Positions 1 through 26,081 of a stretch of DNA of 26,081 nucleotides are shown piece by piece. The stretch lies in the IMG/VR virus record IMGVR_UViG_3300044732_003010, positions 62,001 through 88,081 of that record. One strand, given 5' to 3'. This DNA is from an uncultured virus (IMG/VR IMGVR_UViG_3300044732_003010) (lineage: Duplodnaviria; Heunggongvirae; Uroviricota; Caudoviricetes). How positions within the stretch are numbered: position 1 is the stretch's first letter; each line of letters starts with the position of its first letter. The notes under the pieces were generated by a model that searched no databases, was not told where the DNA came from, and saw only the letters and a program-made list of their open reading frames with translations. Both the position numbers and the translations under genes were made by a program.

Positions 1-1
1 C

Positions 2-193
2 GGGCAACTATTTGTTAAAACAGAAAGAAGTCTTACAAGGCTAAAATCTACCGAATTAGTAGCACTTGCAAGCAAAATAGGACTAATTACTTCAACCATT
101 AACGGGAAAACGTTAGGTTACACCAAAGATCAATGGATTGATCTACTGTTACAGTATTCTCATCTATCATTAAATGACAATGCAATGTCCTAA
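2..193 (+). CDS. 3' part of a gene truncated by the window edge; C-terminal Rho-N/HeH-like helix-loop-helix segment
   Basis: Frame 2 is open from the window start to TAA at 191-193: ...LTRLKSTELVALASKIGL...YTKDQWIDLLLQY...; not in the ORF track. Confidence 0.5.
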   Translation, partial: GQLFVKTERSLTRLKSTELVALASKIGLITSTINGKTLGYTKDQWIDLLLQYSHLSLNDNAMS

Positions 194-377
194 ATGTCAA
201 TCACAGAAAATCTCTAAAAAAGGGTTCTCTGTGTCAGGAAAACAGAGATACCGATGCAAGGATTGCAATCATCATTTTACTGGTAATCCGGCAGGAAAAC
301 CCCCCCACACTGATTCAATGACTAACGCCGAAAGATGTCGTCGTTATCGGTTGAAAAAAAAACAAAAAAACACTTGA
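174..377 (+). CDS. Small Zn-ribbon protein (InsA N-terminal-like CxxC...CxxC) with a basic tail
   Basis: CPKCQS..KKG...GKQRYRCKDC motif followed by MTNAERCRRYR; no transposase catalytic ORF nearby. Confidence 0.6.
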   Translation: MTMQCPKCQSQKISKKGFSVSGKQRYRCKDCNHHFTGNPAGKPPHTDSMTNAERCRRYRLKKKQKNT

Positions 378-410
378 CATACAAACATATACCTGTCATT
401 ATAGGTATAT
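374..410 (+). promoter_or_regulatory. Putative sigma70-type promoter with an overlapping inverted-repeat operator
   Basis: TTGACA at 374-379; inverted repeat ATATACCT-N8-AGGTATAT at 387-410 over the expected -10; AAGGAG RBS before ATG 435. Confidence 0.55.
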
Positions 411-434
411 ACCAAAAAACCAAAGGAGTTCACG

Positions 435-1070
435 ATGACCGAAAAACTACCCAATCAAGTCGCATTAGAAATGGTGAACTTACCAGCAGGTGAGTTTCTC
501 ATAGGCTCTCCTGATAGTGATCCCGATGTTCAAAATCATCAAAAGCCTTCACACCAAGTTAAAGTCAACAGTTTTGCGATTGGCAAATATCCGGTGACTC
601 AGGAACAATATCAAGCAGTAATGGGAACCAATCCCTCTCACTTTAAAAATAATCCCCAAAATCCGGTAGAACAGGTTAGTTGGGACGATGCTAGAGCTTT
701 TTGTCAGAAATTGAGTCGAATAACCGGTAAAACCTATCGCCTACCCACAGAAGCGGAATGGGAATATGCTTGTCGAGCAGGTACAACTACTACATATTAT
801 TTTGGTGATGATGCTAATCAGTTAAGAGATTATGCTTGGTATAGCGAAAATTCTAATGACACAACTCATCCCGTAGGACAGAAAAAGCCCAATGGTTGGG
901 GACTGTATGACATGAGTGGTAATGTTTGGGAGTGGTGCGAAGATAGTTGTCTGCGCGGCGGTTCTTGGTTCATCAATCCGAGGTACTGTCGCAGTGCGGT
1001 TCGTTTCTGGCTCTTCCCCGGCTTCCGCTTCAACTTCAGCCTCGGTTTTCGAGTTGTCTGCGACAATTAG
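435..1070 (+). CDS. Formylglycine-generating-enzyme (FGE-sulfatase/CLec fold) domain protein; probable DGR target protein
   Basis: Motifs PVTQEQY, PVEQVSWDDA, YRLPTEAEWEYACRAG, PNGWGLYDMSGNVWEW, RGGSW...GFRV; C-terminal codons show an NNC bias. Confidence 0.9.
   Translation: MTEKLPNQVALEMVNLPAGEFLIGSPDSDPDVQNHQKPSHQVKVNSFAIGKYPVTQEQYQAVMGTNPSHFKNNPQNPVEQVSWDDARAFCQKLSRITGKTYRLPTEAEWEYACRAGTTTTYYFGDDANQLRDYAWYSENSNDTTHPVGQKKPNGWGLYDMSGNVWEWCEDSCLRGGSWFINPRYCRSAVRFWLFPGFRFNFSLGFRVVCDN
951..1064 (+). other. Putative DGR variable region (VR)
   Basis: Between GGSW and GFRV the variable positions are TTC ATC TAC GTT TTC CTC TTC GGC TTC TTC AAC TTC AGC CTC, all derivable from AAC/AAT/GAC by changing adenines only. 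Confidence 0.65.
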
Positions 1071-1096
1071 TCAGTTATCAGTTATCAGTTGTCAGC
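1071..1096 (+). repeat. Short tandem heptamer repeat (TCAGTTA)n, cyanobacterial STRR-like
   Basis: tcagtta tcagtta tcagttg tcagc directly after the stop codon. Confidence 0.6.
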
Positions 1097-1117
1097 AACG
1101 AATCAACGGGAGTAATT

Positions 1118-1486
1118 ATGCTATCATTTCAAGAGTTTCAAGAACAAGTTTTGAACGTTCTTAGTCCAAGTGAAAGAGAATGTAAGTTTTGGAAAAGTTG
1201 CTCAAGTTTCTCGGCAGATATTAATTATCATGGCGTAGAATATGTATCTTTTCAGGTAAGATACATAATAGACGAGAAAAACTGCAATTGCGGGCAGTGG
1301 TTTATTCAAAAAACTTACACGCAAGAATGTAACACTTTTTCGGATTCTTTAACTCAAGGCATAGAAACTATTGGTAAACAAACCACAGAATGTATTAACG
1401 GTGAGTTACAAGTTTTTTTTAAAATTCAAAAAGGATGGAGAAACGTTAAATTTAAAGAATTGTTTGAGTCTTTAATGATAAATTAA
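1118..1486 (+). CDS. Hypothetical protein (122 aa)
   Basis: GGGAG RBS before ATG 1118; the ORF-track start at 947 overlaps the FGE gene and is unlikely. Confidence 0.65.
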   Translation: MLSFQEFQEQVLNVLSPSERECKFWKSCSSFSADINYHGVEYVSFQVRYIIDEKNCNCGQWFIQKTYTQECNTFSDSLTQGIETIGKQTTECINGELQVFFKIQKGWRNVKFKELFESLMIN

Positions 1487-1539
1487 TATCTCACCACGAG
1501 ACATAAGAGTTGACTATCCGTAATCGGTTAGTCTAAAGT

Positions 1540-1578
1540 TGCTATAATAGCTGTAAGTTATCCTTACAGCTATTTTTT
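1540..1578 (+). promoter_or_regulatory. Extended -10 element overlapping a perfect 12-bp hairpin with T tail (terminator and/or operator)
   Basis: TGCTATAAT at 1540-1548; AATAGCTGTAAG-TTATC-CTTACAGCTATT at 1546-1574 followed by TTTT, just before ATG 1580. Confidence 0.55.
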
Positions 1579-1579
1579 A

Positions 1580-1978
1580 ATGATTAACTGGAATCTAGGA
1601 AGACAATTAGCCATTGAGTCTTTTAATGAAATGGTGGGCGAATTTGCCCAAGAGATTAACTTTCAGATAAAAGATACTAAATGGAACTGGCCACGGGAGA
1701 CTGTACGAAAAAATGGCGGTGTAGTTGGCTCACCCCGGGACATTGTAGATACAGGTGAGCTAAAAAATAGCCAATTTATTGAAGATGTATCAGATACCTA
1801 TAAAGTAATCGGGTACACGGCTGATCATGCCGCTCTTGTCCATGAAGGGTATCAAATAGAGCGTAACGATGGGACGGTGACAGATGTTCCCGCCCGCCCA
1901 TTTATCGACACGGCTATAGAAGACTATAATCCAATTGAGGCTTATAGTGAAATCTTAAAGGAAAAATTAAATGAGTGA
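1580..1978 (+). CDS. Phage tail completion/neck protein (HK97 gp10-like)
   Basis: DIVDTGELKNS, HAALVHEG and PARPFI motifs; position upstream of tail genes. Confidence 0.75.
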   Translation: MINWNLGRQLAIESFNEMVGEFAQEINFQIKDTKWNWPRETVRKNGGVVGSPRDIVDTGELKNSQFIEDVSDTYKVIGYTADHAALVHEGYQIERNDGTVTDVPARPFIDTAIEDYNPIEAYSEILKEKLNE

Positions 1979-2420
1979 ATCAGAATTAAGAGATATTTTA
2001 TTAAGCATTAGAAACAATTTAAAGATACTTATCGGCGCTGACTTAGGTAAATACGAAATAACAAGCCCTACAGGGCAAAATTTAAAAGAAATTGATGCTA
2101 TTTGGGTAGAGCCTCCTGAATTACCCCCTAACTATAAAGTAAAACCTAATAGCGGCATCGAAGCAATTATTCAAAGAGAGCCTAATCCTTATCACGAAAA
2201 TTTACTAGGATATACCGTAGGTATAAATAACTATTACATTACCCTAAAACAGTACAATCTAGAGAAATCCTTAACACCGGTGATCGAGAGACTTAAATCA
2301 TCTCGCTACTGGAATTTTCTAGATCAGCCGCGCCTAACCCCCTACACCAAAACCTCTGAGGGGATTATCAGACCAAAAGCGACCTTTAAAATCACTACTG
2401 CTAGGCTTTTAGACTTCTAG
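1971..2420 (+). CDS. Phage structural protein, probable tail terminator
   Basis: 149 aa, overlaps the upstream gene, lies between the gp10-like gene and the major tail gene (synteny only). Confidence 0.5.
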   Translation: MSESELRDILLSIRNNLKILIGADLGKYEITSPTGQNLKEIDAIWVEPPELPPNYKVKPNSGIEAIIQREPNPYHENLLGYTVGINNYYITLKQYNLEKSLTPVIERLKSSRYWNFLDQPRLTPYTKTSEGIIRPKATFKITTARLLDF

Positions 2421-2482
2421 AGTACACATTTACTAATCTTTTATAGTACAATATAACTAGAAAAGTTTAGTCAGTGATTAGA

Positions 2483-3214
2483 ATGTCGAATCAAATTCTA
2501 GAGTTAAATCGGAGTGACAACCTCACCCCTAGCCGTGATACGCAATTTTTTATTTCTGGTGCTTACGGATTTGGACAAGAACCTTCCACACGAGTAGCCG
2601 ATTTAGGTGGTGCAATCGTCTTAGGTGATACCACTCTTACCGTGGCGACTGGGGGTTTTGGCCGAATTTTATATGCTGGCACTTTAATTTATGTGGGGAC
2701 TGCCGGTGATTATGTGGTCGTCCGAACAAAAACGACGACAGCAACCCAGACAGCAATCCAGATCGAACCTTCCAAAATTGCTGCTACCCTTGCTACTCCC
2801 GCTCAAAAATGCACAATTAAATCTTGGGTTCCTTTTTTGAGCGCCAAGACCTTTAACGTTGACACCTCCTCTACTGAGGTTACTGATTCCGTCTTTGGTG
2901 AAATGGCGGTGGAGAAATTTATCTCTGAGATCATGAGTACTGGGTCGGTATCGGGTCCGCTTGTATTTGGTGATCCTGGATATGAAATCGTAAAGGCCGC
3001 AGAGCAAAAAGGTGAGCGAATTTACCTCGAAATTGTCTATATGGGACAGCGCGGAGGTTTAGGGTTTCAGACAAATGTTAGCCAAAATGTTAGTGGTGAA
3101 AAAGGTAATTTCCTACAAGGAAACGTAACTCTAACTATTAGTGGCAATGTGTTTGACATTAAACCGATGGCAACGTCGCCATTCTCTCCTAATGTAGCTG
3201 ATGACCTCAATTAA
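2483..3214 (+). CDS. Probable major tail (tube) protein
   Basis: ~243 aa, T/G/S-rich, beta-strand character, upstream of chaperones and tape measure; ATG 2483 preferred over GTG 2474. Confidence 0.65.
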   Translation: MSNQILELNRSDNLTPSRDTQFFISGAYGFGQEPSTRVADLGGAIVLGDTTLTVATGGFGRILYAGTLIYVGTAGDYVVVRTKTTTATQTAIQIEPSKIAATLATPAQKCTIKSWVPFLSAKTFNVDTSSTEVTDSVFGEMAVEKFISEIMSTGSVSGPLVFGDPGYEIVKAAEQKGERIYLEIVYMGQRGGLGFQTNVSQNVSGEKGNFLQGNVTLTISGNVFDIKPMATSPFSPNVADDLN

Positions 3215-3482
3215 AATAGTTAAACTCCTTGTCGATGAAGACCAAGAGGTAATGTTAGTCAATTCTAGAATAATCAATAATTACCTCTGGTTTTCTTTCG
3301 GTACGTTTGATCGAGAAATAAGTCAACAAGAAAAGATATTAATTGAACCACCAGACGGAACAAAAAACCAAGAAAGAATACAGGTATCTGTGATCATTGA
3401 TCCTCTGTGGCTCAATACTGAACAAAGTGCAAAAAGAAATCAAAAGGTAAAAATAAATGGCGAAGTTAAGCGTATTGGGTAA
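3201..3482 (+). CDS. Hypothetical tail-module protein
   Basis: 93-aa ORF overlapping both neighbours in the operon. Confidence 0.6.
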   Translation: MTSIKIVKLLVDEDQEVMLVNSRIINNYLWFSFGTFDREISQQEKILIEPPDGTKNQERIQVSVIIDPLWLNTEQSAKRNQKVKINGEVKRIG

Positions 3483-4239
3483 ATTGAAGTTTAATGAAAC
3501 ATTCTTTTTCCCTTTAAAAAAAGAATGGATTTGTTACATTGAAGACAATGATGCTTTATTAGAAAAGATAGATACAATTGCCACTGAAGAAAATGGGGAA
3601 ATTGGGATTAAGTTTTTAAAACGATACGGGATTAATCCAAAGGAAAATGAAACAGTCAAGGAATACTTAGAGGCACGGGAAAAAGCTGACAAAGCTTATC
3701 TTGAGAAAATTAAAGCTATCGGGCAAAAAACGGGACTATCCACTGCTGAAATTGAAGGAGTAGTAGTTAACGACGGTTCGATCCGAGAACGAATTGAACA
3801 GGTCATGGTTGATGCCCTTGACGGGGTAAAATCTGACAGCGTAGAACAAAAAGTAGAAACCGCCGCTATCGTGCAGCAATCAATTTTAAGCAACCGTAAA
3901 AAAACAAGAGAACTAACAAAAGAATCTATAGAACTTGTAGAGCCTTATCTCGATGAATTAAACGCTTTATTTAAGGATCGGGAAACAACCTATGAAACTT
4001 ACAATAGAGCCTTGTTAGCTAACTTTCTAGGTAGTCCTCGACGGGTAGTTAAACTTAAAGATAAATCTTCTGTTGATTTCACCATACAAGACATTAATGA
4101 TATGTCTCAATTTATGGTAATAAAACTCTATCAAGACTATCTCTGGCAAGACATAACCCAGTGGCAAAACCCAGAAACTGAGAAACTGGAAGAAAAACCA
4201 GAATCAGAACCAACGGAGGACGACGAAAAAAACGAATAG
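3457..4239 (+). CDS. Tail assembly chaperone (lambda gpG-like)
   Basis: Acidic helical 260 aa upstream of the tape measure gene, ending in slippery GAA AAA AAC GAA TAG. Confidence 0.75.
   Translation: MAKLSVLGKLKFNETFFFPLKKEWICYIEDNDALLEKIDTIATEENGEIGIKFLKRYGINPKENETVKEYLEAREKADKAYLEKIKAIGQKTGLSTAEIEGVVVNDGSIRERIEQVMVDALDGVKSDSVEQKVETAAIVQQSILSNRKKTRELTKESIELVEPYLDELNALFKDRETTYETYNRALLANFLGSPRRVVKLKDKSSVDFTIQDINDMSQFMVIKLYQDYLWQDITQWQNPETEKLEEKPESEPTEDDEKNE
4227..4233 (+). other. -1 programmed ribosomal frameshift heptamer A AAA AAC
   Basis: X XXY YYZ pattern in the correct phase; the -1 frame is open from 4233 to 4685. Confidence 0.8.
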
Positions 4240-4685
4240 ATGACGCAATTAATGCACGGTTAGAGGCAATCGCTAACCCCATTAATTGGGAAGAAATCTA
4301 TTACAAATGGTGTGCATGGGGATTATCTATCGAGGAGTGGGAAGATTGGCCAGACTGGTTAATCCTGAAAAAATATTCAGGGATTCAAAAAGTCAAATGT
4401 GAAGAAATTAATTCACTATCAGGTACGGTTAGTCAGATTGCTGCCATGGTTCACGCCTACCTAATAGCACAATCTAAAGAAAGTTCTAAGTCACAAAGTC
4501 TTAATCCTAGTGATTTTCTGCCTTACCAGTTTAAAGAAAATAAAAAATATTTTCTTGATCAAGAAACCGCTCAAATCCTGTTAGAAGCTATGCAAGCCGG
4601 CCAAGTGCCAGTCTTCGCCACTCAGATAATAGTCGATTGCGGACTATACGACGAAATAATTCAATTAGTAGGGGAGAAAAGCTAA
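4233..4685 (+). CDS. Frameshift extension (gpT-like) of the tail assembly chaperone, giving a G-T fusion 3457-4685
   Basis: RIDDAINARLEAIANPINWEEIYYKWCAWGLS... continues without a stop into ORF 4446-4685; no ATG in the first 71 codons. Confidence 0.8.
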   Translation, partial: RIDDAINARLEAIANPINWEEIYYKWCAWGLSIEEWEDWPDWLILKKYSGIQKVKCEEINSLSGTVSQIAAMVHAYLIAQSKESSKSQSLNPSDFLPYQFKENKKYFLDQETAQILLEAMQAGQVPVFATQIIVDCGLYDEIIQLVGEKS

Positions 4686-7600
4686 TGTCTTTATCACTTG
4701 GTACTTTAGAAATCGGTCTAGGGCTAAATACAGCCCAATATGATAGCGGCATCAAATCGGCTAAAGACCAGCTTTCTTCCCTAGAGCGTCGTGTCACTAA
4801 ACTTGGCACGACTCCACTAAAAATTAAAGTTAGCGTCGATGACCGTCAGCTTTATGGGCTAAATAGTCATTTACTTTTAAAAAGAGTTGACCTTAAAAAG
4901 ACAGTTGATTTTTATAAAGCAAATCCTATTAAAGTATTTGCTGAAGATGACGCATTAGTTTCTCTTAACCAAGAGTTGCGTGAATTAAAAAAAACATCAG
5001 TAGAGATAAGAACACCTTCTAAAATTGTTGTTGAGCATCGGTTTTCTGGGTATCAAGATCGGGTAGAGAAAGCGATTGATCGATCTACTTCTCGAATATC
5101 GTCAGAAATTAGAATATCCTCTAGCAAAGGAGGCGTTGCAGGCGCAATTGGCCGTATTTTAATGTCTCCTTTTAAACTTGCGGGACGAGTTCTTGATGAC
5201 ATGGTTACTGGTTATTTCGAGAAACTAGGTCAATCCTTTGCAGAAGAGATAGGCGTAACATCAGCTAAAAATACAGCTAAAAAAATTAAATCCGCAATAA
5301 CAAAAATTGATGAACAATTAATTGGTAAAAACCAAGTATATGAAACGTTTTTATCGGAATTTTTTAGGTCAGGAAGTATAGAAAAAGCTACACAAGCTTC
5401 TTTTCCTCGCACCGAAGTAGGTAAAACTACAGAAAGACTTCAAAAATTACAAGAAATCGCATTAGTGCCTGCAAATAAACCACTGGAGCGTCTGAGATTA
5501 ATTAAAGAAAATTCTGAGTTAAATAAAATTTATCAACAAGTATTACAAAAAATAGAATCGGAAAATCCTGGTATTAAGCCGCGAGAAGCGGGGAAAAAAG
5601 CCATGGCTCAGTTTTTAGTTGACGCACAGCCACAAACACAAGTATTAAAAGGATTTGTTAATTCTTTTATTCAAGAAATGGCTCCTTTATTAAAATTTAT
5701 ACAAGGGATGAGGTCTTATAGAACATCAGTAGAAAGCCAAAAATATTACAACGAAAGAAAAGCAGGTTTTCCATTACTAAGAGAGGGGGAAGATGTAGTT
5801 AGTGTCATTGGAGGAGCGCAATTTAAGGGAGGTCAGGGTGGCAGACAAGTTGTTCAATCAATTGAATTATTAGCTCCTAATAAACGATTTATTCCTGTAG
5901 AAAATCCTGAAACTGATACTGATAAACAAAACCCTAATCTTTTAGAAAAAATGATTAGGGATAAAATAACTGAGATTGCCCCTGATTTTGCTGCTGGAGA
6001 AACCATAGATACAGCAATTAACGCTTTTCGGCAGGTAGTAAACGCTATTAACCCGTTCGGTTATTCTACGGCCGCAGCGCAAGCAATAGCCAATACCAGA
6101 TTAGCTGAAGAACAGGGTAAAAAAGGCAGTGTTGTTAGCTATTCTTTAGGAGGAGCAGATAACCTTCAGTATGCTCAAACAGCATCATATTTAGGAATGC
6201 AGCCACACGCATTAGCCATGGCTTATCCCTTTCTTAATTTTACTCAAAATACACCTAAAGGATTTAATGCAGCATTACTGAGTGGCGACCCTCTCGGTTT
6301 TGCCAAGTTATTAGGAATTGGAGTCAATACTAACCAATTCCGCTCGATTGAAAGTAATACTCCTTTTGGGCTATCAAATCACCACCAAAAACATTTATTT
6401 AAAGAACAACCTTTTCTAGATTTATTTTATAAGACTATTAATGCTGAACAGCCAGATATGACCCCAGGTCAACAATCAAAAGTTGTTCATGCCGGCGATA
6501 AGCTATATGAAGTATTGGGATCGACTCTACAATTAAAGTCACTTAAAGAAACAGGGGAATTTGATAAGACTCTACCTTATCATAGATTCTTGCAAGGATA
6601 CAGCAGTGGCAGTCCTAACGTAAGCGTAGAAGGATTTATTGCAAAGTTTTTTGAAGGGCTTCGTCTTATATCTTCTTTTGATACAAAAGAATTACAGCCT
6701 GTGTCACAAGCTTTAAAAAGTTTAATGGAACCTTTAATTCCATTTATAGCTAAAAAATTTAGACAAGGGGGTGCAAATTTACCAGAAAATCCTCAAGATT
6801 TTGCCGGGTATCAAAAATATCAACAAGAAGCAAAAAGTATAAACAGAGCATTATTAGAATTTAAATCAGGAAAACTTGCTGATACTCCTAGCTGGTATGC
6901 TGGAAATTTAGAGCCTAATGAAGTTAAAAGACGGACAGAAAAGATTAGAACCGAAACAATACCGTGGTTTACTTCTGAAGAAAGTACGTTTGGGCAAACT
7001 TACACAAAAAAAATTGTTGAAGCATACAAAAAAATAGCTGATGTTGCTGATGAATTTATTAAGACAGGAGGAAAACTATCGCAAAAAACCAAAGACAGTA
7101 TAAAAACTTTTGAAGTTGATGAGTTTTCTGGGGAATTAGCAAGTTTTTTAAATACACGCCTTGACACATCAACACTACCAAAAGAAGAAGAAGTAAGACA
7201 ATTACAGGTTACTGTTCCTGAAATTTTTCTGAAAAAGCAATCAGCTATTTTAGCTTACAACAAACTTCTTAACGCCGTAGGTAAAGAAATTCTTCCTGGT
7301 ATTTCTGAAATCAAAAAAATTGGTGCAGGAATGTCTGGAGCCGTTGCTCTTCTTTCAGATAATCTTGTTTATAAAACTGATCTTGACCCAATAGGAGCGA
7401 CAAAAATTGCGTCAGAAGATGAAATTAAGGCTTATGAGAAATTACAAGGTCGTTTGTCTCCTTTATTGTACAAAGCAGTTCCAGGTCAGGCTTTAATTAC
7501 TGAAAGAACACAAGGTCGTCCTTTAAAAGAAATACTTGATCGAATTGCACGTCCTTACAAAGAAATTCAGCAAAAAATACAGGAAGCTAATAAAGCATTA

Positions 7601-10600
7601 GAGTTAGCCATAGACAACAAAGATGCGACTAAAATCAAAGAGCTAAAAGTATTAACCAAAGAATTACAATCGTCTGCCAAAAAAGAACACAATCGTTTTA
7701 ATAAGGCCGCATCTATTCTATATCAACAAGTAGGACAACTTGGAGCATCCTTACAGGAAATGGGTGTTGTTCATAATGATTTAGCTGCAGCAAATGTATT
7801 TTTTGCACAAGGTGGAATTACTTCAATTGATCTCGGAAATGCAAAGGTTGATCCGACTAGCAGTGATAAATTTAACGATAAAATTACTACTATTCAGCGA
7901 GCAATTATTGATTCTAGCTATTACGGATTGATGGATCCTTTTAAAATAATAGGCGCAGTTCAATCTGGCTACTCAAAACCTTTTGCTACTCAAGTTTCTG
8001 ATTCTAATGCCAGACAAAAATCAGCCATTATCCCTCAGAAAAGAGAAATTAATGAAACTCTTCTTTCCCCTGTAGTAACAGGAAAAGCAATTTCATTAGG
8101 TTCATATACACCAACTTTATTAAAGCAAATCGTTGGTGATTTTTCTTTGCCTACTAAAGAAACTGTTTTCGCAAAAATAGATACTCCCGAACAAAAAAAA
8201 GAACAACCAATTCTAGATAATCAACCACAAAAACTTAATGATTTAGCTGCTACAGCTAAATCAAAATTAGAAGATGTTTTAGCTTCACGACTTGGTACTC
8301 CTGATAAATCGGGAGAAATTCAGCACCTTAGCGGGAATGAAGATTTTGCAGAATTACTACAATTAACTCTTGTAAGAGAATTAAAAACAGCAAGCCTTCT
8401 ACTTTCAAAAGCTTTCCGAGACACATCTCTTGACGTTATTAAATTTGGCCAGGTTGTTTTTACAGTCTTAAAAGCGATCGAGCGTCCAGTAATGGCTTTA
8501 CCTGGTGCTGCAATAGGTAAAAAAGCTATTCAGGTAGGGGGAACGGCTGCTATGGGAGCCGCCGCTCTCCACGCTCTCCCGATGGGGCTAGATGCCACGG
8601 TTGTCAATACTATGCGAGATATTCTTGCAGGGGCGATGAGTGCTGGCGGTCGGGGAATGGTCCAAGCCGTAGCCACACAAATGACTCAAGCTTTTAGCGG
8701 CTTGCCGTTTGGAGTGGGACAACAGCTAACGGAAGCAGTAGTGCAGCTTGTAACCGAAATAACTAACGGCACTATCAGCGTCCTATCGCAGGGGGGAGCA
8801 GTTGCTGGATCGGCGTTAATGGCCGGTGAAGGTGTTAAGAGACTCTTAGGAGCGGCTACCAGTAATGTTCCTAAATTAATTAGCAAAGAAGAACAGCAAA
8901 AAATTGAGGGTAAAACCCAGAAAGCATTAAAAGCGGCAAAGAATAAAGCTGATTCTTTGATTACCACTGAAATAACTCCATATTTCGATGAGAGAGTCTT
9001 CCCAGCAAGTAACCCTATTCCAGCTAACATCAAGGCAATTAACCCAGAATATTACACGGTAAAACAATTACGAGGATTGGCCAGAAATCAGGGAATTGAC
9101 GTACCAGCATCAGGAGCAGGAGCCAGAAAAGAGGAAATATGGAAATCGTTGACTGAAAAATTTAACCCTGATCAGCTAACTCGACTTTTACTAACAACAA
9201 AAGCAAGTGATAGAACAAAATTAGGGAAAAAAGAACTTAGTGGATTCCAGGTTGCATCTACAGAAATTCCTGCTGATTTTACTAAGAGAATTGGCATTGG
9301 CATAAAAAACATTGGTCAAGAAATTAATACTACTAAAGATATCCAATCTTTAGAACGTCTTTATTTTCAATTAGAAAAAGTTAAAAAGGGAATTACAGCG
9401 TTAAGAGCTAATCCTGAATTTAACACAACAAATATTAATAAATCATTAAGTGGCTTTTTACAGTCAGTTGATAATTTACAGACACAAATTCTTGCTAAAG
9501 GTGGTTTGGAGTCAGGGAAAAATCTCAACAAAGGTTTAGCTAAAGGATTAAAAGATACTAGCGCAAGCGACATCGCCTATCAAAACGCTCTTAAAATAGT
9601 AGATCAAATTGATAAAGGGCTGGGAAATGCTTCACCATCTTGGAAGGGGGAAGAATCGGGAGAAAATTTTATTAAAGGTGTGGCAATTGGAATAGAAAAA
9701 GGAATTTCTTCTTTTGATTTTCAGAGTTTAGCTAGTGAAGTTGTTAAAGGATTTGAATCAGGGTTGTCACTTGGCGATATTGAAAAAATTATTCAATCTT
9801 ATTTTGATGTAAATATTCCTAACTTAAAAGATTTAGCTGTTGAAGCGAAAATGATGGGGTGGGAAGGTAAACCAATTGACGGGCTACTAGAAAAAAAATT
9901 AAGCAAATTCCCTCTATCAAAAACTTTTACTCCTGTTGAACCCCCAAAAAATAATATTATTTCTTATCCTACCCCTACACGATTAATTGAATCAAACTTA
10001 CCATCGGAAAATGCGTTAGCTTCTGCTAGTATTAGACTCAAGCAATTATCTAATTTTTACGCTGGACATAAAACAGCTTTTGCAAATCTCAAAGCTATTT
10101 TAACACAAGGAATAGACCCTACTTTTAATCAATGGAGTTTAAGAAGAGACAGATTTGATTTTGAAAAACAAGTTTTCAAAGAACCTGTTGCTTATAGCGC
10201 AATTAACTCTTTTTCCGAACCGATTAAAGGAAATGATTACTATGGCGATGCTGAAATAATGCTCGATATAGCAAAAATTGCCAACCGATCAACATTTACT
10301 AGAGGTGACTCTGGTGCTTTTTGGAGAAATCCAAGCGAGATAATAACAAATCCTTTGTCTAGCTTTACACCAGACCAATACAATCGCAGACCTAATGAGA
10401 TACTTGAATACCTTGAGGTTCAAACTACTGGCAAAATTGATCCGTCTGATTTTTTAGGGATTAATTTAGGCGATATAGAAGAAAAGTACAATATTTATGG
10501 ACGCAAACTCATTGAAGTTATTGCATCTTCTTTAAGTGCTGGCGTTCCAGTATTCGCAAAAAACCTTGAAGCGATTAGTTCGATGTTTTCCAGTGAGGGC

Positions 10601-13600
10601 AGACAGTCTGGGTTAAATTATATCAAGGGGTTAAATATTGGATTACAAAATAATAATAGCGAAAAATACGCTTTAGATGTTGCGATTGGAATTATCGACG
10701 CAACAAATAAAGGGCTGGGAAATGCTTCACCGTCTAAAAAAGCGATGAAAGCAATGCGGTTTTTTTATGAAGGATTAGCGTTAGGGGCGCGTCATATTCG
10801 CTTCGGATTAAGGCTAGAGACTCAATTCGATAAAGAAGTAAGCGATTTTACTTTCTTTGTCGGGACGAGGTCAAAAGAAGCCCGAAAAGCGATCCTTCAA
10901 GCTGTTAAAGAAATGGTAAACCAAGGGGAACGCCTAGCGGCTATTAACGAGATTCAAGGCTCGATGAACACGGGAATTTTCGCTTCTCCCCGCGCTTTTC
11001 AAGTGATGAAGCGAGCTACCGTCATCGCTCGTCCAAAAACAACACGAGAAGAAATTCTTGACGACTGGAATAAAAAACGAGACAACATTTTCAACGCTCT
11101 CGATAGCATTGAAAAAGCGGGCGTTTCTAGTGGTTTTACAAACGGTATCGTAAGCGGACTAAAAGCTGTTATTGCCCAAGCGGACGGATTTATTAATTTC
11201 CTCTCGGTTGGTGGCAAAGCACTCAGAACTCTCGACCAAGAACTTAATGCCGCTACAGGAGGTATGATTAATCTTCGTAAAGGTGCTATAGCGGCAATTG
11301 GGGGATTTGCTCTTTTCAAAGGAGCAGAATTTTTATTACGACCTCTATTTTTTGCTATTTACGATATTCCTTTTAGGATTCAACAAGCTGTTACTGATTC
11401 TTTACTTGCTTTTACTGAGTTACAAAGAATTAAATTAAATTTAAATCTTGCTGGTGTAGGCAATGTAGAACAATCTCTTGACGCTTTAGTGGCAAGGGCT
11501 GACAAATTAGGAATATCCTTTAAAGAATCCGCTATTGCTTATAGCAGATTCAAATTAATTACTACCAATTCTCCACTACAAGCGCAGGCAGATAATATTT
11601 TTGAAGGATTCCAAGAGGCATTATCGGCGCGACAAACCAATGCCCAACAGCAAGCTGAATCTTTTAGAGCTATCGGGCAAATAGCCTCTAAAGCTGTTGT
11701 TTCCGTTGAAGAATTCACGCAGCAATTGAGCGAGTCAGGAGGATTAAACGACGCTTTAAACGTGGCCGCCCGATCAATGGGGTTAACCACTGCTCAATTT
11801 TATCAACAAGCATCAGCAGGCAATCTTTTGGTACAAGATGTTTTACCTCGATTAGCGGCCGAATATGAACGGATGAGTGCCGGAGGTCTTTCTCTCTCTA
11901 CTAAAACTTTACAATCGGAAATCTCTCGATTCCAGAACAATACCGAACAACTTCAAATGCAGTTAGGGGAAAAAATTGGAGTAGTCGCTTACCCTGCTTT
12001 ACAGGCATTAAATGCCGTCTTGAGTACCTTAAATGACAATCTAGGGACGGTGGCATCAGTGGGAGCCGCCGGGTTACTGTCAGTCATGGGATTCTTAGGA
12101 AAATCAGTCATGCAATTTGCGGCAGCGGGTCGGTTAGGAGCCGTTGCCAGTGCTGCTATGAGTGCATCCTTACAATCTGCCGGAGTAGCGTCTCTATCTA
12201 CAGCTACAGCCATGGGTAGATTAAAAGTATCTATAAACCTTGCTACTTTAGCAGGAATAGGATTAATTAAAGCATTGATTATTCCTACTGCGGTGATAAC
12301 TGGTATTCAATTTGTTTATAACGCATTAAATGCTGGTAGCGAAGAACTAAAACAAGCTGTAAGAACCCTAGAAGAGTCTAAAAAAGCTCTTGATGCTTGG
12401 CAAAACAAAACCGATAACAGTAATCGCAAAGGCCTAACAAGCTTTTTGCCTGACATGGAATTGTCTGGAGGAGAAAAGTTTTTTAATGTTATAACATTCG
12501 GGATTGTTTATAATTCTAAATGGCTTATGTCACTATTAGAATTACGACAAGGACTAGAAAACATTGATAAATCTCTGGCTACTGGAGTTGGGAATCTTAA
12601 AGAATATCAAAAAACTTTATCTAATTTTTCAGGTAGCAAGCAATTTTCATCTGAATTACAAGAAATCAGAAATAATTTAGCTTTAGTCAGAGCAGAAAGA
12701 ACAATTGCAAGCGCAAAAGGAAACGACCGATCTGTAGCTGAATTTAACCGGCGAGAGCAGGATTTAATGAAGCAAGAACAGGAGCTAATTAATAAACAGT
12801 TAGGTCCCGTTGGGTCAAGAATTACTGCCGACCTTCAACAATATGAGATGGCGTTAGCATCGTTAGAGCAAAGCTTTAAGAATAGAGATATAACTGACAT
12901 TGCTTACGCGCAACGTAAAAAAGACCTCGTGACTATAATTGGTCAACTAAAAAAAGCGGAACAAGATTATCTACAAGTCTTGAAAGATCAAGAAAAAGAA
13001 TATAGAAAATTACAAGTTGCCTTTGATCTTGCTATAAGAACAAGAGCTAATGCCAATTTTGCTAATGAAGGAAATAGTTTAAGTCGTTCAATTGGATTAA
13101 ATCAACAATTTGCATCAGGGGAAATTAATGAATTTCAGTTTAATGTTAAAGTTCGAGAAGAAAGCTTACAGACTGCTAAAGAGCGTATTGCCACTTTAGG
13201 CAATACAGCTAACTCTATCTCTAATACTTTAAACGAAAGGCTATCTAAATCTGCCAATAAAGTTTTAAGCACTTACTTTAAAGAAGATCTAAAACAGCTA
13301 AATGTAGCGAGCTTTGGTGGAGCAATTGCTGGAAATTTACTCTCTCCTGATGCTATTCAGCAAATAATGGATCAGTATGAATCTGACCTAAAAGATAACG
13401 CTGCTTTAAGATCTATTTTAAATCAGGCTAAAGAATACGCAACTGCTCGACGAGATATTTTAAACACTGAGAAAGAAATTCAGCAAATTAGTCGAGAGAT
13501 TATTGTCGAAAGAAAGAAAAGACAAATACAAGAAAAACAGGCTAGTAAAGAAATTGTTAAAGCAGAACAACTTACTAATCTAGCCAATAAAACCTCCTCC

Positions 13601-16600
13601 AGTCAAAATATTGGCTACGGACTAGAGCAAACCAAAATAAACTTGGCAGCTCTTTATAATCAATTAGCCTTAGAGCAAGAAAAATTAGTATTAAACGTAG
13701 ATGATCCGTTAACGGTCAAAACAGCTATTGCAAATATCACACAGCAAATAGCTGAAACCGAACTATCTTTAAGAGATCAGCAAGAGCAACTACAATACTA
13801 TTACCGCAACCTTGGCCGTCAGATAATCGACTTTAATCGTCAGATTGAAGATTATAGAAGACAGATTGAAGATGCTCAACTGTCAGCTTTTAGAGGAAAT
13901 CGTTCTCTATCTGAAAGTTACACTGATTTAGTCAGGGAACTCGACAAGAAACTCTTAAATGCCCAAAATCAGCTACTGGATGCGACCGATAGAATCAGGG
14001 TACAGCAAGTTAAAAACCGTTTATTAATACCCGGTACAAGCGACGCTGGTAAAGAATTAGGTGACATTTTCCTAGAATTTGTCCAGGGACAAGCTGACCT
14101 TGCCAGTCGCGGTCGCACCTTCCAATCCCGAACCGAGGAGATAGAAACTTCCTATATCTCTACTCTAAGAAATATTCGTAACTTACAAGAGCAACAGCAA
14201 GACGCTGAAAGAAGCCGACTAAGAACGATTGAGGATATTAAACGGACTCAAGAAAACCTTAATCGCACCTTAGCTGACTTAATCCGACAAACCAATAAAG
14301 AATTAGGCTTTATTCCCCAATCAATCAAGGATATTGTCACAAATCTTAATACACTTCCAGAACCAATTAAATTAATCAATTCTGAGTTAGTGGCTATTCC
14401 CCCAAATATTAAGACTTCTGGAGAAGACTTAATAAAAAGTATAGAAGAAACTGCGGAGGCAATTAGAAAAGCTAAGGAAGGTTTGATACTACCAGCACCT
14501 AGTAATTTCACCCCTGCTCCTGTGTGGAATGGGGGAGGGGTTTTACCGCCGCCACCGCCACAGTCGTCTTCAATTCCCAAAGGGTTAACACCACGCGGTC
14601 GAGAATTATCTCAATATTTAAACAATCCTCACGTCAAGGCCTTTCTTGATATTATTGCTTACGCAGAAGGTACTGCCAATATGCCAAATAAGGGATATAA
14701 CACCCTTTTTGGCCATGGACAATTTAGTTCTTTTGCAGACCATCCACGCCAAAGAATTCCGTTTGGATCAACCAGTTCATCGGCATCTGGAAGATACCAG
14801 ATCATGGATTTTACATGGAATGAAGAAAAAGCAAAATTAGGATTAAAAGATTTTTCTCCTGTCTCTCAAGATTTAGTCGCATTAAGTCGTATTTTAATGA
14901 GAGGTGGATTAGACGAGCTTCTTAAGGGAGATATTCGTGGGGCAATTAACGCAACCCGCAAAGAATGGGCATCTTTCCCAGGGGCTAATTACCCAGGGCA
15001 AGGCATGAAACGGATGGAAGACCTGTTAAGGGTTTACGATCAGTCTTTACGAAAATACCAACCAAATGCCCCTCGTACTCAATCCGAACTAGACGCACTG
15101 CGATATGACGGCAATCCTGCTAACAGCGGAGCATCAAACCGTATTCGACAAATCAGAAGAAATCAAGGCGGTTTACCCACTCCATCAACTTCCACCCCTA
15201 ACCCTTCTCCATCAGTTCAGCAACAAATCACCAACAGATTACCAAAAAATATTCAATCTGTTTTAGTTCAAGAAGTTGGCGGAAAAACTGTATATTCTAA
15301 AAATGCTCAAACACCTCCAGCGTCACCAGCTAGTACAATTAAAGTTATTATTGCTGATTTGATTGCCAAAGAAATAACAAGCGGAAAACTTTCCTTAAAA
15401 GATGCTATCGCCATAAAATTGCCTTTGGTTGATCCACACGGACAATTAAAAGCCAATCAAGTTAAAACAGTTGAACAGCTAGTACAGTTAATGCTAGAAA
15501 AGTCAGATAATACGGCAACTAATGTTTTAATTGATCGGCTAGGTGGGCTAACCAAAGCTACAGAATTAGCCAGAAAAGAAGGTTATAAAAACACTACTAT
15601 TTCTAGGTATTTAAATATACCAGGCAGTGGAACTCCAAACATTTCAACAGCACAAGACGTAACGTTAGCTATGCAGTCTTTAATTAAAAATCAAAATCCT
15701 GCAAGTCAATTAGCTGAACAATCTCTAAGACAAACAAGAAATTTTAAGTATAATAATGAAATCGGCGGAAAAATTGGAAATAACTCTAAAGTTATTGGTA
15801 ATGTTGGACTGGTAAACATTAATGGGAAAGAATATATTGTAACTGCTTATGCAAACATTAACGGCAATCAACTAAATAATCGAAAAATAATAACTAATGC
15901 TACTAATGCAATTAGCCAATCCATTAAAGACTCCACCCCTAACCCTTCTCCTGCCCGTGTTTTAACAAAAGAAGAAACAAAAGAAGGAAAAGGTGGACCA
16001 GAATTTAGTAGTCCTCCACCCATAGCTCAGTTACCGACTTTACCTAATCAAAACCGAGATAATTTCTGGGATGCCGATTTACCACCGGTTCTTAAAGACA
16101 ATCCGATTAACTTCCAGAGTCCTAATTTGCCTCCCGTTCCCAATCTTCCTACGGGTAATCTTGGCGCAGCGGCTGATCAAATTCGCAACGCTGAAACAGC
16201 TAATCAAAACGCTGAGGAGTTTTCAAGACGACTAGAAGAGCAACAAAATCTAAACAAGGCTCTTGACAGATCAATGAAATTTAGACGGCAGCAAGAGGAA
16301 GATGCCCGTGCATTAGAACGTACTTTAAGAAATGCTTCCGAAAATGTCGCTGATTTGACTATCAACTCTAAAGGGTATCTGACAGTACAAGAAGAAATTA
16401 ATAAGAGTGCTACAGAAGTCTCTCGTCAATATCGCTCTCAAATTGAATCACTAGAAGACCAGCGACGGACTTTACTTTTAAATGCTGAGGCTCAACAAAA
16501 ATACAGCGACGCGATAAAAGAAATCTTAGGAGAATTTCAAAGAAAAGGTATAGCTCTCCCCCCTGAATTTACCAAAGAAATGATAGATAGTATTGACGCT

Positions 16601-17833
16601 TTAGCTAAACGCGCTGAATTAGCTAAAGAACAGGTAGCAATTCTTGATCAAGCGATTGAACAATTAGGCAAGAATCAGGGAGTAGCCAGCTTAGAAGCAT
16701 CATTTAGAAAAACCAGAGATACAGTCAGGAGTATTCGTGATCGGTTAAATGATTTAACTATCCAAAGAATGAAGTTAGAGAATCAAGCCCGACCGACTTT
16801 ATTTGATGATTCTGCTATCCTTGCCGAACGTATTAGCCTACAAAAAGAAAAAGAGGAACTAGAGGATTATTTAGAACCTTACAAAGACTTACCACAATAC
16901 GCTGAATTTGTGGCTAATATTCGCTCGGAATGGGAAAAACTTGCAGAATTAAGATTAAAACGAGCGGAGTTAAACGCTTCCCCAAATCGTGGCGCAGCTG
17001 AAAGCTTTTTCTCTGATATTAGAGAAGGAAAAGGAATAGGATCGGCTTTTAGTAGTCTTGGATTAAATATCATGACAAAATTTGTTGAGGGTATTACTAA
17101 GCCCGCTATCGATGCTTTAACTTCTGCTATCGATGGATTTACAAAGCCGATTACTCAGGCATTTGAATCAGTATTTAATGCAATCATCGGTCCAGTAGGT
17201 AACTTTTTCACTAATGCCCTCAGTAGCATTTTTAAACCAGTAGGTAACATCTTTTCCTCTATCTTTGGGGGCGGTGGCGGAGGTGGCTTATTTAATGGCT
17301 TACTTAGCGGAATAACAGGGATTTTTAGTGGAGGGATTGGGGGACTTGGTTCGATTGGATCACTTGGTAGTATAGGAGCCTCTAGTTTTGCTTCTGCTCC
17401 GGCTTCTGCCTTTTCTCTAGGTACAGGATTCAGCTTATTTAGTGATGGCGGGAAAGTTGGAGATGCCAATGTTCCGATAGAGAAAAATATCATTTCAGCT
17501 TTTCAGCGCGAACGAGCAATGTCGGGAGGCCGAAAACCTCGCTTGATCGTAGCTAATGAAGACGAATTGGTTCTTAACCCTAAAGAAACAGAAGCATATC
17601 TAGAGTACAGAAATAATGCTCCTATTAAGAACTATGCTAATGGAGGATTTGTCGGGGGTAAGCCTAATTACTCCACAACCTCAAATAACAATAGCTCTAA
17701 TCAGTCTTTGGTAATTAATAACACCAATAACGTGACTGTAGAATCACGGAATGATATGGGGTATAGTTTGAATCAATTGAAAGAACGGGAAAATGCACAA
17801 AATGAACGAACTAAAAAACGATTCTTTGGGTAA
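4685..17833 (+). CDS. Giant multi-domain tape measure protein (~4382 aa) with alpha/beta-hydrolase-like, kinase-like, ART-like, lambda-type lysozyme and PBP/class-A beta-lactamase-like domains
   Basis: N-terminal SLGTLEIGLGLNTAQYDSGI, GLGNASPS motifs, tape-measure core (GQIASKAVVSVEEFTQQLSE...AARSMG ~11400-12100), long coiled coils, position after G/GT; ATG 4685 overlaps the gpT stop (TAATG) with a GGGGAG RBS. Confidence 0.9.
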   Translation: MSLSLGTLEIGLGLNTAQYDSGIKSAKDQLSSLERRVTKLGTTPLKIKVSVDDRQLYGLNSHLLLKRVDLKKTVDFYKANPIKVFAEDDALVSLNQELRELKKTSVEIRTPSKIVVEHRFSGYQDRVEKAIDRSTSRISSEIRISSSKGGVAGAIGRILMSPFKLAGRVLDDMVTGYFEKLGQSFAEEIGVTSAKNTAKKIKSAITKIDEQLIGKNQVYETFLSEFFRSGSIEKATQASFPRTEVGKTTERLQKLQEIALVPANKPLERLRLIKENSELNKIYQQVLQKIESENPGIKPREAGKKAMAQFLVDAQPQTQVLKGFVNSFIQEMAPLLKFIQGMRSYRTSVESQKYYNERKAGFPLLREGEDVVSVIGGAQFKGGQGGRQVVQSIELLAPNKRFIPVENPETDTDKQNPNLLEKMIRDKITEIAPDFAAGETIDTAINAFRQVVNAINPFGYSTAAAQAIANTRLAEEQGKKGSVVSYSLGGADNLQYAQTASYLGMQPHALAMAYPFLNFTQNTPKGFNAALLSGDPLGFAKLLGIGVNTNQFRSIESNTPFGLSNHHQKHLFKEQPFLDLFYKTINAEQPDMTPGQQSKVVHAGDKLYEVLGSTLQLKSLKETGEFDKTLPYHRFLQGYSSGSPNVSVEGFIAKFFEGLRLISSFDTKELQPVSQALKSLMEPLIPFIAKKFRQGGANLPENPQDFAGYQKYQQEAKSINRALLEFKSGKLADTPSWYAGNLEPNEVKRRTEKIRTETIPWFTSEESTFGQTYTKKIVEAYKKIADVADEFIKTGGKLSQKTKDSIKTFEVDEFSGELASFLNTRLDTSTLPKEEEVRQLQVTVPEIFLKKQSAILAYNKLLNAVGKEILPGISEIKKIGAGMSGAVALLSDNLVYKTDLDPIGATKIASEDEIKAYEKLQGRLSPLLYKAVPGQALITERTQGRPLKEILDRIARPYKEIQQKIQEANKALELAIDNKDATKIKELKVLTKELQSSAKKEHNRFNKAASILYQQVGQLGASLQEMGVVHNDLAAANVFFAQGGITSIDLGNAKVDPTSSDKFNDKITTIQRAIIDSSYYGLMDPFKIIGAVQSGYSKPFATQVSDSNARQKSAIIPQKREINETLLSPVVTGKAISLGSYTPTLLKQIVGDFSLPTKETVFAKIDTPEQKKEQPILDNQPQKLNDLAATAKSKLEDVLASRLGTPDKSGEIQHLSGNEDFAELLQLTLVRELKTASLLLSKAFRDTSLDVIKFGQVVFTVLKAIERPVMALPGAAIGKKAIQVGGTAAMGAAALHALPMGLDATVVNTMRDILAGAMSAGGRGMVQAVATQMTQAFSGLPFGVGQQLTEAVVQLVTEITNGTISVLSQGGAVAGSALMAGEGVKRLLGAATSNVPKLISKEEQQKIEGKTQKALKAAKNKADSLITTEITPYFDERVFPASNPIPANIKAINPEYYTVKQLRGLARNQGIDVPASGAGARKEEIWKSLTEKFNPDQLTRLLLTTKASDRTKLGKKELSGFQVASTEIPADFTKRIGIGIKNIGQEINTTKDIQSLERLYFQLEKVKKGITALRANPEFNTTNINKSLSGFLQSVDNLQTQILAKGGLESGKNLNKGLAKGLKDTSASDIAYQNALKIVDQIDKGLGNASPSWKGEESGENFIKGVAIGIEKGISSFDFQSLASEVVKGFESGLSLGDIEKIIQSYFDVNIPNLKDLAVEAKMMGWEGKPIDGLLEKKLSKFPLSKTFTPVEPPKNNIISYPTPTRLIESNLPSENALASASIRLKQLSNFYAGHKTAFANLKAILTQGIDPTFNQWSLRRDRFDFEKQVFKEPVAYSAINSFSEPIKGNDYYGDAEIMLDIAKIANRSTFTRGDSGAFWRNPSEIITNPLSSFTPDQYNRRPNEILEYLEVQTTGKIDPSDFLGINLGDIEEKYNIYGRKLIEVIASSLSAGVPVFAKNLEAISSMFSSEGRQSGLNYIKGLNIGLQNNNSEKYALDVAIGIIDATNKGLGNASPSKKAMKAMRFFYEGLALGARHIRFGLRLETQFDKEVSDFTFFVGTRSKEARKAILQAVKEMVNQGERLAAINEIQGSMNTGIFASPRAFQVMKRATVIARPKTTREEILDDWNKKRDNIFNALDSIEKAGVSSGFTNGIVSGLKAVIAQADGFINFLSVGGKALRTLDQELNAATGGMINLRKGAIAAIGGFALFKGAEFLLRPLFFAIYDIPFRIQQAVTDSLLAFTELQRIKLNLNLAGVGNVEQSLDALVARADKLGISFKESAIAYSRFKLITTNSPLQAQADNIFEGFQEALSARQTNAQQQAESFRAIGQIASKAVVSVEEFTQQLSESGGLNDALNVAARSMGLTTAQFYQQASAGNLLVQDVLPRLAAEYERMSAGGLSLSTKTLQSEISRFQNNTEQLQMQLGEKIGVVAYPALQALNAVLSTLNDNLGTVASVGAAGLLSVMGFLGKSVMQFAAAGRLGAVASAAMSASLQSAGVASLSTATAMGRLKVSINLATLAGIGLIKALIIPTAVITGIQFVYNALNAGSEELKQAVRTLEESKKALDAWQNKTDNSNRKGLTSFLPDMELSGGEKFFNVITFGIVYNSKWLMSLLELRQGLENIDKSLATGVGNLKEYQKTLSNFSGSKQFSSELQEIRNNLALVRAERTIASAKGNDRSVAEFNRREQDLMKQEQELINKQLGPVGSRITADLQQYEMALASLEQSFKNRDITDIAYAQRKKDLVTIIGQLKKAEQDYLQVLKDQEKEYRKLQVAFDLAIRTRANANFANEGNSLSRSIGLNQQFASGEINEFQFNVKVREESLQTAKERIATLGNTANSISNTLNERLSKSANKVLSTYFKEDLKQLNVASFGGAIAGNLLSPDAIQQIMDQYESDLKDNAALRSILNQAKEYATARRDILNTEKEIQQISREIIVERKKRQIQEKQASKEIVKAEQLTNLANKTSSSQNIGYGLEQTKINLAALYNQLALEQEKLVLNVDDPLTVKTAIANITQQIAETELSLRDQQEQLQYYYRNLGRQIIDFNRQIEDYRRQIEDAQLSAFRGNRSLSESYTDLVRELDKKLLNAQNQLLDATDRIRVQQVKNRLLIPGTSDAGKELGDIFLEFVQGQADLASRGRTFQSRTEEIETSYISTLRNIRNLQEQQQDAERSRLRTIEDIKRTQENLNRTLADLIRQTNKELGFIPQSIKDIVTNLNTLPEPIKLINSELVAIPPNIKTSGEDLIKSIEETAEAIRKAKEGLILPAPSNFTPAPVWNGGGVLPPPPPQSSSIPKGLTPRGRELSQYLNNPHVKAFLDIIAYAEGTANMPNKGYNTLFGHGQFSSFADHPRQRIPFGSTSSSASGRYQIMDFTWNEEKAKLGLKDFSPVSQDLVALSRILMRGGLDELLKGDIRGAINATRKEWASFPGANYPGQGMKRMEDLLRVYDQSLRKYQPNAPRTQSELDALRYDGNPANSGASNRIRQIRRNQGGLPTPSTSTPNPSPSVQQQITNRLPKNIQSVLVQEVGGKTVYSKNAQTPPASPASTIKVIIADLIAKEITSGKLSLKDAIAIKLPLVDPHGQLKANQVKTVEQLVQLMLEKSDNTATNVLIDRLGGLTKATELARKEGYKNTTISRYLNIPGSGTPNISTAQDVTLAMQSLIKNQNPASQLAEQSLRQTRNFKYNNEIGGKIGNNSKVIGNVGLVNINGKEYIVTAYANINGNQLNNRKIITNATNAISQSIKDSTPNPSPARVLTKEETKEGKGGPEFSSPPPIAQLPTLPNQNRDNFWDADLPPVLKDNPINFQSPNLPPVPNLPTGNLGAAADQIRNAETANQNAEEFSRRLEEQQNLNKALDRSMKFRRQQEEDARALERTLRNASENVADLTINSKGYLTVQEEINKSATEVSRQYRSQIESLEDQRRTLLLNAEAQQKYSDAIKEILGEFQRKGIALPPEFTKEMIDSIDALAKRAELAKEQVAILDQAIEQLGKNQGVASLEASFRKTRDTVRSIRDRLNDLTIQRMKLENQARPTLFDDSAILAERISLQKEKEELEDYLEPYKDLPQYAEFVANIRSEWEKLAELRLKRAELNASPNRGAAESFFSDIREGKGIGSAFSSLGLNIMTKFVEGITKPAIDALTSAIDGFTKPITQAFESVFNAIIGPVGNFFTNALSSIFKPVGNIFSSIFGGGGGGGLFNGLLSGITGIFSGGIGGLGSIGSLGSIGASSFASAPASAFSLGTGFSLFSDGGKVGDANVPIEKNIISAFQRERAMSGGRKPRLIVANEDELVLNPKETEAYLEYRNNAPIKNYANGGFVGGKPNYSTTSNNNSSNQSLVINNTNNVTVESRNDMGYSLNQLKERENAQNERTKKRFFG
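9612..10731 (+). repeat. 25-bp perfect direct repeat pair (9612-9636 and 10707-10731) inside the tape measure gene
   Basis: ATAAAGGGCTGGGAAATGCTTCACC twice, 1095 bp (365 codons) apart. Confidence 0.9.
15191..15951 (+). repeat. 20-bp perfect direct repeat pair (15191-15210 and 15932-15951) inside the tape measure gene
   Basis: TCCACCCCTAACCCTTCTCC twice, 741 bp (247 codons) apart. Confidence 0.9.
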
Positions 17834-18233
17834 TCAAATTGTTACCGAAGCTCTTGAATGGCTCGGTACTCCTTGGTTTCATGGTCAATCGCTTAAAGGG
17901 ATTGGAACCGATTGTGTAGGATTTATCGCTGGCGTAGGGATTGAAGTCGGATTCTTGCCCCATGATTTCATTATTGAAAACTACGAACGGATTCCCCGGA
18001 ACAATTTCTTAGTGAGATTTATCGAGGGTATCTTGACAAGAGTAGAAGGTAGTCCAGATAAAGGAGATATTTTAGTCTTCCGTAAATCAGGTATAAATGG
18101 TCATGTGGGGATTTATCTGGGAGATGGGGAGTATATTCATGCTGACTCAATAAATGGCGTGATGAAGACCTATATTCATGAATACCCGCCTGCACTAATT
18201 TATCGAGTACCTACTTTAGGAGTGGTAAAATAA
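17793..18233 (+). CDS. NlpC/P60 family tail-associated peptidase
   Basis: WLGTPWFH...GTDCVGFI (catalytic Cys) ...GHVGIYLGDGEYIHA (His, His); start may be 17802. Confidence 0.9.
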   Translation: MHKMNELKNDSLGNQIVTEALEWLGTPWFHGQSLKGIGTDCVGFIAGVGIEVGFLPHDFIIENYERIPRNNFLVRFIEGILTRVEGSPDKGDILVFRKSGINGHVGIYLGDGEYIHADSINGVMKTYIHEYPPALIYRVPTLGVVK

Positions 18234-18254
18234 TAGAAAGCTACCTTAATCCCG

Positions 18255-18566
18255 ATGAAAAAGATTATTTTAAGTTTATTGTTTTTGGGAGTGTTGCCTA
18301 CCGTGGCACTGTCCCTCGATAATCAGACTCAAGAGATACTTGAGAAAAGAACTTGTCAGTATCTTAAGTCTGGACTGACACTAGGGGAAACCACATCGGC
18401 GATCAGTTCTGCCGTTTTTCCGTACGCAACAGCAAGAGTAGGGACGGGGACAGGATCAGGATCAGAAATACTGTATATTTTGCGCGATGAAATTGTGAGA
18501 GGTCAAACAGAAGCAATCCTTGAAAACGCTAAAAAAAGATGTCCAGAGTTTTTTCCTCGTAACTAA
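18255..18566 (+). CDS. Small exported protein with a signal peptide (moron-like)
   Basis: MKKIILSLLFLGVLPTVALS signal peptide, two Cys; TGGTAAAAT extended -10 at about 18223-18231. Confidence 0.65.
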   Translation: MKKIILSLLFLGVLPTVALSLDNQTQEILEKRTCQYLKSGLTLGETTSAISSAVFPYATARVGTGTGSGSEILYILRDEIVRGQTEAILENAKKRCPEFFPRN

Positions 18567-18629
18567 GAGGCGATACCGTGGGAAGTTAGATTGTTTATCA
18601 GTAATTTTACGCGCATAAACAGATTCAGC

Positions 18630-18695
18630 TATGAGCCAAGTTATGAGCCTTTATGAGCCAAGTTATGAGCCTTTATGAGCCAAGTTATGAGCCTT
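18630..18695 (+). repeat. Tandem repeat, 3 x 22 bp (six TATGAGCC cores)
   Basis: TATGAGCCAAGTTATGAGCCTT x3, exact. Confidence 0.95.
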
Positions 18696-19010
18696 CTGCT
18701 GACGAGTTACAAAATTATAGTATCACAGAATGATTGTCTTGTCCTTGATTCTCGTTTGATTGCTGGTGAGTTGGGGATTGAACACTGCGCCTTGCGTCAA
18801 ACCATAGAAAAATACATTAACGAGATTCAAGAGTTTGGAGTTGTCGCATTTCAAATGTCGAAACCGCTAGAAGGCTCTAGCGGCGGTCGTCCTGAGCGTT
18901 ACTGCTACCTGAATGAAGAGCAAGCAACTTTAGTGCCGGTCTGTGAACTGGCACTTTTTGTGTTAGCTATCCCGACAACACCCTTGATTAGTTATCGGGT
19001 AAACTTCTAA
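18675..19010 (+). pseudogene. Rha-family phage regulatory protein N-terminal domain, apparently truncated
   Basis: LVLDSRLIAGELGIEH...GGRPERYCYLNEEQATL; similarity stops at a terminator-like hairpin and the remainder overlaps the RHH gene on the other strand. Confidence 0.65.
18932..18959 (+). terminator. Intrinsic terminator-like hairpin
   Basis: AGTGCCGGT-CTGTGA-ACTGGCACT (9-bp stem, one G-U) followed by a T run. Confidence 0.6.
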
Positions 19011-19128
19011 TCAATTCCCGGATTACCTCGGTTATTGACCGCTTTTGGGCTTTACAGTAGTTTTTTAGCTTTTTCTCTTCTGATTCTGATGTACGGACGT
19101 TAAGAGGATAATAATTTTTACTTGACAT
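18988..19128 (-). CDS. Ribbon-helix-helix (CopG/Arc-like) repressor, 46 aa, not in the ORF track
   Basis: MSSKNYYPLNVRTSESEEKKLKNYCKAQKRSITEVIRELIRSLPDN: alternating beta strand (LNVRT), helix, then S-x-x-E-V-I-R-x-L-I; divergent from the nuclease. Confidence 0.8.
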   Translation of the reverse strand: MSSKNYYPLNVRTSESEEKKLKNYCKAQKRSITEVIRELIRSLPDN

Positions 19129-19154
19129 TTCTAGTAGGCTTATGGTAGATTTAA
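19119..19154 (+). promoter_or_regulatory. sigma70-type promoter, copy 1
   Basis: TTGACA (19122-19127)-18 nt-TAGATT with TG extension; near-duplicate of 19571-19606. Confidence 0.7.
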
Positions 19155-19195
19155 GTTAGTCAAATATAGTTTAGCACCTTTTTCTACTATAAGTT

Positions 19196-19564
19196 ATGTT
19201 TAATCCCCGATCTGATTATGTTAAATTTACCGCTTGGACTAACTTAGATAGTTGCAATATATCGCAAGAAAGATTGCTTACAAAAGAGATTTTGATCGCA
19301 ATTACTTCTGAATTAGCCAAAAAATCTGGTAAATTTGACGATACTAGCTATTGTTCTGTTTTAGTTGCCCCAGAGATTTTTGAAAAATTTATCATCACTG
19401 AAACAGGATTAAATTATACGGTTCAGATTGTTGACGTGCCAAGACTATTATACTATTGGGAAGCTATAGGGTTTCCCCTTCATATTGATACTACCGCCTT
19501 TAATTTTTATAAAAGTTGGGCTATAAATTCTGATGTGGGAACTGGTATCCCAAAAAATCTTTAG
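19196..19564 (+). CDS. Hypothetical protein (122 aa)
   Basis: ORF between the two promoter copies; no recognised motif. Confidence 0.6.
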   Translation: MFNPRSDYVKFTAWTNLDSCNISQERLLTKEILIAITSELAKKSGKFDDTSYCSVLVAPEIFEKFIITETGLNYTVQIVDVPRLLYYWEAIGFPLHIDTTAFNFYKSWAINSDVGTGIPKNL

Positions 19565-19570
19565 ACTTCT

Positions 19571-19606
19571 TACTTGACATTTCTGTAAAGCTTATGGTAT
19601 ATTTAA
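19571..19606 (+). promoter_or_regulatory. sigma70-type promoter, copy 2, upstream of the nuclease gene
   Basis: TTGACA (19574-19579)-18 nt-TATATT with TG extension. Confidence 0.75.
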
Positions 19607-19612
19607 ATAAGA

Positions 19613-21316
19613 ATGAAAGAAGGTCGATCCATAAAAGCCATGCTAGTCAAGAAAACTATTGCGGACATAAAACTTAACCTTAATGCCACTCAGCGAACCT
19701 ATATTGATCGCTGGATGGACGAGCTTAAAGCTGTCTGGAATTTTGGGCTAGAGCTACTGATGGAATATCAGCTTAATAAGTATTACGACGAGCTTGAGAA
19801 AATAACAGGAAAACCAGTTAAACGGGTTAAACGTCGTTTAGCTAAAAAAACTCAATTTATTGACTCCCTAAAAAACGAAAAAGGTAAATCCCTTCCTAAT
19901 CCCCTTTACACCCCTAAATATTTAACTGGCAAGCAAAAAGTTAAAATACAGATAGCTAGAGAAAAAAGACAAAAAGCAGGTTACTCTTATCCTGTCCATA
20001 TCCCTATTCAACGGCGGTTAAAATCTGATAATTATTTTGGGTTATGTGGCTGTATTACAAAAGAAAAATGTCCAGAACTATGCAAGGACATCCCTATGGC
20101 TTTTGTCCAAGGGGTTTTAAAAAAGCTTGCTGATTCCTGGAAAGCTTACACCAAACTCGATAAAAAGAATTTAGACAGAAAACTTCCTAGATTTAAAAGA
20201 AAAGAAGATAAAATTAAATCTCTTTATTCTGAGATCAGCAATTGCGCTGTTAGAAAAGGGGATAAAATATCTATAGGTAGCTGTGGCAAAACATTAGGCG
20301 ATTTAAAGATTGTCAACAATACTTTAGATATTCGGTGGGGTGACAGAAAAGCCTCTACCGTATCAATTATCAAATACCCATCGGGATATTATCTAAGTCT
20401 ATTTGGTGAATTTGAAGTAGATGATCTACCTGATTCCGATAAAGCGATCGGTATTGACGTAGGACTAGAATATATAATTAGTACCAGCGACGGCCAACAA
20501 ATTGACCCGCCCAAATACTATAGAAAACAGCAAAAAAGACTAGCAAAACTGCAAAGAAAAACCGCTAGACAGTATAAAGCAGGGGAAAATAAAGACGGCA
20601 AAAATCTCGCTAAAACTCGTGCTAAAGTTGCCAAAACTCACGAAAAAATAGCAAGACAACGCAAAGGATTTAATCATGCCCTAAGTACCGATATTGCTAG
20701 AAATCATGGCGCTGTAGCCGTAGAAGACCTCAACTTAAAGAATTTAATGCGACGACCTAAACCGAAAAAAAGAGAAGACGGTAAAGGCTACGAACGCAAT
20801 AACGCGAAAGCCAAAGGGGGATTAAATAAATCCTTTGCTGATGCTAGTTTAGGACAATTAACTGGTTTTCTTGAAACGAAAATGAAAACTCCCAACCGAG
20901 AGTTTATCAAAGTTCAACCAGCCTATACTAGCCAAGATTGTCCTCGCTGTGGCAATCGTGTTAAAAAAAGTTTATCAACCCGCACCCATAAATGTTTAGA
21001 GTGTGGATGTACTTTACCCAGAGATGTGGCCGCCGCAATCAACATCTTAGGGAAAGCAGACTTCGTAAGAAGCTACCCGGCTTGTACCGGGGAAGTTAAG
21101 CCTCTGAAGGATTTCGATAAGGAATCAGCGCAGGAGGAATTACTTAGCAAGTCCAGCCGATTGTTACTCGGCGAAGAAACCCTCGAAACCTTACTGGTTT
21201 TGACCTCCGAGCCAGTGACACCCAAGAAAAAAACAAGGAAAAGGTCGATCCACTCGCAACCCGCGCAAACAGTCAACGCAGGCTATACGCAGCTTACACT
21301 CTGGGAGACTGGGTAA
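19613..21316 (+). CDS. tnpB: TnpB-family / compact type V (Cas12-like) RNA-guided nuclease, CRISPR-associated
   Basis: IS605 OrfB-like N-terminus; RuvC-I AIGIDVG, RuvC-II VAVEDL, Zn finger CPRC...CLEC, RuvC-III RDVAAAINI; array begins inside the stop region; start may be ATG 19640. Confidence 0.9.
   Translation: MKEGRSIKAMLVKKTIADIKLNLNATQRTYIDRWMDELKAVWNFGLELLMEYQLNKYYDELEKITGKPVKRVKRRLAKKTQFIDSLKNEKGKSLPNPLYTPKYLTGKQKVKIQIAREKRQKAGYSYPVHIPIQRRLKSDNYFGLCGCITKEKCPELCKDIPMAFVQGVLKKLADSWKAYTKLDKKNLDRKLPRFKRKEDKIKSLYSEISNCAVRKGDKISIGSCGKTLGDLKIVNNTLDIRWGDRKASTVSIIKYPSGYYLSLFGEFEVDDLPDSDKAIGIDVGLEYIISTSDGQQIDPPKYYRKQQKRLAKLQRKTARQYKAGENKDGKNLAKTRAKVAKTHEKIARQRKGFNHALSTDIARNHGAVAVEDLNLKNLMRRPKPKKREDGKGYERNNAKAKGGLNKSFADASLGQLTGFLETKMKTPNREFIKVQPAYTSQDCPRCGNRVKKSLSTRTHKCLECGCTLPRDVAAAINILGKADFVRSYPACTGEVKPLKDFDKESAQEELLSKSSRLLLGEETLETLLVLTSEPVTPKKKTRKRSIHSQPAQTVNAGYTQLTLWETG
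21070..21170 (+). ncRNA. Putative tracrRNA (omegaRNA-derived scaffold plus anti-repeat) inside the nuclease CDS; ends approximate
   Basis: Hairpin CCCGG-CTTGTA-CCGGG (21076-21091); anti-repeat TACTTAGCAAGTCCAGCCGATTGTTAC (21141-21167) matches the reverse complement of repeat nt 1-27 at 25/27. Confidence 0.75.
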
Positions 21317-21563
21317 CAATCGGCTTGACTTGTTAAGTAGATTGCAAGTTGCCAATTCAGATAGGGCGATAGGTCGTTGCCACGTAACAATCGGCTTGAC
21401 TTGTTAAGTAGATTGCAAGTCCCACTGAGAAGTGATTCAATGTCAATCGATTTCATAGTAACAATCGGCTTGACTTGTTAAGTAGATTGCAAGGAACCGC
21501 TAAAGTGTCGCTGTCAGTCGGTTTTAGGTAACAATCGGCTTGACTTGTTAAGTAGATTGCAAG
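21313..21563 (+). CRISPR. CRISPR array: four identical 36-bp repeats GTAACAATCGGCTTGACTTGTTAAGTAGATTGCAAG with spacers of 35, 38 and 34 bp
   Basis: Repeats at 21313-21348, 21384-21419, 21458-21493 and 21528-21563 with unique spacers; a further 39-bp spacer-like segment at 21564-21602. Confidence 0.97.
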
Positions 21564-21602
21564 TATGAACCAAGTGACACAGAACCCACTACAAAAGAAC
21601 TT

Positions 21603-21711
21603 CAAGCAATTAAGCTTAAGCCTTATTAGGGATTGAAACATCTACTCCTTTGTGGGATAAATCCCACCGGGCCACAGAAACAATTAAGCTTAAGCCTTAC
21701 TAAGATTAAAC
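21603..21711 (+). CRISPR. Second-family mini-array: type I-D-like repeat, 37-bp spacer, degenerate repeat
   Basis: CAATTAAGCTTAAGCCTTATTAGGGATTGAAAC (21607-21639) and CAATTAAGCTTAAGCCTTACTAAGATTAAAC (21681-21711), period 74 bp; canonical ATTGAAAC 3' end. Confidence 0.7.
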
Positions 21712-21736
21712 TAAATATTAAACCCGAAAAAAAACA

Positions 21737-22024
21737 ATGAATCAAACACAACTAGATAAAAAGATTAGTCAATTTTTAAGGAAAAAATTAACCAAAGCGG
21801 AACTAAAAGAAATGGAAATAAAACCACGTTCTTTAATCTTAACAATACGCAATTTTGTCGAGAGGTATCTACTTATCATTTTAGATAGTATTTTTGTTGA
21901 TGTCCCTCGTGGATGGGATAACTTTTTTGAAAGTTTTCGTTTTTGGCAAAAGCTAATACTTAAAAGAAATAAATCTCTGCTAGTAATTTATTTCTGGGAA
22001 ACTATTAATAATTATAAAGAATAA
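21737..22024 (+). CDS. Hypothetical protein (95 aa)
   Basis: ORF in a tightly packed run of three; no motif recognised. Confidence 0.55.
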   Translation: MNQTQLDKKISQFLRKKLTKAELKEMEIKPRSLILTIRNFVERYLLIILDSIFVDVPRGWDNFFESFRFWQKLILKRNKSLLVIYFWETINNYKE

Positions 22025-22027
22025 ATA

Positions 22028-22354
22028 ATGAATCACGAAATTTATCTTATTGGAATACCAACTTTATTGCTAGGATTTCTCTTGGGAACATGGTTAGCCT
22101 ATTTCTCGTGGGCTGACACTCGAAACAAAAAACTTGGTATAGACTTTAAATACCGGTACAAAAAGCCGATTAGTGCTAAGGAATTTGCTATAGAGAATTA
22201 CATCTCTTTAAAACAATCTAAGCAATTCCTTGACAATAAACTTTTAGAGTTTGGGGGAATAGTAGTTTCCCAAAATGGTGACAGTGAATATCATTTTGAT
22301 ATATCAGGATTTCTTATTGAAGAACAAGGCAATGGAAAAATACACTTTGACTAA
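22028..22354 (+). CDS. Hypothetical protein with an N-terminal transmembrane helix
   Basis: IYLIGIPTLLLGFLLGTWLAYFSW hydrophobic segment. Confidence 0.6.
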   Translation: MNHEIYLIGIPTLLLGFLLGTWLAYFSWADTRNKKLGIDFKYRYKKPISAKEFAIENYISLKQSKQFLDNKLLEFGGIVVSQNGDSEYHFDISGFLIEEQGNGKIHFD

Positions 22355-22523
22355 AATAGAACAAGATGGGAGTGCCAAAACTTTCATCTATCAACCAAGT
22401 GACACAGAACCCACTAAAAAAGAACTTAAGGATAAATTAATAGAAATCTTAATGAAAATCAAAACACTGACATCGGAAAAAGTAAATCTAATTTATTTTT
22501 TTATCAAAGTTATAGACAAATAA
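22332..22523 (+). CDS. Hypothetical protein (63 aa) containing the match to the junction spacer
   Basis: ATG 22332 (MEKYTLTKIEQDG...) preferred over 22275; 22389-22427 matches 21564-21602. Confidence 0.55.
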   Translation: MEKYTLTKIEQDGSAKTFIYQPSDTEPTKKELKDKLIEILMKIKTLTSEKVNLIYFFIKVIDK

Positions 22524-22553
22524 CTTTAATTCTGATAGGATAAATTTAAACAA

Positions 22554-22636
22554 GGATTGGTGGCCGAGTAGTCGAAGGCGACAGACTGTAAATCTGTAGA
22601 TTTAATTCCACGCTGGTGCAAATCCAGCCCAACCCA
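22554..22636 (+). tRNA. tRNA-Tyr(GTA)
   Basis: Acceptor GGATTGG/CCAACCC (one A-C mismatch), anticodon arm ACAGA-CTGTAAA-TCTGT, long variable region, T arm GCTGG-TGCAAAT-CCAGC, discriminator A, no encoded CCA. Confidence 0.88.
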
Positions 22637-22652
22637 CTTAAAATCAAACATA

Positions 22653-22681
22653 TTGACAAAATCAAAGACTTGACCTATGAT
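22653..22681 (+). promoter_or_regulatory. Near-consensus sigma70 promoter
   Basis: TTGACA-17 nt-TATGAT; implies the downstream gene starts at ATG 22710. Confidence 0.75.
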
Positions 22682-22709
22682 AAAAAGTTACAGCGATTAC
22701 AGTCACACT

Positions 22710-23120
22710 ATGTTTGATACAAATAAATACTTAGAATTATTAAAACAATACCCTCCTCGTCCTATTTACGACAAGGAAAAGCTAGAAAACACAGAAAAAG
22801 TTATCAGTTCTTTTTTAGATAAAATCATATTAGATAAAATTCAATTGACAATAGAAGAAAGGGAGTATTTAAATGTTTTAGGAACTTTGATTTATGAGTA
22901 TGAGGAAAATCAAGAGCCAATACCTGATATTTATGGAGTTGAGCTATTGAAATTTTTGTTAGAACTAAAGAACTTGCAAAAGCAAGACTTATTATCTATT
23001 TTTGAGGATCAATCAATCCTAGATGATATTTTTAATAGGCAGCGAGAGATAACAGATATTCACGTTCAAAAATTAGCCGATTTTTTTAATATCTCTCCTA
23101 CTTTATTTTTTCCTAAATAG
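22710..23120 (+). CDS. HigA-like antitoxin / XRE-HTH regulator without an adjacent toxin
   Basis: PRPI...EEREYLNVLGTLIYEYEE...LLKFLLE..NLQKQDL..IF...I...QREIT..HVQKLADFFNISP pattern typical of the HigA (COG5499-like) family. Confidence 0.8.
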   Translation: MFDTNKYLELLKQYPPRPIYDKEKLENTEKVISSFLDKIILDKIQLTIEEREYLNVLGTLIYEYEENQEPIPDIYGVELLKFLLELKNLQKQDLLSIFEDQSILDDIFNRQREITDIHVQKLADFFNISPTLFFPK

Positions 23121-23125
23121 GTCAA

Positions 23126-23198
23126 GGGTTGATGGCCGAGCGGTTAAGGCAACGAACTCATAATTCGTCTTAGGTAGGTTCGATTCCTACTCAACCTA
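23126..23198 (+). tRNA. tRNA with CAT anticodon (elongator Met or lysidine-modified Ile2; not initiator)
   Basis: Acceptor GGGTTGA/TCAACCT, anticodon arm ACGAA-CTCATAA-TTCGT, T arm GTAGG-TTCGATT-CCTAC; lacks the three G-C pairs of initiator tRNA. Confidence 0.88.
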
Positions 23199-23232
23199 TT
23201 AGAATAGAGAAAATACTATCTTTTAAAAAGCC

Positions 23233-25494
23233 GTGGCTAATTTTCTCATTCCCGTAGCGATAGGAATCGGAGCTAACCTATTGTTATCTCTATTTGCTCC
23301 TAAACCCCCTACCCAACAAAAAGGAAAAATTGAGGATACTGGTGTTCCCGATGCTGAATACGGCAGAAGCCTATCCTATCCTTTTGGAAGGGTGAGGAAA
23401 GAAGGGCTAACTATGATGTGGGGGATTCCTCTTAAGGAAGTCGTCACATCGGAAAGGCAAGGCGGAAAAGGTGGTGGTGGTGGGCAAACTACCGAAGTTT
23501 ACACTTATTTTCTGACAGCCGCTTATCCAATTGCTAGAAAAATTGGCTCTGTTAGGCGAGTTTGGATGAATAGCGTCCTTGTTTACAACTCTGAAACCAA
23601 TGACGAAAAAAGCCTAAAATTTATTGAACACACAACTATTTATACTGGCAATCAAACTACACCATCGTCAGTAATTCAGTCAAAAGAATCTAATCCAGTA
23701 CCTGCTTTTACTGGAATGTCTTTTTTAGTTTTTAATAATTATCCGATTGCTAATTATGACGGCACTGGATTTCCTACTATTGATATTGAAGTGATTGGAG
23801 AAAGTGGAAACAATCCAAAAATAAAAGATATTTTGAAAACTATTTGTAAATTAGCTAGTAGAACAGACGATCAAATTGACGTAACTGACATTCCTGATGA
23901 TTACCGAATTCAAGGATTTGATTTATTGTTTGATGGGACATCTTTTGCTGATCAGTTAGAAGAACTTATGAGAGCTTTTTTTATTGTGGCAAGGGAGCCA
24001 AAAGATAAAATCATTTTTAAAAGACAAGAACAATCATCCGATCCTATTTTTATCCCTAAAAGCTCTTTTGGGTCTAAAAAATTTGGAGAAAATCCTATTG
24101 ACATTAATGAAAAAAAACTGACTCATTTTAGAGAAACCCCTAGTGCCGTTACAGTATCTGGACTAAATGTTTTAAAAAATTATGAAACTATTACCGTAGT
24201 AGCTAAAGACCCATCAGATACTCACACAAACGAGCTTAGTTTTCAAACTAAGCTAATAGATATAGATATGTTTTTTATGAATACCGCCTCAAGAATTCTT
24301 TTTTTAGGGAAAACGCAATCAAAAACTTTCTCAAAAATGTTTTTATTACCAGCATGGGAAAATTTAAAGGTTGGGGATATAATTTTTACTAATGATAATA
24401 ACAATTATCATCAAGAATTGATGCAAATTACAAAGAAAGTAAGAGGAGTAAATTATTTAATTGAAATTGAAGCTACTCGATTTCAAGGAGTAGGATATTT
24501 ACCAGATATTCCTATAGATAACGAATTTCCGCCAGACGATAACTTTCCTCGTCCCTACGGACGCGCTAACGCTATTCCTATTGAATGCCCAATAATTAAT
24601 AGCCAAGATACAGACATAGGAATTTATGTGGCAATTGAAGGTAACTCTAGTTTTACCAAAGGAGCCTTATTTTATTCCGATGACAACGGCTTAAGTTATG
24701 ATTTTGCTGTTGGCAATGTTGTCAACAGCGTAACTGGTACTGTATTAAGCTTCTCCCCAAATTTTAACAACGCTTCTCCTAGCTTTATTGACGATTTAAA
24801 TTGGATACGAGTAAGCATGAATTCAGGGGAATTAGAGCCAGTTACTCTTGAAACATTTCTATCAGGCAAACAATTAGGTTGGTTTTCTACCGGAGAAATT
24901 ATAGCGTTTAAAAATGCTGCTATTGTGTCCAACGATCCCTTAACCTTTGATATTTCATATACAATTCGTGGAGTCAAAGGAACTGAACCGGCTATCTCTA
25001 GGCATATAATAGGAGAAAAATTTGTGTTACTAACTAATTATTTAGTTCGATTCCCCTTAAATCTTTCTGATATTAATCGAGAATATTTATTAAAAGTAGT
25101 TCCTAATGGATTGCTTGAAACTGATATAGAAGACGAGACTGCTCACACAATTACTTTAGAAGGATTGAAGCCTTTCCCTTGTGCTGTAAGAGGGGAAAAA
25201 GATAATAACGATTTAATTATTACTTGGTATCGACGGACGCGGTTAAATGGTCGTTGGATCGACTATATCGACATTGCTTACGCAGCAGGAGAATTGGACA
25301 GCTATGTAGTCAGAATTTACGATGGAAACACAATAAAACGAGAATGGCCGGTATCGTCAGCCCGAAGCGTCGTTTACACAGAGGCACAACAAATAGCCGA
25401 TTGGGGGTCAGTCCAATCAGCTTACACAGTACGGGTTTTTCAAAATTCAAGTTATCCAGTACCTTTTAAAGAATCACTAGCAACGATCATCTAA
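23233..25494 (+). CDS. Tail tip / host-specificity protein (GTA g15 'megatron'-like, phage-tail_3 type)
   Basis: YGRSLSYPFGRVR, GGKGGGG, RRVWMN, PAFTGMSFLVF, GEIIAF...IRGVKGTE and ITWYRRTR motifs; GTG start. Confidence 0.8.
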   Translation: MANFLIPVAIGIGANLLLSLFAPKPPTQQKGKIEDTGVPDAEYGRSLSYPFGRVRKEGLTMMWGIPLKEVVTSERQGGKGGGGGQTTEVYTYFLTAAYPIARKIGSVRRVWMNSVLVYNSETNDEKSLKFIEHTTIYTGNQTTPSSVIQSKESNPVPAFTGMSFLVFNNYPIANYDGTGFPTIDIEVIGESGNNPKIKDILKTICKLASRTDDQIDVTDIPDDYRIQGFDLLFDGTSFADQLEELMRAFFIVAREPKDKIIFKRQEQSSDPIFIPKSSFGSKKFGENPIDINEKKLTHFRETPSAVTVSGLNVLKNYETITVVAKDPSDTHTNELSFQTKLIDIDMFFMNTASRILFLGKTQSKTFSKMFLLPAWENLKVGDIIFTNDNNNYHQELMQITKKVRGVNYLIEIEATRFQGVGYLPDIPIDNEFPPDDNFPRPYGRANAIPIECPIINSQDTDIGIYVAIEGNSSFTKGALFYSDDNGLSYDFAVGNVVNSVTGTVLSFSPNFNNASPSFIDDLNWIRVSMNSGELEPVTLETFLSGKQLGWFSTGEIIAFKNAAIVSNDPLTFDISYTIRGVKGTEPAISRHIIGEKFVLLTNYLVRFPLNLSDINREYLLKVVPNGLLETDIEDETAHTITLEGLKPFPCAVRGEKDNNDLIITWYRRTRLNGRWIDYIDIAYAAGELDSYVVRIYDGNTIKREWPVSSARSVVYTEAQQIADWGSVQSAYTVRVFQNSSYPVPFKESLATII

Positions 25495-25549
25495 GCAGAT
25501 AGCAGTATTTAATTTAAATATGCTAAGTATATCTACTGTTCTTTTGTAA

Positions 25550-25581
25550 TTCGATTGTTAATAACCTTATTAACAATCGAA
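25550..25581. repeat. Perfect 15-bp inverted repeat with a 2-nt centre
   Basis: TTCGATTGTTAATAA-CC-TTATTAACAATCGAA. Confidence 0.9.
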
Positions 25582-25692
25582 ACCTTTACCTTGACTAGGT
25601 TTCAAGGTTTGTTGATACCGTTGATGCTTTATGGAGAAAAAAAAGAAAAGAAGATATAATAAATTGAAATCGGATATTTAAGGGATAAAACG

Positions 25693-26081
25693 ATGCTTAG
25701 AAGAGTACAACAATTTTTAGACTCTGGCGATAGTGATAAAGCTAGAGAAGAAATTGATAGAGCTTTCGGCAATCTGAGAAAGGTAGATAGTCATGTTAGA
25801 GAGTTTGCCGCTCTGTTGGCACTGGGATCGATCGAAGCTTCAGAAATCGGCTTAGGAGTATTGGGACGTAAGCTTCTACAGAATGACAGCGAGATTAATA
25901 ATGAGGTTATTTGGTTATTTATTGCGTCAATTTTATCTCGCAATAGTATTCCCGCTGATAGTCCATCTAGAATCAGCCTACTTGTTCTTACCGCTTCTGT
26001 CAATAGTTGGGAATTACCAATTTTTGCGCTTCTTGCCCCTGCCCTCGACGCTTTTTTTAAAGTTAGTCTTGCGGACGGAAC
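25693..26081 (+). CDS. Hypothetical helical protein, truncated by the window end
   Basis: ATG 25693 after AAGGGA; open to the end: MLRRVQQFLDSGDSDKAREEIDRAFGNL...; not in the ORF track. Confidence 0.65.
   Translation, partial: MLRRVQQFLDSGDSDKAREEIDRAFGNLRKVDSHVREFAALLALGSIEASEIGLGVLGRKLLQNDSEINNEVIWLFIASILSRNSIPADSPSRISLLVLTASVNSWELPIFALLAPALDAFFKVSLADG

What the first reader, a model, noticed from the sequence alone, without database searches (positions are those of the whole stretch)
4685..17833. Polyvalent 4382-aa tape measure protein carrying about five enzyme-like cargo domains
Seen: alpha/beta-hydrolase-like segment (~5790-6440, SYSLGG elbow, GDP, His); kinase-like domain (~7300-7980); HeH/Rho-N-like motif (~9050-9160); ART-like domain (~10040-10560); lambda-type lysozyme (~14620-15050, AFLDIIAYAEGT, ASGRYQ, EWASFP); PBP-like domain (~15250-15930). 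Known: tape measure proteins are ejected at infection and often carry muralytic domains, but kinase or ART cargo is more typical of MuF and polyvalent proteins. Inference: the protein is both an envelope-penetration tool and an injected effector platform.
Basis: partly seen in the sequence, partly recalled or inferred. Interest (0 to 1): 0.75.

Follow-up and report, generated by a model that had tools for sequence, protein, structure and literature searches.

The report
Giant cargo-carrying phage tape measure protein
A probable cyanobacterial virus encodes a real 4382-residue tail tape measure protein that carries cell-wall-cutting enzymes plus a kinase-like and an ADP-ribosyltransferase-like domain, and its relatives swap such enzyme cassettes between repeated linker segments.

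Summary
The ORF is real: 4685..17833 (+), 4382 aa, no stop. It lies in an 88-kb viral record, just after a chaperone pair with an A_AAA_AAC -1 frameshift site.

Supported:
- Tape measure core: PF20155, 48 bits against a cut-off of 41.
- Lambda-type lysozyme: E 1e-26, catalytic Glu aligned.
- PBP-A/class-A-beta-lactamase-like domain: PF13354 E 5e-25; SxxK and SxN kept, KTG reads KIG.

Probable: an atypical kinase. All catalytic motifs are invariant and 11 of 11 homologues hit kinase families, each below cut-off.

Not confirmed: the hydrolase (motif only) and HeH (no profile match).

New here:
- It belongs to a family of at least 51 distinct giant mosaic tape measure proteins.
- A 73-aa linker repeat brackets swappable cassettes. 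One sister cassette is a Pfam ART-PolyVal domain, E 1e-19.
- The isolated cyanophage CrV-01T has a distant 4416-aa relative.

Injection of the cargo is inferred, not shown. I rate it a new variant of a known kind, interest about 0.7.

The parts
3457..4239 (+). Putative tail assembly chaperone (G-like), 260 aa, directly upstream of the tape measure gene
   Evidence: ORF. No family hit. Assigned from position and from the frameshift arrangement.
4227..4233 (+). Slippery heptamer A_AAA_AAC for a -1 programmed frameshift into the frame open from 4182 to 4685 (GT-like extension). Its TAA stop overlaps the tape measure ATG (TAATG).
   Evidence: Read from the sequence and the stop-to-stop frames. The frameshift itself is inferred.
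4685..17833 (+). Giant tape measure protein gene, 4382 aa (P0001)
4685..5254 (+). N-terminal anchor, aa 1-190. Matched in 17 of 18 giant relatives, and 29% identical to the N-terminus of the CrV-01T tape measure protein.
5792..6454 (+). Alpha/beta-hydrolase-like segment, aa ~370-590 (SYSLGG 485-490, Asp535, His566/His570). Unconfirmed.
   Evidence: Invariant residues. Strand-Ser-helix in the model. No profile or fold match. The alternative module of relatives has G-x-S-x-G at the same relative place, and one has a weak LIP hit.
7292..8014 (+). Atypical kinase-like domain, aa ~870-1110: GAGMSGA 880-886, Lys897, HNDLAAAN 1030-1037, IDLG 1048-1051. A helical hairpin is inserted between the lobes.
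8228..9484 (+). Module C, aa 1182-1600. It is Gly/Ala-rich and contains the HeH-like pattern at aa 1457-1493 (nt 9053-9163). Shared with most relatives; function unknown.
   Evidence: HeH-type profiles negative.
9485..9703 (+). Linker repeat copy 1, aa 1601-1673 (KGLGNASPS motif)
   Evidence: Linker HMM E 4e-34
9704..10579 (+). Swappable cassette, aa 1674-1965. ART-fold core at aa ~1786-1960 (nt 10040-10564), with conserved His1795, Tyr1837, Glu1857 and Glu1911.
10580..10798 (+). Linker repeat copy 2, aa 1966-2038 (KGLGNASPS motif)
   Evidence: Linker HMM E 1e-31
11027..14530 (+). Tape measure core, aa 2115-3282. PF20155 at aa 2250-2426. Hydrophobic segments at 2200-2218, 2431-2472 and 2513-2548. 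Long stretch rich in E/K/Q/R/L.
14579..15130 (+). Lambda-R-type lysozyme / lytic transglycosylase domain, aa 3299-3482
15191..15940 (+). PBP-A / class-A-beta-lactamase-like serine peptidase domain, aa 3503-3752 (STIK 3550-3553, SDN 3607-3609, KIG 3696-3698)
15977..17833 (+). Conserved C-terminal region, aa 3765-4382: coiled-coil-like, then a Gly-rich tail. It stays 71-96% identical in the 32 further relatives, whose cores are about 30-45% identical.
17793..18233 (+). NlpC/P60 minor tail protein gene, overlapping the end of the tape measure gene
   Evidence: phrog_329 E 1.6e-14; PF00877 E 2.8e-9

Best explanation
This is a genuine giant tail tape measure protein (TMP) of a siphovirus-type phage, probably a cyanophage. 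It is built as N-terminal anchor, variable enzyme cargo, 73-aa linker repeats, helical and hydrophobic TMP core, muralytic cassettes, and conserved C-terminus.

Shown:
- The ORF and its tail-module context.
- The TMP core.
- A lambda-type lytic transglycosylase and a PBP-A-like serine peptidase in the C-terminal third.
- A kinase-like domain with every catalytic motif conserved.
- A cassette whose predicted fold is that of ADP-ribosyltransferases.
- The fact that relatives hold different cassettes in the same linker-flanked slots.

Inferred mechanism:
- As in lambda, T5 and HK97 (recalled knowledge), the TMP fills the tail tube with its C-terminus at the tip and is expelled first on infection.
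- The C-terminal glycan-cutting and peptide-cutting domains open the peptidoglycan.
- The hydrophobic core segments help to form the membrane conduit.
- The N-terminal cargo (kinase, ART, possibly an esterase) follows ahead of, or with, the DNA. It modifies host proteins or nucleic acids for take-over or counter-defence, as proposed for head-packaged polyvalent proteins.
- The linker repeats act as homologous recombination sites, and perhaps as processing sites, that let populations shuffle cargo.
For: ORF and context.

TMP core: PF20155 48 bits (GA 41), phrog_2335 E 1.5e-19, hydrophobic segments.

Lysozyme: E 1e-26 to 1am7, with the catalytic Glu aligned.

PBP-like domain: PF13354 E 4.9e-25, with SxxK and SxN aligned to Tll2115.

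Functional equivalence in relatives: the same region holds SLT, M23 or glucosaminidase instead. 21 of the 45 listed TMPs of 2738-5481 aa carry PF13354.

Kinase:
- Invariant G-loop, Lys, HxD...N and DxG in 11 sequences.
- 11 of 11 hit APH, 9 of 11 RIO1, 7 of 11 Pkinase at E <= 1.
- The PDB profile search returned 24 rows; 22 are kinases, including the 14 best.
- The alternative module of relatives has Pkinase above GA, 38.4 and 35.3 bits against 31.7.

ART:
- Foldseek pdb ranks 1-7 are DarT, SopF and Tpt1, prob 0.99-1.0.
- BFVD gave 24 hits at E <= 0.001, among them a DUF3626 protein of a Nodularia phage and multidomain phage proteins.
- ESM Atlas: 22 of 30 hits are DUF3626 clusters, best score 0.93.
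- His, Tyr and Glu are conserved with the only distant homologue.
- A sister cassette is PF18760 ART-PolyVal, E 1.2e-19.

Cassette swapping:
- The linker HMM finds 1-3 copies in each of the 19 giants and 3 in CrV-01T.
- 9 cassette clusters were found.
- The cassette is exactly absent, with one linker left, in L025 and L027.
- The ART part is 99% identical in DNA in 12 of 12 loci, while module C is 90-99%.
Against: No experiment or proteome shows that the N-terminal 2000 aa stay in the virion or enter the cell.

Three copies of folded 25-35-kDa domains would not fit a tail-tube lumen of about 4 nm (recalled dimension). The cargo must therefore travel unfolded, lie elsewhere, or be removed.

The kinase matches are all below the curated cut-offs, and its model was poor there (pLDDT 28-48 over the N-lobe).

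The ART model is only moderate: mean pLDDT 58.7, from 6 sequences of which 5 are near-identical. No sequence profile supports it: phmmer found 0 hits in 1.84 billion proteins, PF12294 found nothing at E <= 10, and the PDB profile search found 0.

The PBP-like third motif is KIG, not K[ST]G.

The hydrolase and HeH assignments failed every profile and fold test.

The host is not established. One related contig sits in a MAG labelled Methylomonas.
Confidence: 0.68

Rival explanations
1. All cargo serves envelope penetration only. On this view the kinase is a small-molecule or LPS-type kinase (APH, Kdo/WaaP-like), the hydrolase-like part an esterase or lipase, and the ART acts on envelope components. 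Nothing is meant for the cytoplasm.
For: The best Pfam kinase hits include APH (11 of 11 members) and Kdo/WaaP (8 of 11). The catalytic loop HNDLAAAN lacks the Lys of HRDLKxxN that is typical of eukaryote-like protein kinases (read; the motif comparison is recalled). One relative has a weak lipase (LIP) hit, E 0.008. TMPs are known to work in the envelope (recalled).
Against: ATP and NAD+ are not expected in the periplasm (general knowledge). The closest ART folds act on nucleic acids or cytoplasmic proteins (DarT, Tpt1, SopF). Relatives carry canonical Pkinase and ART-PolyVal domains, which the literature places among injected cytoplasmic effectors (PMC5512222, passages read).
Confidence: 0.12
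2. The N-terminal 2000 aa are made as part of the TMP but are cleaved off during tail assembly. Alternatively they work inside the infected cell late in infection, for example as an assembly scaffold or as a late-expressed enzyme. They are then not delivered to the next host.
For: Lambda gpH is proteolytically processed (recalled). The conserved linker repeats could be cleavage sites. Folded domains do not fit the tube lumen.
Against: The conserved N-terminal 190 aa lie upstream of the cargo and are shared with CrV-01T and 17 of the 18 relatives. The cargo is therefore inserted inside the TMP, not appended. Cassette diversity at population level is the pattern expected of conflict effectors.
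Confidence: 0.1
3. The cargo region is mainly a length spacer for a very long tail. The enzyme-like folds would then be decayed relics without activity.
For: TMP length sets tail length (recalled). CrV-01T, an isolated long-tailed siphovirus, has a 4416-aa TMP with no Pfam domain other than TMP_3. Most cassettes have no recognisable family.
Against: The catalytic residues of the kinase, lysozyme, PBP-like and ART-like domains are conserved down to 26-40% identity. Relatives replace one enzyme class by another of the same class.
Confidence: 0.08
4. The ORF is an assembly chimera or a fusion artefact.
For: The record is a metagenome-derived contig, and the gene contains internal repeats.
Against: The two linker copies are too diverged to register in a BLASTP self-comparison at E <= 0.01, so they are unlikely to confuse an assembler. 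The same junctions recur on 9 other contigs. 51 distinct giant homologues from several sources exist. An isolated phage genome has a 4416-aa homologue.
Confidence: 0.01

Closest known systems
Tape measure proteins with embedded muralytic domains (phage T5 pb2 with a peptidase motif, mycobacteriophage TM4 TMP with an Rpf-like motif, lambda gpH; recalled, not read here)
   Same: The gene sits after a frameshifted chaperone pair. It has a TMP_3 core, hydrophobic segments, and peptidoglycan-cutting domains inside the TMP.
   Different: It has two muralytic domains, one of them PBP-A-like. It also has about 2000 aa of non-muralytic cargo (kinase-like, ART-fold) inserted between the N-terminal anchor and the core, bracketed by linker repeats.
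Polyvalent proteins of phages and conjugative elements (Iyer et al. 2017, PMC5512222; passages read)
   Same: Several unrelated enzymatic domains (kinase, ART, peptidoglycan enzymes) lie in one virion-associated polypeptide. Cassette-like variability is seen. A sister cassette in relatives is Pfam ART-PolyVal, E 1.2e-19.
   Different: In the passages read, the carriers are head proteins (MuF, portal) and packaging is into the head. 'Tape measure' occurs 0 times in the main text. Here the carrier is the tail tape measure. The kinase keeps its C-lobe motifs, whereas the polyvalent-protein kinase clade is described there as lacking the C-terminal subdomain.
Tme, the tapemeasure-related effector of Streptomyces davawensis contractile injection systems (PMC11126660; abstract and passages read)
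   Same: It is a large TMP-like protein with transmembrane helices and coiled coils. It carries a non-muralytic enzyme domain and is loaded in a tail-like particle.
   Different: Tme belongs to a bacterial injection system, not a phage. It has one C-terminal endonuclease, whereas this protein has N-terminal kinase and ART cargo with swappable linker-flanked cassettes.
Tape measure protein CrV_gp064 of Cylindrospermopsis raciborskii virus CrV-01T (MH636380.1)
   Same: It is 4416 aa with TMP_3 near residue 2000. Its N-terminus (29%), core (23%) and C-terminus (29%) are homologous, and it has 3 linker-repeat copies.
   Different: No kinase loop was found by a simple pattern, and there is no Pfam domain other than TMP_3. 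It shares none of this protein's cargo modules.
DarT / Tpt1 (KptA) / DUF3626 branch of the ART superfamily
   Different: There is no detectable sequence-profile match. The domain is embedded in a TMP. Substrate is unknown.

Membership tests
Phage tail tape measure protein (Pfam TMP_3 PF20155 / phrog_2335) | Profile match above the curated cut-off | tested here: met
   PF20155 48.0 bits against GA 41, aa 2250-2426; phrog_2335 E 1.5e-19, aa 2159-2860
Phage tail tape measure protein (Pfam TMP_3 PF20155 / phrog_2335) | Gene lies after a chaperone pair with a -1 frameshift and before distal or minor tail genes | tested here: met
   A_AAA_AAC at 4227-4233 joins ORF 3457-4239 to frame 4182-4685, which ends at the ATG. 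An NlpC/P60 minor tail gene follows. The frameshift itself is inferred.
Phage tail tape measure protein (Pfam TMP_3 PF20155 / phrog_2335) | Protein length sets tail length | not testable with these tools
   No particle images of this phage exist. Full length x 0.15 nm would give about 657 nm (inference).
Lambda-type lysozyme (lytic transglycosylase, lambda R, PDB 1am7) | Sequence similarity over the whole domain, with the catalytic Glu conserved | tested here: met
   E 1.3e-26, aa 3313-3449 against chain residues 5-144. The Glu of AYAEGT aligns with the Glu of WSEGT. That this Glu is catalytic is recalled.
PBP-A / class A beta-lactamase-like serine peptidases (Pfam PF13354) | Profile match above cut-off, with the SxxK and SxN motifs | tested here: met
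   88.6 bits against GA 22. STIK and SDN align with those of Tll2115.
PBP-A / class A beta-lactamase-like serine peptidases (Pfam PF13354) | Third motif K[ST]G | tested here: not met
   It reads K-I-G (aa 3696-3698) where Tll2115 has KTG. Lys and Gly are kept.
Class A beta-lactamase proper (NCBIfam NF033103) | Score above the equivalog cut-off | tested here: not met
   48.6 bits against a cut-off of 200. It should not be called a beta-lactamase or a resistance gene.
Protein-kinase-like superfamily (Bud32/RIO/APH-like) | Profile match above the curated cut-off | tested here: not met
   Best values: Kinase-like 21.2 bits (GA 25), RIO1 18.6 (22), APH 18.5 (23.2), Bud32 24.8 (125). All the weak hits are nevertheless kinases, and 11 of 11 family members hit APH.
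Protein-kinase-like superfamily (Bud32/RIO/APH-like) | Gly-rich loop, beta-3 Lys, HxD...N catalytic loop, DxG metal-binding motif | tested here: met
   GAGMSGA 880-886, Lys897, HNDLAAAN 1030-1037 and IDLG 1048-1051 are invariant in 11 sequences.
Protein-kinase-like superfamily (Bud32/RIO/APH-like) | Bilobal kinase fold | tested here: inconclusive
   The model of aa 191-1180 has pLDDT 28-48 over the N-lobe. Fold searches returned only helical hairpins.
ADP-ribosyltransferase superfamily (DarT / Tpt1 / DUF3626-like) | ART fold | tested here: met
ADP-ribosyltransferase superfamily (DarT / Tpt1 / DUF3626-like) | Sequence-profile membership (PF12294 DUF3626 or another ART family) | tested here: not met
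   PF12294 gave no match at E <= 10, though its control rang nowhere either. Pfam gave 0 families at E <= 5. phmmer gave 0 hits in 1.84 billion proteins. The PDB profile search gave 0. Only the ESM Atlas features point to DUF3626, score 0.93.
ADP-ribosyltransferase superfamily (DarT / Tpt1 / DUF3626-like) | Conserved NAD-site residues (H-Y-E type) | tested here: inconclusive
   His1795, Tyr1837, Glu1857 and Glu1911 are conserved with the single distant homologue, 30% identical over the aligned cassette and 26% in the BLAST alignment. Which Glu would be catalytic was not resolved.
Alpha/beta-hydrolase fold | Nucleophile elbow with an ordered Ser-Asp-His triad | tested here: inconclusive
   S-x-S-x-G (SYSLG), Asp535, His566 and His570 are invariant. 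Ser487 lies between a predicted strand and helix. About 200 other columns are invariant too.
Alpha/beta-hydrolase fold | Profile or fold match | tested here: inconclusive
   None in Pfam, the PDB profile search, the ESM Atlas, Foldseek, VIA-align or the short-homologue search. The domain was never folded alone.
HeH / SAP / Rho_N DNA-binding motif | Profile match | tested here: inconclusive
   PF07498, PF02037 and PF12949 gave no match at E <= 10 in the record. The sequence pattern is visible at aa 1457-1493.
Polyvalent proteins (Iyer et al. 2017) | Several domains of disparate biochemical activity in one polypeptide of a phage or conjugative element, encoded among virion genes | tested here: met
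   Lysozyme, PBP-like, kinase-like and ART-fold domains lie in one ORF of a tail module.
Polyvalent proteins (Iyer et al. 2017) | Carrier or anchor of the described kind (MuF, portal, relaxase and others), packaged into the head | tested here: not met
   The carrier here is a tape measure protein. No MuF or portal domain was found in the ORF. The paper's main text never mentions tape measure.

The most novel reading that the evidence does not exclude
The tail tape measure is used as a threaded, modular effector string. This would be a phage counterpart of polymorphic toxins or of effectors loaded in contractile injection systems. Enzymes for host take-over (kinase, two kinds of ART, and at least seven cassette types with no Pfam match) would be carried unfolded in the tail lumen and pushed into the cell ahead of the DNA. 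They would be diversified at population level by recombination between conserved 73-aa linker repeats, which may also be processing sites. This would be a second route for protein injection by siphoviruses, independent of the head.
Probability: 0.35. Interest if true: 0.85.

Novelty: new variant of a known kind. Interest (0 to 1): 0.7.

Why it matters
If the cargo is delivered, the tape measure is more than a ruler and a wall-opener. It would be a programmable protein-injection vehicle of long-tailed phages, probably those of bloom-forming cyanobacteria.

The linker-flanked cassettes give a natural catalogue of early-infection effectors. Nine types were seen here, and most have no recognisable family.

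They also suggest a simple design rule: swap what lies between two linkers.

The family raises a concrete physical question: how is a polypeptide of more than 4000 residues, with several foldable domains, stored in and expelled from a tail tube? An isolated relative, CrV-01T, exists in which proteomics and cryo-EM could address this.

Tried and rejected
Fold searches with the 990-residue model of aa 191-1180 (mean pLDDT 61.3):
- Foldseek pdb gave nothing at E <= 0.001.
- VIA-align wide gave only helical hairpins over model residues 748-888.
- Neither the hydrolase nor the kinase fold could be judged from them.

Hydrolase region:
- ESM Atlas on aa 340-640: no usable hit.
- The search for homologous proteins with alignment A1, shorter proteins: 7134 candidates, none at E <= 0.01.
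- hhalign of module B against the alternative module B of relatives: probability 42%, E 2.7e-4. This is too weak to transfer the Pkinase annotation.

ART cassette:
- phmmer against 1.84 billion representatives: 0 hits.
- PDB profile search: 0 hits.
- PF12294 in the record: no match, and the control genomes did not ring either, so this test is uninformative.

HeH motif: Rho_N, SAP and HeH profiles gave no match at E <= 10.

A silent cassette reservoir elsewhere in the 88-kb record: none found. No linker or cassette copy lies outside the gene.

Host inference:
- Large terminase and the tail protein gave only matches to isolates at 44% identity or less, on unrelated hosts.
- The single hit in genome contigs is a 10.6-kb contig of a MAG labelled Methylomonas. 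I take this as weak evidence, possibly mis-binned, because flanking genes are 70% and 94.6% identical to Microcystis phage genes.

Pfam on six other cassette types and on the relatives' alternative N-terminal module: only ART-PolyVal and Pkinase were recognised.

Literature searches for a tape measure protein fused to a kinase or an ART found no such report. This covers only the open-access library that was searched.
Full report
**1. The observation**

The window is the last 26 kb (62001-88081) of an 88,081-bp IMG/VR virus record, rated 100% complete by CheckV. One frame is open from 4637 to 17833.

The gene is not an assembly artefact:
- 18 further proteins of 2577-5481 aa share its modules.
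- IMG/VR holds 15 and 29 related loci for its two N-terminal thirds.
- The linker-cassette-linker junctions recur at 98-100% amino-acid identity on 9 other contigs, one of them cut 11 residues into the query.
- The two internal linker copies are too diverged even to register in a BLASTP self-comparison.

**2. Context**

- Upstream lie a Neck1/tail-completion gene (phrog_5) and unassigned small ORFs.
- ORF 3457-4239 ends ...GAA AAA AAC GAA TAG. The heptamer A_AAA_AAC at 4227-4233 allows a -1 slip into a frame that is open from 4182 to 4685. That frame's TAA overlaps the tape measure ATG.
- This is the classical G/GT chaperone arrangement ahead of a tape measure gene. The arrangement is recalled knowledge and the frameshift itself is inferred.
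- Downstream follow an NlpC/P60 minor tail protein (phrog_329, PF00877), then an insertion with Rha, TnpB and HTH genes, then a large tail protein (phrog_4271, E 1e-90).
- The rest of the record encodes large terminase, helicase, primase, ribonucleotide reductase, a thymidylate-synthase-like protein and methyltransferases.
- No tail sheath family appeared in those scans, which fits a siphovirus.

**3. What the domains are**

*Firm:*
- Tape measure core: PF20155, 48 bits against GA 41, aa 2250-2426; phrog_2335 aa 2159-2860. Hydrophobic segments lie at 2200-2218, 2431-2472 and 2513-2548.
- Lambda-R-type lysozyme: phrog_90 E 4.5e-38; 1am7 E 1.3e-26. The Glu of AYAEGT aligns with the Glu of WSEGT.
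- PBP-A-like serine peptidase: PF13354 E 4.9e-25. The best solved relative is Tll2115 of Thermosynechococcus, E 7e-12. STIK and SDN are aligned, but the third motif is KIG rather than KTG.
- This last domain is far below the NCBIfam class A beta-lactamase cut-off (48.6 against 200 bits). It should not be read as a resistance gene.

*Probable: an atypical kinase at aa ~870-1110.*
- No profile reaches its curated cut-off, but every weak hit is a kinase: Kinase-like, RIO1, APH, Kdo, Pkinase, Bud32.
- A profile of 11 homologues against the PDB returned 24 rows. 22 are kinases, including the 14 best; the best is Bud32, E 0.0016.
- 11 of 11 homologues hit APH, 9 of 11 RIO1 and 7 of 11 Pkinase at E <= 1.
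- The Gly-loop, Lys897, His1030/Asp1032/Asn1037 and Asp1049-x-Gly1051 are invariant down to 40% identity.
- The structure model was poor there and shows a helical hairpin inserted between the lobes.

*Supported at fold level: an ART domain at aa ~1786-1960.*
- Sequence methods found nothing. Pfam gave 0 families. phmmer gave 0 hits at E <= 0.001 among 1.84 billion representatives. The PDB profile search gave 0. PF12294 gave no match, but its control was silent too.
- The ESM Atlas put DUF3626 clusters first (score 0.93; 22 of 30 hits), with an OspC family cluster at 0.88.
- The AlphaFold model came from 6 sequences, 5 of them near-identical, with mean pLDDT 58.7.
- Foldseek pdb ranks 1-7 are DarT, SopF and Tpt1, E 0.002-0.017 and prob 0.99-1.0.
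- BFVD gave 24 hits at E <= 0.001. They include a DUF3626 protein of a Nodularia phage, a 'minor capsid protein' and large multidomain phage proteins.
- His1795, Tyr1837, Glu1857 and Glu1911 are conserved with the only distant homologue, P0019, at 26-30% identity.

*Not confirmed:*
- Hydrolase-like segment. SYSLGG, Asp535 and His566/His570 are invariant, and Ser487 sits between a predicted strand and helix. No profile, Atlas or fold match was found.
- A small point in its favour: the non-orthologous N-terminal module of four relatives has a canonical G-x-S-x-G elbow at the same relative position, and one of them gives a weak lipase (LIP) hit, E 0.008.
- HeH-like pattern. It is visible at aa 1457-1493, but Rho_N, SAP and HeH profiles find nothing at E <= 10.

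**4. The family and its mosaic**

BLAST of the 18 relatives against P0001 splits the protein into modules:

| Module | Residues | Distribution among relatives |
|---|---|---|
| N-terminal anchor | 1-190 | matched in 17 of 18 |
| Module B (hydrolase-like + kinase-like) | 190-1180 | 12 of 18, at 37-98% identity |
| Module C | 1182-1600 | most relatives |
| Linker 1 | 1601-1673 | see the linker paragraph below |
| Cassette (ART fold) | 1674-1965 | 4 of 18 (three at 98-99%, one remote at 26%) |
| Linker 2 | 1966-2038 | see the linker paragraph below |
| Connector | 2039-2114 | 76-77 aa, 24 copies clustered |
| TMP core | 2115-~3280 | all |
| Lysozyme | ~3283-3487 | replaced in some relatives |
| PBP-like | ~3505-3753 | absent or replaced in some relatives |
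| C-terminus | 3765-4382 | all |

Variation between relatives:
- Four relatives replace module B by an unrelated or very diverged one. In three of them it carries canonical Pkinase: P0016 35.3 bits and the P0007-like locus 38.4 bits, against GA 31.7.
- The muralytic slots hold SLT, peptidase M23 or glucosaminidase in other members. A glycan-cutter plus a peptide-cutter therefore appears to be the conserved function. This supports a DD-peptidase role for the PBP-like domain (inference).

The linker repeat:
- An HMM of the 73-aa linker (motif KGLGNASPS) finds 1-3 copies in each of the 19 giants.
- What follows a linker falls into 9 cassette clusters of 160-668 aa, plus the 76-77-aa connector to the core.
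- Two loci (L025, L027) lack the cassette exactly, with a single linker left.
- Others carry two or three cassettes in series.
- One sister cassette (272 aa; L006, L011, L026) is PF18760 'ART in polyvalent proteins', E 1.2e-19, 71.9 bits against GA 31.2.
- The other cassette types tested have no Pfam match.
- At DNA level the ART part is 99% identical in 12 of 12 loci, while the adjoining module C is 90-99% and the linkers 92-99%. This fits recent exchange or strong constraint.
- No linker or cassette copy lies elsewhere in the record.

The wider family:
- A search with the core found 45 proteins of 2738-5481 aa at E <= 1e-5. Together that makes 51 distinct proteins, this one included.
- 21 of the 45 have PF13354 and 3 of 45 have Pkinase.
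- 30 of the 32 new ones have one linker just before the core.
- Their C-terminal ~620 aa are 71-96% identical to P0001, although their cores are only about 30-45% identical.
- The isolated siphovirus CrV-01T (Cylindrospermopsis raciborskii virus) has a 4416-aa tape measure protein. TMP_3 lies at residues 1977-2123. Its N-terminus, core and C-terminus are homologous, and it has 3 linker copies with E 6e-15 to 1e-5.

**5. Host**

The host is not established. Pointers to cyanobacteria:
- The CrV-01T relative.
- Tape measure matches to Microcystis and Synechococcus siphoviruses.
- The PBP-A relative from Thermosynechococcus.
- Two flanking genes that are 70% and 94.6% identical to genes of Microcystis phages Ma-LMM01, MaMV-DC and Mic1.

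Against this, the only genome-contig hit is a 10.6-kb contig in a MAG labelled Methylomonas. Large terminase and the tail protein are uninformative.

**6. Mechanism**

*Shown:* the domain content, its order, the conservation of catalytic residues, and the modular exchange.

*Inferred from established tape measure biology (lambda gpH, T5 pb2, HK97; recalled) and from passages read in PMC11126660 and PMC7824862:*
- The protein occupies the tail lumen with its C-terminus at the tip complex and is expelled on receptor binding.
- The lysozyme and the PBP-like peptidase, which lie in the C-terminal third, meet the peptidoglycan first.
- The hydrophobic core segments take part in the membrane conduit.
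- The N-terminal cargo leaves last, next to the DNA.

For the cargo I favour cytoplasmic action on host proteins or nucleic acids, for three reasons:
- Kinases and ARTs need ATP and NAD+.
- The nearest ART folds act on DNA, RNA or cytoplasmic proteins.
- Relatives carry Pkinase and ART-PolyVal domains. Iyer et al. (PMC5512222; passages read) describe such domains in proteins injected early in infection.

The weak point is physical. Folded domains of 25-35 kDa in three copies should not fit a tube lumen of about 4 nm (recalled). The cargo must travel unfolded, be processed, or sit elsewhere.

The conserved linkers are candidates for recombination sites (supported) and for processing or docking sites (pure inference).

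**7. Comparison with what is known, and novelty**

- Tape measure proteins with muralytic motifs are known (recalled).
- Polyvalent proteins are known, but in the passages read their carriers are head proteins (MuF, portal). The main text of PMC5512222 contains 'tape measure' 0 times.
- A TMP-related effector with a nuclease domain is known from a bacterial contractile injection system (PMC11126660).
- Five full-text searches found no report of a phage tape measure protein fused to a kinase or an ART. The two CrV-01T papers in which I searched the text do not discuss its giant tape measure protein. This covers only the open library searched.
- I could not see Martin et al. 2019 or Steenhauer et al. 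2016, which may give CrV's tail length.

I therefore rate this a new variant of a known kind. Polyvalent-type cargo sits on a tape measure chassis, with linker-bracketed swappable cassettes, in a family of at least 51 giant proteins.

**8. Verdict**

The ORF, the lysozyme and the PBP-like domain are firm. The kinase is probable. The ART is supported at fold level. The hydrolase and HeH remain unproven.
- Confidence in the best explanation is 0.68. Interest is 0.7.

Noticed in passing
window 3457-4685: G/GT-like chaperone pair. ORF 3457-4239 has the slippery heptamer A_AAA_AAC at 4227-4233. An overlapping -1 frame is open from 4182 to 4685, and its stop overlaps the tape measure start (TAATG). 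Neither part matches any PHROG or Pfam family.
   Followed up: partly
window 18675-23120: The tail module is interrupted by a Rha-like regulator (18675-19010), a 567-aa TnpB / IS605 OrfB-type gene (19613-21316; PF01385 and PF07282) and an HTH protein (22677-23120). CrV-01T also has an IS605 OrfB transposase, about 1.6 kb upstream of its giant tape measure gene.
   Followed up: no
window 25693-26079 and 435-1070: The 3'-open ORF at 25693 is 94.6% identical in protein to a hypothetical gene of Microcystis myoviruses (Ma-LMM01, MaMV-DC). The FGE-sulfatase-like ORF 435-1070 is 70% identical to a gene annotated as 'kinase' in the same phages and 60% to one in Mic1. This suggests gene exchange among Microcystis-associated phages and gives a host pointer.
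   Followed up: partly
P0020-P0049 compared with window 15977-17833: The C-terminal ~620 aa of the tape measure protein are 71-96% identical across lineages whose cores are only about 30-45% identical. The tip-proximal end therefore seems to be exchanged, or constrained, separately from the ruler part.
   Followed up: partly
L045 (genome contigs): A 10.6-kb contig carrying an 83%-identical N-terminal part of this tape measure protein is binned in a MAG labelled Methylomonas sp. This is either a mis-binned viral contig or a hint at a different host.
   Followed up: no
G000:C1 1599-2436 and 53578-53961: Three paralogous small ORFs of the same unknown family (phrog_23556, E 3e-47, 3e-36 and 2e-23) are scattered in the record.
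   Followed up: no
window 9614-9640 and 10709-10735: The linker motif KGLGNASPS resembles a '...SPS[KR]...' motif that I recall from tape measure proteins of Gram-positive phages. Copy 1 gave a weak hit to Pfam DUF5610, E 2.4e-4, below the cut-off. I did not test whether this linker is a general tape measure module.
   Followed up: no
window 6395-7174 (aa ~570-830): A well-predicted (pLDDT 70-91) all-helical domain lies between the hydrolase-like and kinase-like parts and has no family match. It was not searched alone.
   Followed up: no

Follow-up and report, generated by a model that had tools for sequence, protein, structure and literature searches.

Introduction

TnpB nucleases cut their guide scaffold from their own mRNA, and in the TnpB omegaRNA a 5' element forms a pseudoknot with the bases just before the guide. 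The tracrRNAs of Cas12f, Cas12k and Cas12p are encoded in intergenic DNA and are not known to lie in the coding sequence of the effector. According to a 2023 survey in PNAS, the omegaRNA gene can overlap the TnpB coding sequence (PMC10691335). Cas12n (type V-N, formerly V-U4 or C2c9) is reported, with reference to a 2023 paper in Mol Cell, to carry its tracrRNA in the region that encodes the part of the protein past RuvC-III, a C-terminal tail that is unstructured and dispensable. The guide is described as several stem-loops and, after them, a repeat:anti-repeat stem; the same report names PDB entry 9j09 as Cas12n (10.64898/2026.03.27.714800). In TranC (Jin et al., Cell 2025), as summarized in PMC13565253 and 10.64898/2026.03.27.714800, the RNA of the transposon has undergone a functional split, yielding a tracrRNA and a crRNA. 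The Cas12p pseudoknot is given as 4 bp (AAAC:UUUG) formed by tracrRNA nucleotides 7-10, and Cas12 tracrRNAs are said commonly to form a pseudoknot of 4 bp with the 3' end of the repeat (10.1101/2025.01.20.633832).

Type V-U2 is listed as the only one of five V-U subtypes lacking a Cas12 letter name (PMC11641405). The published description of cyanophage vB_AphaS-CL131 reports a TnpB-like V-U2 effector adjoining an array, no other cas genes and, near the locus, no tracrRNA; the direction of the array is left open there (PMC6293099). The searchable literature describes neither a guide RNA nor a PAM nor an activity for V-U2.

Here we analyze a V-U2 locus in a 26,081-nt stretch of DNA (the window), which is part of an 88-kb cyanophage-like record. 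Comparison of the sequences suggests that the V-U2 nuclease gene very probably has a 3' tail that doubles as coding sequence and guide RNA scaffold, the latter similar to a tracrRNA or omegaRNA. The underlying principle is already published, in the form of the tracrRNA in the Cas12n tail, the guide pseudoknot of Cas12 and TnpB, and the splitting of the omegaRNA in TranC. A scaffold in the coding tail is apparently new for type V-U2 and known for related small nucleases.

Results

Nuclease gene and CRISPR array

The nuclease gene (19613..21316, + strand) encodes a TnpB-like protein of 567 amino acids, which scores 369.7 bits against the NCBIfam model V_cas_c2c8 (NF038192; cut-off 350) and 370.3 bits in the genome search, and which contains the Pfam domains OrfB_IS605 and Cas12f1-like_TNB. 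It has the RuvC D-E-D triad and a zinc ribbon: D282, E371, D471, C443, C446 and C461 are invariant among 27 aligned sequences, and C464 is nearly so (at least 90% conserved). TnpB structures are among its best PDB matches (8bf8, E = 6.5e-21). The Cas12n structure 9j09 is matched over residues 296-483 only (E = 2.7e-17). Relatives were recovered by alignment-based searches, and a single-protein search of reference genomes with the nuclease returned none. Phage genes flank the locus, and searches of the 88-kb record for Cas1 found none. By sequence, the effector and its adjoining array are a type V-U2 (C2c8) CRISPR-Cas system in a record lacking Cas1. The TnpA (Y1) transposase by which an IS200/IS605 transposon, with a mobile TnpB, would be recognized was also sought in the 88-kb record (as Y1_Tnp) and was not found.

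A repeat search located the array at 21313..21563 on the + strand, with four identical 36-nt repeats (21313-21348, 21384-21419, 21458-21493 and 21528-21563) and three spacers of 35, 38 and 34 nt. The stop codon of the nuclease (TAA, 21314-21316) falls within repeat 1. Arrays of close relatives contain 2-15 repeats, with several different sequences coming after the last one, and 37 loci of the window's family hold 91 distinct spacers (this count of loci includes the window itself and L038, the same sequence fetched again). When the arrays of the window and of locus L025 were compared with 50,697 isolated phage records, no spacer target was found. The L025 array likewise had no protospacer in five related full records, where its matches were other arrays, the downstream flank of arrays (G000 84262-84327, G001 82271-82328) and anti-repeats. 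No PAM could be derived, as a single match provides one flank.

A promoter-like site (19574..19603, + strand) lies just 5' of the nuclease open reading frame and consists of TTGACA, an 18-nt spacer and TATATT, with TG (11 of 12 consensus positions). It belongs to a 45-nt element with a second copy at 19115-19159 (family D2) and is the final + strand site of this kind before 22267. Promoter-like and terminator-like sites were looked for on the + strand from the start of the reading frame to 21901, and none was found.

C-terminal tail of the protein

The codons of the RuvC-III motif (RDVAAAINIL, residues 470-479; 21020..21049, + strand), placed by alignment, mark the end of the confidently folded core. 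The AlphaFold2 model contains a helix at residues 470-481, and pLDDT falls below 50 for residues 492-567, which are thus predicted to be disordered. Relatives at 40-50% identity mostly cover just 86-89% of the nuclease query, and in alignment A1 the sequences align poorly past about residue 490 except for the last few residues. The reading frame of the tail remains open in all families, so the peptide might also act in its own right.

Anti-repeat

The whole window was searched on both strands with repeat nucleotides 1-27, allowing up to 3 mismatches. Besides the four repeats (21313, 21384, 21458 and 21528), the search returned a single minus-strand match with 2 mismatches, at 21141-21167; the chance expectation from 100 dinucleotide shuffles is 0.00. 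As RNA, this anti-repeat (R:AR-2; 21141..21167, + strand) would form 25 Watson-Crick pairs with the repeat, with a U:C mismatch at repeat nucleotide 14 and a G:U pair at nucleotide 21, exactly as the earlier note had counted them. The pairing can be extended by 4 pairs, to repeat nucleotides 28-31, via a 1-nt bulge. RNAduplex gives -42.9 kcal/mol for the anti-repeat with the repeat, versus -23.9 kcal/mol for the best of 42 control windows from the same locus.

The anti-repeat is present in all close relatives. Linked variants occur at 21146 (A>G, 16 of 20 haplotypes) and 21147 (G>A, 18 of 20), and are also seen in 3 RNA runs; they replace an A:U and a G:U pair by a G:U and an A:U pair, so that pairing is retained although a Ser codon becomes an Asp codon. 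Substitutions seen within the family 5' of 20981 were treated as noise from truncated loci and ignored.

For comparison between families, the tail region of each of 12 repeat families was paired with every repeat. The family's own repeat ranks first in 6 of the 12, and the summed own-repeat energy is -309.7, versus a permuted mean of -241.4. None of 20000 permutations attained the observed sum; when the window's family is left out, it is reached by 1 of 20000. A long anti-repeat is not evident in the other six families (the own repeat ranks second in L161 and L068, and 4th to 10th in L153, L163, L150 and L071). In most families the minimum free energy (MFE) folds place an anti-repeat at a comparable position, and none was found elsewhere in the loci. 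A search by energy only was set aside, being decisive just for the window's family and for L143/L072; its stronger-looking controls were extra copies of the repeat, read on the opposite strand. Overall, these sequence comparisons support co-evolution of the anti-repeat region with its own repeat.

Hairpin 1, pseudoknot and overall fold

Hairpin 1 (21076..21091, + strand) has a 5-bp stem, CCCGG (21076-21080) with CCGGG (21087-21091), around the loop CUUGUA (21081-21086). It begins 26 nt past the RuvC-III codons, in agreement with its proposed place just behind them. The loop can pair with repeat nucleotides 31-36 (UGCAAG) through five Watson-Crick pairs and one G:U pair, which again bears out the earlier description. 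In the pseudoknot (R:AR-1), loop bases 21081-21084 (CUUG), and in this phage bases up to 21086, would pair with the last 4-6 nucleotides of the repeat. Note that a pairing of 4-6 bp within a 6-nt loop is sterically tight. Variants of close relatives at 21085 (T>C) and 21088 (C>T) keep or improve pairing.

Downstream, the MFE fold contains stem 2 (21101..21137, + strand), of the CCUCU/AGAGG type, which encloses a small hairpin and coincides with the conserved codons KP...QE. A CCUNN...NNAGG arrangement is also seen in the folds of other families, compared by eye. For the stretch 21067-21348 the predicted folding energy is -98.5 kcal/mol (z = -5.36 relative to 200 shuffles). Rfam yielded no family for this stretch at gathering thresholds, and at permissive E-values it gave chance-level matches only.

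Covariation of the hairpin loop with the repeat end

Of the 91 arrays detected, 63 had at least 4 repeats and a recognizable RuvC-III motif; these usable arrays represent 28 distinct hairpin/repeat combinations. Loop nucleotides 1-4 pair fully with the last 4 repeat nucleotides in 26 of these combinations (108/112 cells), using seven types of pairing: CUUG:CAAG, GUUU:AAAC, CUUG:UAAG, CUUU:AAAG, CUUC:GAAG, GUUG:CAAC and CUUU:GAAG. In our judgement the two failures, L007 and L145, reflect a consensus repeat that was drawn 1-2 nt longer than the true one. When repeat ends were shuffled among the combinations, the observed value was reached in 0 of 20000 trials, or in 7 of 20000 once the set was collapsed to 12 unique types; in shuffle tests of this sort, related sequences can inflate significance.

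Aligned with MAFFT, 17 loci show pairing in 98.7% of 153 cells, a value reached by none of 500 shuffles; the proportion is just 13-62% when the partners are slid by 1-3 columns. All 68 cells of the pseudoknot are paired, and two of its four pairs have changed on both sides: column pair 8:544 is CG in 14 loci and GC in 3, and column pair 11:541 is GC in 10, UA in 3, GU in 2, CG in 1 and UG in 1. Within the hairpin stem, the two outer of the five pairs are invariant. The three inner pairs form in 96.1% of cells, and each has changed on both sides in a compensatory manner. The sequence evidence thus supports a pseudoknot that joins the 5' scaffold element to the bases directly before the guide. 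Covariation of homologous loci with their own repeats, which the earlier note had put forward as one check to be made, is found for this pseudoknot (68/68 cells; 26/28 combinations). Its proposal that most of the repeat is engaged by two separate pairings also gains support, as the loop covaries with the repeat end and the anti-repeat prefers its own repeat.

Region preceding repeat 1

An A-rich stretch of 145 nt (21168..21312, + strand), coding for the tail, extends from the anti-repeat to repeat 1. Candidate roles are a scaffold loop, an array leader, or both. It includes the motif CAGCTTACACTCTGG (21290-21304, + strand). A QLxLW-type motif occurs in 17 of 19 representative loci; 13 of these read CAG CTT A...T. 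TGG, a form that is located 8-9 nt before repeat 1 in 11 loci, the exceptions being L071 (13 nt) and L166 (112 nt). The conservation of synonymous positions and the fixed distance from repeat 1 point to a nucleotide-level element in this region. On the same grounds, a reading of the C-terminal QLxLW motif as a sliding-clamp binding peptide was set aside as less likely.

Contigs from RNA libraries

Metatranscriptome contigs from three studies span the region from the hairpin to repeat 1. Their extents are 21076-21341 with 8 further nt for X5 (depth 15.5), 21067-21340 for X6 (depth 14.5) and 20906-21349 for X2 (depth 12.4; the X2 contig of the 5' part of the reading frame has depth 27.1). X1 has no tail contig. 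Contigs of this kind give no RNA ends, strand or level, and RNA libraries may include carry-over of DNA; contig 3' ends at repeat 1 are the expected product of assembly at polymorphic spacers. A greater abundance of tail RNA than of mRNA, considered on the basis of depth, was dropped because contig depths are not comparable and were inconsistent between runs. The contigs are a weak hint that the stretch from the hairpin to repeat 1 is expressed.

Discussion

Proposed architecture of the guide RNA

From about 21070 onward, the transcript would both code for the disordered C-terminal tail and provide the guide scaffold. The nuclease mRNA, scaffold and array probably form a single transcript starting at the promoter-like site at 19574, from which the scaffold may be cut out by likeness to TnpB. 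The scaffold would grip the repeat through two pairings: that of the anti-repeat with repeat nucleotides 1-27, possibly to nucleotide 31, and that of the hairpin loop with the last 4-6 repeat nucleotides, the latter corresponding to the guide-adjacent pseudoknot known from the guide RNAs of TnpB and of small Cas12 nucleases. With repeat 1 this could happen in cis, which would create a natural single guide with spacer 1, and repeats 2-4 could pair in trans as crRNAs. Nuclease binding, RNA processing and DNA cleavage are steps that we infer.

The scaffold and repeat 1 are still joined in one continuous stretch here. Together with the stop codon inside the repeat, this continuity makes both an unsplit form resembling an omegaRNA (with spacer 1) and a split form acting in trans (with the later repeats) possible. 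As the earlier note proposed, we infer that an omegaRNA has split into a tracrRNA and a crRNA repeat. By the comparative evidence, the conserved "protein motifs" after RuvC-III (Y-P/R-x-x-x-G/R-E and KP...QE) largely mirror RNA structure.

Comparison with described systems

The locus shares with Cas12n a small TnpB-like effector and a putative tracrRNA in the coding tail. As in the Cas12n report, the anti-repeat lies on the sense strand within the coding sequence after RuvC-III, which also holds for other V-U2 families, and the tail is unstructured by prediction. Unlike Cas12n, the nuclease passes the C2c8 model, its best curated family, and not a Cas12n model; the partial match to 9j09 is its sole link to Cas12n. 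Its reading frame also ends inside repeat 1. Within V-U2, the window's scaffold appears shorter than that of other families, its anti-repeat starting about 68 nt after the hairpin start versus 100-125 nt in most of them.

TranC resembles the locus, as far as the summaries cited above describe it, in that TnpB-derived nucleases adjoin CRISPR arrays; the match of our nuclease to LaTranC structures is, however, weak (E about 1e-6). With the omegaRNA of TnpB (for example that of ISDra2) the locus has in common a scaffold that overlaps the 3' end of the nuclease reading frame on the same strand, and differs in having an array with varying spacers, rather than one guide fixed by the transposon end, and no Y1 transposase in the 88-kb record. 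The combination of a short R:AR-1 pseudoknot at the repeat 3' end with a longer R:AR-2 duplex is that of Cas12f, Cas12k and Cas12p. As a cyanophage with a V-U2 effector and an adjoining array, vB_AphaS-CL131 is similar in its published description (PMC6293099).

Alternative explanations

The repeat is self-complementary at 22 of its 36 positions (nucleotides 2-7 pair with 18-23), so that a crRNA-only mode is conceivable. It might be that the crRNA guides the nuclease by itself through this hairpin, and that the anti-repeat in the mRNA tail is a processing or regulatory site in cis: a host double-strand RNase, for example, could cut a long duplex that it forms with repeat 1 or with pre-crRNA, which would separate mRNA and array or lower the synthesis of nuclease. 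A 27-bp duplex between the reading frame and the array in one transcript is a plausible cleavage site, and the CL131 paper, in which no tracrRNA was found, proposed a Cas12a-like repeat hairpin (PMC6293099). We regard this explanation as unlikely, since it leaves unaccounted for a loop about 230 nt upstream that covaries with the last four repeat bases in every family, the signature of the guide-adjacent scaffold pseudoknot of TnpB and Cas12. Regulation and scaffold function are, moreover, mutually compatible.

It seems very unlikely that the nucleotide elements of the tail are instead DNA-level leader signals of the array, read by spacer-integration machinery of the host, and not guide RNA. 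Such signals could account for the motif CAGCTTAC..TCTGG, whose distance from repeat 1 is constant, at 8-9 nt, in most families, but not for the covariation of loop and repeat end, and they leave unexplained the compensatory changes in the stem and an anti-repeat 146 nt upstream. The idea draws on the 91 distinct spacers accumulated in the phage family although the record is without Cas1, and on a report that type I-D adaptation may serve the V-K and V-U2 arrays of cyanobacteria, which have a leader motif in common (10.1101/2021.02.06.429022). Array recombination is frequent in the phage family, where sequences past the last repeat differ, and the anti-repeat might thus be a functionless, decaying inverted copy of a repeat, with the hairpin a by-product of conserved codons. 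This we find hardly credible: the anti-repeat occurs in all close relatives, its sole common variant keeps pairing and alters the amino acid, and in other repeat families an anti-repeat that fits the family's repeat stands at the corresponding position. Constraint on the protein cannot, furthermore, make codons follow the end of a non-coding repeat. A guide scaffold encoded in the nuclease tail is the reading that we prefer.

Implications for type V-U2

The comparative evidence provides a testable guide design for V-U2, specifying the scaffold start, the pseudoknot bases, the anti-repeat site and the reading direction of the array, so that V-U2 becomes directly testable as a compact nuclease. 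It would also add an independent, covariation-based example to the case for an origin of type V systems from split transposon guide RNAs, from a family that includes members with the scaffold still joined to the first repeat.

More tentatively, and as a possibility that we consider doubtful at present, V-U2 loci may be living intermediates between omegaRNA and CRISPR systems that phages use against competing or related phages, with spacers gained through host proteins. A supply of spacers by host adaptation proteins would explain the spacers shared with a second array type. If this is true, one transcript would be at once the mRNA of the nuclease, its guide scaffold, the leader of the array and the first crRNA. 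Passage of the ribosome and folding of the scaffold would be mutually exclusive on that molecule, since the stop of translation lies within repeat 1 or directly in front of it, and this would couple the synthesis of the nuclease to maturation of the guide. With a scaffold of about 92 nt (hairpin, one stem and anti-repeat) and a core of about 490 amino acids, the system would be among the smallest natural dual-RNA nucleases.

The nuclease gene and its array

The window lies at the end of a virus record of 88,081 bp, of which it makes up the final 26 kb. The locus is flanked by phage genes encoding an NlpC/P60 peptidase, a Rha-type regulator and two tRNAs, one of which shares 92% identity with the tRNA-Tyr found in Microcystis phages. 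The nuclease P0001 (567 aa; ORF 19613–21316, + strand) scored 369.7 bits against the curated type V-U2 (C2c8) model (cut-off 350). It contains OrfB_IS605 and Cas12f1-like TNB domains, and its best solved-structure matches were TnpB, an AI-designed TnpB-like nuclease, Cas12p and Cas12n. The RuvC triad and zinc-ribbon cysteines are conserved in an alignment of 27 sequences. The CRISPR array starts at 21313 on the + strand and has four 36-nt repeats with spacers of 35, 38 and 34 nt, and the P0001 stop codon falls within repeat 1. Neither Cas1 nor a Y1 transposase was found in the 88-kb record.

Other features were recorded upstream. A single 4398-aa ORF occupies 4637–17833 (+ strand). At 18630–18695, three perfect tandem copies of a 22-nt unit, TATGAGCCAAGTTATGAGCCTT, lie directly upstream of a Rha-like ORF (18675–19010) and overlap its start. 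Two copies of a 45-nt element, each with a near-consensus promoter (TTGACA, 18-nt spacer, TAGATT or TATATT), lie at 19115–19159, before an ORF at 19196–19564, and at 19567–19611, before the nuclease gene.

Complementarity between the gene tail and the repeat

The earlier note had placed a tracrRNA within the nuclease coding sequence, with an anti-repeat at 21141–21167 and a hairpin at 21076–21091. Both elements were borne out. The anti-repeat is the sole minus-strand match to repeat nt 1–27 within the window (two differences; 0.00 matches expected by chance), and the hairpin loop, CUUGUA, can pair with the six bases that end the repeat (UGCAAG). The anti-repeat:repeat duplex was calculated at −42.9 kcal/mol, while none of 42 control windows went below −23.9, and the fold of 21067–21348 is far stronger than that of shuffled sequence (z = −5.36).

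Co-folding was extended to homologous loci using MFE folds from hairpin to repeat 1. These place an equivalent repeat-pairing region ∼100–150 nt beyond the start of the hairpin in most families, and 68–94 nt beyond it in the window. Every tail region was then paired with every repeat for 12 repeat families. The own repeat was the best partner in 6 families, second best in 2 and fourth to tenth in 4, with an overall preference for it: the summed self energy was reached in 0 of 20,000 permutations, or 1 of 20,000 without the window's family, which has the longest and cleanest anti-repeat. No anti-repeat was found elsewhere in the loci examined. Inspection by eye suggests that two stem-loops, found in other families between stem 2 and the anti-repeat, are missing from the window scaffold.

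Covariation of the hairpin loop and repeat end

Distant relatives (30–60% identity; cyanobacteria and other phages) bear arrays with very different repeats, which made a covariation test possible. A 5-bp hairpin is present downstream of RuvC-III in every family, at codons Y-P/R-x-x-x-G/R-E. The register was set by the Tyr codon, repeat ends were taken from arrays alone, and only loci with at least four repeats were counted (63 of 91 arrays, giving 28 distinct combinations). In 26 of these combinations, the repeat's final four bases pair with loop bases 1–4, through seven pair types (CUUG:CAAG, GUUU:AAAC, CUUG:UAAG, CUUU:AAAG, CUUC:GAAG, GUUG:CAAC and CUUU:GAAG). Shuffled repeat ends reached this count in 0 of 20,000 trials (7 of 20,000 for the 12 unique types). 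For the two failing combinations (loci L007 and L145), we judged the consensus repeat to have been called 1–2 nt too long. In an independent MAFFT alignment of 17 loci, the pseudoknot pairs in 68/68 cells, each of its two variable positions has changes in both partners, and all three inner hairpin-stem pairs show compensatory changes; slid controls paired in just 13–62% of cells. The loop thus tracks its own repeat end, as the earlier note's covariation check asked. Within the window's family, the paired-element variants (21085 T>C; 21088 C>T; linked 21146 A>G and 21147 G>A) all keep or improve pairing. The linked pair turns Ser into Asp and also occurs in RNA-library contigs.

The nuclease ORF is open through the scaffold in all families. 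Of 19 representatives, 12 have the ORF end within repeat 1, 5 have it 5–20 nt upstream of that repeat and 2 have it 97 nt upstream. AlphaFold2 (27-sequence alignment) modeled the core with confidence, whereas pLDDT stays below 50 across residues 492–567, so that low confidence starts at the hairpin, and most relatives at 40–50% identity cover just 86–89% of the P0001 query. Constraint on the protein cannot account for codons that track a non-coding repeat end.

Two nucleotide-level motifs were also seen in the tail. The first, CAGCTTACACTCTGG at 21290–21304, encodes QLTLW; 17 of the 19 representatives have a motif of the QLxLW type. It reads CAG CTT A...T. TGG in 13 loci, with synonymous positions conserved, and lies 8–9 nt before repeat 1 in 11 of these. 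The second, GATCCGCGCAA, precedes repeat 1 by ∼50–70 nt in many families. Candidate roles for both are array leader, scaffold part or tail peptide. Two C2c8-like genes on cyanobacterial contigs (L040 and L042) have short tails and no detected array. By eye, the L040 loop, AUUG, could pair with a single downstream ...TTTCAAT, which may represent an unsplit omegaRNA-like state; in L042, three of four loop bases match.

Expression

The only + strand promoter-like site ahead of the locus by consensus match is at 19574–19603, and no terminator-like site was found on this strand between it and 21901; a single transcript therefore probably spans mRNA, scaffold and array. Searches found 24 RNA runs, all metatranscriptomes, holding part of the stretch, and four (X1, X2, X5 and X6, from four studies) were compared. 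Contigs span 21076–21341 plus 8 nt in X5, 21067–21340 in X6 and 20906–21349 in X2; X1 yielded no tail contig. Contig depths were inconsistent across runs, and contigs show neither RNA ends nor levels. The X5 and X6 contigs begin within 9 nt of each other, right at the hairpin, which faintly suggests an RNA end there.

Array turnover and neighboring repeats

Close relatives (94–100% protein identity) are frequent in viral and metagenome contigs. Their arrays have 2–15 repeats, with 91 different spacers across 37 loci (counting the window and L038, the window re-fetched), and so evidently turn over in nature. In relative L022, the spacer nearest the leader, its first (L022:4210), matches 5745–5781 (37/37, + strand), inside the giant ORF, with 5' flank ...GCCAAAAAT. 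This may reflect targeting between related phages, or self-targeting; as the sole protospacer found, it does not allow a PAM to be called. Window-family spacers from L008:4456 and L018:4310 reappear, at 100% identity over 31–34 nt, on other phage contigs (L165, L182, L155 and L163) within arrays whose repeats are of the GATTGAAAC type, which fits a shared spacer source or shared adaptation machinery. For cyanobacterial arrays, one preprint proposes shared adaptation and notes spacers and repeat ends shared with V-K and I-D arrays (10.1101/2021.02.06.429022).

A second mini-array lies at 21604–21714, with a good repeat, ...TTAGGGATTGAAAC (21604–21640), one spacer and a degenerate copy (21678–21714). 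This repeat family forms arrays of 4–26 repeats on other phage contigs beside a different C2c8-like clade (L155–L170, about 42% identity), whose hairpin loop, GUUU, fits the AAAC repeat end; the window hairpin (CUUG) is mismatched to it. RNA contigs bearing this repeat with other spacers are frequent. The post-array sequence 21557–21602 recurs 825 nt downstream at 22382–22427 (89% identity), and in five relatives (L005, L015, L016, L023 and L064) the array runs straight into the downstream copy. The ∼825-bp segment, with its mini-array and two small ORFs, thus resembles an insertion bordered by a direct duplication. Further relatives show several other junctions after the array.

Proposed guide mechanism and related systems

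We consider it highly probable that the tail of the nuclease gene encodes the guide scaffold. The scaffold would grip the repeat through the long duplex and a 4–6 bp pseudoknot adjoining the guide, acting in cis for spacer 1 and in trans for spacers 2 and 3. It would be processed out of the mRNA, with RNase III presumably trimming the duplex and the nuclease cleaving DNA.

Besides reviews, classification papers and brief mentions, the V-U2/C2c8 literature covered included two sources with more detail; an earlier description is possible. One of the two, on the cyanophage CL131 V-U2 locus, reports no tracrRNA (PMC6293099). The proposed design of the window locus matches that of Cas12n in its tracrRNA within the tail (10.64898/2026.03.27.714800), that of Cas12 tracrRNAs in a pseudoknot with the repeat end that is called general (10.1101/2025.01.20.633832) and that of TranC in a split omegaRNA (review PMC13565253). 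The principle behind the design is already known.

Follow-up and report, generated by a model that had tools for sequence, protein, structure and literature searches.

An apparent hybrid CRISPR array in a Microcystis phage is best read as a junction between two rival type V-U2 cassettes

RESULTS

A C2c8 cassette followed by a type I-D-like unit

The stretch of DNA analysed here (26,081 nt; the window) is the final 26 kb of an 88,081-bp viral record that is rated complete. It belongs to a long-tailed phage, the window encoding a tape-measure-sized ORF of 4,398 aa, tail proteins, Rha and two tRNAs. The features of the locus, in window coordinates, are as follows.

19574..19603, + strand: promoter-like site, by consensus match only (TTGACA, 18 nt, TATATT, with TG before the second hexamer)
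19613..21316, + strand: nuclease gene, 567 aa, C2c8 (type V-U2), "variant A" (NCBIfam NF038192)
21110..21145, - strand: protospacer, 36 nt with one mismatch, of the second spacer of the I-D-like array in sister phage G001; in the 3' end of c2c8-A
21141..21177, + strand: tracrRNA-like or omega-RNA-like anti-repeat to the A repeat, lying in the 3' end of c2c8-A
21313..21563, + strand: A array, four identical 36-nt repeats and three spacers
21564..21602, + strand: terminal 39-nt "spacer", a copy of 22389-22427 with two mismatches
21603..21639, + strand: intact I-D-like repeat of the phage-borne B family, 37 nt (36/37 to a common B form)
21640..21676, + strand: 37-nt spacer in the B remnant; contains a hairpin of 6-7 bp
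21677..21713, + strand: degenerate terminal B repeat with two 1-nt deletions, directly before the next ORF
21737..22024, + strand: ORF of 95 aa, no family match
22389..22427, + strand: site inside ORF 22275-22523 that the 39-nt "spacer" copies

The nuclease (C2c8-A) scores 369.7 bits against the NCBIfam model NF038192 (V_cas_c2c8), thus passing the curated cut-off of 350, and has the Pfam OrfB_IS605 and Cas12f1-like TNB domains. Its relatives occupy 37 viral loci at 94-100% identity; the closest homologue among GenBank phages is the C2c8 of cyanophage CL131 (38.6% identity over 88% of the length). The anti-repeat is complementary to the A repeats over 27-37 nt at 84-93%, with a predicted duplex energy of -43.1 kcal/mol. 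The repeats themselves (21313-21348, 21384-21419, 21458-21493 and 21528-21563) are spaced by 71, 74 and 70 nt and enclose spacers at 21349-21383, 21420-21457 and 21494-21527. At sister loci the A arrays comprise 2-15 repeats, and their spacers are largely different. The promoter-like site, which matches the hexamer consensus at 11 of 12 positions, lies just upstream of the nuclease gene and is the only strong candidate on the + strand able to drive the gene, the array and the unit that follows it.

After these four type V repeats the repeat family switches, as the first-pass annotation had noticed: the 36-nt repeats run to 21563, and a different repeat of 37 nt occupies 21603-21639. The 37-bp spacer (21640-21676) and the degenerate copy (21677-21713), at a period of 74, are likewise as that annotation had described them. 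It had also named a type I-D repeat of Microcystis, and named it correctly. This host repeat is the commonest in Microcystis contigs (308 of 369 copies), its array adjoins csc2, csc1, cas3', cas6, cas4 and cas1d in one complete Microcystis genome, and it is listed as DR1, subtype I-D, in Table 3 of Yang et al. (2015, PMC4428289). The three differences counted between 21607-21639 and the last 33 nt of this host repeat were found again; the match is the only one of its kind in the window and was reached by none of 100 shuffles. Along the full host repeat, 21603-21639 is identical at 30 of 37 positions (0 of 2000 shuffles), the seven differences falling at repeat positions 1-4, 12, 18 and 21. It is much closer (36/37, differing at the first base only) to one of the commonest forms of a phage-borne repeat family, seen 17 times in viral contigs; we call this family B. 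What had been labelled a host type I-D-like unit does resemble the host repeat, but it is most likely the trailer end of a phage-borne B array.

In type I-D systems the 8-nt 5' handle comes from the 3' end of the repeat. The final 16 nt of 21603-21639 equal the host repeat exactly, including the 8-nt ATTGAAAC, and, as in a host array, its 3' end is predicted to yield such a handle with a hairpin before it. This hairpin is kept by means of one G-U pair and is weak, at the level of shuffled sequences (-4.9 kcal/mol, z = -0.36). In other respects the unit departs from a host array: the repeat does not equal DR1, and no linked I-D cas genes or leader were found beside it, only the A array being present upstream. 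The spacer does contain the hairpin GTGGGAT-AA-ATCCCAC to which attention had been drawn, although its fold is not remarkable (-10.7 kcal/mol, z = -1.71; 12 of 200 shuffles fold equally well). The degenerate copy, which starts 74 nt after the intact repeat, aligns with it at a score of 20 (0 of 2000 shuffles), and both its hairpin and its handle are spoiled.

Scanning the window revealed no terminator-like site between 21316 and 21737; since none parts the remnant from the A array, the remnant is probably transcribed. A promoter scan of the window found no promoter-like site belonging to the remnant itself. RNA-library contigs, which cannot show RNA ends and may include DNA carry-over, cover the 3' end of c2c8-A up to the first repeat (four runs) and join the leader of B arrays to a B repeat (three runs); none of them spans the junction at 21564-21603. 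Several observations sit uneasily with a pure relic: the last 16 nt of the host repeat are intact, the weakened hairpin still pairs through G-U, and transcription is probable.

A spacer-length copy of a neighbouring gene at the joint

The 39 nt that separate the last A repeat from the I-D-like repeat copy a site inside ORF 22275 (22389-22427), with mismatches at spacer positions 4 and 28. The two repeat families had been described as following each other in register. The 39 nt indeed have the length of a spacer, but because they copy a neighbouring gene, the register rests on a spacer-length gene piece. In four sister loci (L007, L017, L018 and L025), the same 39 nt come after the last A repeat and continue there into the remainder of the gene; at the two mismatched positions, these loci agree with the "spacer" at position 4 and with the "gene" at position 28. 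Such a mixture would be expected if a spacer had crossed over with its protospacer. We therefore lean towards an old spacer against a sister phage's gene, the alternative being a carried-over flank.

That the A cassette simply inserted itself into ORF 22275 in the manner of a TnpB element was considered and rejected: the flank upstream of the cassette in the window lacks the 5' half of ORF 22275. It carries ORF 19196 instead, and an intact ORF 22275 lies downstream.

B arrays and a second C2c8 variant in sister phages

Scanning viral contigs for a 16-mer common to the B and host repeats yielded 56 loci. The B repeat starts with G/A-AAGCAATTAA, continues with G/C-CTTAAGCC-TTATTAGGG and ends in ATTGAAAC. 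Arrays of this family reach up to 13-21 copies in viral contigs and comprise 4-13 repeats at the same locus in sister phages. Four sister genomes (G001, G002, G003 and G004; 54-84 kb) have the window's flanks, with B arrays of 4-9 repeats replacing the A cassette, while in G005 a B array is followed by a homologue of ORF 21737 and then by c2c8-A with 15 A repeats. The degenerate copy seen in the window is the standard last repeat of B arrays, after which the same 95-aa ORF follows. In cellular genome contigs the B family occurs in two places only: a 4.7-kb contig resembling phage DNA, and the first repeat or repeats of a few host arrays.

The region of about 1.9 kb upstream of B arrays is conserved at 87-93% nucleotide identity between phages and a Microcystis contig. 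It encodes a protein of 588-627 aa, which we call C2c8-B. Against the C2c8 model (cut-off 350), the protein of the Microcystis contig scores 489.4 bits and that of phage G001 465.7 bits. C2c8-B is 30% identical to the C2c8-A of the window. Its gene is present in sister phages G001, G002, G003 and G005. A 200-nt leader overlapping the 3' end of c2c8-B precedes 15 of the 17 evaluable B arrays, that is, those with at least three repeats and enough upstream sequence; this leader and the host I-D leader share patches. Judging by adjacency, C2c8-B would use the B array. Anti-repeat candidates for B are weak: perfect complementarity extends over 11 nt, and the duplex energies are -19 to -20 kcal/mol.

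The genome of the phage studied here (G000) has no c2c8-B, tblastn matching c2c8-A only (31.7%), and neither cas6 nor cas1 was found in any of the five phage genomes, G000 included. Of what makes up a variant-B array, the window has the B-family repeat, the degenerate last repeat and the ORF 21737 homologue, and lacks c2c8-B with its 200-nt leader directly upstream. The window thus holds a remnant of a variant-B array and no complete member of the group.

ORF 21737 itself matches no Pfam, PHROG or NCBIfam family and gave no Atlas lead. At all 28 loci with a homologue, a B-type repeat directly precedes it, and this repeat is solitary and intact in the isolate MaMV-CH01 and in six Ma-LMM01-like viral contigs. 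Ma-LMM01 has three host-type repeats behind a TTGACA/TATAAT promoter-like site, as read by eye from the printed sequence.

Host I-D pressure and B cassettes fused to host arrays

The phage genome contains 54 protospacers for spacers of host-type arrays (at most five mismatches). The bases upstream of them are G in 47, T in 49 and C or T in 53 of the 54, which gives the PAM GTY. These matches identify the host as Microcystis, in line with the first-pass annotation, and mean that host I-D targets the phage heavily. The PAM derived here agrees with GTH, given for I-D interference of M. aeruginosa in a review (PMC10212523). When one genome per species was scanned with a pattern accepting both host and phage-borne forms of the repeat, all 19 loci found, which together contain the 369 repeat copies counted above, lay in Microcystis or in contigs binned with Microcystis. 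In M. aeruginosa FACHB-524, type I and type III systems are described as the only ones found (2025, PMC11855584).

C2c8 exceeds the cut-off in three of 17 Microcystis species genomes. In all three, c2c8-B is followed by the leader and one or two B repeats, which pass without a break into host-type I-D repeats whose spacers match this phage family. One of the three (contig G019:C81) has a chimeric repeat at the crossover, with a B-type 5' part and a host-type 3' part. The same contig carries an I-D-type cas6 directly before c2c8-B and the mixed B/I-D array; this cas6 is 94% identical to the cas6 of an I-D operon. Some of the host contigs with c2c8-B are MAG contigs, for which mis-binning is possible. 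These fusions in host genomes indicate that the B cassette and I-D arrays recombine in nature.

Graded leftovers past the last A repeat

The sequence past the last A repeat was examined at 36 loci, 33 of which are evaluable (two have no A repeat and one ends too early). The following was found after the last A repeat.

Spacer-length piece and full B repeat: 3 loci (the window, L003 and L004)
Partial B repeat of 29 nt: 1 locus
Short piece and degenerate repeat: 1 locus
3' end of the degenerate repeat only: 4 loci
GAAAC only (the last 5 nt of the B repeat) and the B-array trailer of the G002 type: 17 loci
Fusion into the middle of ORF 22275: 4 loci
Fusion into the ORF 22028 homologue, in its 3' part: 3 loci

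Repeated recombination and deletion at a swap site would leave stumps graded in this way, and the series speaks against selection for a working unit. The junction is identical letter for letter in the window, L003 and L004, and this form of it therefore recurs in three samples. Since the three represent the same strain with identical arrays, they are uninformative on selection either way. At least half of the sampled words of 21000-21900 occur in each of 14 DNA runs, which may contain relatives.

Targets of B-array spacers

For the spacer of the remnant (21640-21676), the first-pass annotation had proposed a comparison with phages and host cas promoters. Searches produced no target, and pairing with host I-D loci was not above chance. 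There was no target in the phage's own genome, in G001, G002, G003, G005 or 93 viral loci, in 17 Microcystis genomes (up to three mismatches) or among GenBank phages (blastn, E up to 1). An exact 24-mer of the spacer matched only the same array in two contigs of IMG/VR, and a 22-mer found nothing in JGI metagenome contigs. A 20-mer match in JGI was dismissed as chance, as the sequences diverge right after the 20 nt. We also considered a regulatory RNA, because phage crRNA-like regulatory RNAs (Cracr) are known (preprint 10.1101/2024.10.29.618823), and rejected the idea: pairing of the spacer with two host I-D loci (19 kb each) was not above chance. The best 14-nt PAM-flanked seed match was 9 (shuffle mean 9.2-9.3, maximum 11), and the best full-length match 21/37 (shuffle mean about 21). 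Partial pairing of the Cracr kind with a host cas or toxin promoter was thus not seen at these two loci.

One spacer of a B array did have a target. The second spacer of the G001 array matches the 3' end of c2c8-A in 33 related loci and in the window (21110-21145). The PAM position, which is the complement of 21146-21148, reads GTC in 27 of the 33 loci, GTT in one and GCT in five, as well as in the window. RNA-library contigs from four runs have the GAC variant (PAM GTC) at 21146-21147. A GTC-flanked target points to host I-D adaptation as the origin of this spacer. Three leader-proximal B spacers were found in IMG/VR only in their own arrays, and where the L041 array (20 spacers) matched GenBank phages, the match lay in its repeats or in the ORF 21737 homologue. 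As these spacers gave no targets, the link between B spacers and GTY rests on one spacer.

DISCUSSION

The sequence that looked like a hybrid array is most readily understood as the place where two competing V-U2 cassettes meet. We consider it likely that 21603-21713 is the trailer-end stump of a second, I-D-derived V-U2 array, left behind by a cassette swap. According to this reading, the B family would have derived its repeats and part of its leader from a Microcystis type I-D array. In the present phage, c2c8-B, the leader and most of the B array would then have been replaced by the rival A cassette, which comprises c2c8-A, the anti-repeat in the 3' end of that gene and four A repeats, and recombination would have joined this cassette to the surviving end of the B array. 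The remnant would be read through from the promoter-like site at 19574 and would have no partner protein of its own. Any activity would then have to draw on proteins supplied in trans, either host I-D Cas6 and Cascade or C2c8-B from the host or from a co-infecting sister phage. The unit in the window is most likely a recombination leftover, and probably the mere scar of one swap.

The first-pass annotation had proposed that one transcript serves both the phage nuclease and host Cas6/Cascade I-D; that the remnant borrows host I-D proteins at all, whether as a guide or as a decoy, we regard as unlikely. As a working guide, its read-through RNA would be cut by host Cas6, and the handle with the 37-nt spacer would load Cascade I-D against a competitor that has yet to be sequenced. 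The last 16 nt shared with the host repeat, including ATTGAAAC, would suit this role, as would the position of an I-D-type cas6 directly before c2c8-B and a mixed array in host contig G019:C81. The phages have no cas6 or cas1, yet the spacers of B arrays differ between close relatives, and for this reason B arrays must be fed in trans; the GTC (27/33 loci) or GTT (one locus) beside the target of the G001 spacer fits the GTY/GTH of the host (PMC10212523). The remnant in the window is nevertheless poorly equipped. Its repeat differs from that of the host at 7 of 37 positions and has a weaker, shuffle-level hairpin; there is no second cut site, because the downstream repeat is degenerate; no leader is present; the spacer had no target in the phage, host, GenBank, IMG/VR and JGI sequences searched; and the unit has been lost from most sister phages. 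A guide for host I-D is, on balance, improbable. Supplying C2c8-B with a guide in trans, in a host bearing c2c8-B or during co-infection with a sister phage, appears highly improbable. The presence of C2c8-B in three of 17 Microcystis species genomes and in G001, G002, G003 and G005 would provide the opportunity, and RNA-library contigs of three runs join the B leader to a B repeat. Set against this are the weak anti-repeat, the putative nature of any use of B repeats by C2c8-B, the same failure of the spacer to find a target, and the absence of a clear benefit for a phage that arms the nuclease of a rival or of its host.

Repeat RNA could alternatively act in the manner of Racrs, trapping host Cas6 as well as Cas7 and Cas5 in dead-end complexes and so weakening I-D; ORF 21737 would in that case be a partner anti-CRISPR. 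The selective pressure is real, as the 54 host I-D spacer matches testify, and Racrs are repeat mimics encoded by viral genomes (PMC10651486). Moreover, every one of the 28 ORF 21737 homologues has a B-type repeat before it, which is solitary and intact in the Ma-LMM01-like contigs and MaMV-CH01, and Ma-LMM01 has its three host-type repeats behind a promoter-like site, at least by eye. The window fits this picture badly, however: it is the degenerate repeat, with handle and hairpin spoiled, that immediately precedes the ORF, whereas the intact repeat belongs to a repeat-spacer-repeat unit that a Racr finder would call a mini-array (PMC10651486). The remnant has no promoter-like site of its own, and ORF 21737 no detectable relative of known function. 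For the window we therefore hold a decoy to be very unlikely. As to a mis-assembly or a chance resemblance, this is a metagenomic viral contig, and arrays are hard to assemble from metagenomes; but the same junction is found letter for letter in L003 and L004, from other samples, similarity to the host repeat is reached by none of 100 and none of 2000 shuffles, and the two repeat families have too little exact sequence in common for a k-mer mis-join. An artefact can hardly be the explanation.

Several known systems resemble parts of the locus. Phage vB_AphaS-CL131 is, like the present phage, a cyanobacterial siphovirus with a TnpB-sized C2c8 gene adjoining an array of 36-nt repeats and with no adaptation genes. 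Its V-U2 locus is described as having one array, with repeats little like those of the host, and no tracrRNA found (Sulcius et al. 2018, PMC6293099). In the phages studied here, by contrast, two C2c8 variants compete for one locus, variant A has a clear anti-repeat inside its gene, and the repeats of variant B are identical to the host I-D repeat at 30 of 37 positions. Cyanophage N-1 of Nostoc has a cas-less array that is transcribed and for which use of host Cas proteins was proposed (Chenard et al. 2016, PMC4916379). It shares with our phages 37-nt repeats of a cyanobacterial I-D type, those of N-1 belonging to the DR5 family and ending in ...GGGATTGAAAC (PMC4916379). Unlike the N-1 array, which stands alone, full B arrays sit behind a C2c8 gene, and the window has a two-repeat stump fused to another array.

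The mini-arrays of SPV1 and SPV2, with repeats identical to those of the host and spacers matching related viruses (Koonin and Makarova 2024, PMC11656645), are likewise short, virus-borne and devoid of cas processing and adaptation genes of their own, and in our phages, too, a sister-phage spacer targets a close relative. The unit in the window differs from them in that its repeat departs from that of the host at 7 of 37 positions and its spacer matches nothing found; it therefore combines neither host-identical repeats nor a spacer matching a related virus. With regard to Racrs (Camara-Wilpert et al. 2023, PMC10651486), the solitary B-type repeats of Ma-LMM01-like phages fit the description, whereas the window has a repeat-spacer-repeat remnant within a longer transcript, with no promoter of its own. 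A solitary unit, as defined there, has no second repeat within 100 bp (PMC10651486); in the window, 74 nt separate the start of the intact repeat from that of the degenerate copy. No I-D example appears in the main text of that paper.

The omega-RNA of TnpB overlaps the 3' end of tnpB. The anti-repeat at 21141-21177 lies within the 3' end of c2c8-A, and the B leader overlaps the 3' end of c2c8-B; both recall this arrangement. TnpB has a single fixed guide, in contrast to the true repeat-spacer arrays here, which vary between relatives. In the literature outside subscription journals and supplements, we found no paper on Microcystis phages with C2c8, on two alternating cassettes at one phage locus, on I-D-derived V-U2 arrays or on the repeat units of Ma-LMM01-type phages.

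A more far-reaching proposal, which we put forward as speculative and rather unlikely to hold in full, is that C2c8-B took over the leader and repeats of host I-D and that I-D-like units lacking a nuclease are decoys, with ORF 21737 as their partner. If so, C2c8-B would depend on the adaptation proteins of host I-D for its spacers and perhaps on host Cas6 for its crRNAs, and phages would use I-D-derived arrays against each other's CRISPR genes. The decoys would then include the remnant in the window, the solitary repeats that Ma-LMM01-like phages have ahead of their ORF 21737 homologues, and the three host-type repeats of Ma-LMM01. A single RNA started at 19574 would then provide the phage with its own guides and with a decoy against I-D.

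The unit that started this analysis is modest in itself; its context is more interesting, and it is the surrounding system that is worth following. To our knowledge, type V-U2 systems have no known function, and the source of their spacers and the maturation of their guides are unexplained. This phage family amounts to a natural experiment, in which two C2c8 variants replace each other at a single locus and array content changes even among genomes whose nuclease genes are 98-100% identical. For variant A an anti-repeat can be read in the sequence; variant B has repeats and a leader derived from host I-D and is found fused to host I-D arrays. The sole target found is that of a phage array aimed at the CRISPR nuclease gene of a rival phage, next to a host-type PAM which has been lost in the phage of the window. 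If this generalises, it would mean CRISPR-against-CRISPR competition between phages that control the blooms of a toxic cyanobacterium.

A tracr-like anti-repeat within the nuclease gene

The A cassette combines the c2c8-A nuclease gene (C2c8, type V-U2; 19613-21316) with an array of 36-nt A repeats (21313-21563), and the coding 3′ end of the gene contains an anti-repeat.

21141-21177, anti-repeat in the 3′-terminal coding part of c2c8-A, with complementarity to the A repeat

This arrangement resembles that of the TnpB omega-RNA. RNA-library contigs from four runs span about 20906-21349, and hence cover both the anti-repeat region and the first A repeat. For the CL131 V-U2 system, the published account reports no tracrRNA (PMC6293099).

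The anti-repeat includes a variable codon, 21146-21148. The window and five of the related loci compared with it (L003-L037) have AGC (Ser) at this position, 27 have GAC (Asp) and one has AAC. The two-base change abolishes a GTC PAM adjoining the protospacer of a B-array spacer in the sister phage G001, while in the AGC variant pairing with the A repeat is kept through a G-U pair. The change at this codon might represent PAM escape within a tracr-like element.

Array targets and array ends

Positions 4637-17833 of the window are occupied by one ORF of 4,398 aa. It apparently encodes the tape-measure protein, and its length implies a very long tail. This gene is matched by host spacers as well as by an A spacer of a sister phage. 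The A-array spacer of sister locus L024 perfectly matches positions 5745-5781 (67745-67781 of the complete phage record), and the same spacer has a perfect match in the tape-measure gene of G001. In addition, an A spacer of L020 and a B spacer of L041 have a common target sequence, with 3-4 mismatches. A and B arrays both seem to be aimed at related mobile elements.

In three loci of the G005 sister-phage type (L016, L026 and L027), sequence continuing into the 3′ part of the ORF 22028 homologue comes directly after the last A repeat. Besides ORF 22275, this is the second downstream gene into which an array end is fused. The ORF 22028 fusions could stem from deletions between a spacer and its protospacer. 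Alternatively, they could reflect a layout in which the flanking sequence would serve as the guide, as in TnpB.

A repeat-ORF-tRNA module in unrelated phages

The 95-aa ORF directly after the B remnant (ORF 21737, 21737-22024) has homologues both in the siphophage family and in Ma-LMM01-like myophages. A B-type repeat lies about 12-25 nt or less upstream of the homologue in 28 of 28 loci; where it belongs to an array it is degenerate, and in the myophage-like contigs it stands alone and is intact. In the sister phage G002 and in locus L097, another B repeat is present downstream, so that the homologue lies within the array like a 517-nt spacer. The following myophage locus has the solitary form.

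MaMV-CH01 (L143), 2500-2854, locus of the ORF 21737 homologue

Here the ORF 21737 homologue, together with its solitary B repeat, is located about 1 kb from the tRNA-Tyr region, as is also the case in the window, where positions 22539-22672 (tRNA-Tyr, 22554-22637) are 89.6% identical to the tRNA-Tyr region of Ma-LMM01-type myophages. A repeat-ORF-tRNA module is common to unrelated phage families.

Type I-D repeats in phage and host

Host-type repeats are also present in the Microcystis phage Ma-LMM01.

NC_008562.1, about 35763-35946 (L144), three host-type I-D repeat copies

These copies, spaced 73 and 70 nt apart, agree throughout with DR1, the commonest Microcystis type I-D repeat, save for the last base, A instead of C. 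A promoter-like site (TTGACA...TATAAT) was read by eye upstream. The NC_008562.1 annotation, overlapping small hypothetical ORFs, gives only a '56 bp repeat unit'. From unchanged cas-gene expression, Morimoto et al. (2018) inferred that CRISPR-Cas may be ineffective against Ma-LMM01 despite matching spacers in the host.

In three Microcystis contigs, c2c8-B with its leader and 1-2 B repeats is joined to host-type I-D arrays.

G019:C81 (L151/L106), c2c8-B/I-D fusion
G008:C209 (L153), c2c8-B/I-D fusion
G018:C171 (L155), c2c8-B/I-D fusion

In G019:C81, a chimeric repeat marks the B/I-D crossover, and an I-D-type cas6 lies immediately upstream of the fusion; cas4, cas1 and cas2 are absent beside it at that place.

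The A repeat (21528-21563) itself resembles both repeat types, its alignment score being matched by 1 of 2000 shuffles against the B repeat and by 10 of 2000 against the host I-D repeat. What the A repeat has in common with them is G..CAAT...CTT at the 5′ end (against the B repeat, GCTT) and GATTG.AA at the 3′ end. I-D-type repeats may be the ancestors of both V-U2 repeat families, A and B.

Follow-up and report, generated by a model that had tools for sequence, protein, structure and literature searches.

The 39-nt junction spacer S is probably the last guide unit of a phage-borne type V-U2 CRISPR array, directed at one allele of a small accessory gene of sister phages. The carrier's own copy of the gene is mutated at the matching site (37/39 bases identical), and that of a close relative, L082, is perfect (39/39). 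Together with relatives in which the array is fused to this gene, the spacer and the sister allele point to CRISPR warfare between near-identical viruses. The window, the whole stretch of 26,081 nt analysed here, comprises bases 62001-88081 of an 88,081-bp virus record, which is rated complete and belongs to a lake cyanophage, with NblA, ribonucleotide reductase, terminase and a tape-measure domain.

Table 1. Features of the array region, in positions of the window
Feature	Position	Strand	Basis or remark
Effector-1, predicted 567-aa type V-U2 (C2c8) TnpB-like nuclease	19613..21316	+	NCBIfam, PADLOC, Pfam
Anti-repeat in the 3' end of the effector ORF, candidate tracrRNA/omega-RNA-like part	21141..21167	+	Complementarity, fold
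Family-1 array, four exact 36-nt repeats (21313-48, 21384-419, 21458-93, 21528-63)	21313..21563	+	
Family-1 spacers sp1, sp2, sp3	21349-83, 21420-57, 21494-527	+	Between the four repeats
Junction spacer S, 39 nt	21564..21602	+	37/39 to resident gene, 39/39 to L082
Start of S, also the start of repeat-gene fusions in 5 contigs	21564	+	Sequence comparison
Family-2 array remnant	21603..21713	+	Repeat 2a 21603-39, spacer 21640-76, degenerate repeat 2b 21677-713
Two small ORFs between S and protospacer (21737-22024, 22028-22354)	21737..22354	+	Missing in fused relatives
Small gene, 63 aa, holding the protospacer	22332..22523	+	ORF list, alleles in relatives
PAM-like ATC (22386-88) and resident protospacer (22389-22427)	22386..22427	+	Protospacer differs from S at guide positions 4 and 29

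The V-U2 cassette, its motif and its usual targets

Effector-1 is a predicted type V-U2 (C2c8) nuclease with an intact RuvC D/E/D triad. It scores 369.7 bits against the NCBIfam C2c8 model NF038192 (cutoff 350), and its best PADLOC match is Cas12u2 (1.5e-125). Pfam places OrfB_IS605 and Cas12f1-like_TNB domains in the protein, and the TnpB-like model NF040570 matches it with 221 bits. The motifs GIDVG, VEDL and PRD fall on the D, E and D columns of ISDra2 TnpB (8bf8), which we take to be the catalytic ones, and the zinc-ribbon pairs CPRCG..CLECG (CxxC..CxxC) align with the same structure. The second-best PDB sequence match of effector-1 is Cas12p (9jfs, E 4e-27), the 'Cas12 hacker'. Both are phage-borne, TnpB-like miniature nucleases, and the accessible part of the Cas12p report (10.1101/2025.01.20.633832) describes tracrRNA dependence for Cas12p. 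The same part gives Cas12p a GTN PAM and thioredoxin dependence; the curated model matched here is that of C2c8. The strong stretch of the Cas12p alignment is confined to query residues 274-468, the N-terminal stretches having i-Evalues of 6.6 and 0.018, and identity with Cas12p was rejected because there is no full-length similarity.

The first family-1 repeat overlaps the stop codon of effector-1, and the repeat ends in …GAUUGCAAG. Within the effector ORF lies an anti-repeat of 27-28 nt that is 93% complementary to each of the four repeats and pairs with the first of them in the minimum free energy fold of 21060-21370 (z = -4.3). This layout is the one expected of a scaffold derived from a tracrRNA or omega-RNA, for which the anti-repeat is a candidate; an Rfam search of the region gave no match. 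Models of Cas1, Cas2, Cas4 and Cas6 matched 0/98 ORFs (at least 75 aa) of the 88-kb genome. Spacers sp1 and sp2 are shared with L005/L028. The 16-mer of spacer 3 occurs in IMG/VR only in arrays and two partial matches, and the other spacers of the window have no self-match longer than 15 nt among the matches listed.

V-U2 CRISPR-Cas has already been described in the cyanophage vB_AphaS-CL131 (PMC6293099). The CL131 effector (record MG209611.1) is of the same family, with 38.6% identity over 88% of the query in tblastn. The two phages also share an array downstream of the effector and a 36-nt repeat that ends in GCAAG. The accessible sections of the CL131 report (PMC6293099) describe an Aphanizomenon phage, hence one of a filamentous cyanobacterium, likewise devoid of adaptation genes, with one cassette for which neither a tracrRNA nor a PAM was identified. 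One of its spacers weakly matches a cyanobacterial pseudogene, and these sections report no spacer that matches a sibling or the phage itself.

The targets of other spacers give the motif beside the protospacers. No protospacer was found in GenBank phages for an array of 14 spacers; among 401 cyanobacterial genomes, a single 8.8-kb contig (G155:C112, locus L079) is matched by many spacers, relatives of sp1 and sp3 among them. We took the 22 family-1 spacers that match L079 at an identity of at least 75%. In the 5' flanks of their protospacers, position -2 is T in 17/22 cases (binomial p = 3e-6), position -1 is T in 13/22, and position -3 is A or T (W) in 19/22; the 3' flanks of these 22 sites show no motif. 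Family-1 protospacers thus carry a PAM-like 5' W-T-N motif, and the ATC before the resident copy fits it. A 5' motif with none at the 3' side implies the order of repeat then guide, as in Cas12 and TnpB, and puts the mismatch at position 4 of S on the PAM-proximal side, where the earlier note on this DNA had placed it.

Locus L079 encodes a tyrosine integrase, which suggests that the usual prey of the array is an integrative element of the host. Seed et al. in 2013 are said to have found a CRISPR system of phage ICP1 directed against the PLE island. The present phages would resemble ICP1 in aiming a phage CRISPR at an integrative element of the host, here with a type V-U2 system in a cyanophage. 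To our knowledge, V-U2 is among the last type V groups without a known PAM, guide architecture or biology. The accessible part of a 2024 review lists no PAM for it (PMC11641405). From natural data, this phage family offers a V-U2 PAM (T at -2) and a candidate tracr element in the effector ORF, as well as two paralogous cassettes that swap and recombine and a clear set of targets.

Sibling phages are matched by a second spacer. When 126 spacers were compared with this genome and all loci, the only full match outside arrays, S aside, was that of L047 spacer 1, which agrees over 37/37 bases with 5745-5781 of the window, in a giant tail gene of 4398 codons. The target segment is absent from the 34-kb record of L047 itself; one sister has it and three lack it. 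On this match L047 spacer 1 is a second sibling-directed spacer, and its protospacer flank in the present genome (G000) is AAT, which is not the consensus.

The junction spacer and the alleles of its target

On direct comparison, S and the resident copy 22389-22427 are identical at 37/39 bases; position 4 is G in S and C in the gene, and position 29 is C in S and A in the gene. In the frame of the small gene, S reads YEPSDTEPTTKEL and the gene copy YQPSDTEPTKKEL. The likeness ends at both edges, with 4/7 bases shared upstream and no run downstream. The left edge of S falls at the last base (21563) of the fourth exact 36-nt repeat, and on the right S directly abuts a 37-nt repeat of another family (family 2, 21603-21639). 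The resident protospacer lies 825 nt downstream of S and is directly preceded by TTTCATC. The match, its two differences, its bounds at both repeats and the TTTCATC had all been reported in the earlier note, and each was reproduced. A 39-mer with at most two mismatches is expected by chance about 1e-14 times per 88 kb, and the 39-mer of S recurs at the same place in relatives; a chance match between S and the small gene was discarded on these grounds. With 39 nt, S has the length of 12/90 distinct family-1 spacers. Against S as a guide unit of this array stand the family-2 repeat to its right, where a family-1 repeat would be expected, and the C at 21603, for which this reading does not account.

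The window-type junction belongs to a single lineage, this genome and two near-identical contigs, and its occurrences are therefore no replication. Contigs of the lake DNA run X1 contain the junction (21535-22429) without a difference at a depth of about 11. The same run holds a variant of the small gene at a depth of about 48, with three substitutions that occur together, among the alleles compared, only in those of L011/L013. Three RNA libraries have contigs of the effector gene's 3' end that reach as far as the first repeat, possibly through DNA carry-over; run contigs show presence and not transcription.

The small gene, for which Pfam, PHROG and Atlas gave no functional lead, occurs in relatives as 15 distinct intact alleles. 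The two small ORFs before it (21737-22024 and 22028-22354) have no Pfam or PHROG match. A 24-nt core of S was found in 15 IMG/VR contigs, and the copies in gene context have A at position 29 in 10/10 contigs. A metagenome scan for gene context with C at this position yielded one contig, L082. Its small gene equals S over 39/39 bases, the 40th base is unlike the array, and the protospacer is flanked by …TTTTATC, that is, by ATC. Alleles of the L011 type (flank ATC) and the L013 type (flank ATT), in six IMG/VR contigs, depart from S at position 29 alone. For the resident allele and its group there are two mismatches, at positions 4 and 29, and for the commonest allele three, at positions 11, 13 and 29. 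The sibling allele against which the earlier note had supposed S to be directed thus exists: it is perfect in L082 behind ATC and one base off in the six contigs. The reading of the note is further supported by the second sibling-directed spacer, that of L047.

Apart from position 29, all variation in the protospacer falls within positions 3-19. Variable sites are weakly, not significantly, enriched in the PAM and positions 1-20 relative to the rest of the gene (7/23 versus 24/169, Fisher p = 0.066). The allele with C at position 4 is also common in relatives without S (L005, L006, L008), so the resident allele need not be an escape form.

We hypothesize that transcription of the array accompanies or follows that of the effector gene, and that repeat and anti-repeat form a duplex. 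The mature guide would consist of the 3' end of the repeat and about the first 20 nt of S. The complex would cut the DNA of co-infecting sisters with G at position 4, and the seed mismatch at this position would spare the carrier.

It is also possible, with a clearly lower probability, that S is an inert scar of recombination, 39 nt left over from a repeat-gene fusion or from recombined arrays, carried along passively and not made into a working guide, for instance for want of a family-1 repeat after it or of array expression. Rearrangement of the locus is extensive: at least six kinds of sequence follow the terminal repeat, and S itself sits between two different repeat families. Relatives have truncated spacers of 15-20 nt, partial family-2 repeats (L045, L052) and, in four contigs, effector genes cut to aa 457-567. 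The RNA-library contigs end at the first repeat, short of S. However, both edges of S coincide with repeat edges to the base, its length is typical of family-1 spacers, and it is identical to a natural sister allele for precisely its 39 nt, the 40th base being different. The L082 allele carries a consensus-compatible PAM, and the effector of this genome is intact. The guide of type V systems sits 3' of its repeat, so a terminal unit can do without a downstream repeat, which speaks for S as a guide.

A regulatory role for V-U2 was raised by the authors of CL131 in the accessible part of their report (PMC6293099). Applied to S, the mismatched guide would let the effector bind the phage's own small gene without cutting and so tune its expression, and the own copy indeed keeps the ATC flank and 37/39 identity. 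We consider this very improbable. The RuvC triad is intact, the mismatch at position 4 lies at the start of pairing, a sister phage offers a perfect target, and the protospacer is inside the coding region instead of at a promoter. The gene is moreover destroyed by fusion in five relatives, which indicates that it is dispensable rather than finely regulated.

A spacer directed at a sister allele has a precedent in the Sulfolobus portogloboviruses SPV1 and SPV2, in which mini-CRISPR arrays take part in interviral conflict (Medvedeva et al. 2019, PMC6858448; model in PMC7099407). In the accessible text on these viruses, as here, a viral spacer matches a close relative, the own orthologous site is point-mutated, and the target is near the array (PMC6858448). 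The SPV arrays described there have one or two spacers, no cas gene, and use Cas proteins of the host (PMC6858448). In contrast, the present phage brings its own V-U2 effector, arrays in its family have up to 15 repeats, many spacers match a different mobile element, and spacer and target gene appear to have fused more than once. The origin and consequences of the proximity of array and target are left open in the accessible portions of the SPV papers (PMC6858448, PMC7099407), and the array ends described below offer a possible answer to why virus-borne spacers target regions beside their own arrays. In the open-access literature we found no pair of a perfect sister allele and a mismatched self allele in a virus with its own effector.

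Array ends and repeat-gene fusions

The search with effector-1 retrieved 37 loci with 94-100% identity, and 36 contigs, one of them from a metagenome, have a visible family-1 array end. Family-1 arrays are highly diverse, with 90 distinct spacers in the 36 contigs; family-2 arrays contribute 36 distinct spacers. The array ends were divided into classes by what follows the terminal repeat, and the left break is the exact repeat end in every class. Three contigs, this genome and the two near-identical ones, continue with S and then the family-2 repeat (class W). In five contigs (class F) the small gene follows from the exact start base of S to its stop codon, and its 5' 57 nt and everything upstream of the gene are gone. 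Class A (4 contigs) continues with the sequence that lies 41 nt before the small-gene ATG in unfused genomes, and class B (3 contigs) with the 3' part of ORF 22028-22354. Class T (17 contigs) has GAAAC and a trailer, which correspond to the end of the family-2 repeat and its downstream DNA, as seen in L052. Various sequences follow in the remaining four contigs.

The three bases before the fused sequence in unfused genomes are ATC or ATT for class F, and the three further classes of repeat-downstream fusion have PAM-like flanks as well (A, ATA; B, ATA; T, ATT or GTT). All of the four junction flanks ATA, ATA, ATC and ATT are W-T, for which the background chance is 0.0017. The flanks fit recombination between a spacer and a nearby protospacer. 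A Cas12-type cut falls far from the PAM, so end-joining would not put the break at the first base of the protospacer; homology between spacer and protospacer does put it there. We infer that classes F, A, B and T are collapsed spacer-protospacer pairs, and that the window is the one uncollapsed case, tolerated because of the seed mismatch. A spacer that meets its protospacer in cis would undergo recombination or single-strand annealing with loss of the intervening DNA. This collapse would leave the terminal repeat joined to the rest of the gene, the form seen in the five contigs, in which the same guide is kept and the PAM on the own copy is lost.

Varble et al. in 2019 reportedly observed recombination between spacers and protospacers. 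The fusions would likewise arise from spacer-protospacer homology, here in cis within a phage genome and with deletion of the intervening DNA. Our search of the open-access literature found neither a description of spacer-protospacer collapse in a virus genome nor recurrent repeat-gene fusions with PAM-compliant flanks. The spacer S, the perfect sister allele and the fused relatives make CRISPR conflict between near-identical viruses open to test, together with the fate of a spacer that shares a molecule with its target.

One fused and one unfused relative, L040 and L042, agree in all four spacers, and their upstream DNA is 99.7% identical. Beyond the terminal repeat, L040 matches L042 (99.5% identity) except that 935 nt are missing. 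Guide positions 11 and 13 are G and G in L040, and C and A in the gene of L042; a plain deletion was excluded as the origin of L040 because of these guide-type bases. The form of L040 could come from a spacer that was copied from another allele and then recombined with the resident gene, or from a junction received from a different fused phage. The effector genes of L041, which is fused, and L042 are identical. Fused forms stand in two places of the effector tree, and a single origin is not rejected (AU test, p = 0.11), a result that is not decisive. No fusion-type joint is listed in the contigs of four runs, which is indecisive since contigs drop rare variants.

The junction has some features of a transposon end. 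An effector-array cassette that had moved into the small gene like an IS200/IS605 element would have S as the flank of its right end. The effector is TnpB-like (NF040570), the fused forms resemble a scaffold end joined to its target with loss of a TAM-like motif, and in L039 the cassette lies inside ORF 22028-22354 relative to the family-2 cassette. However, no TnpA-like or serine recombinase transposase was matched by Pfam in the 98 ORFs, the cassette keeps its upstream neighbours in genomes with and without the fusion, and no 5' part of the small gene was found upstream of it. The lack of 935 nt in L040 relative to L042, downstream of the array, indicates a deletion and not an insertion. Transposition, to which we give hardly any credence, was rejected for the missing transposase, the constant upstream neighbours and this deletion.

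In TnpB/omega-RNA homing of IS200/IS605 elements, the flank 3' of the scaffold is the guide, and the transposon cuts its empty site. The fused relatives are similar in that the sequence 3' of their RNA scaffold occupies the guide position, the guide matches the unfused allele, and the carrier has no adjacent motif. In the five fused contigs this guide position is the 3' flank of the terminal repeat, and the same arrays hold 1-14 ordinary spacers. Unlike in TnpB homing, there is no transposase and no transposition, and the junction arises by deletion beside a multi-spacer CRISPR array.

We speculate, with considerable doubt, that the repeat-gene fusion acts as a selfish 'deletion drive'. The hard-wired terminal guide would cut the intact allele of a co-infecting sister, and repair would copy the fusion and so spread it. 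Such repair, with the fused genome as template or by annealing to the spacer, would delete about 0.8-0.9 kb; the junction would pass across backgrounds, and alleles would diversify at guide positions 3-19. If true, such a drive would be a natural bridge between TnpB homing, with its flank as guide, and CRISPR immunity, and would explain why virus-borne spacers often target DNA next to their own array.

The second V-U2 cassette

The family-2 repeat belongs, judging by its place in sister phages, to a second, paralogous V-U2 cassette. In L039/L050, L008, L006 and L072 a second V-U2 effector precedes the full family-2 arrays; this effector is whole in L039/L050 and lies at the locus edges in the other three. 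In L039 (124-2013) its ORF of 629 aa is directly upstream of the full array. The protein scores 463 bits against the C2c8 model NF038192, has Cas12u2 as its best PADLOC match, and is 29% identical to effector-1, with D/E/D present. It is absent from the present 88-kb genome, and the window thus contains cassette 1 entire and only the tail of the array of cassette 2. Two paralogous V-U2 cassettes in one phage family were not found in the open-access literature. The contigs of RNA library X21 have a very high depth over the family-2 repeat, contig depth being no measure of expression.

Seven spacer clusters contain both repeat families, some of them offset by a few bases. The family-2 repeat to the right of S is best explained by recombination with the array of the second cassette, which probably took place. 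The most economical origin that we can propose for S is a single crossover in a shared stretch of about 35-39 nt. The partners would be a terminal guide or fusion of cassette 1 and a cassette-2 spacer against the same gene; no such family-2 spacer was found in IMG/VR with the 24-nt core. The alternative of the earlier note, a remnant captured at a recombination junction, therefore has some truth in it: the same sequence starts the repeat-gene fusions of five contigs, and the repeat on the right is probably derived by recombination. The main reading of S remains that of a sibling-directed spacer.

An origin of the family-2 repeats from a host-type system (I-D/III) was dismissed because the second V-U2 effector stands upstream of the full arrays. 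The sole 'bacterial' array match, L072, which is labelled Crocinitomicaceae, is the same phage locus, and L073, from Microcoleus, has only the last 22 nt in common with the family-2 repeat.

A probable host target and a sister's spacer matching this phage

An 8.8-kb cyanobacterial genome contig (L079; G155:C112:1-8846) is matched by at least 22 family-1 spacers, from arrays with the 36-nt repeat, and by at least six family-2 spacers, from arrays with the 37-nt repeat. The spacers are drawn from many sister arrays, and their identity to the contig ranges from 74 to 94%. Its genes include one for a tyrosine integrase and a 1012-amino-acid ORF without a family match. The main target of the phage CRISPR seems to be an integrative element of the host, a situation reminiscent of that of ICP1 and PLE.

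Spacer 1 of the array in sister locus L047 matches window positions 5745-5781 at 37 of 37 bases, inside the giant tail gene, the beta-lactamase-family domain of which is located near the C-terminal part. The flank of this segment, AAT, is off the PAM consensus 5' W-T-N. The L047 record itself does not contain the segment; of four further sister records that were compared, only G404 has it, and G403, G405, and G406 lack it.

Coordinates of genes in the phage and its sisters
Feature	Position	Remarks
tRNA-Tyr	window 22554-22637	closely downstream of the small gene
tRNA-Met	window 23126-23198	closely downstream of the small gene
NblA gene	G000 (whole phage record) 31096-31356	phycobilisome degradation; elsewhere in the phage genome
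Giant tail gene	window 4637-17833	single ORF, 4398 codons; tape-measure and beta-lactamase-family domains
Second V-U2 effector	L039:124-2013	also at edges of L008, L006, and L072

Shortened effector genes

The effector gene is reduced to codons 457-567 in four contigs, L011/L012/L019 (identical to L055-L057) and L054. The retained part contains the anti-repeat, the repeat-complementary stretch in the 3' end of the ORF, and all four contigs keep a six-repeat array. Their version of the small gene, the 63-residue ORF carrying the protospacer of the junction spacer, is of the type matching the first 28 bases of that spacer.

A second V-U2 cassette and possible exchange between arrays

Sister phages encode a second, paralogous type V-U2 effector of 629 amino acids, 29% identical to that of the window. 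Family-2 arrays come after this second effector and reach a maximum of 26 repeats (L006), and both cassettes occur together in L039/L050. Window positions 21603-21713 are a remnant of the family-2 array of the second effector. In the 4.7-kb contig L072 (JBIPMW010000346.1), binned under a Crocinitomicaceae MAG, a family-2 array is followed by the ORF that begins at window position 21737, which makes it the same cyanophage locus; its assignment to that MAG is probably a mis-binning.

Array units of unusual length occur (L005 spacer 6, L010/L040 spacer 3, and L045 spacer 3): very short "spacers" of 18-20 nt in some arrays and a 59-nt spacer in L045. Such lengths point to imprecise events within the arrays. 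The last family-1 spacer of L033 is near-identical to the last family-2 spacer of L072, and the same holds for L013 and L006, respectively. These two pairs suggest exchange between family-1 and family-2 arrays at their distal ends.
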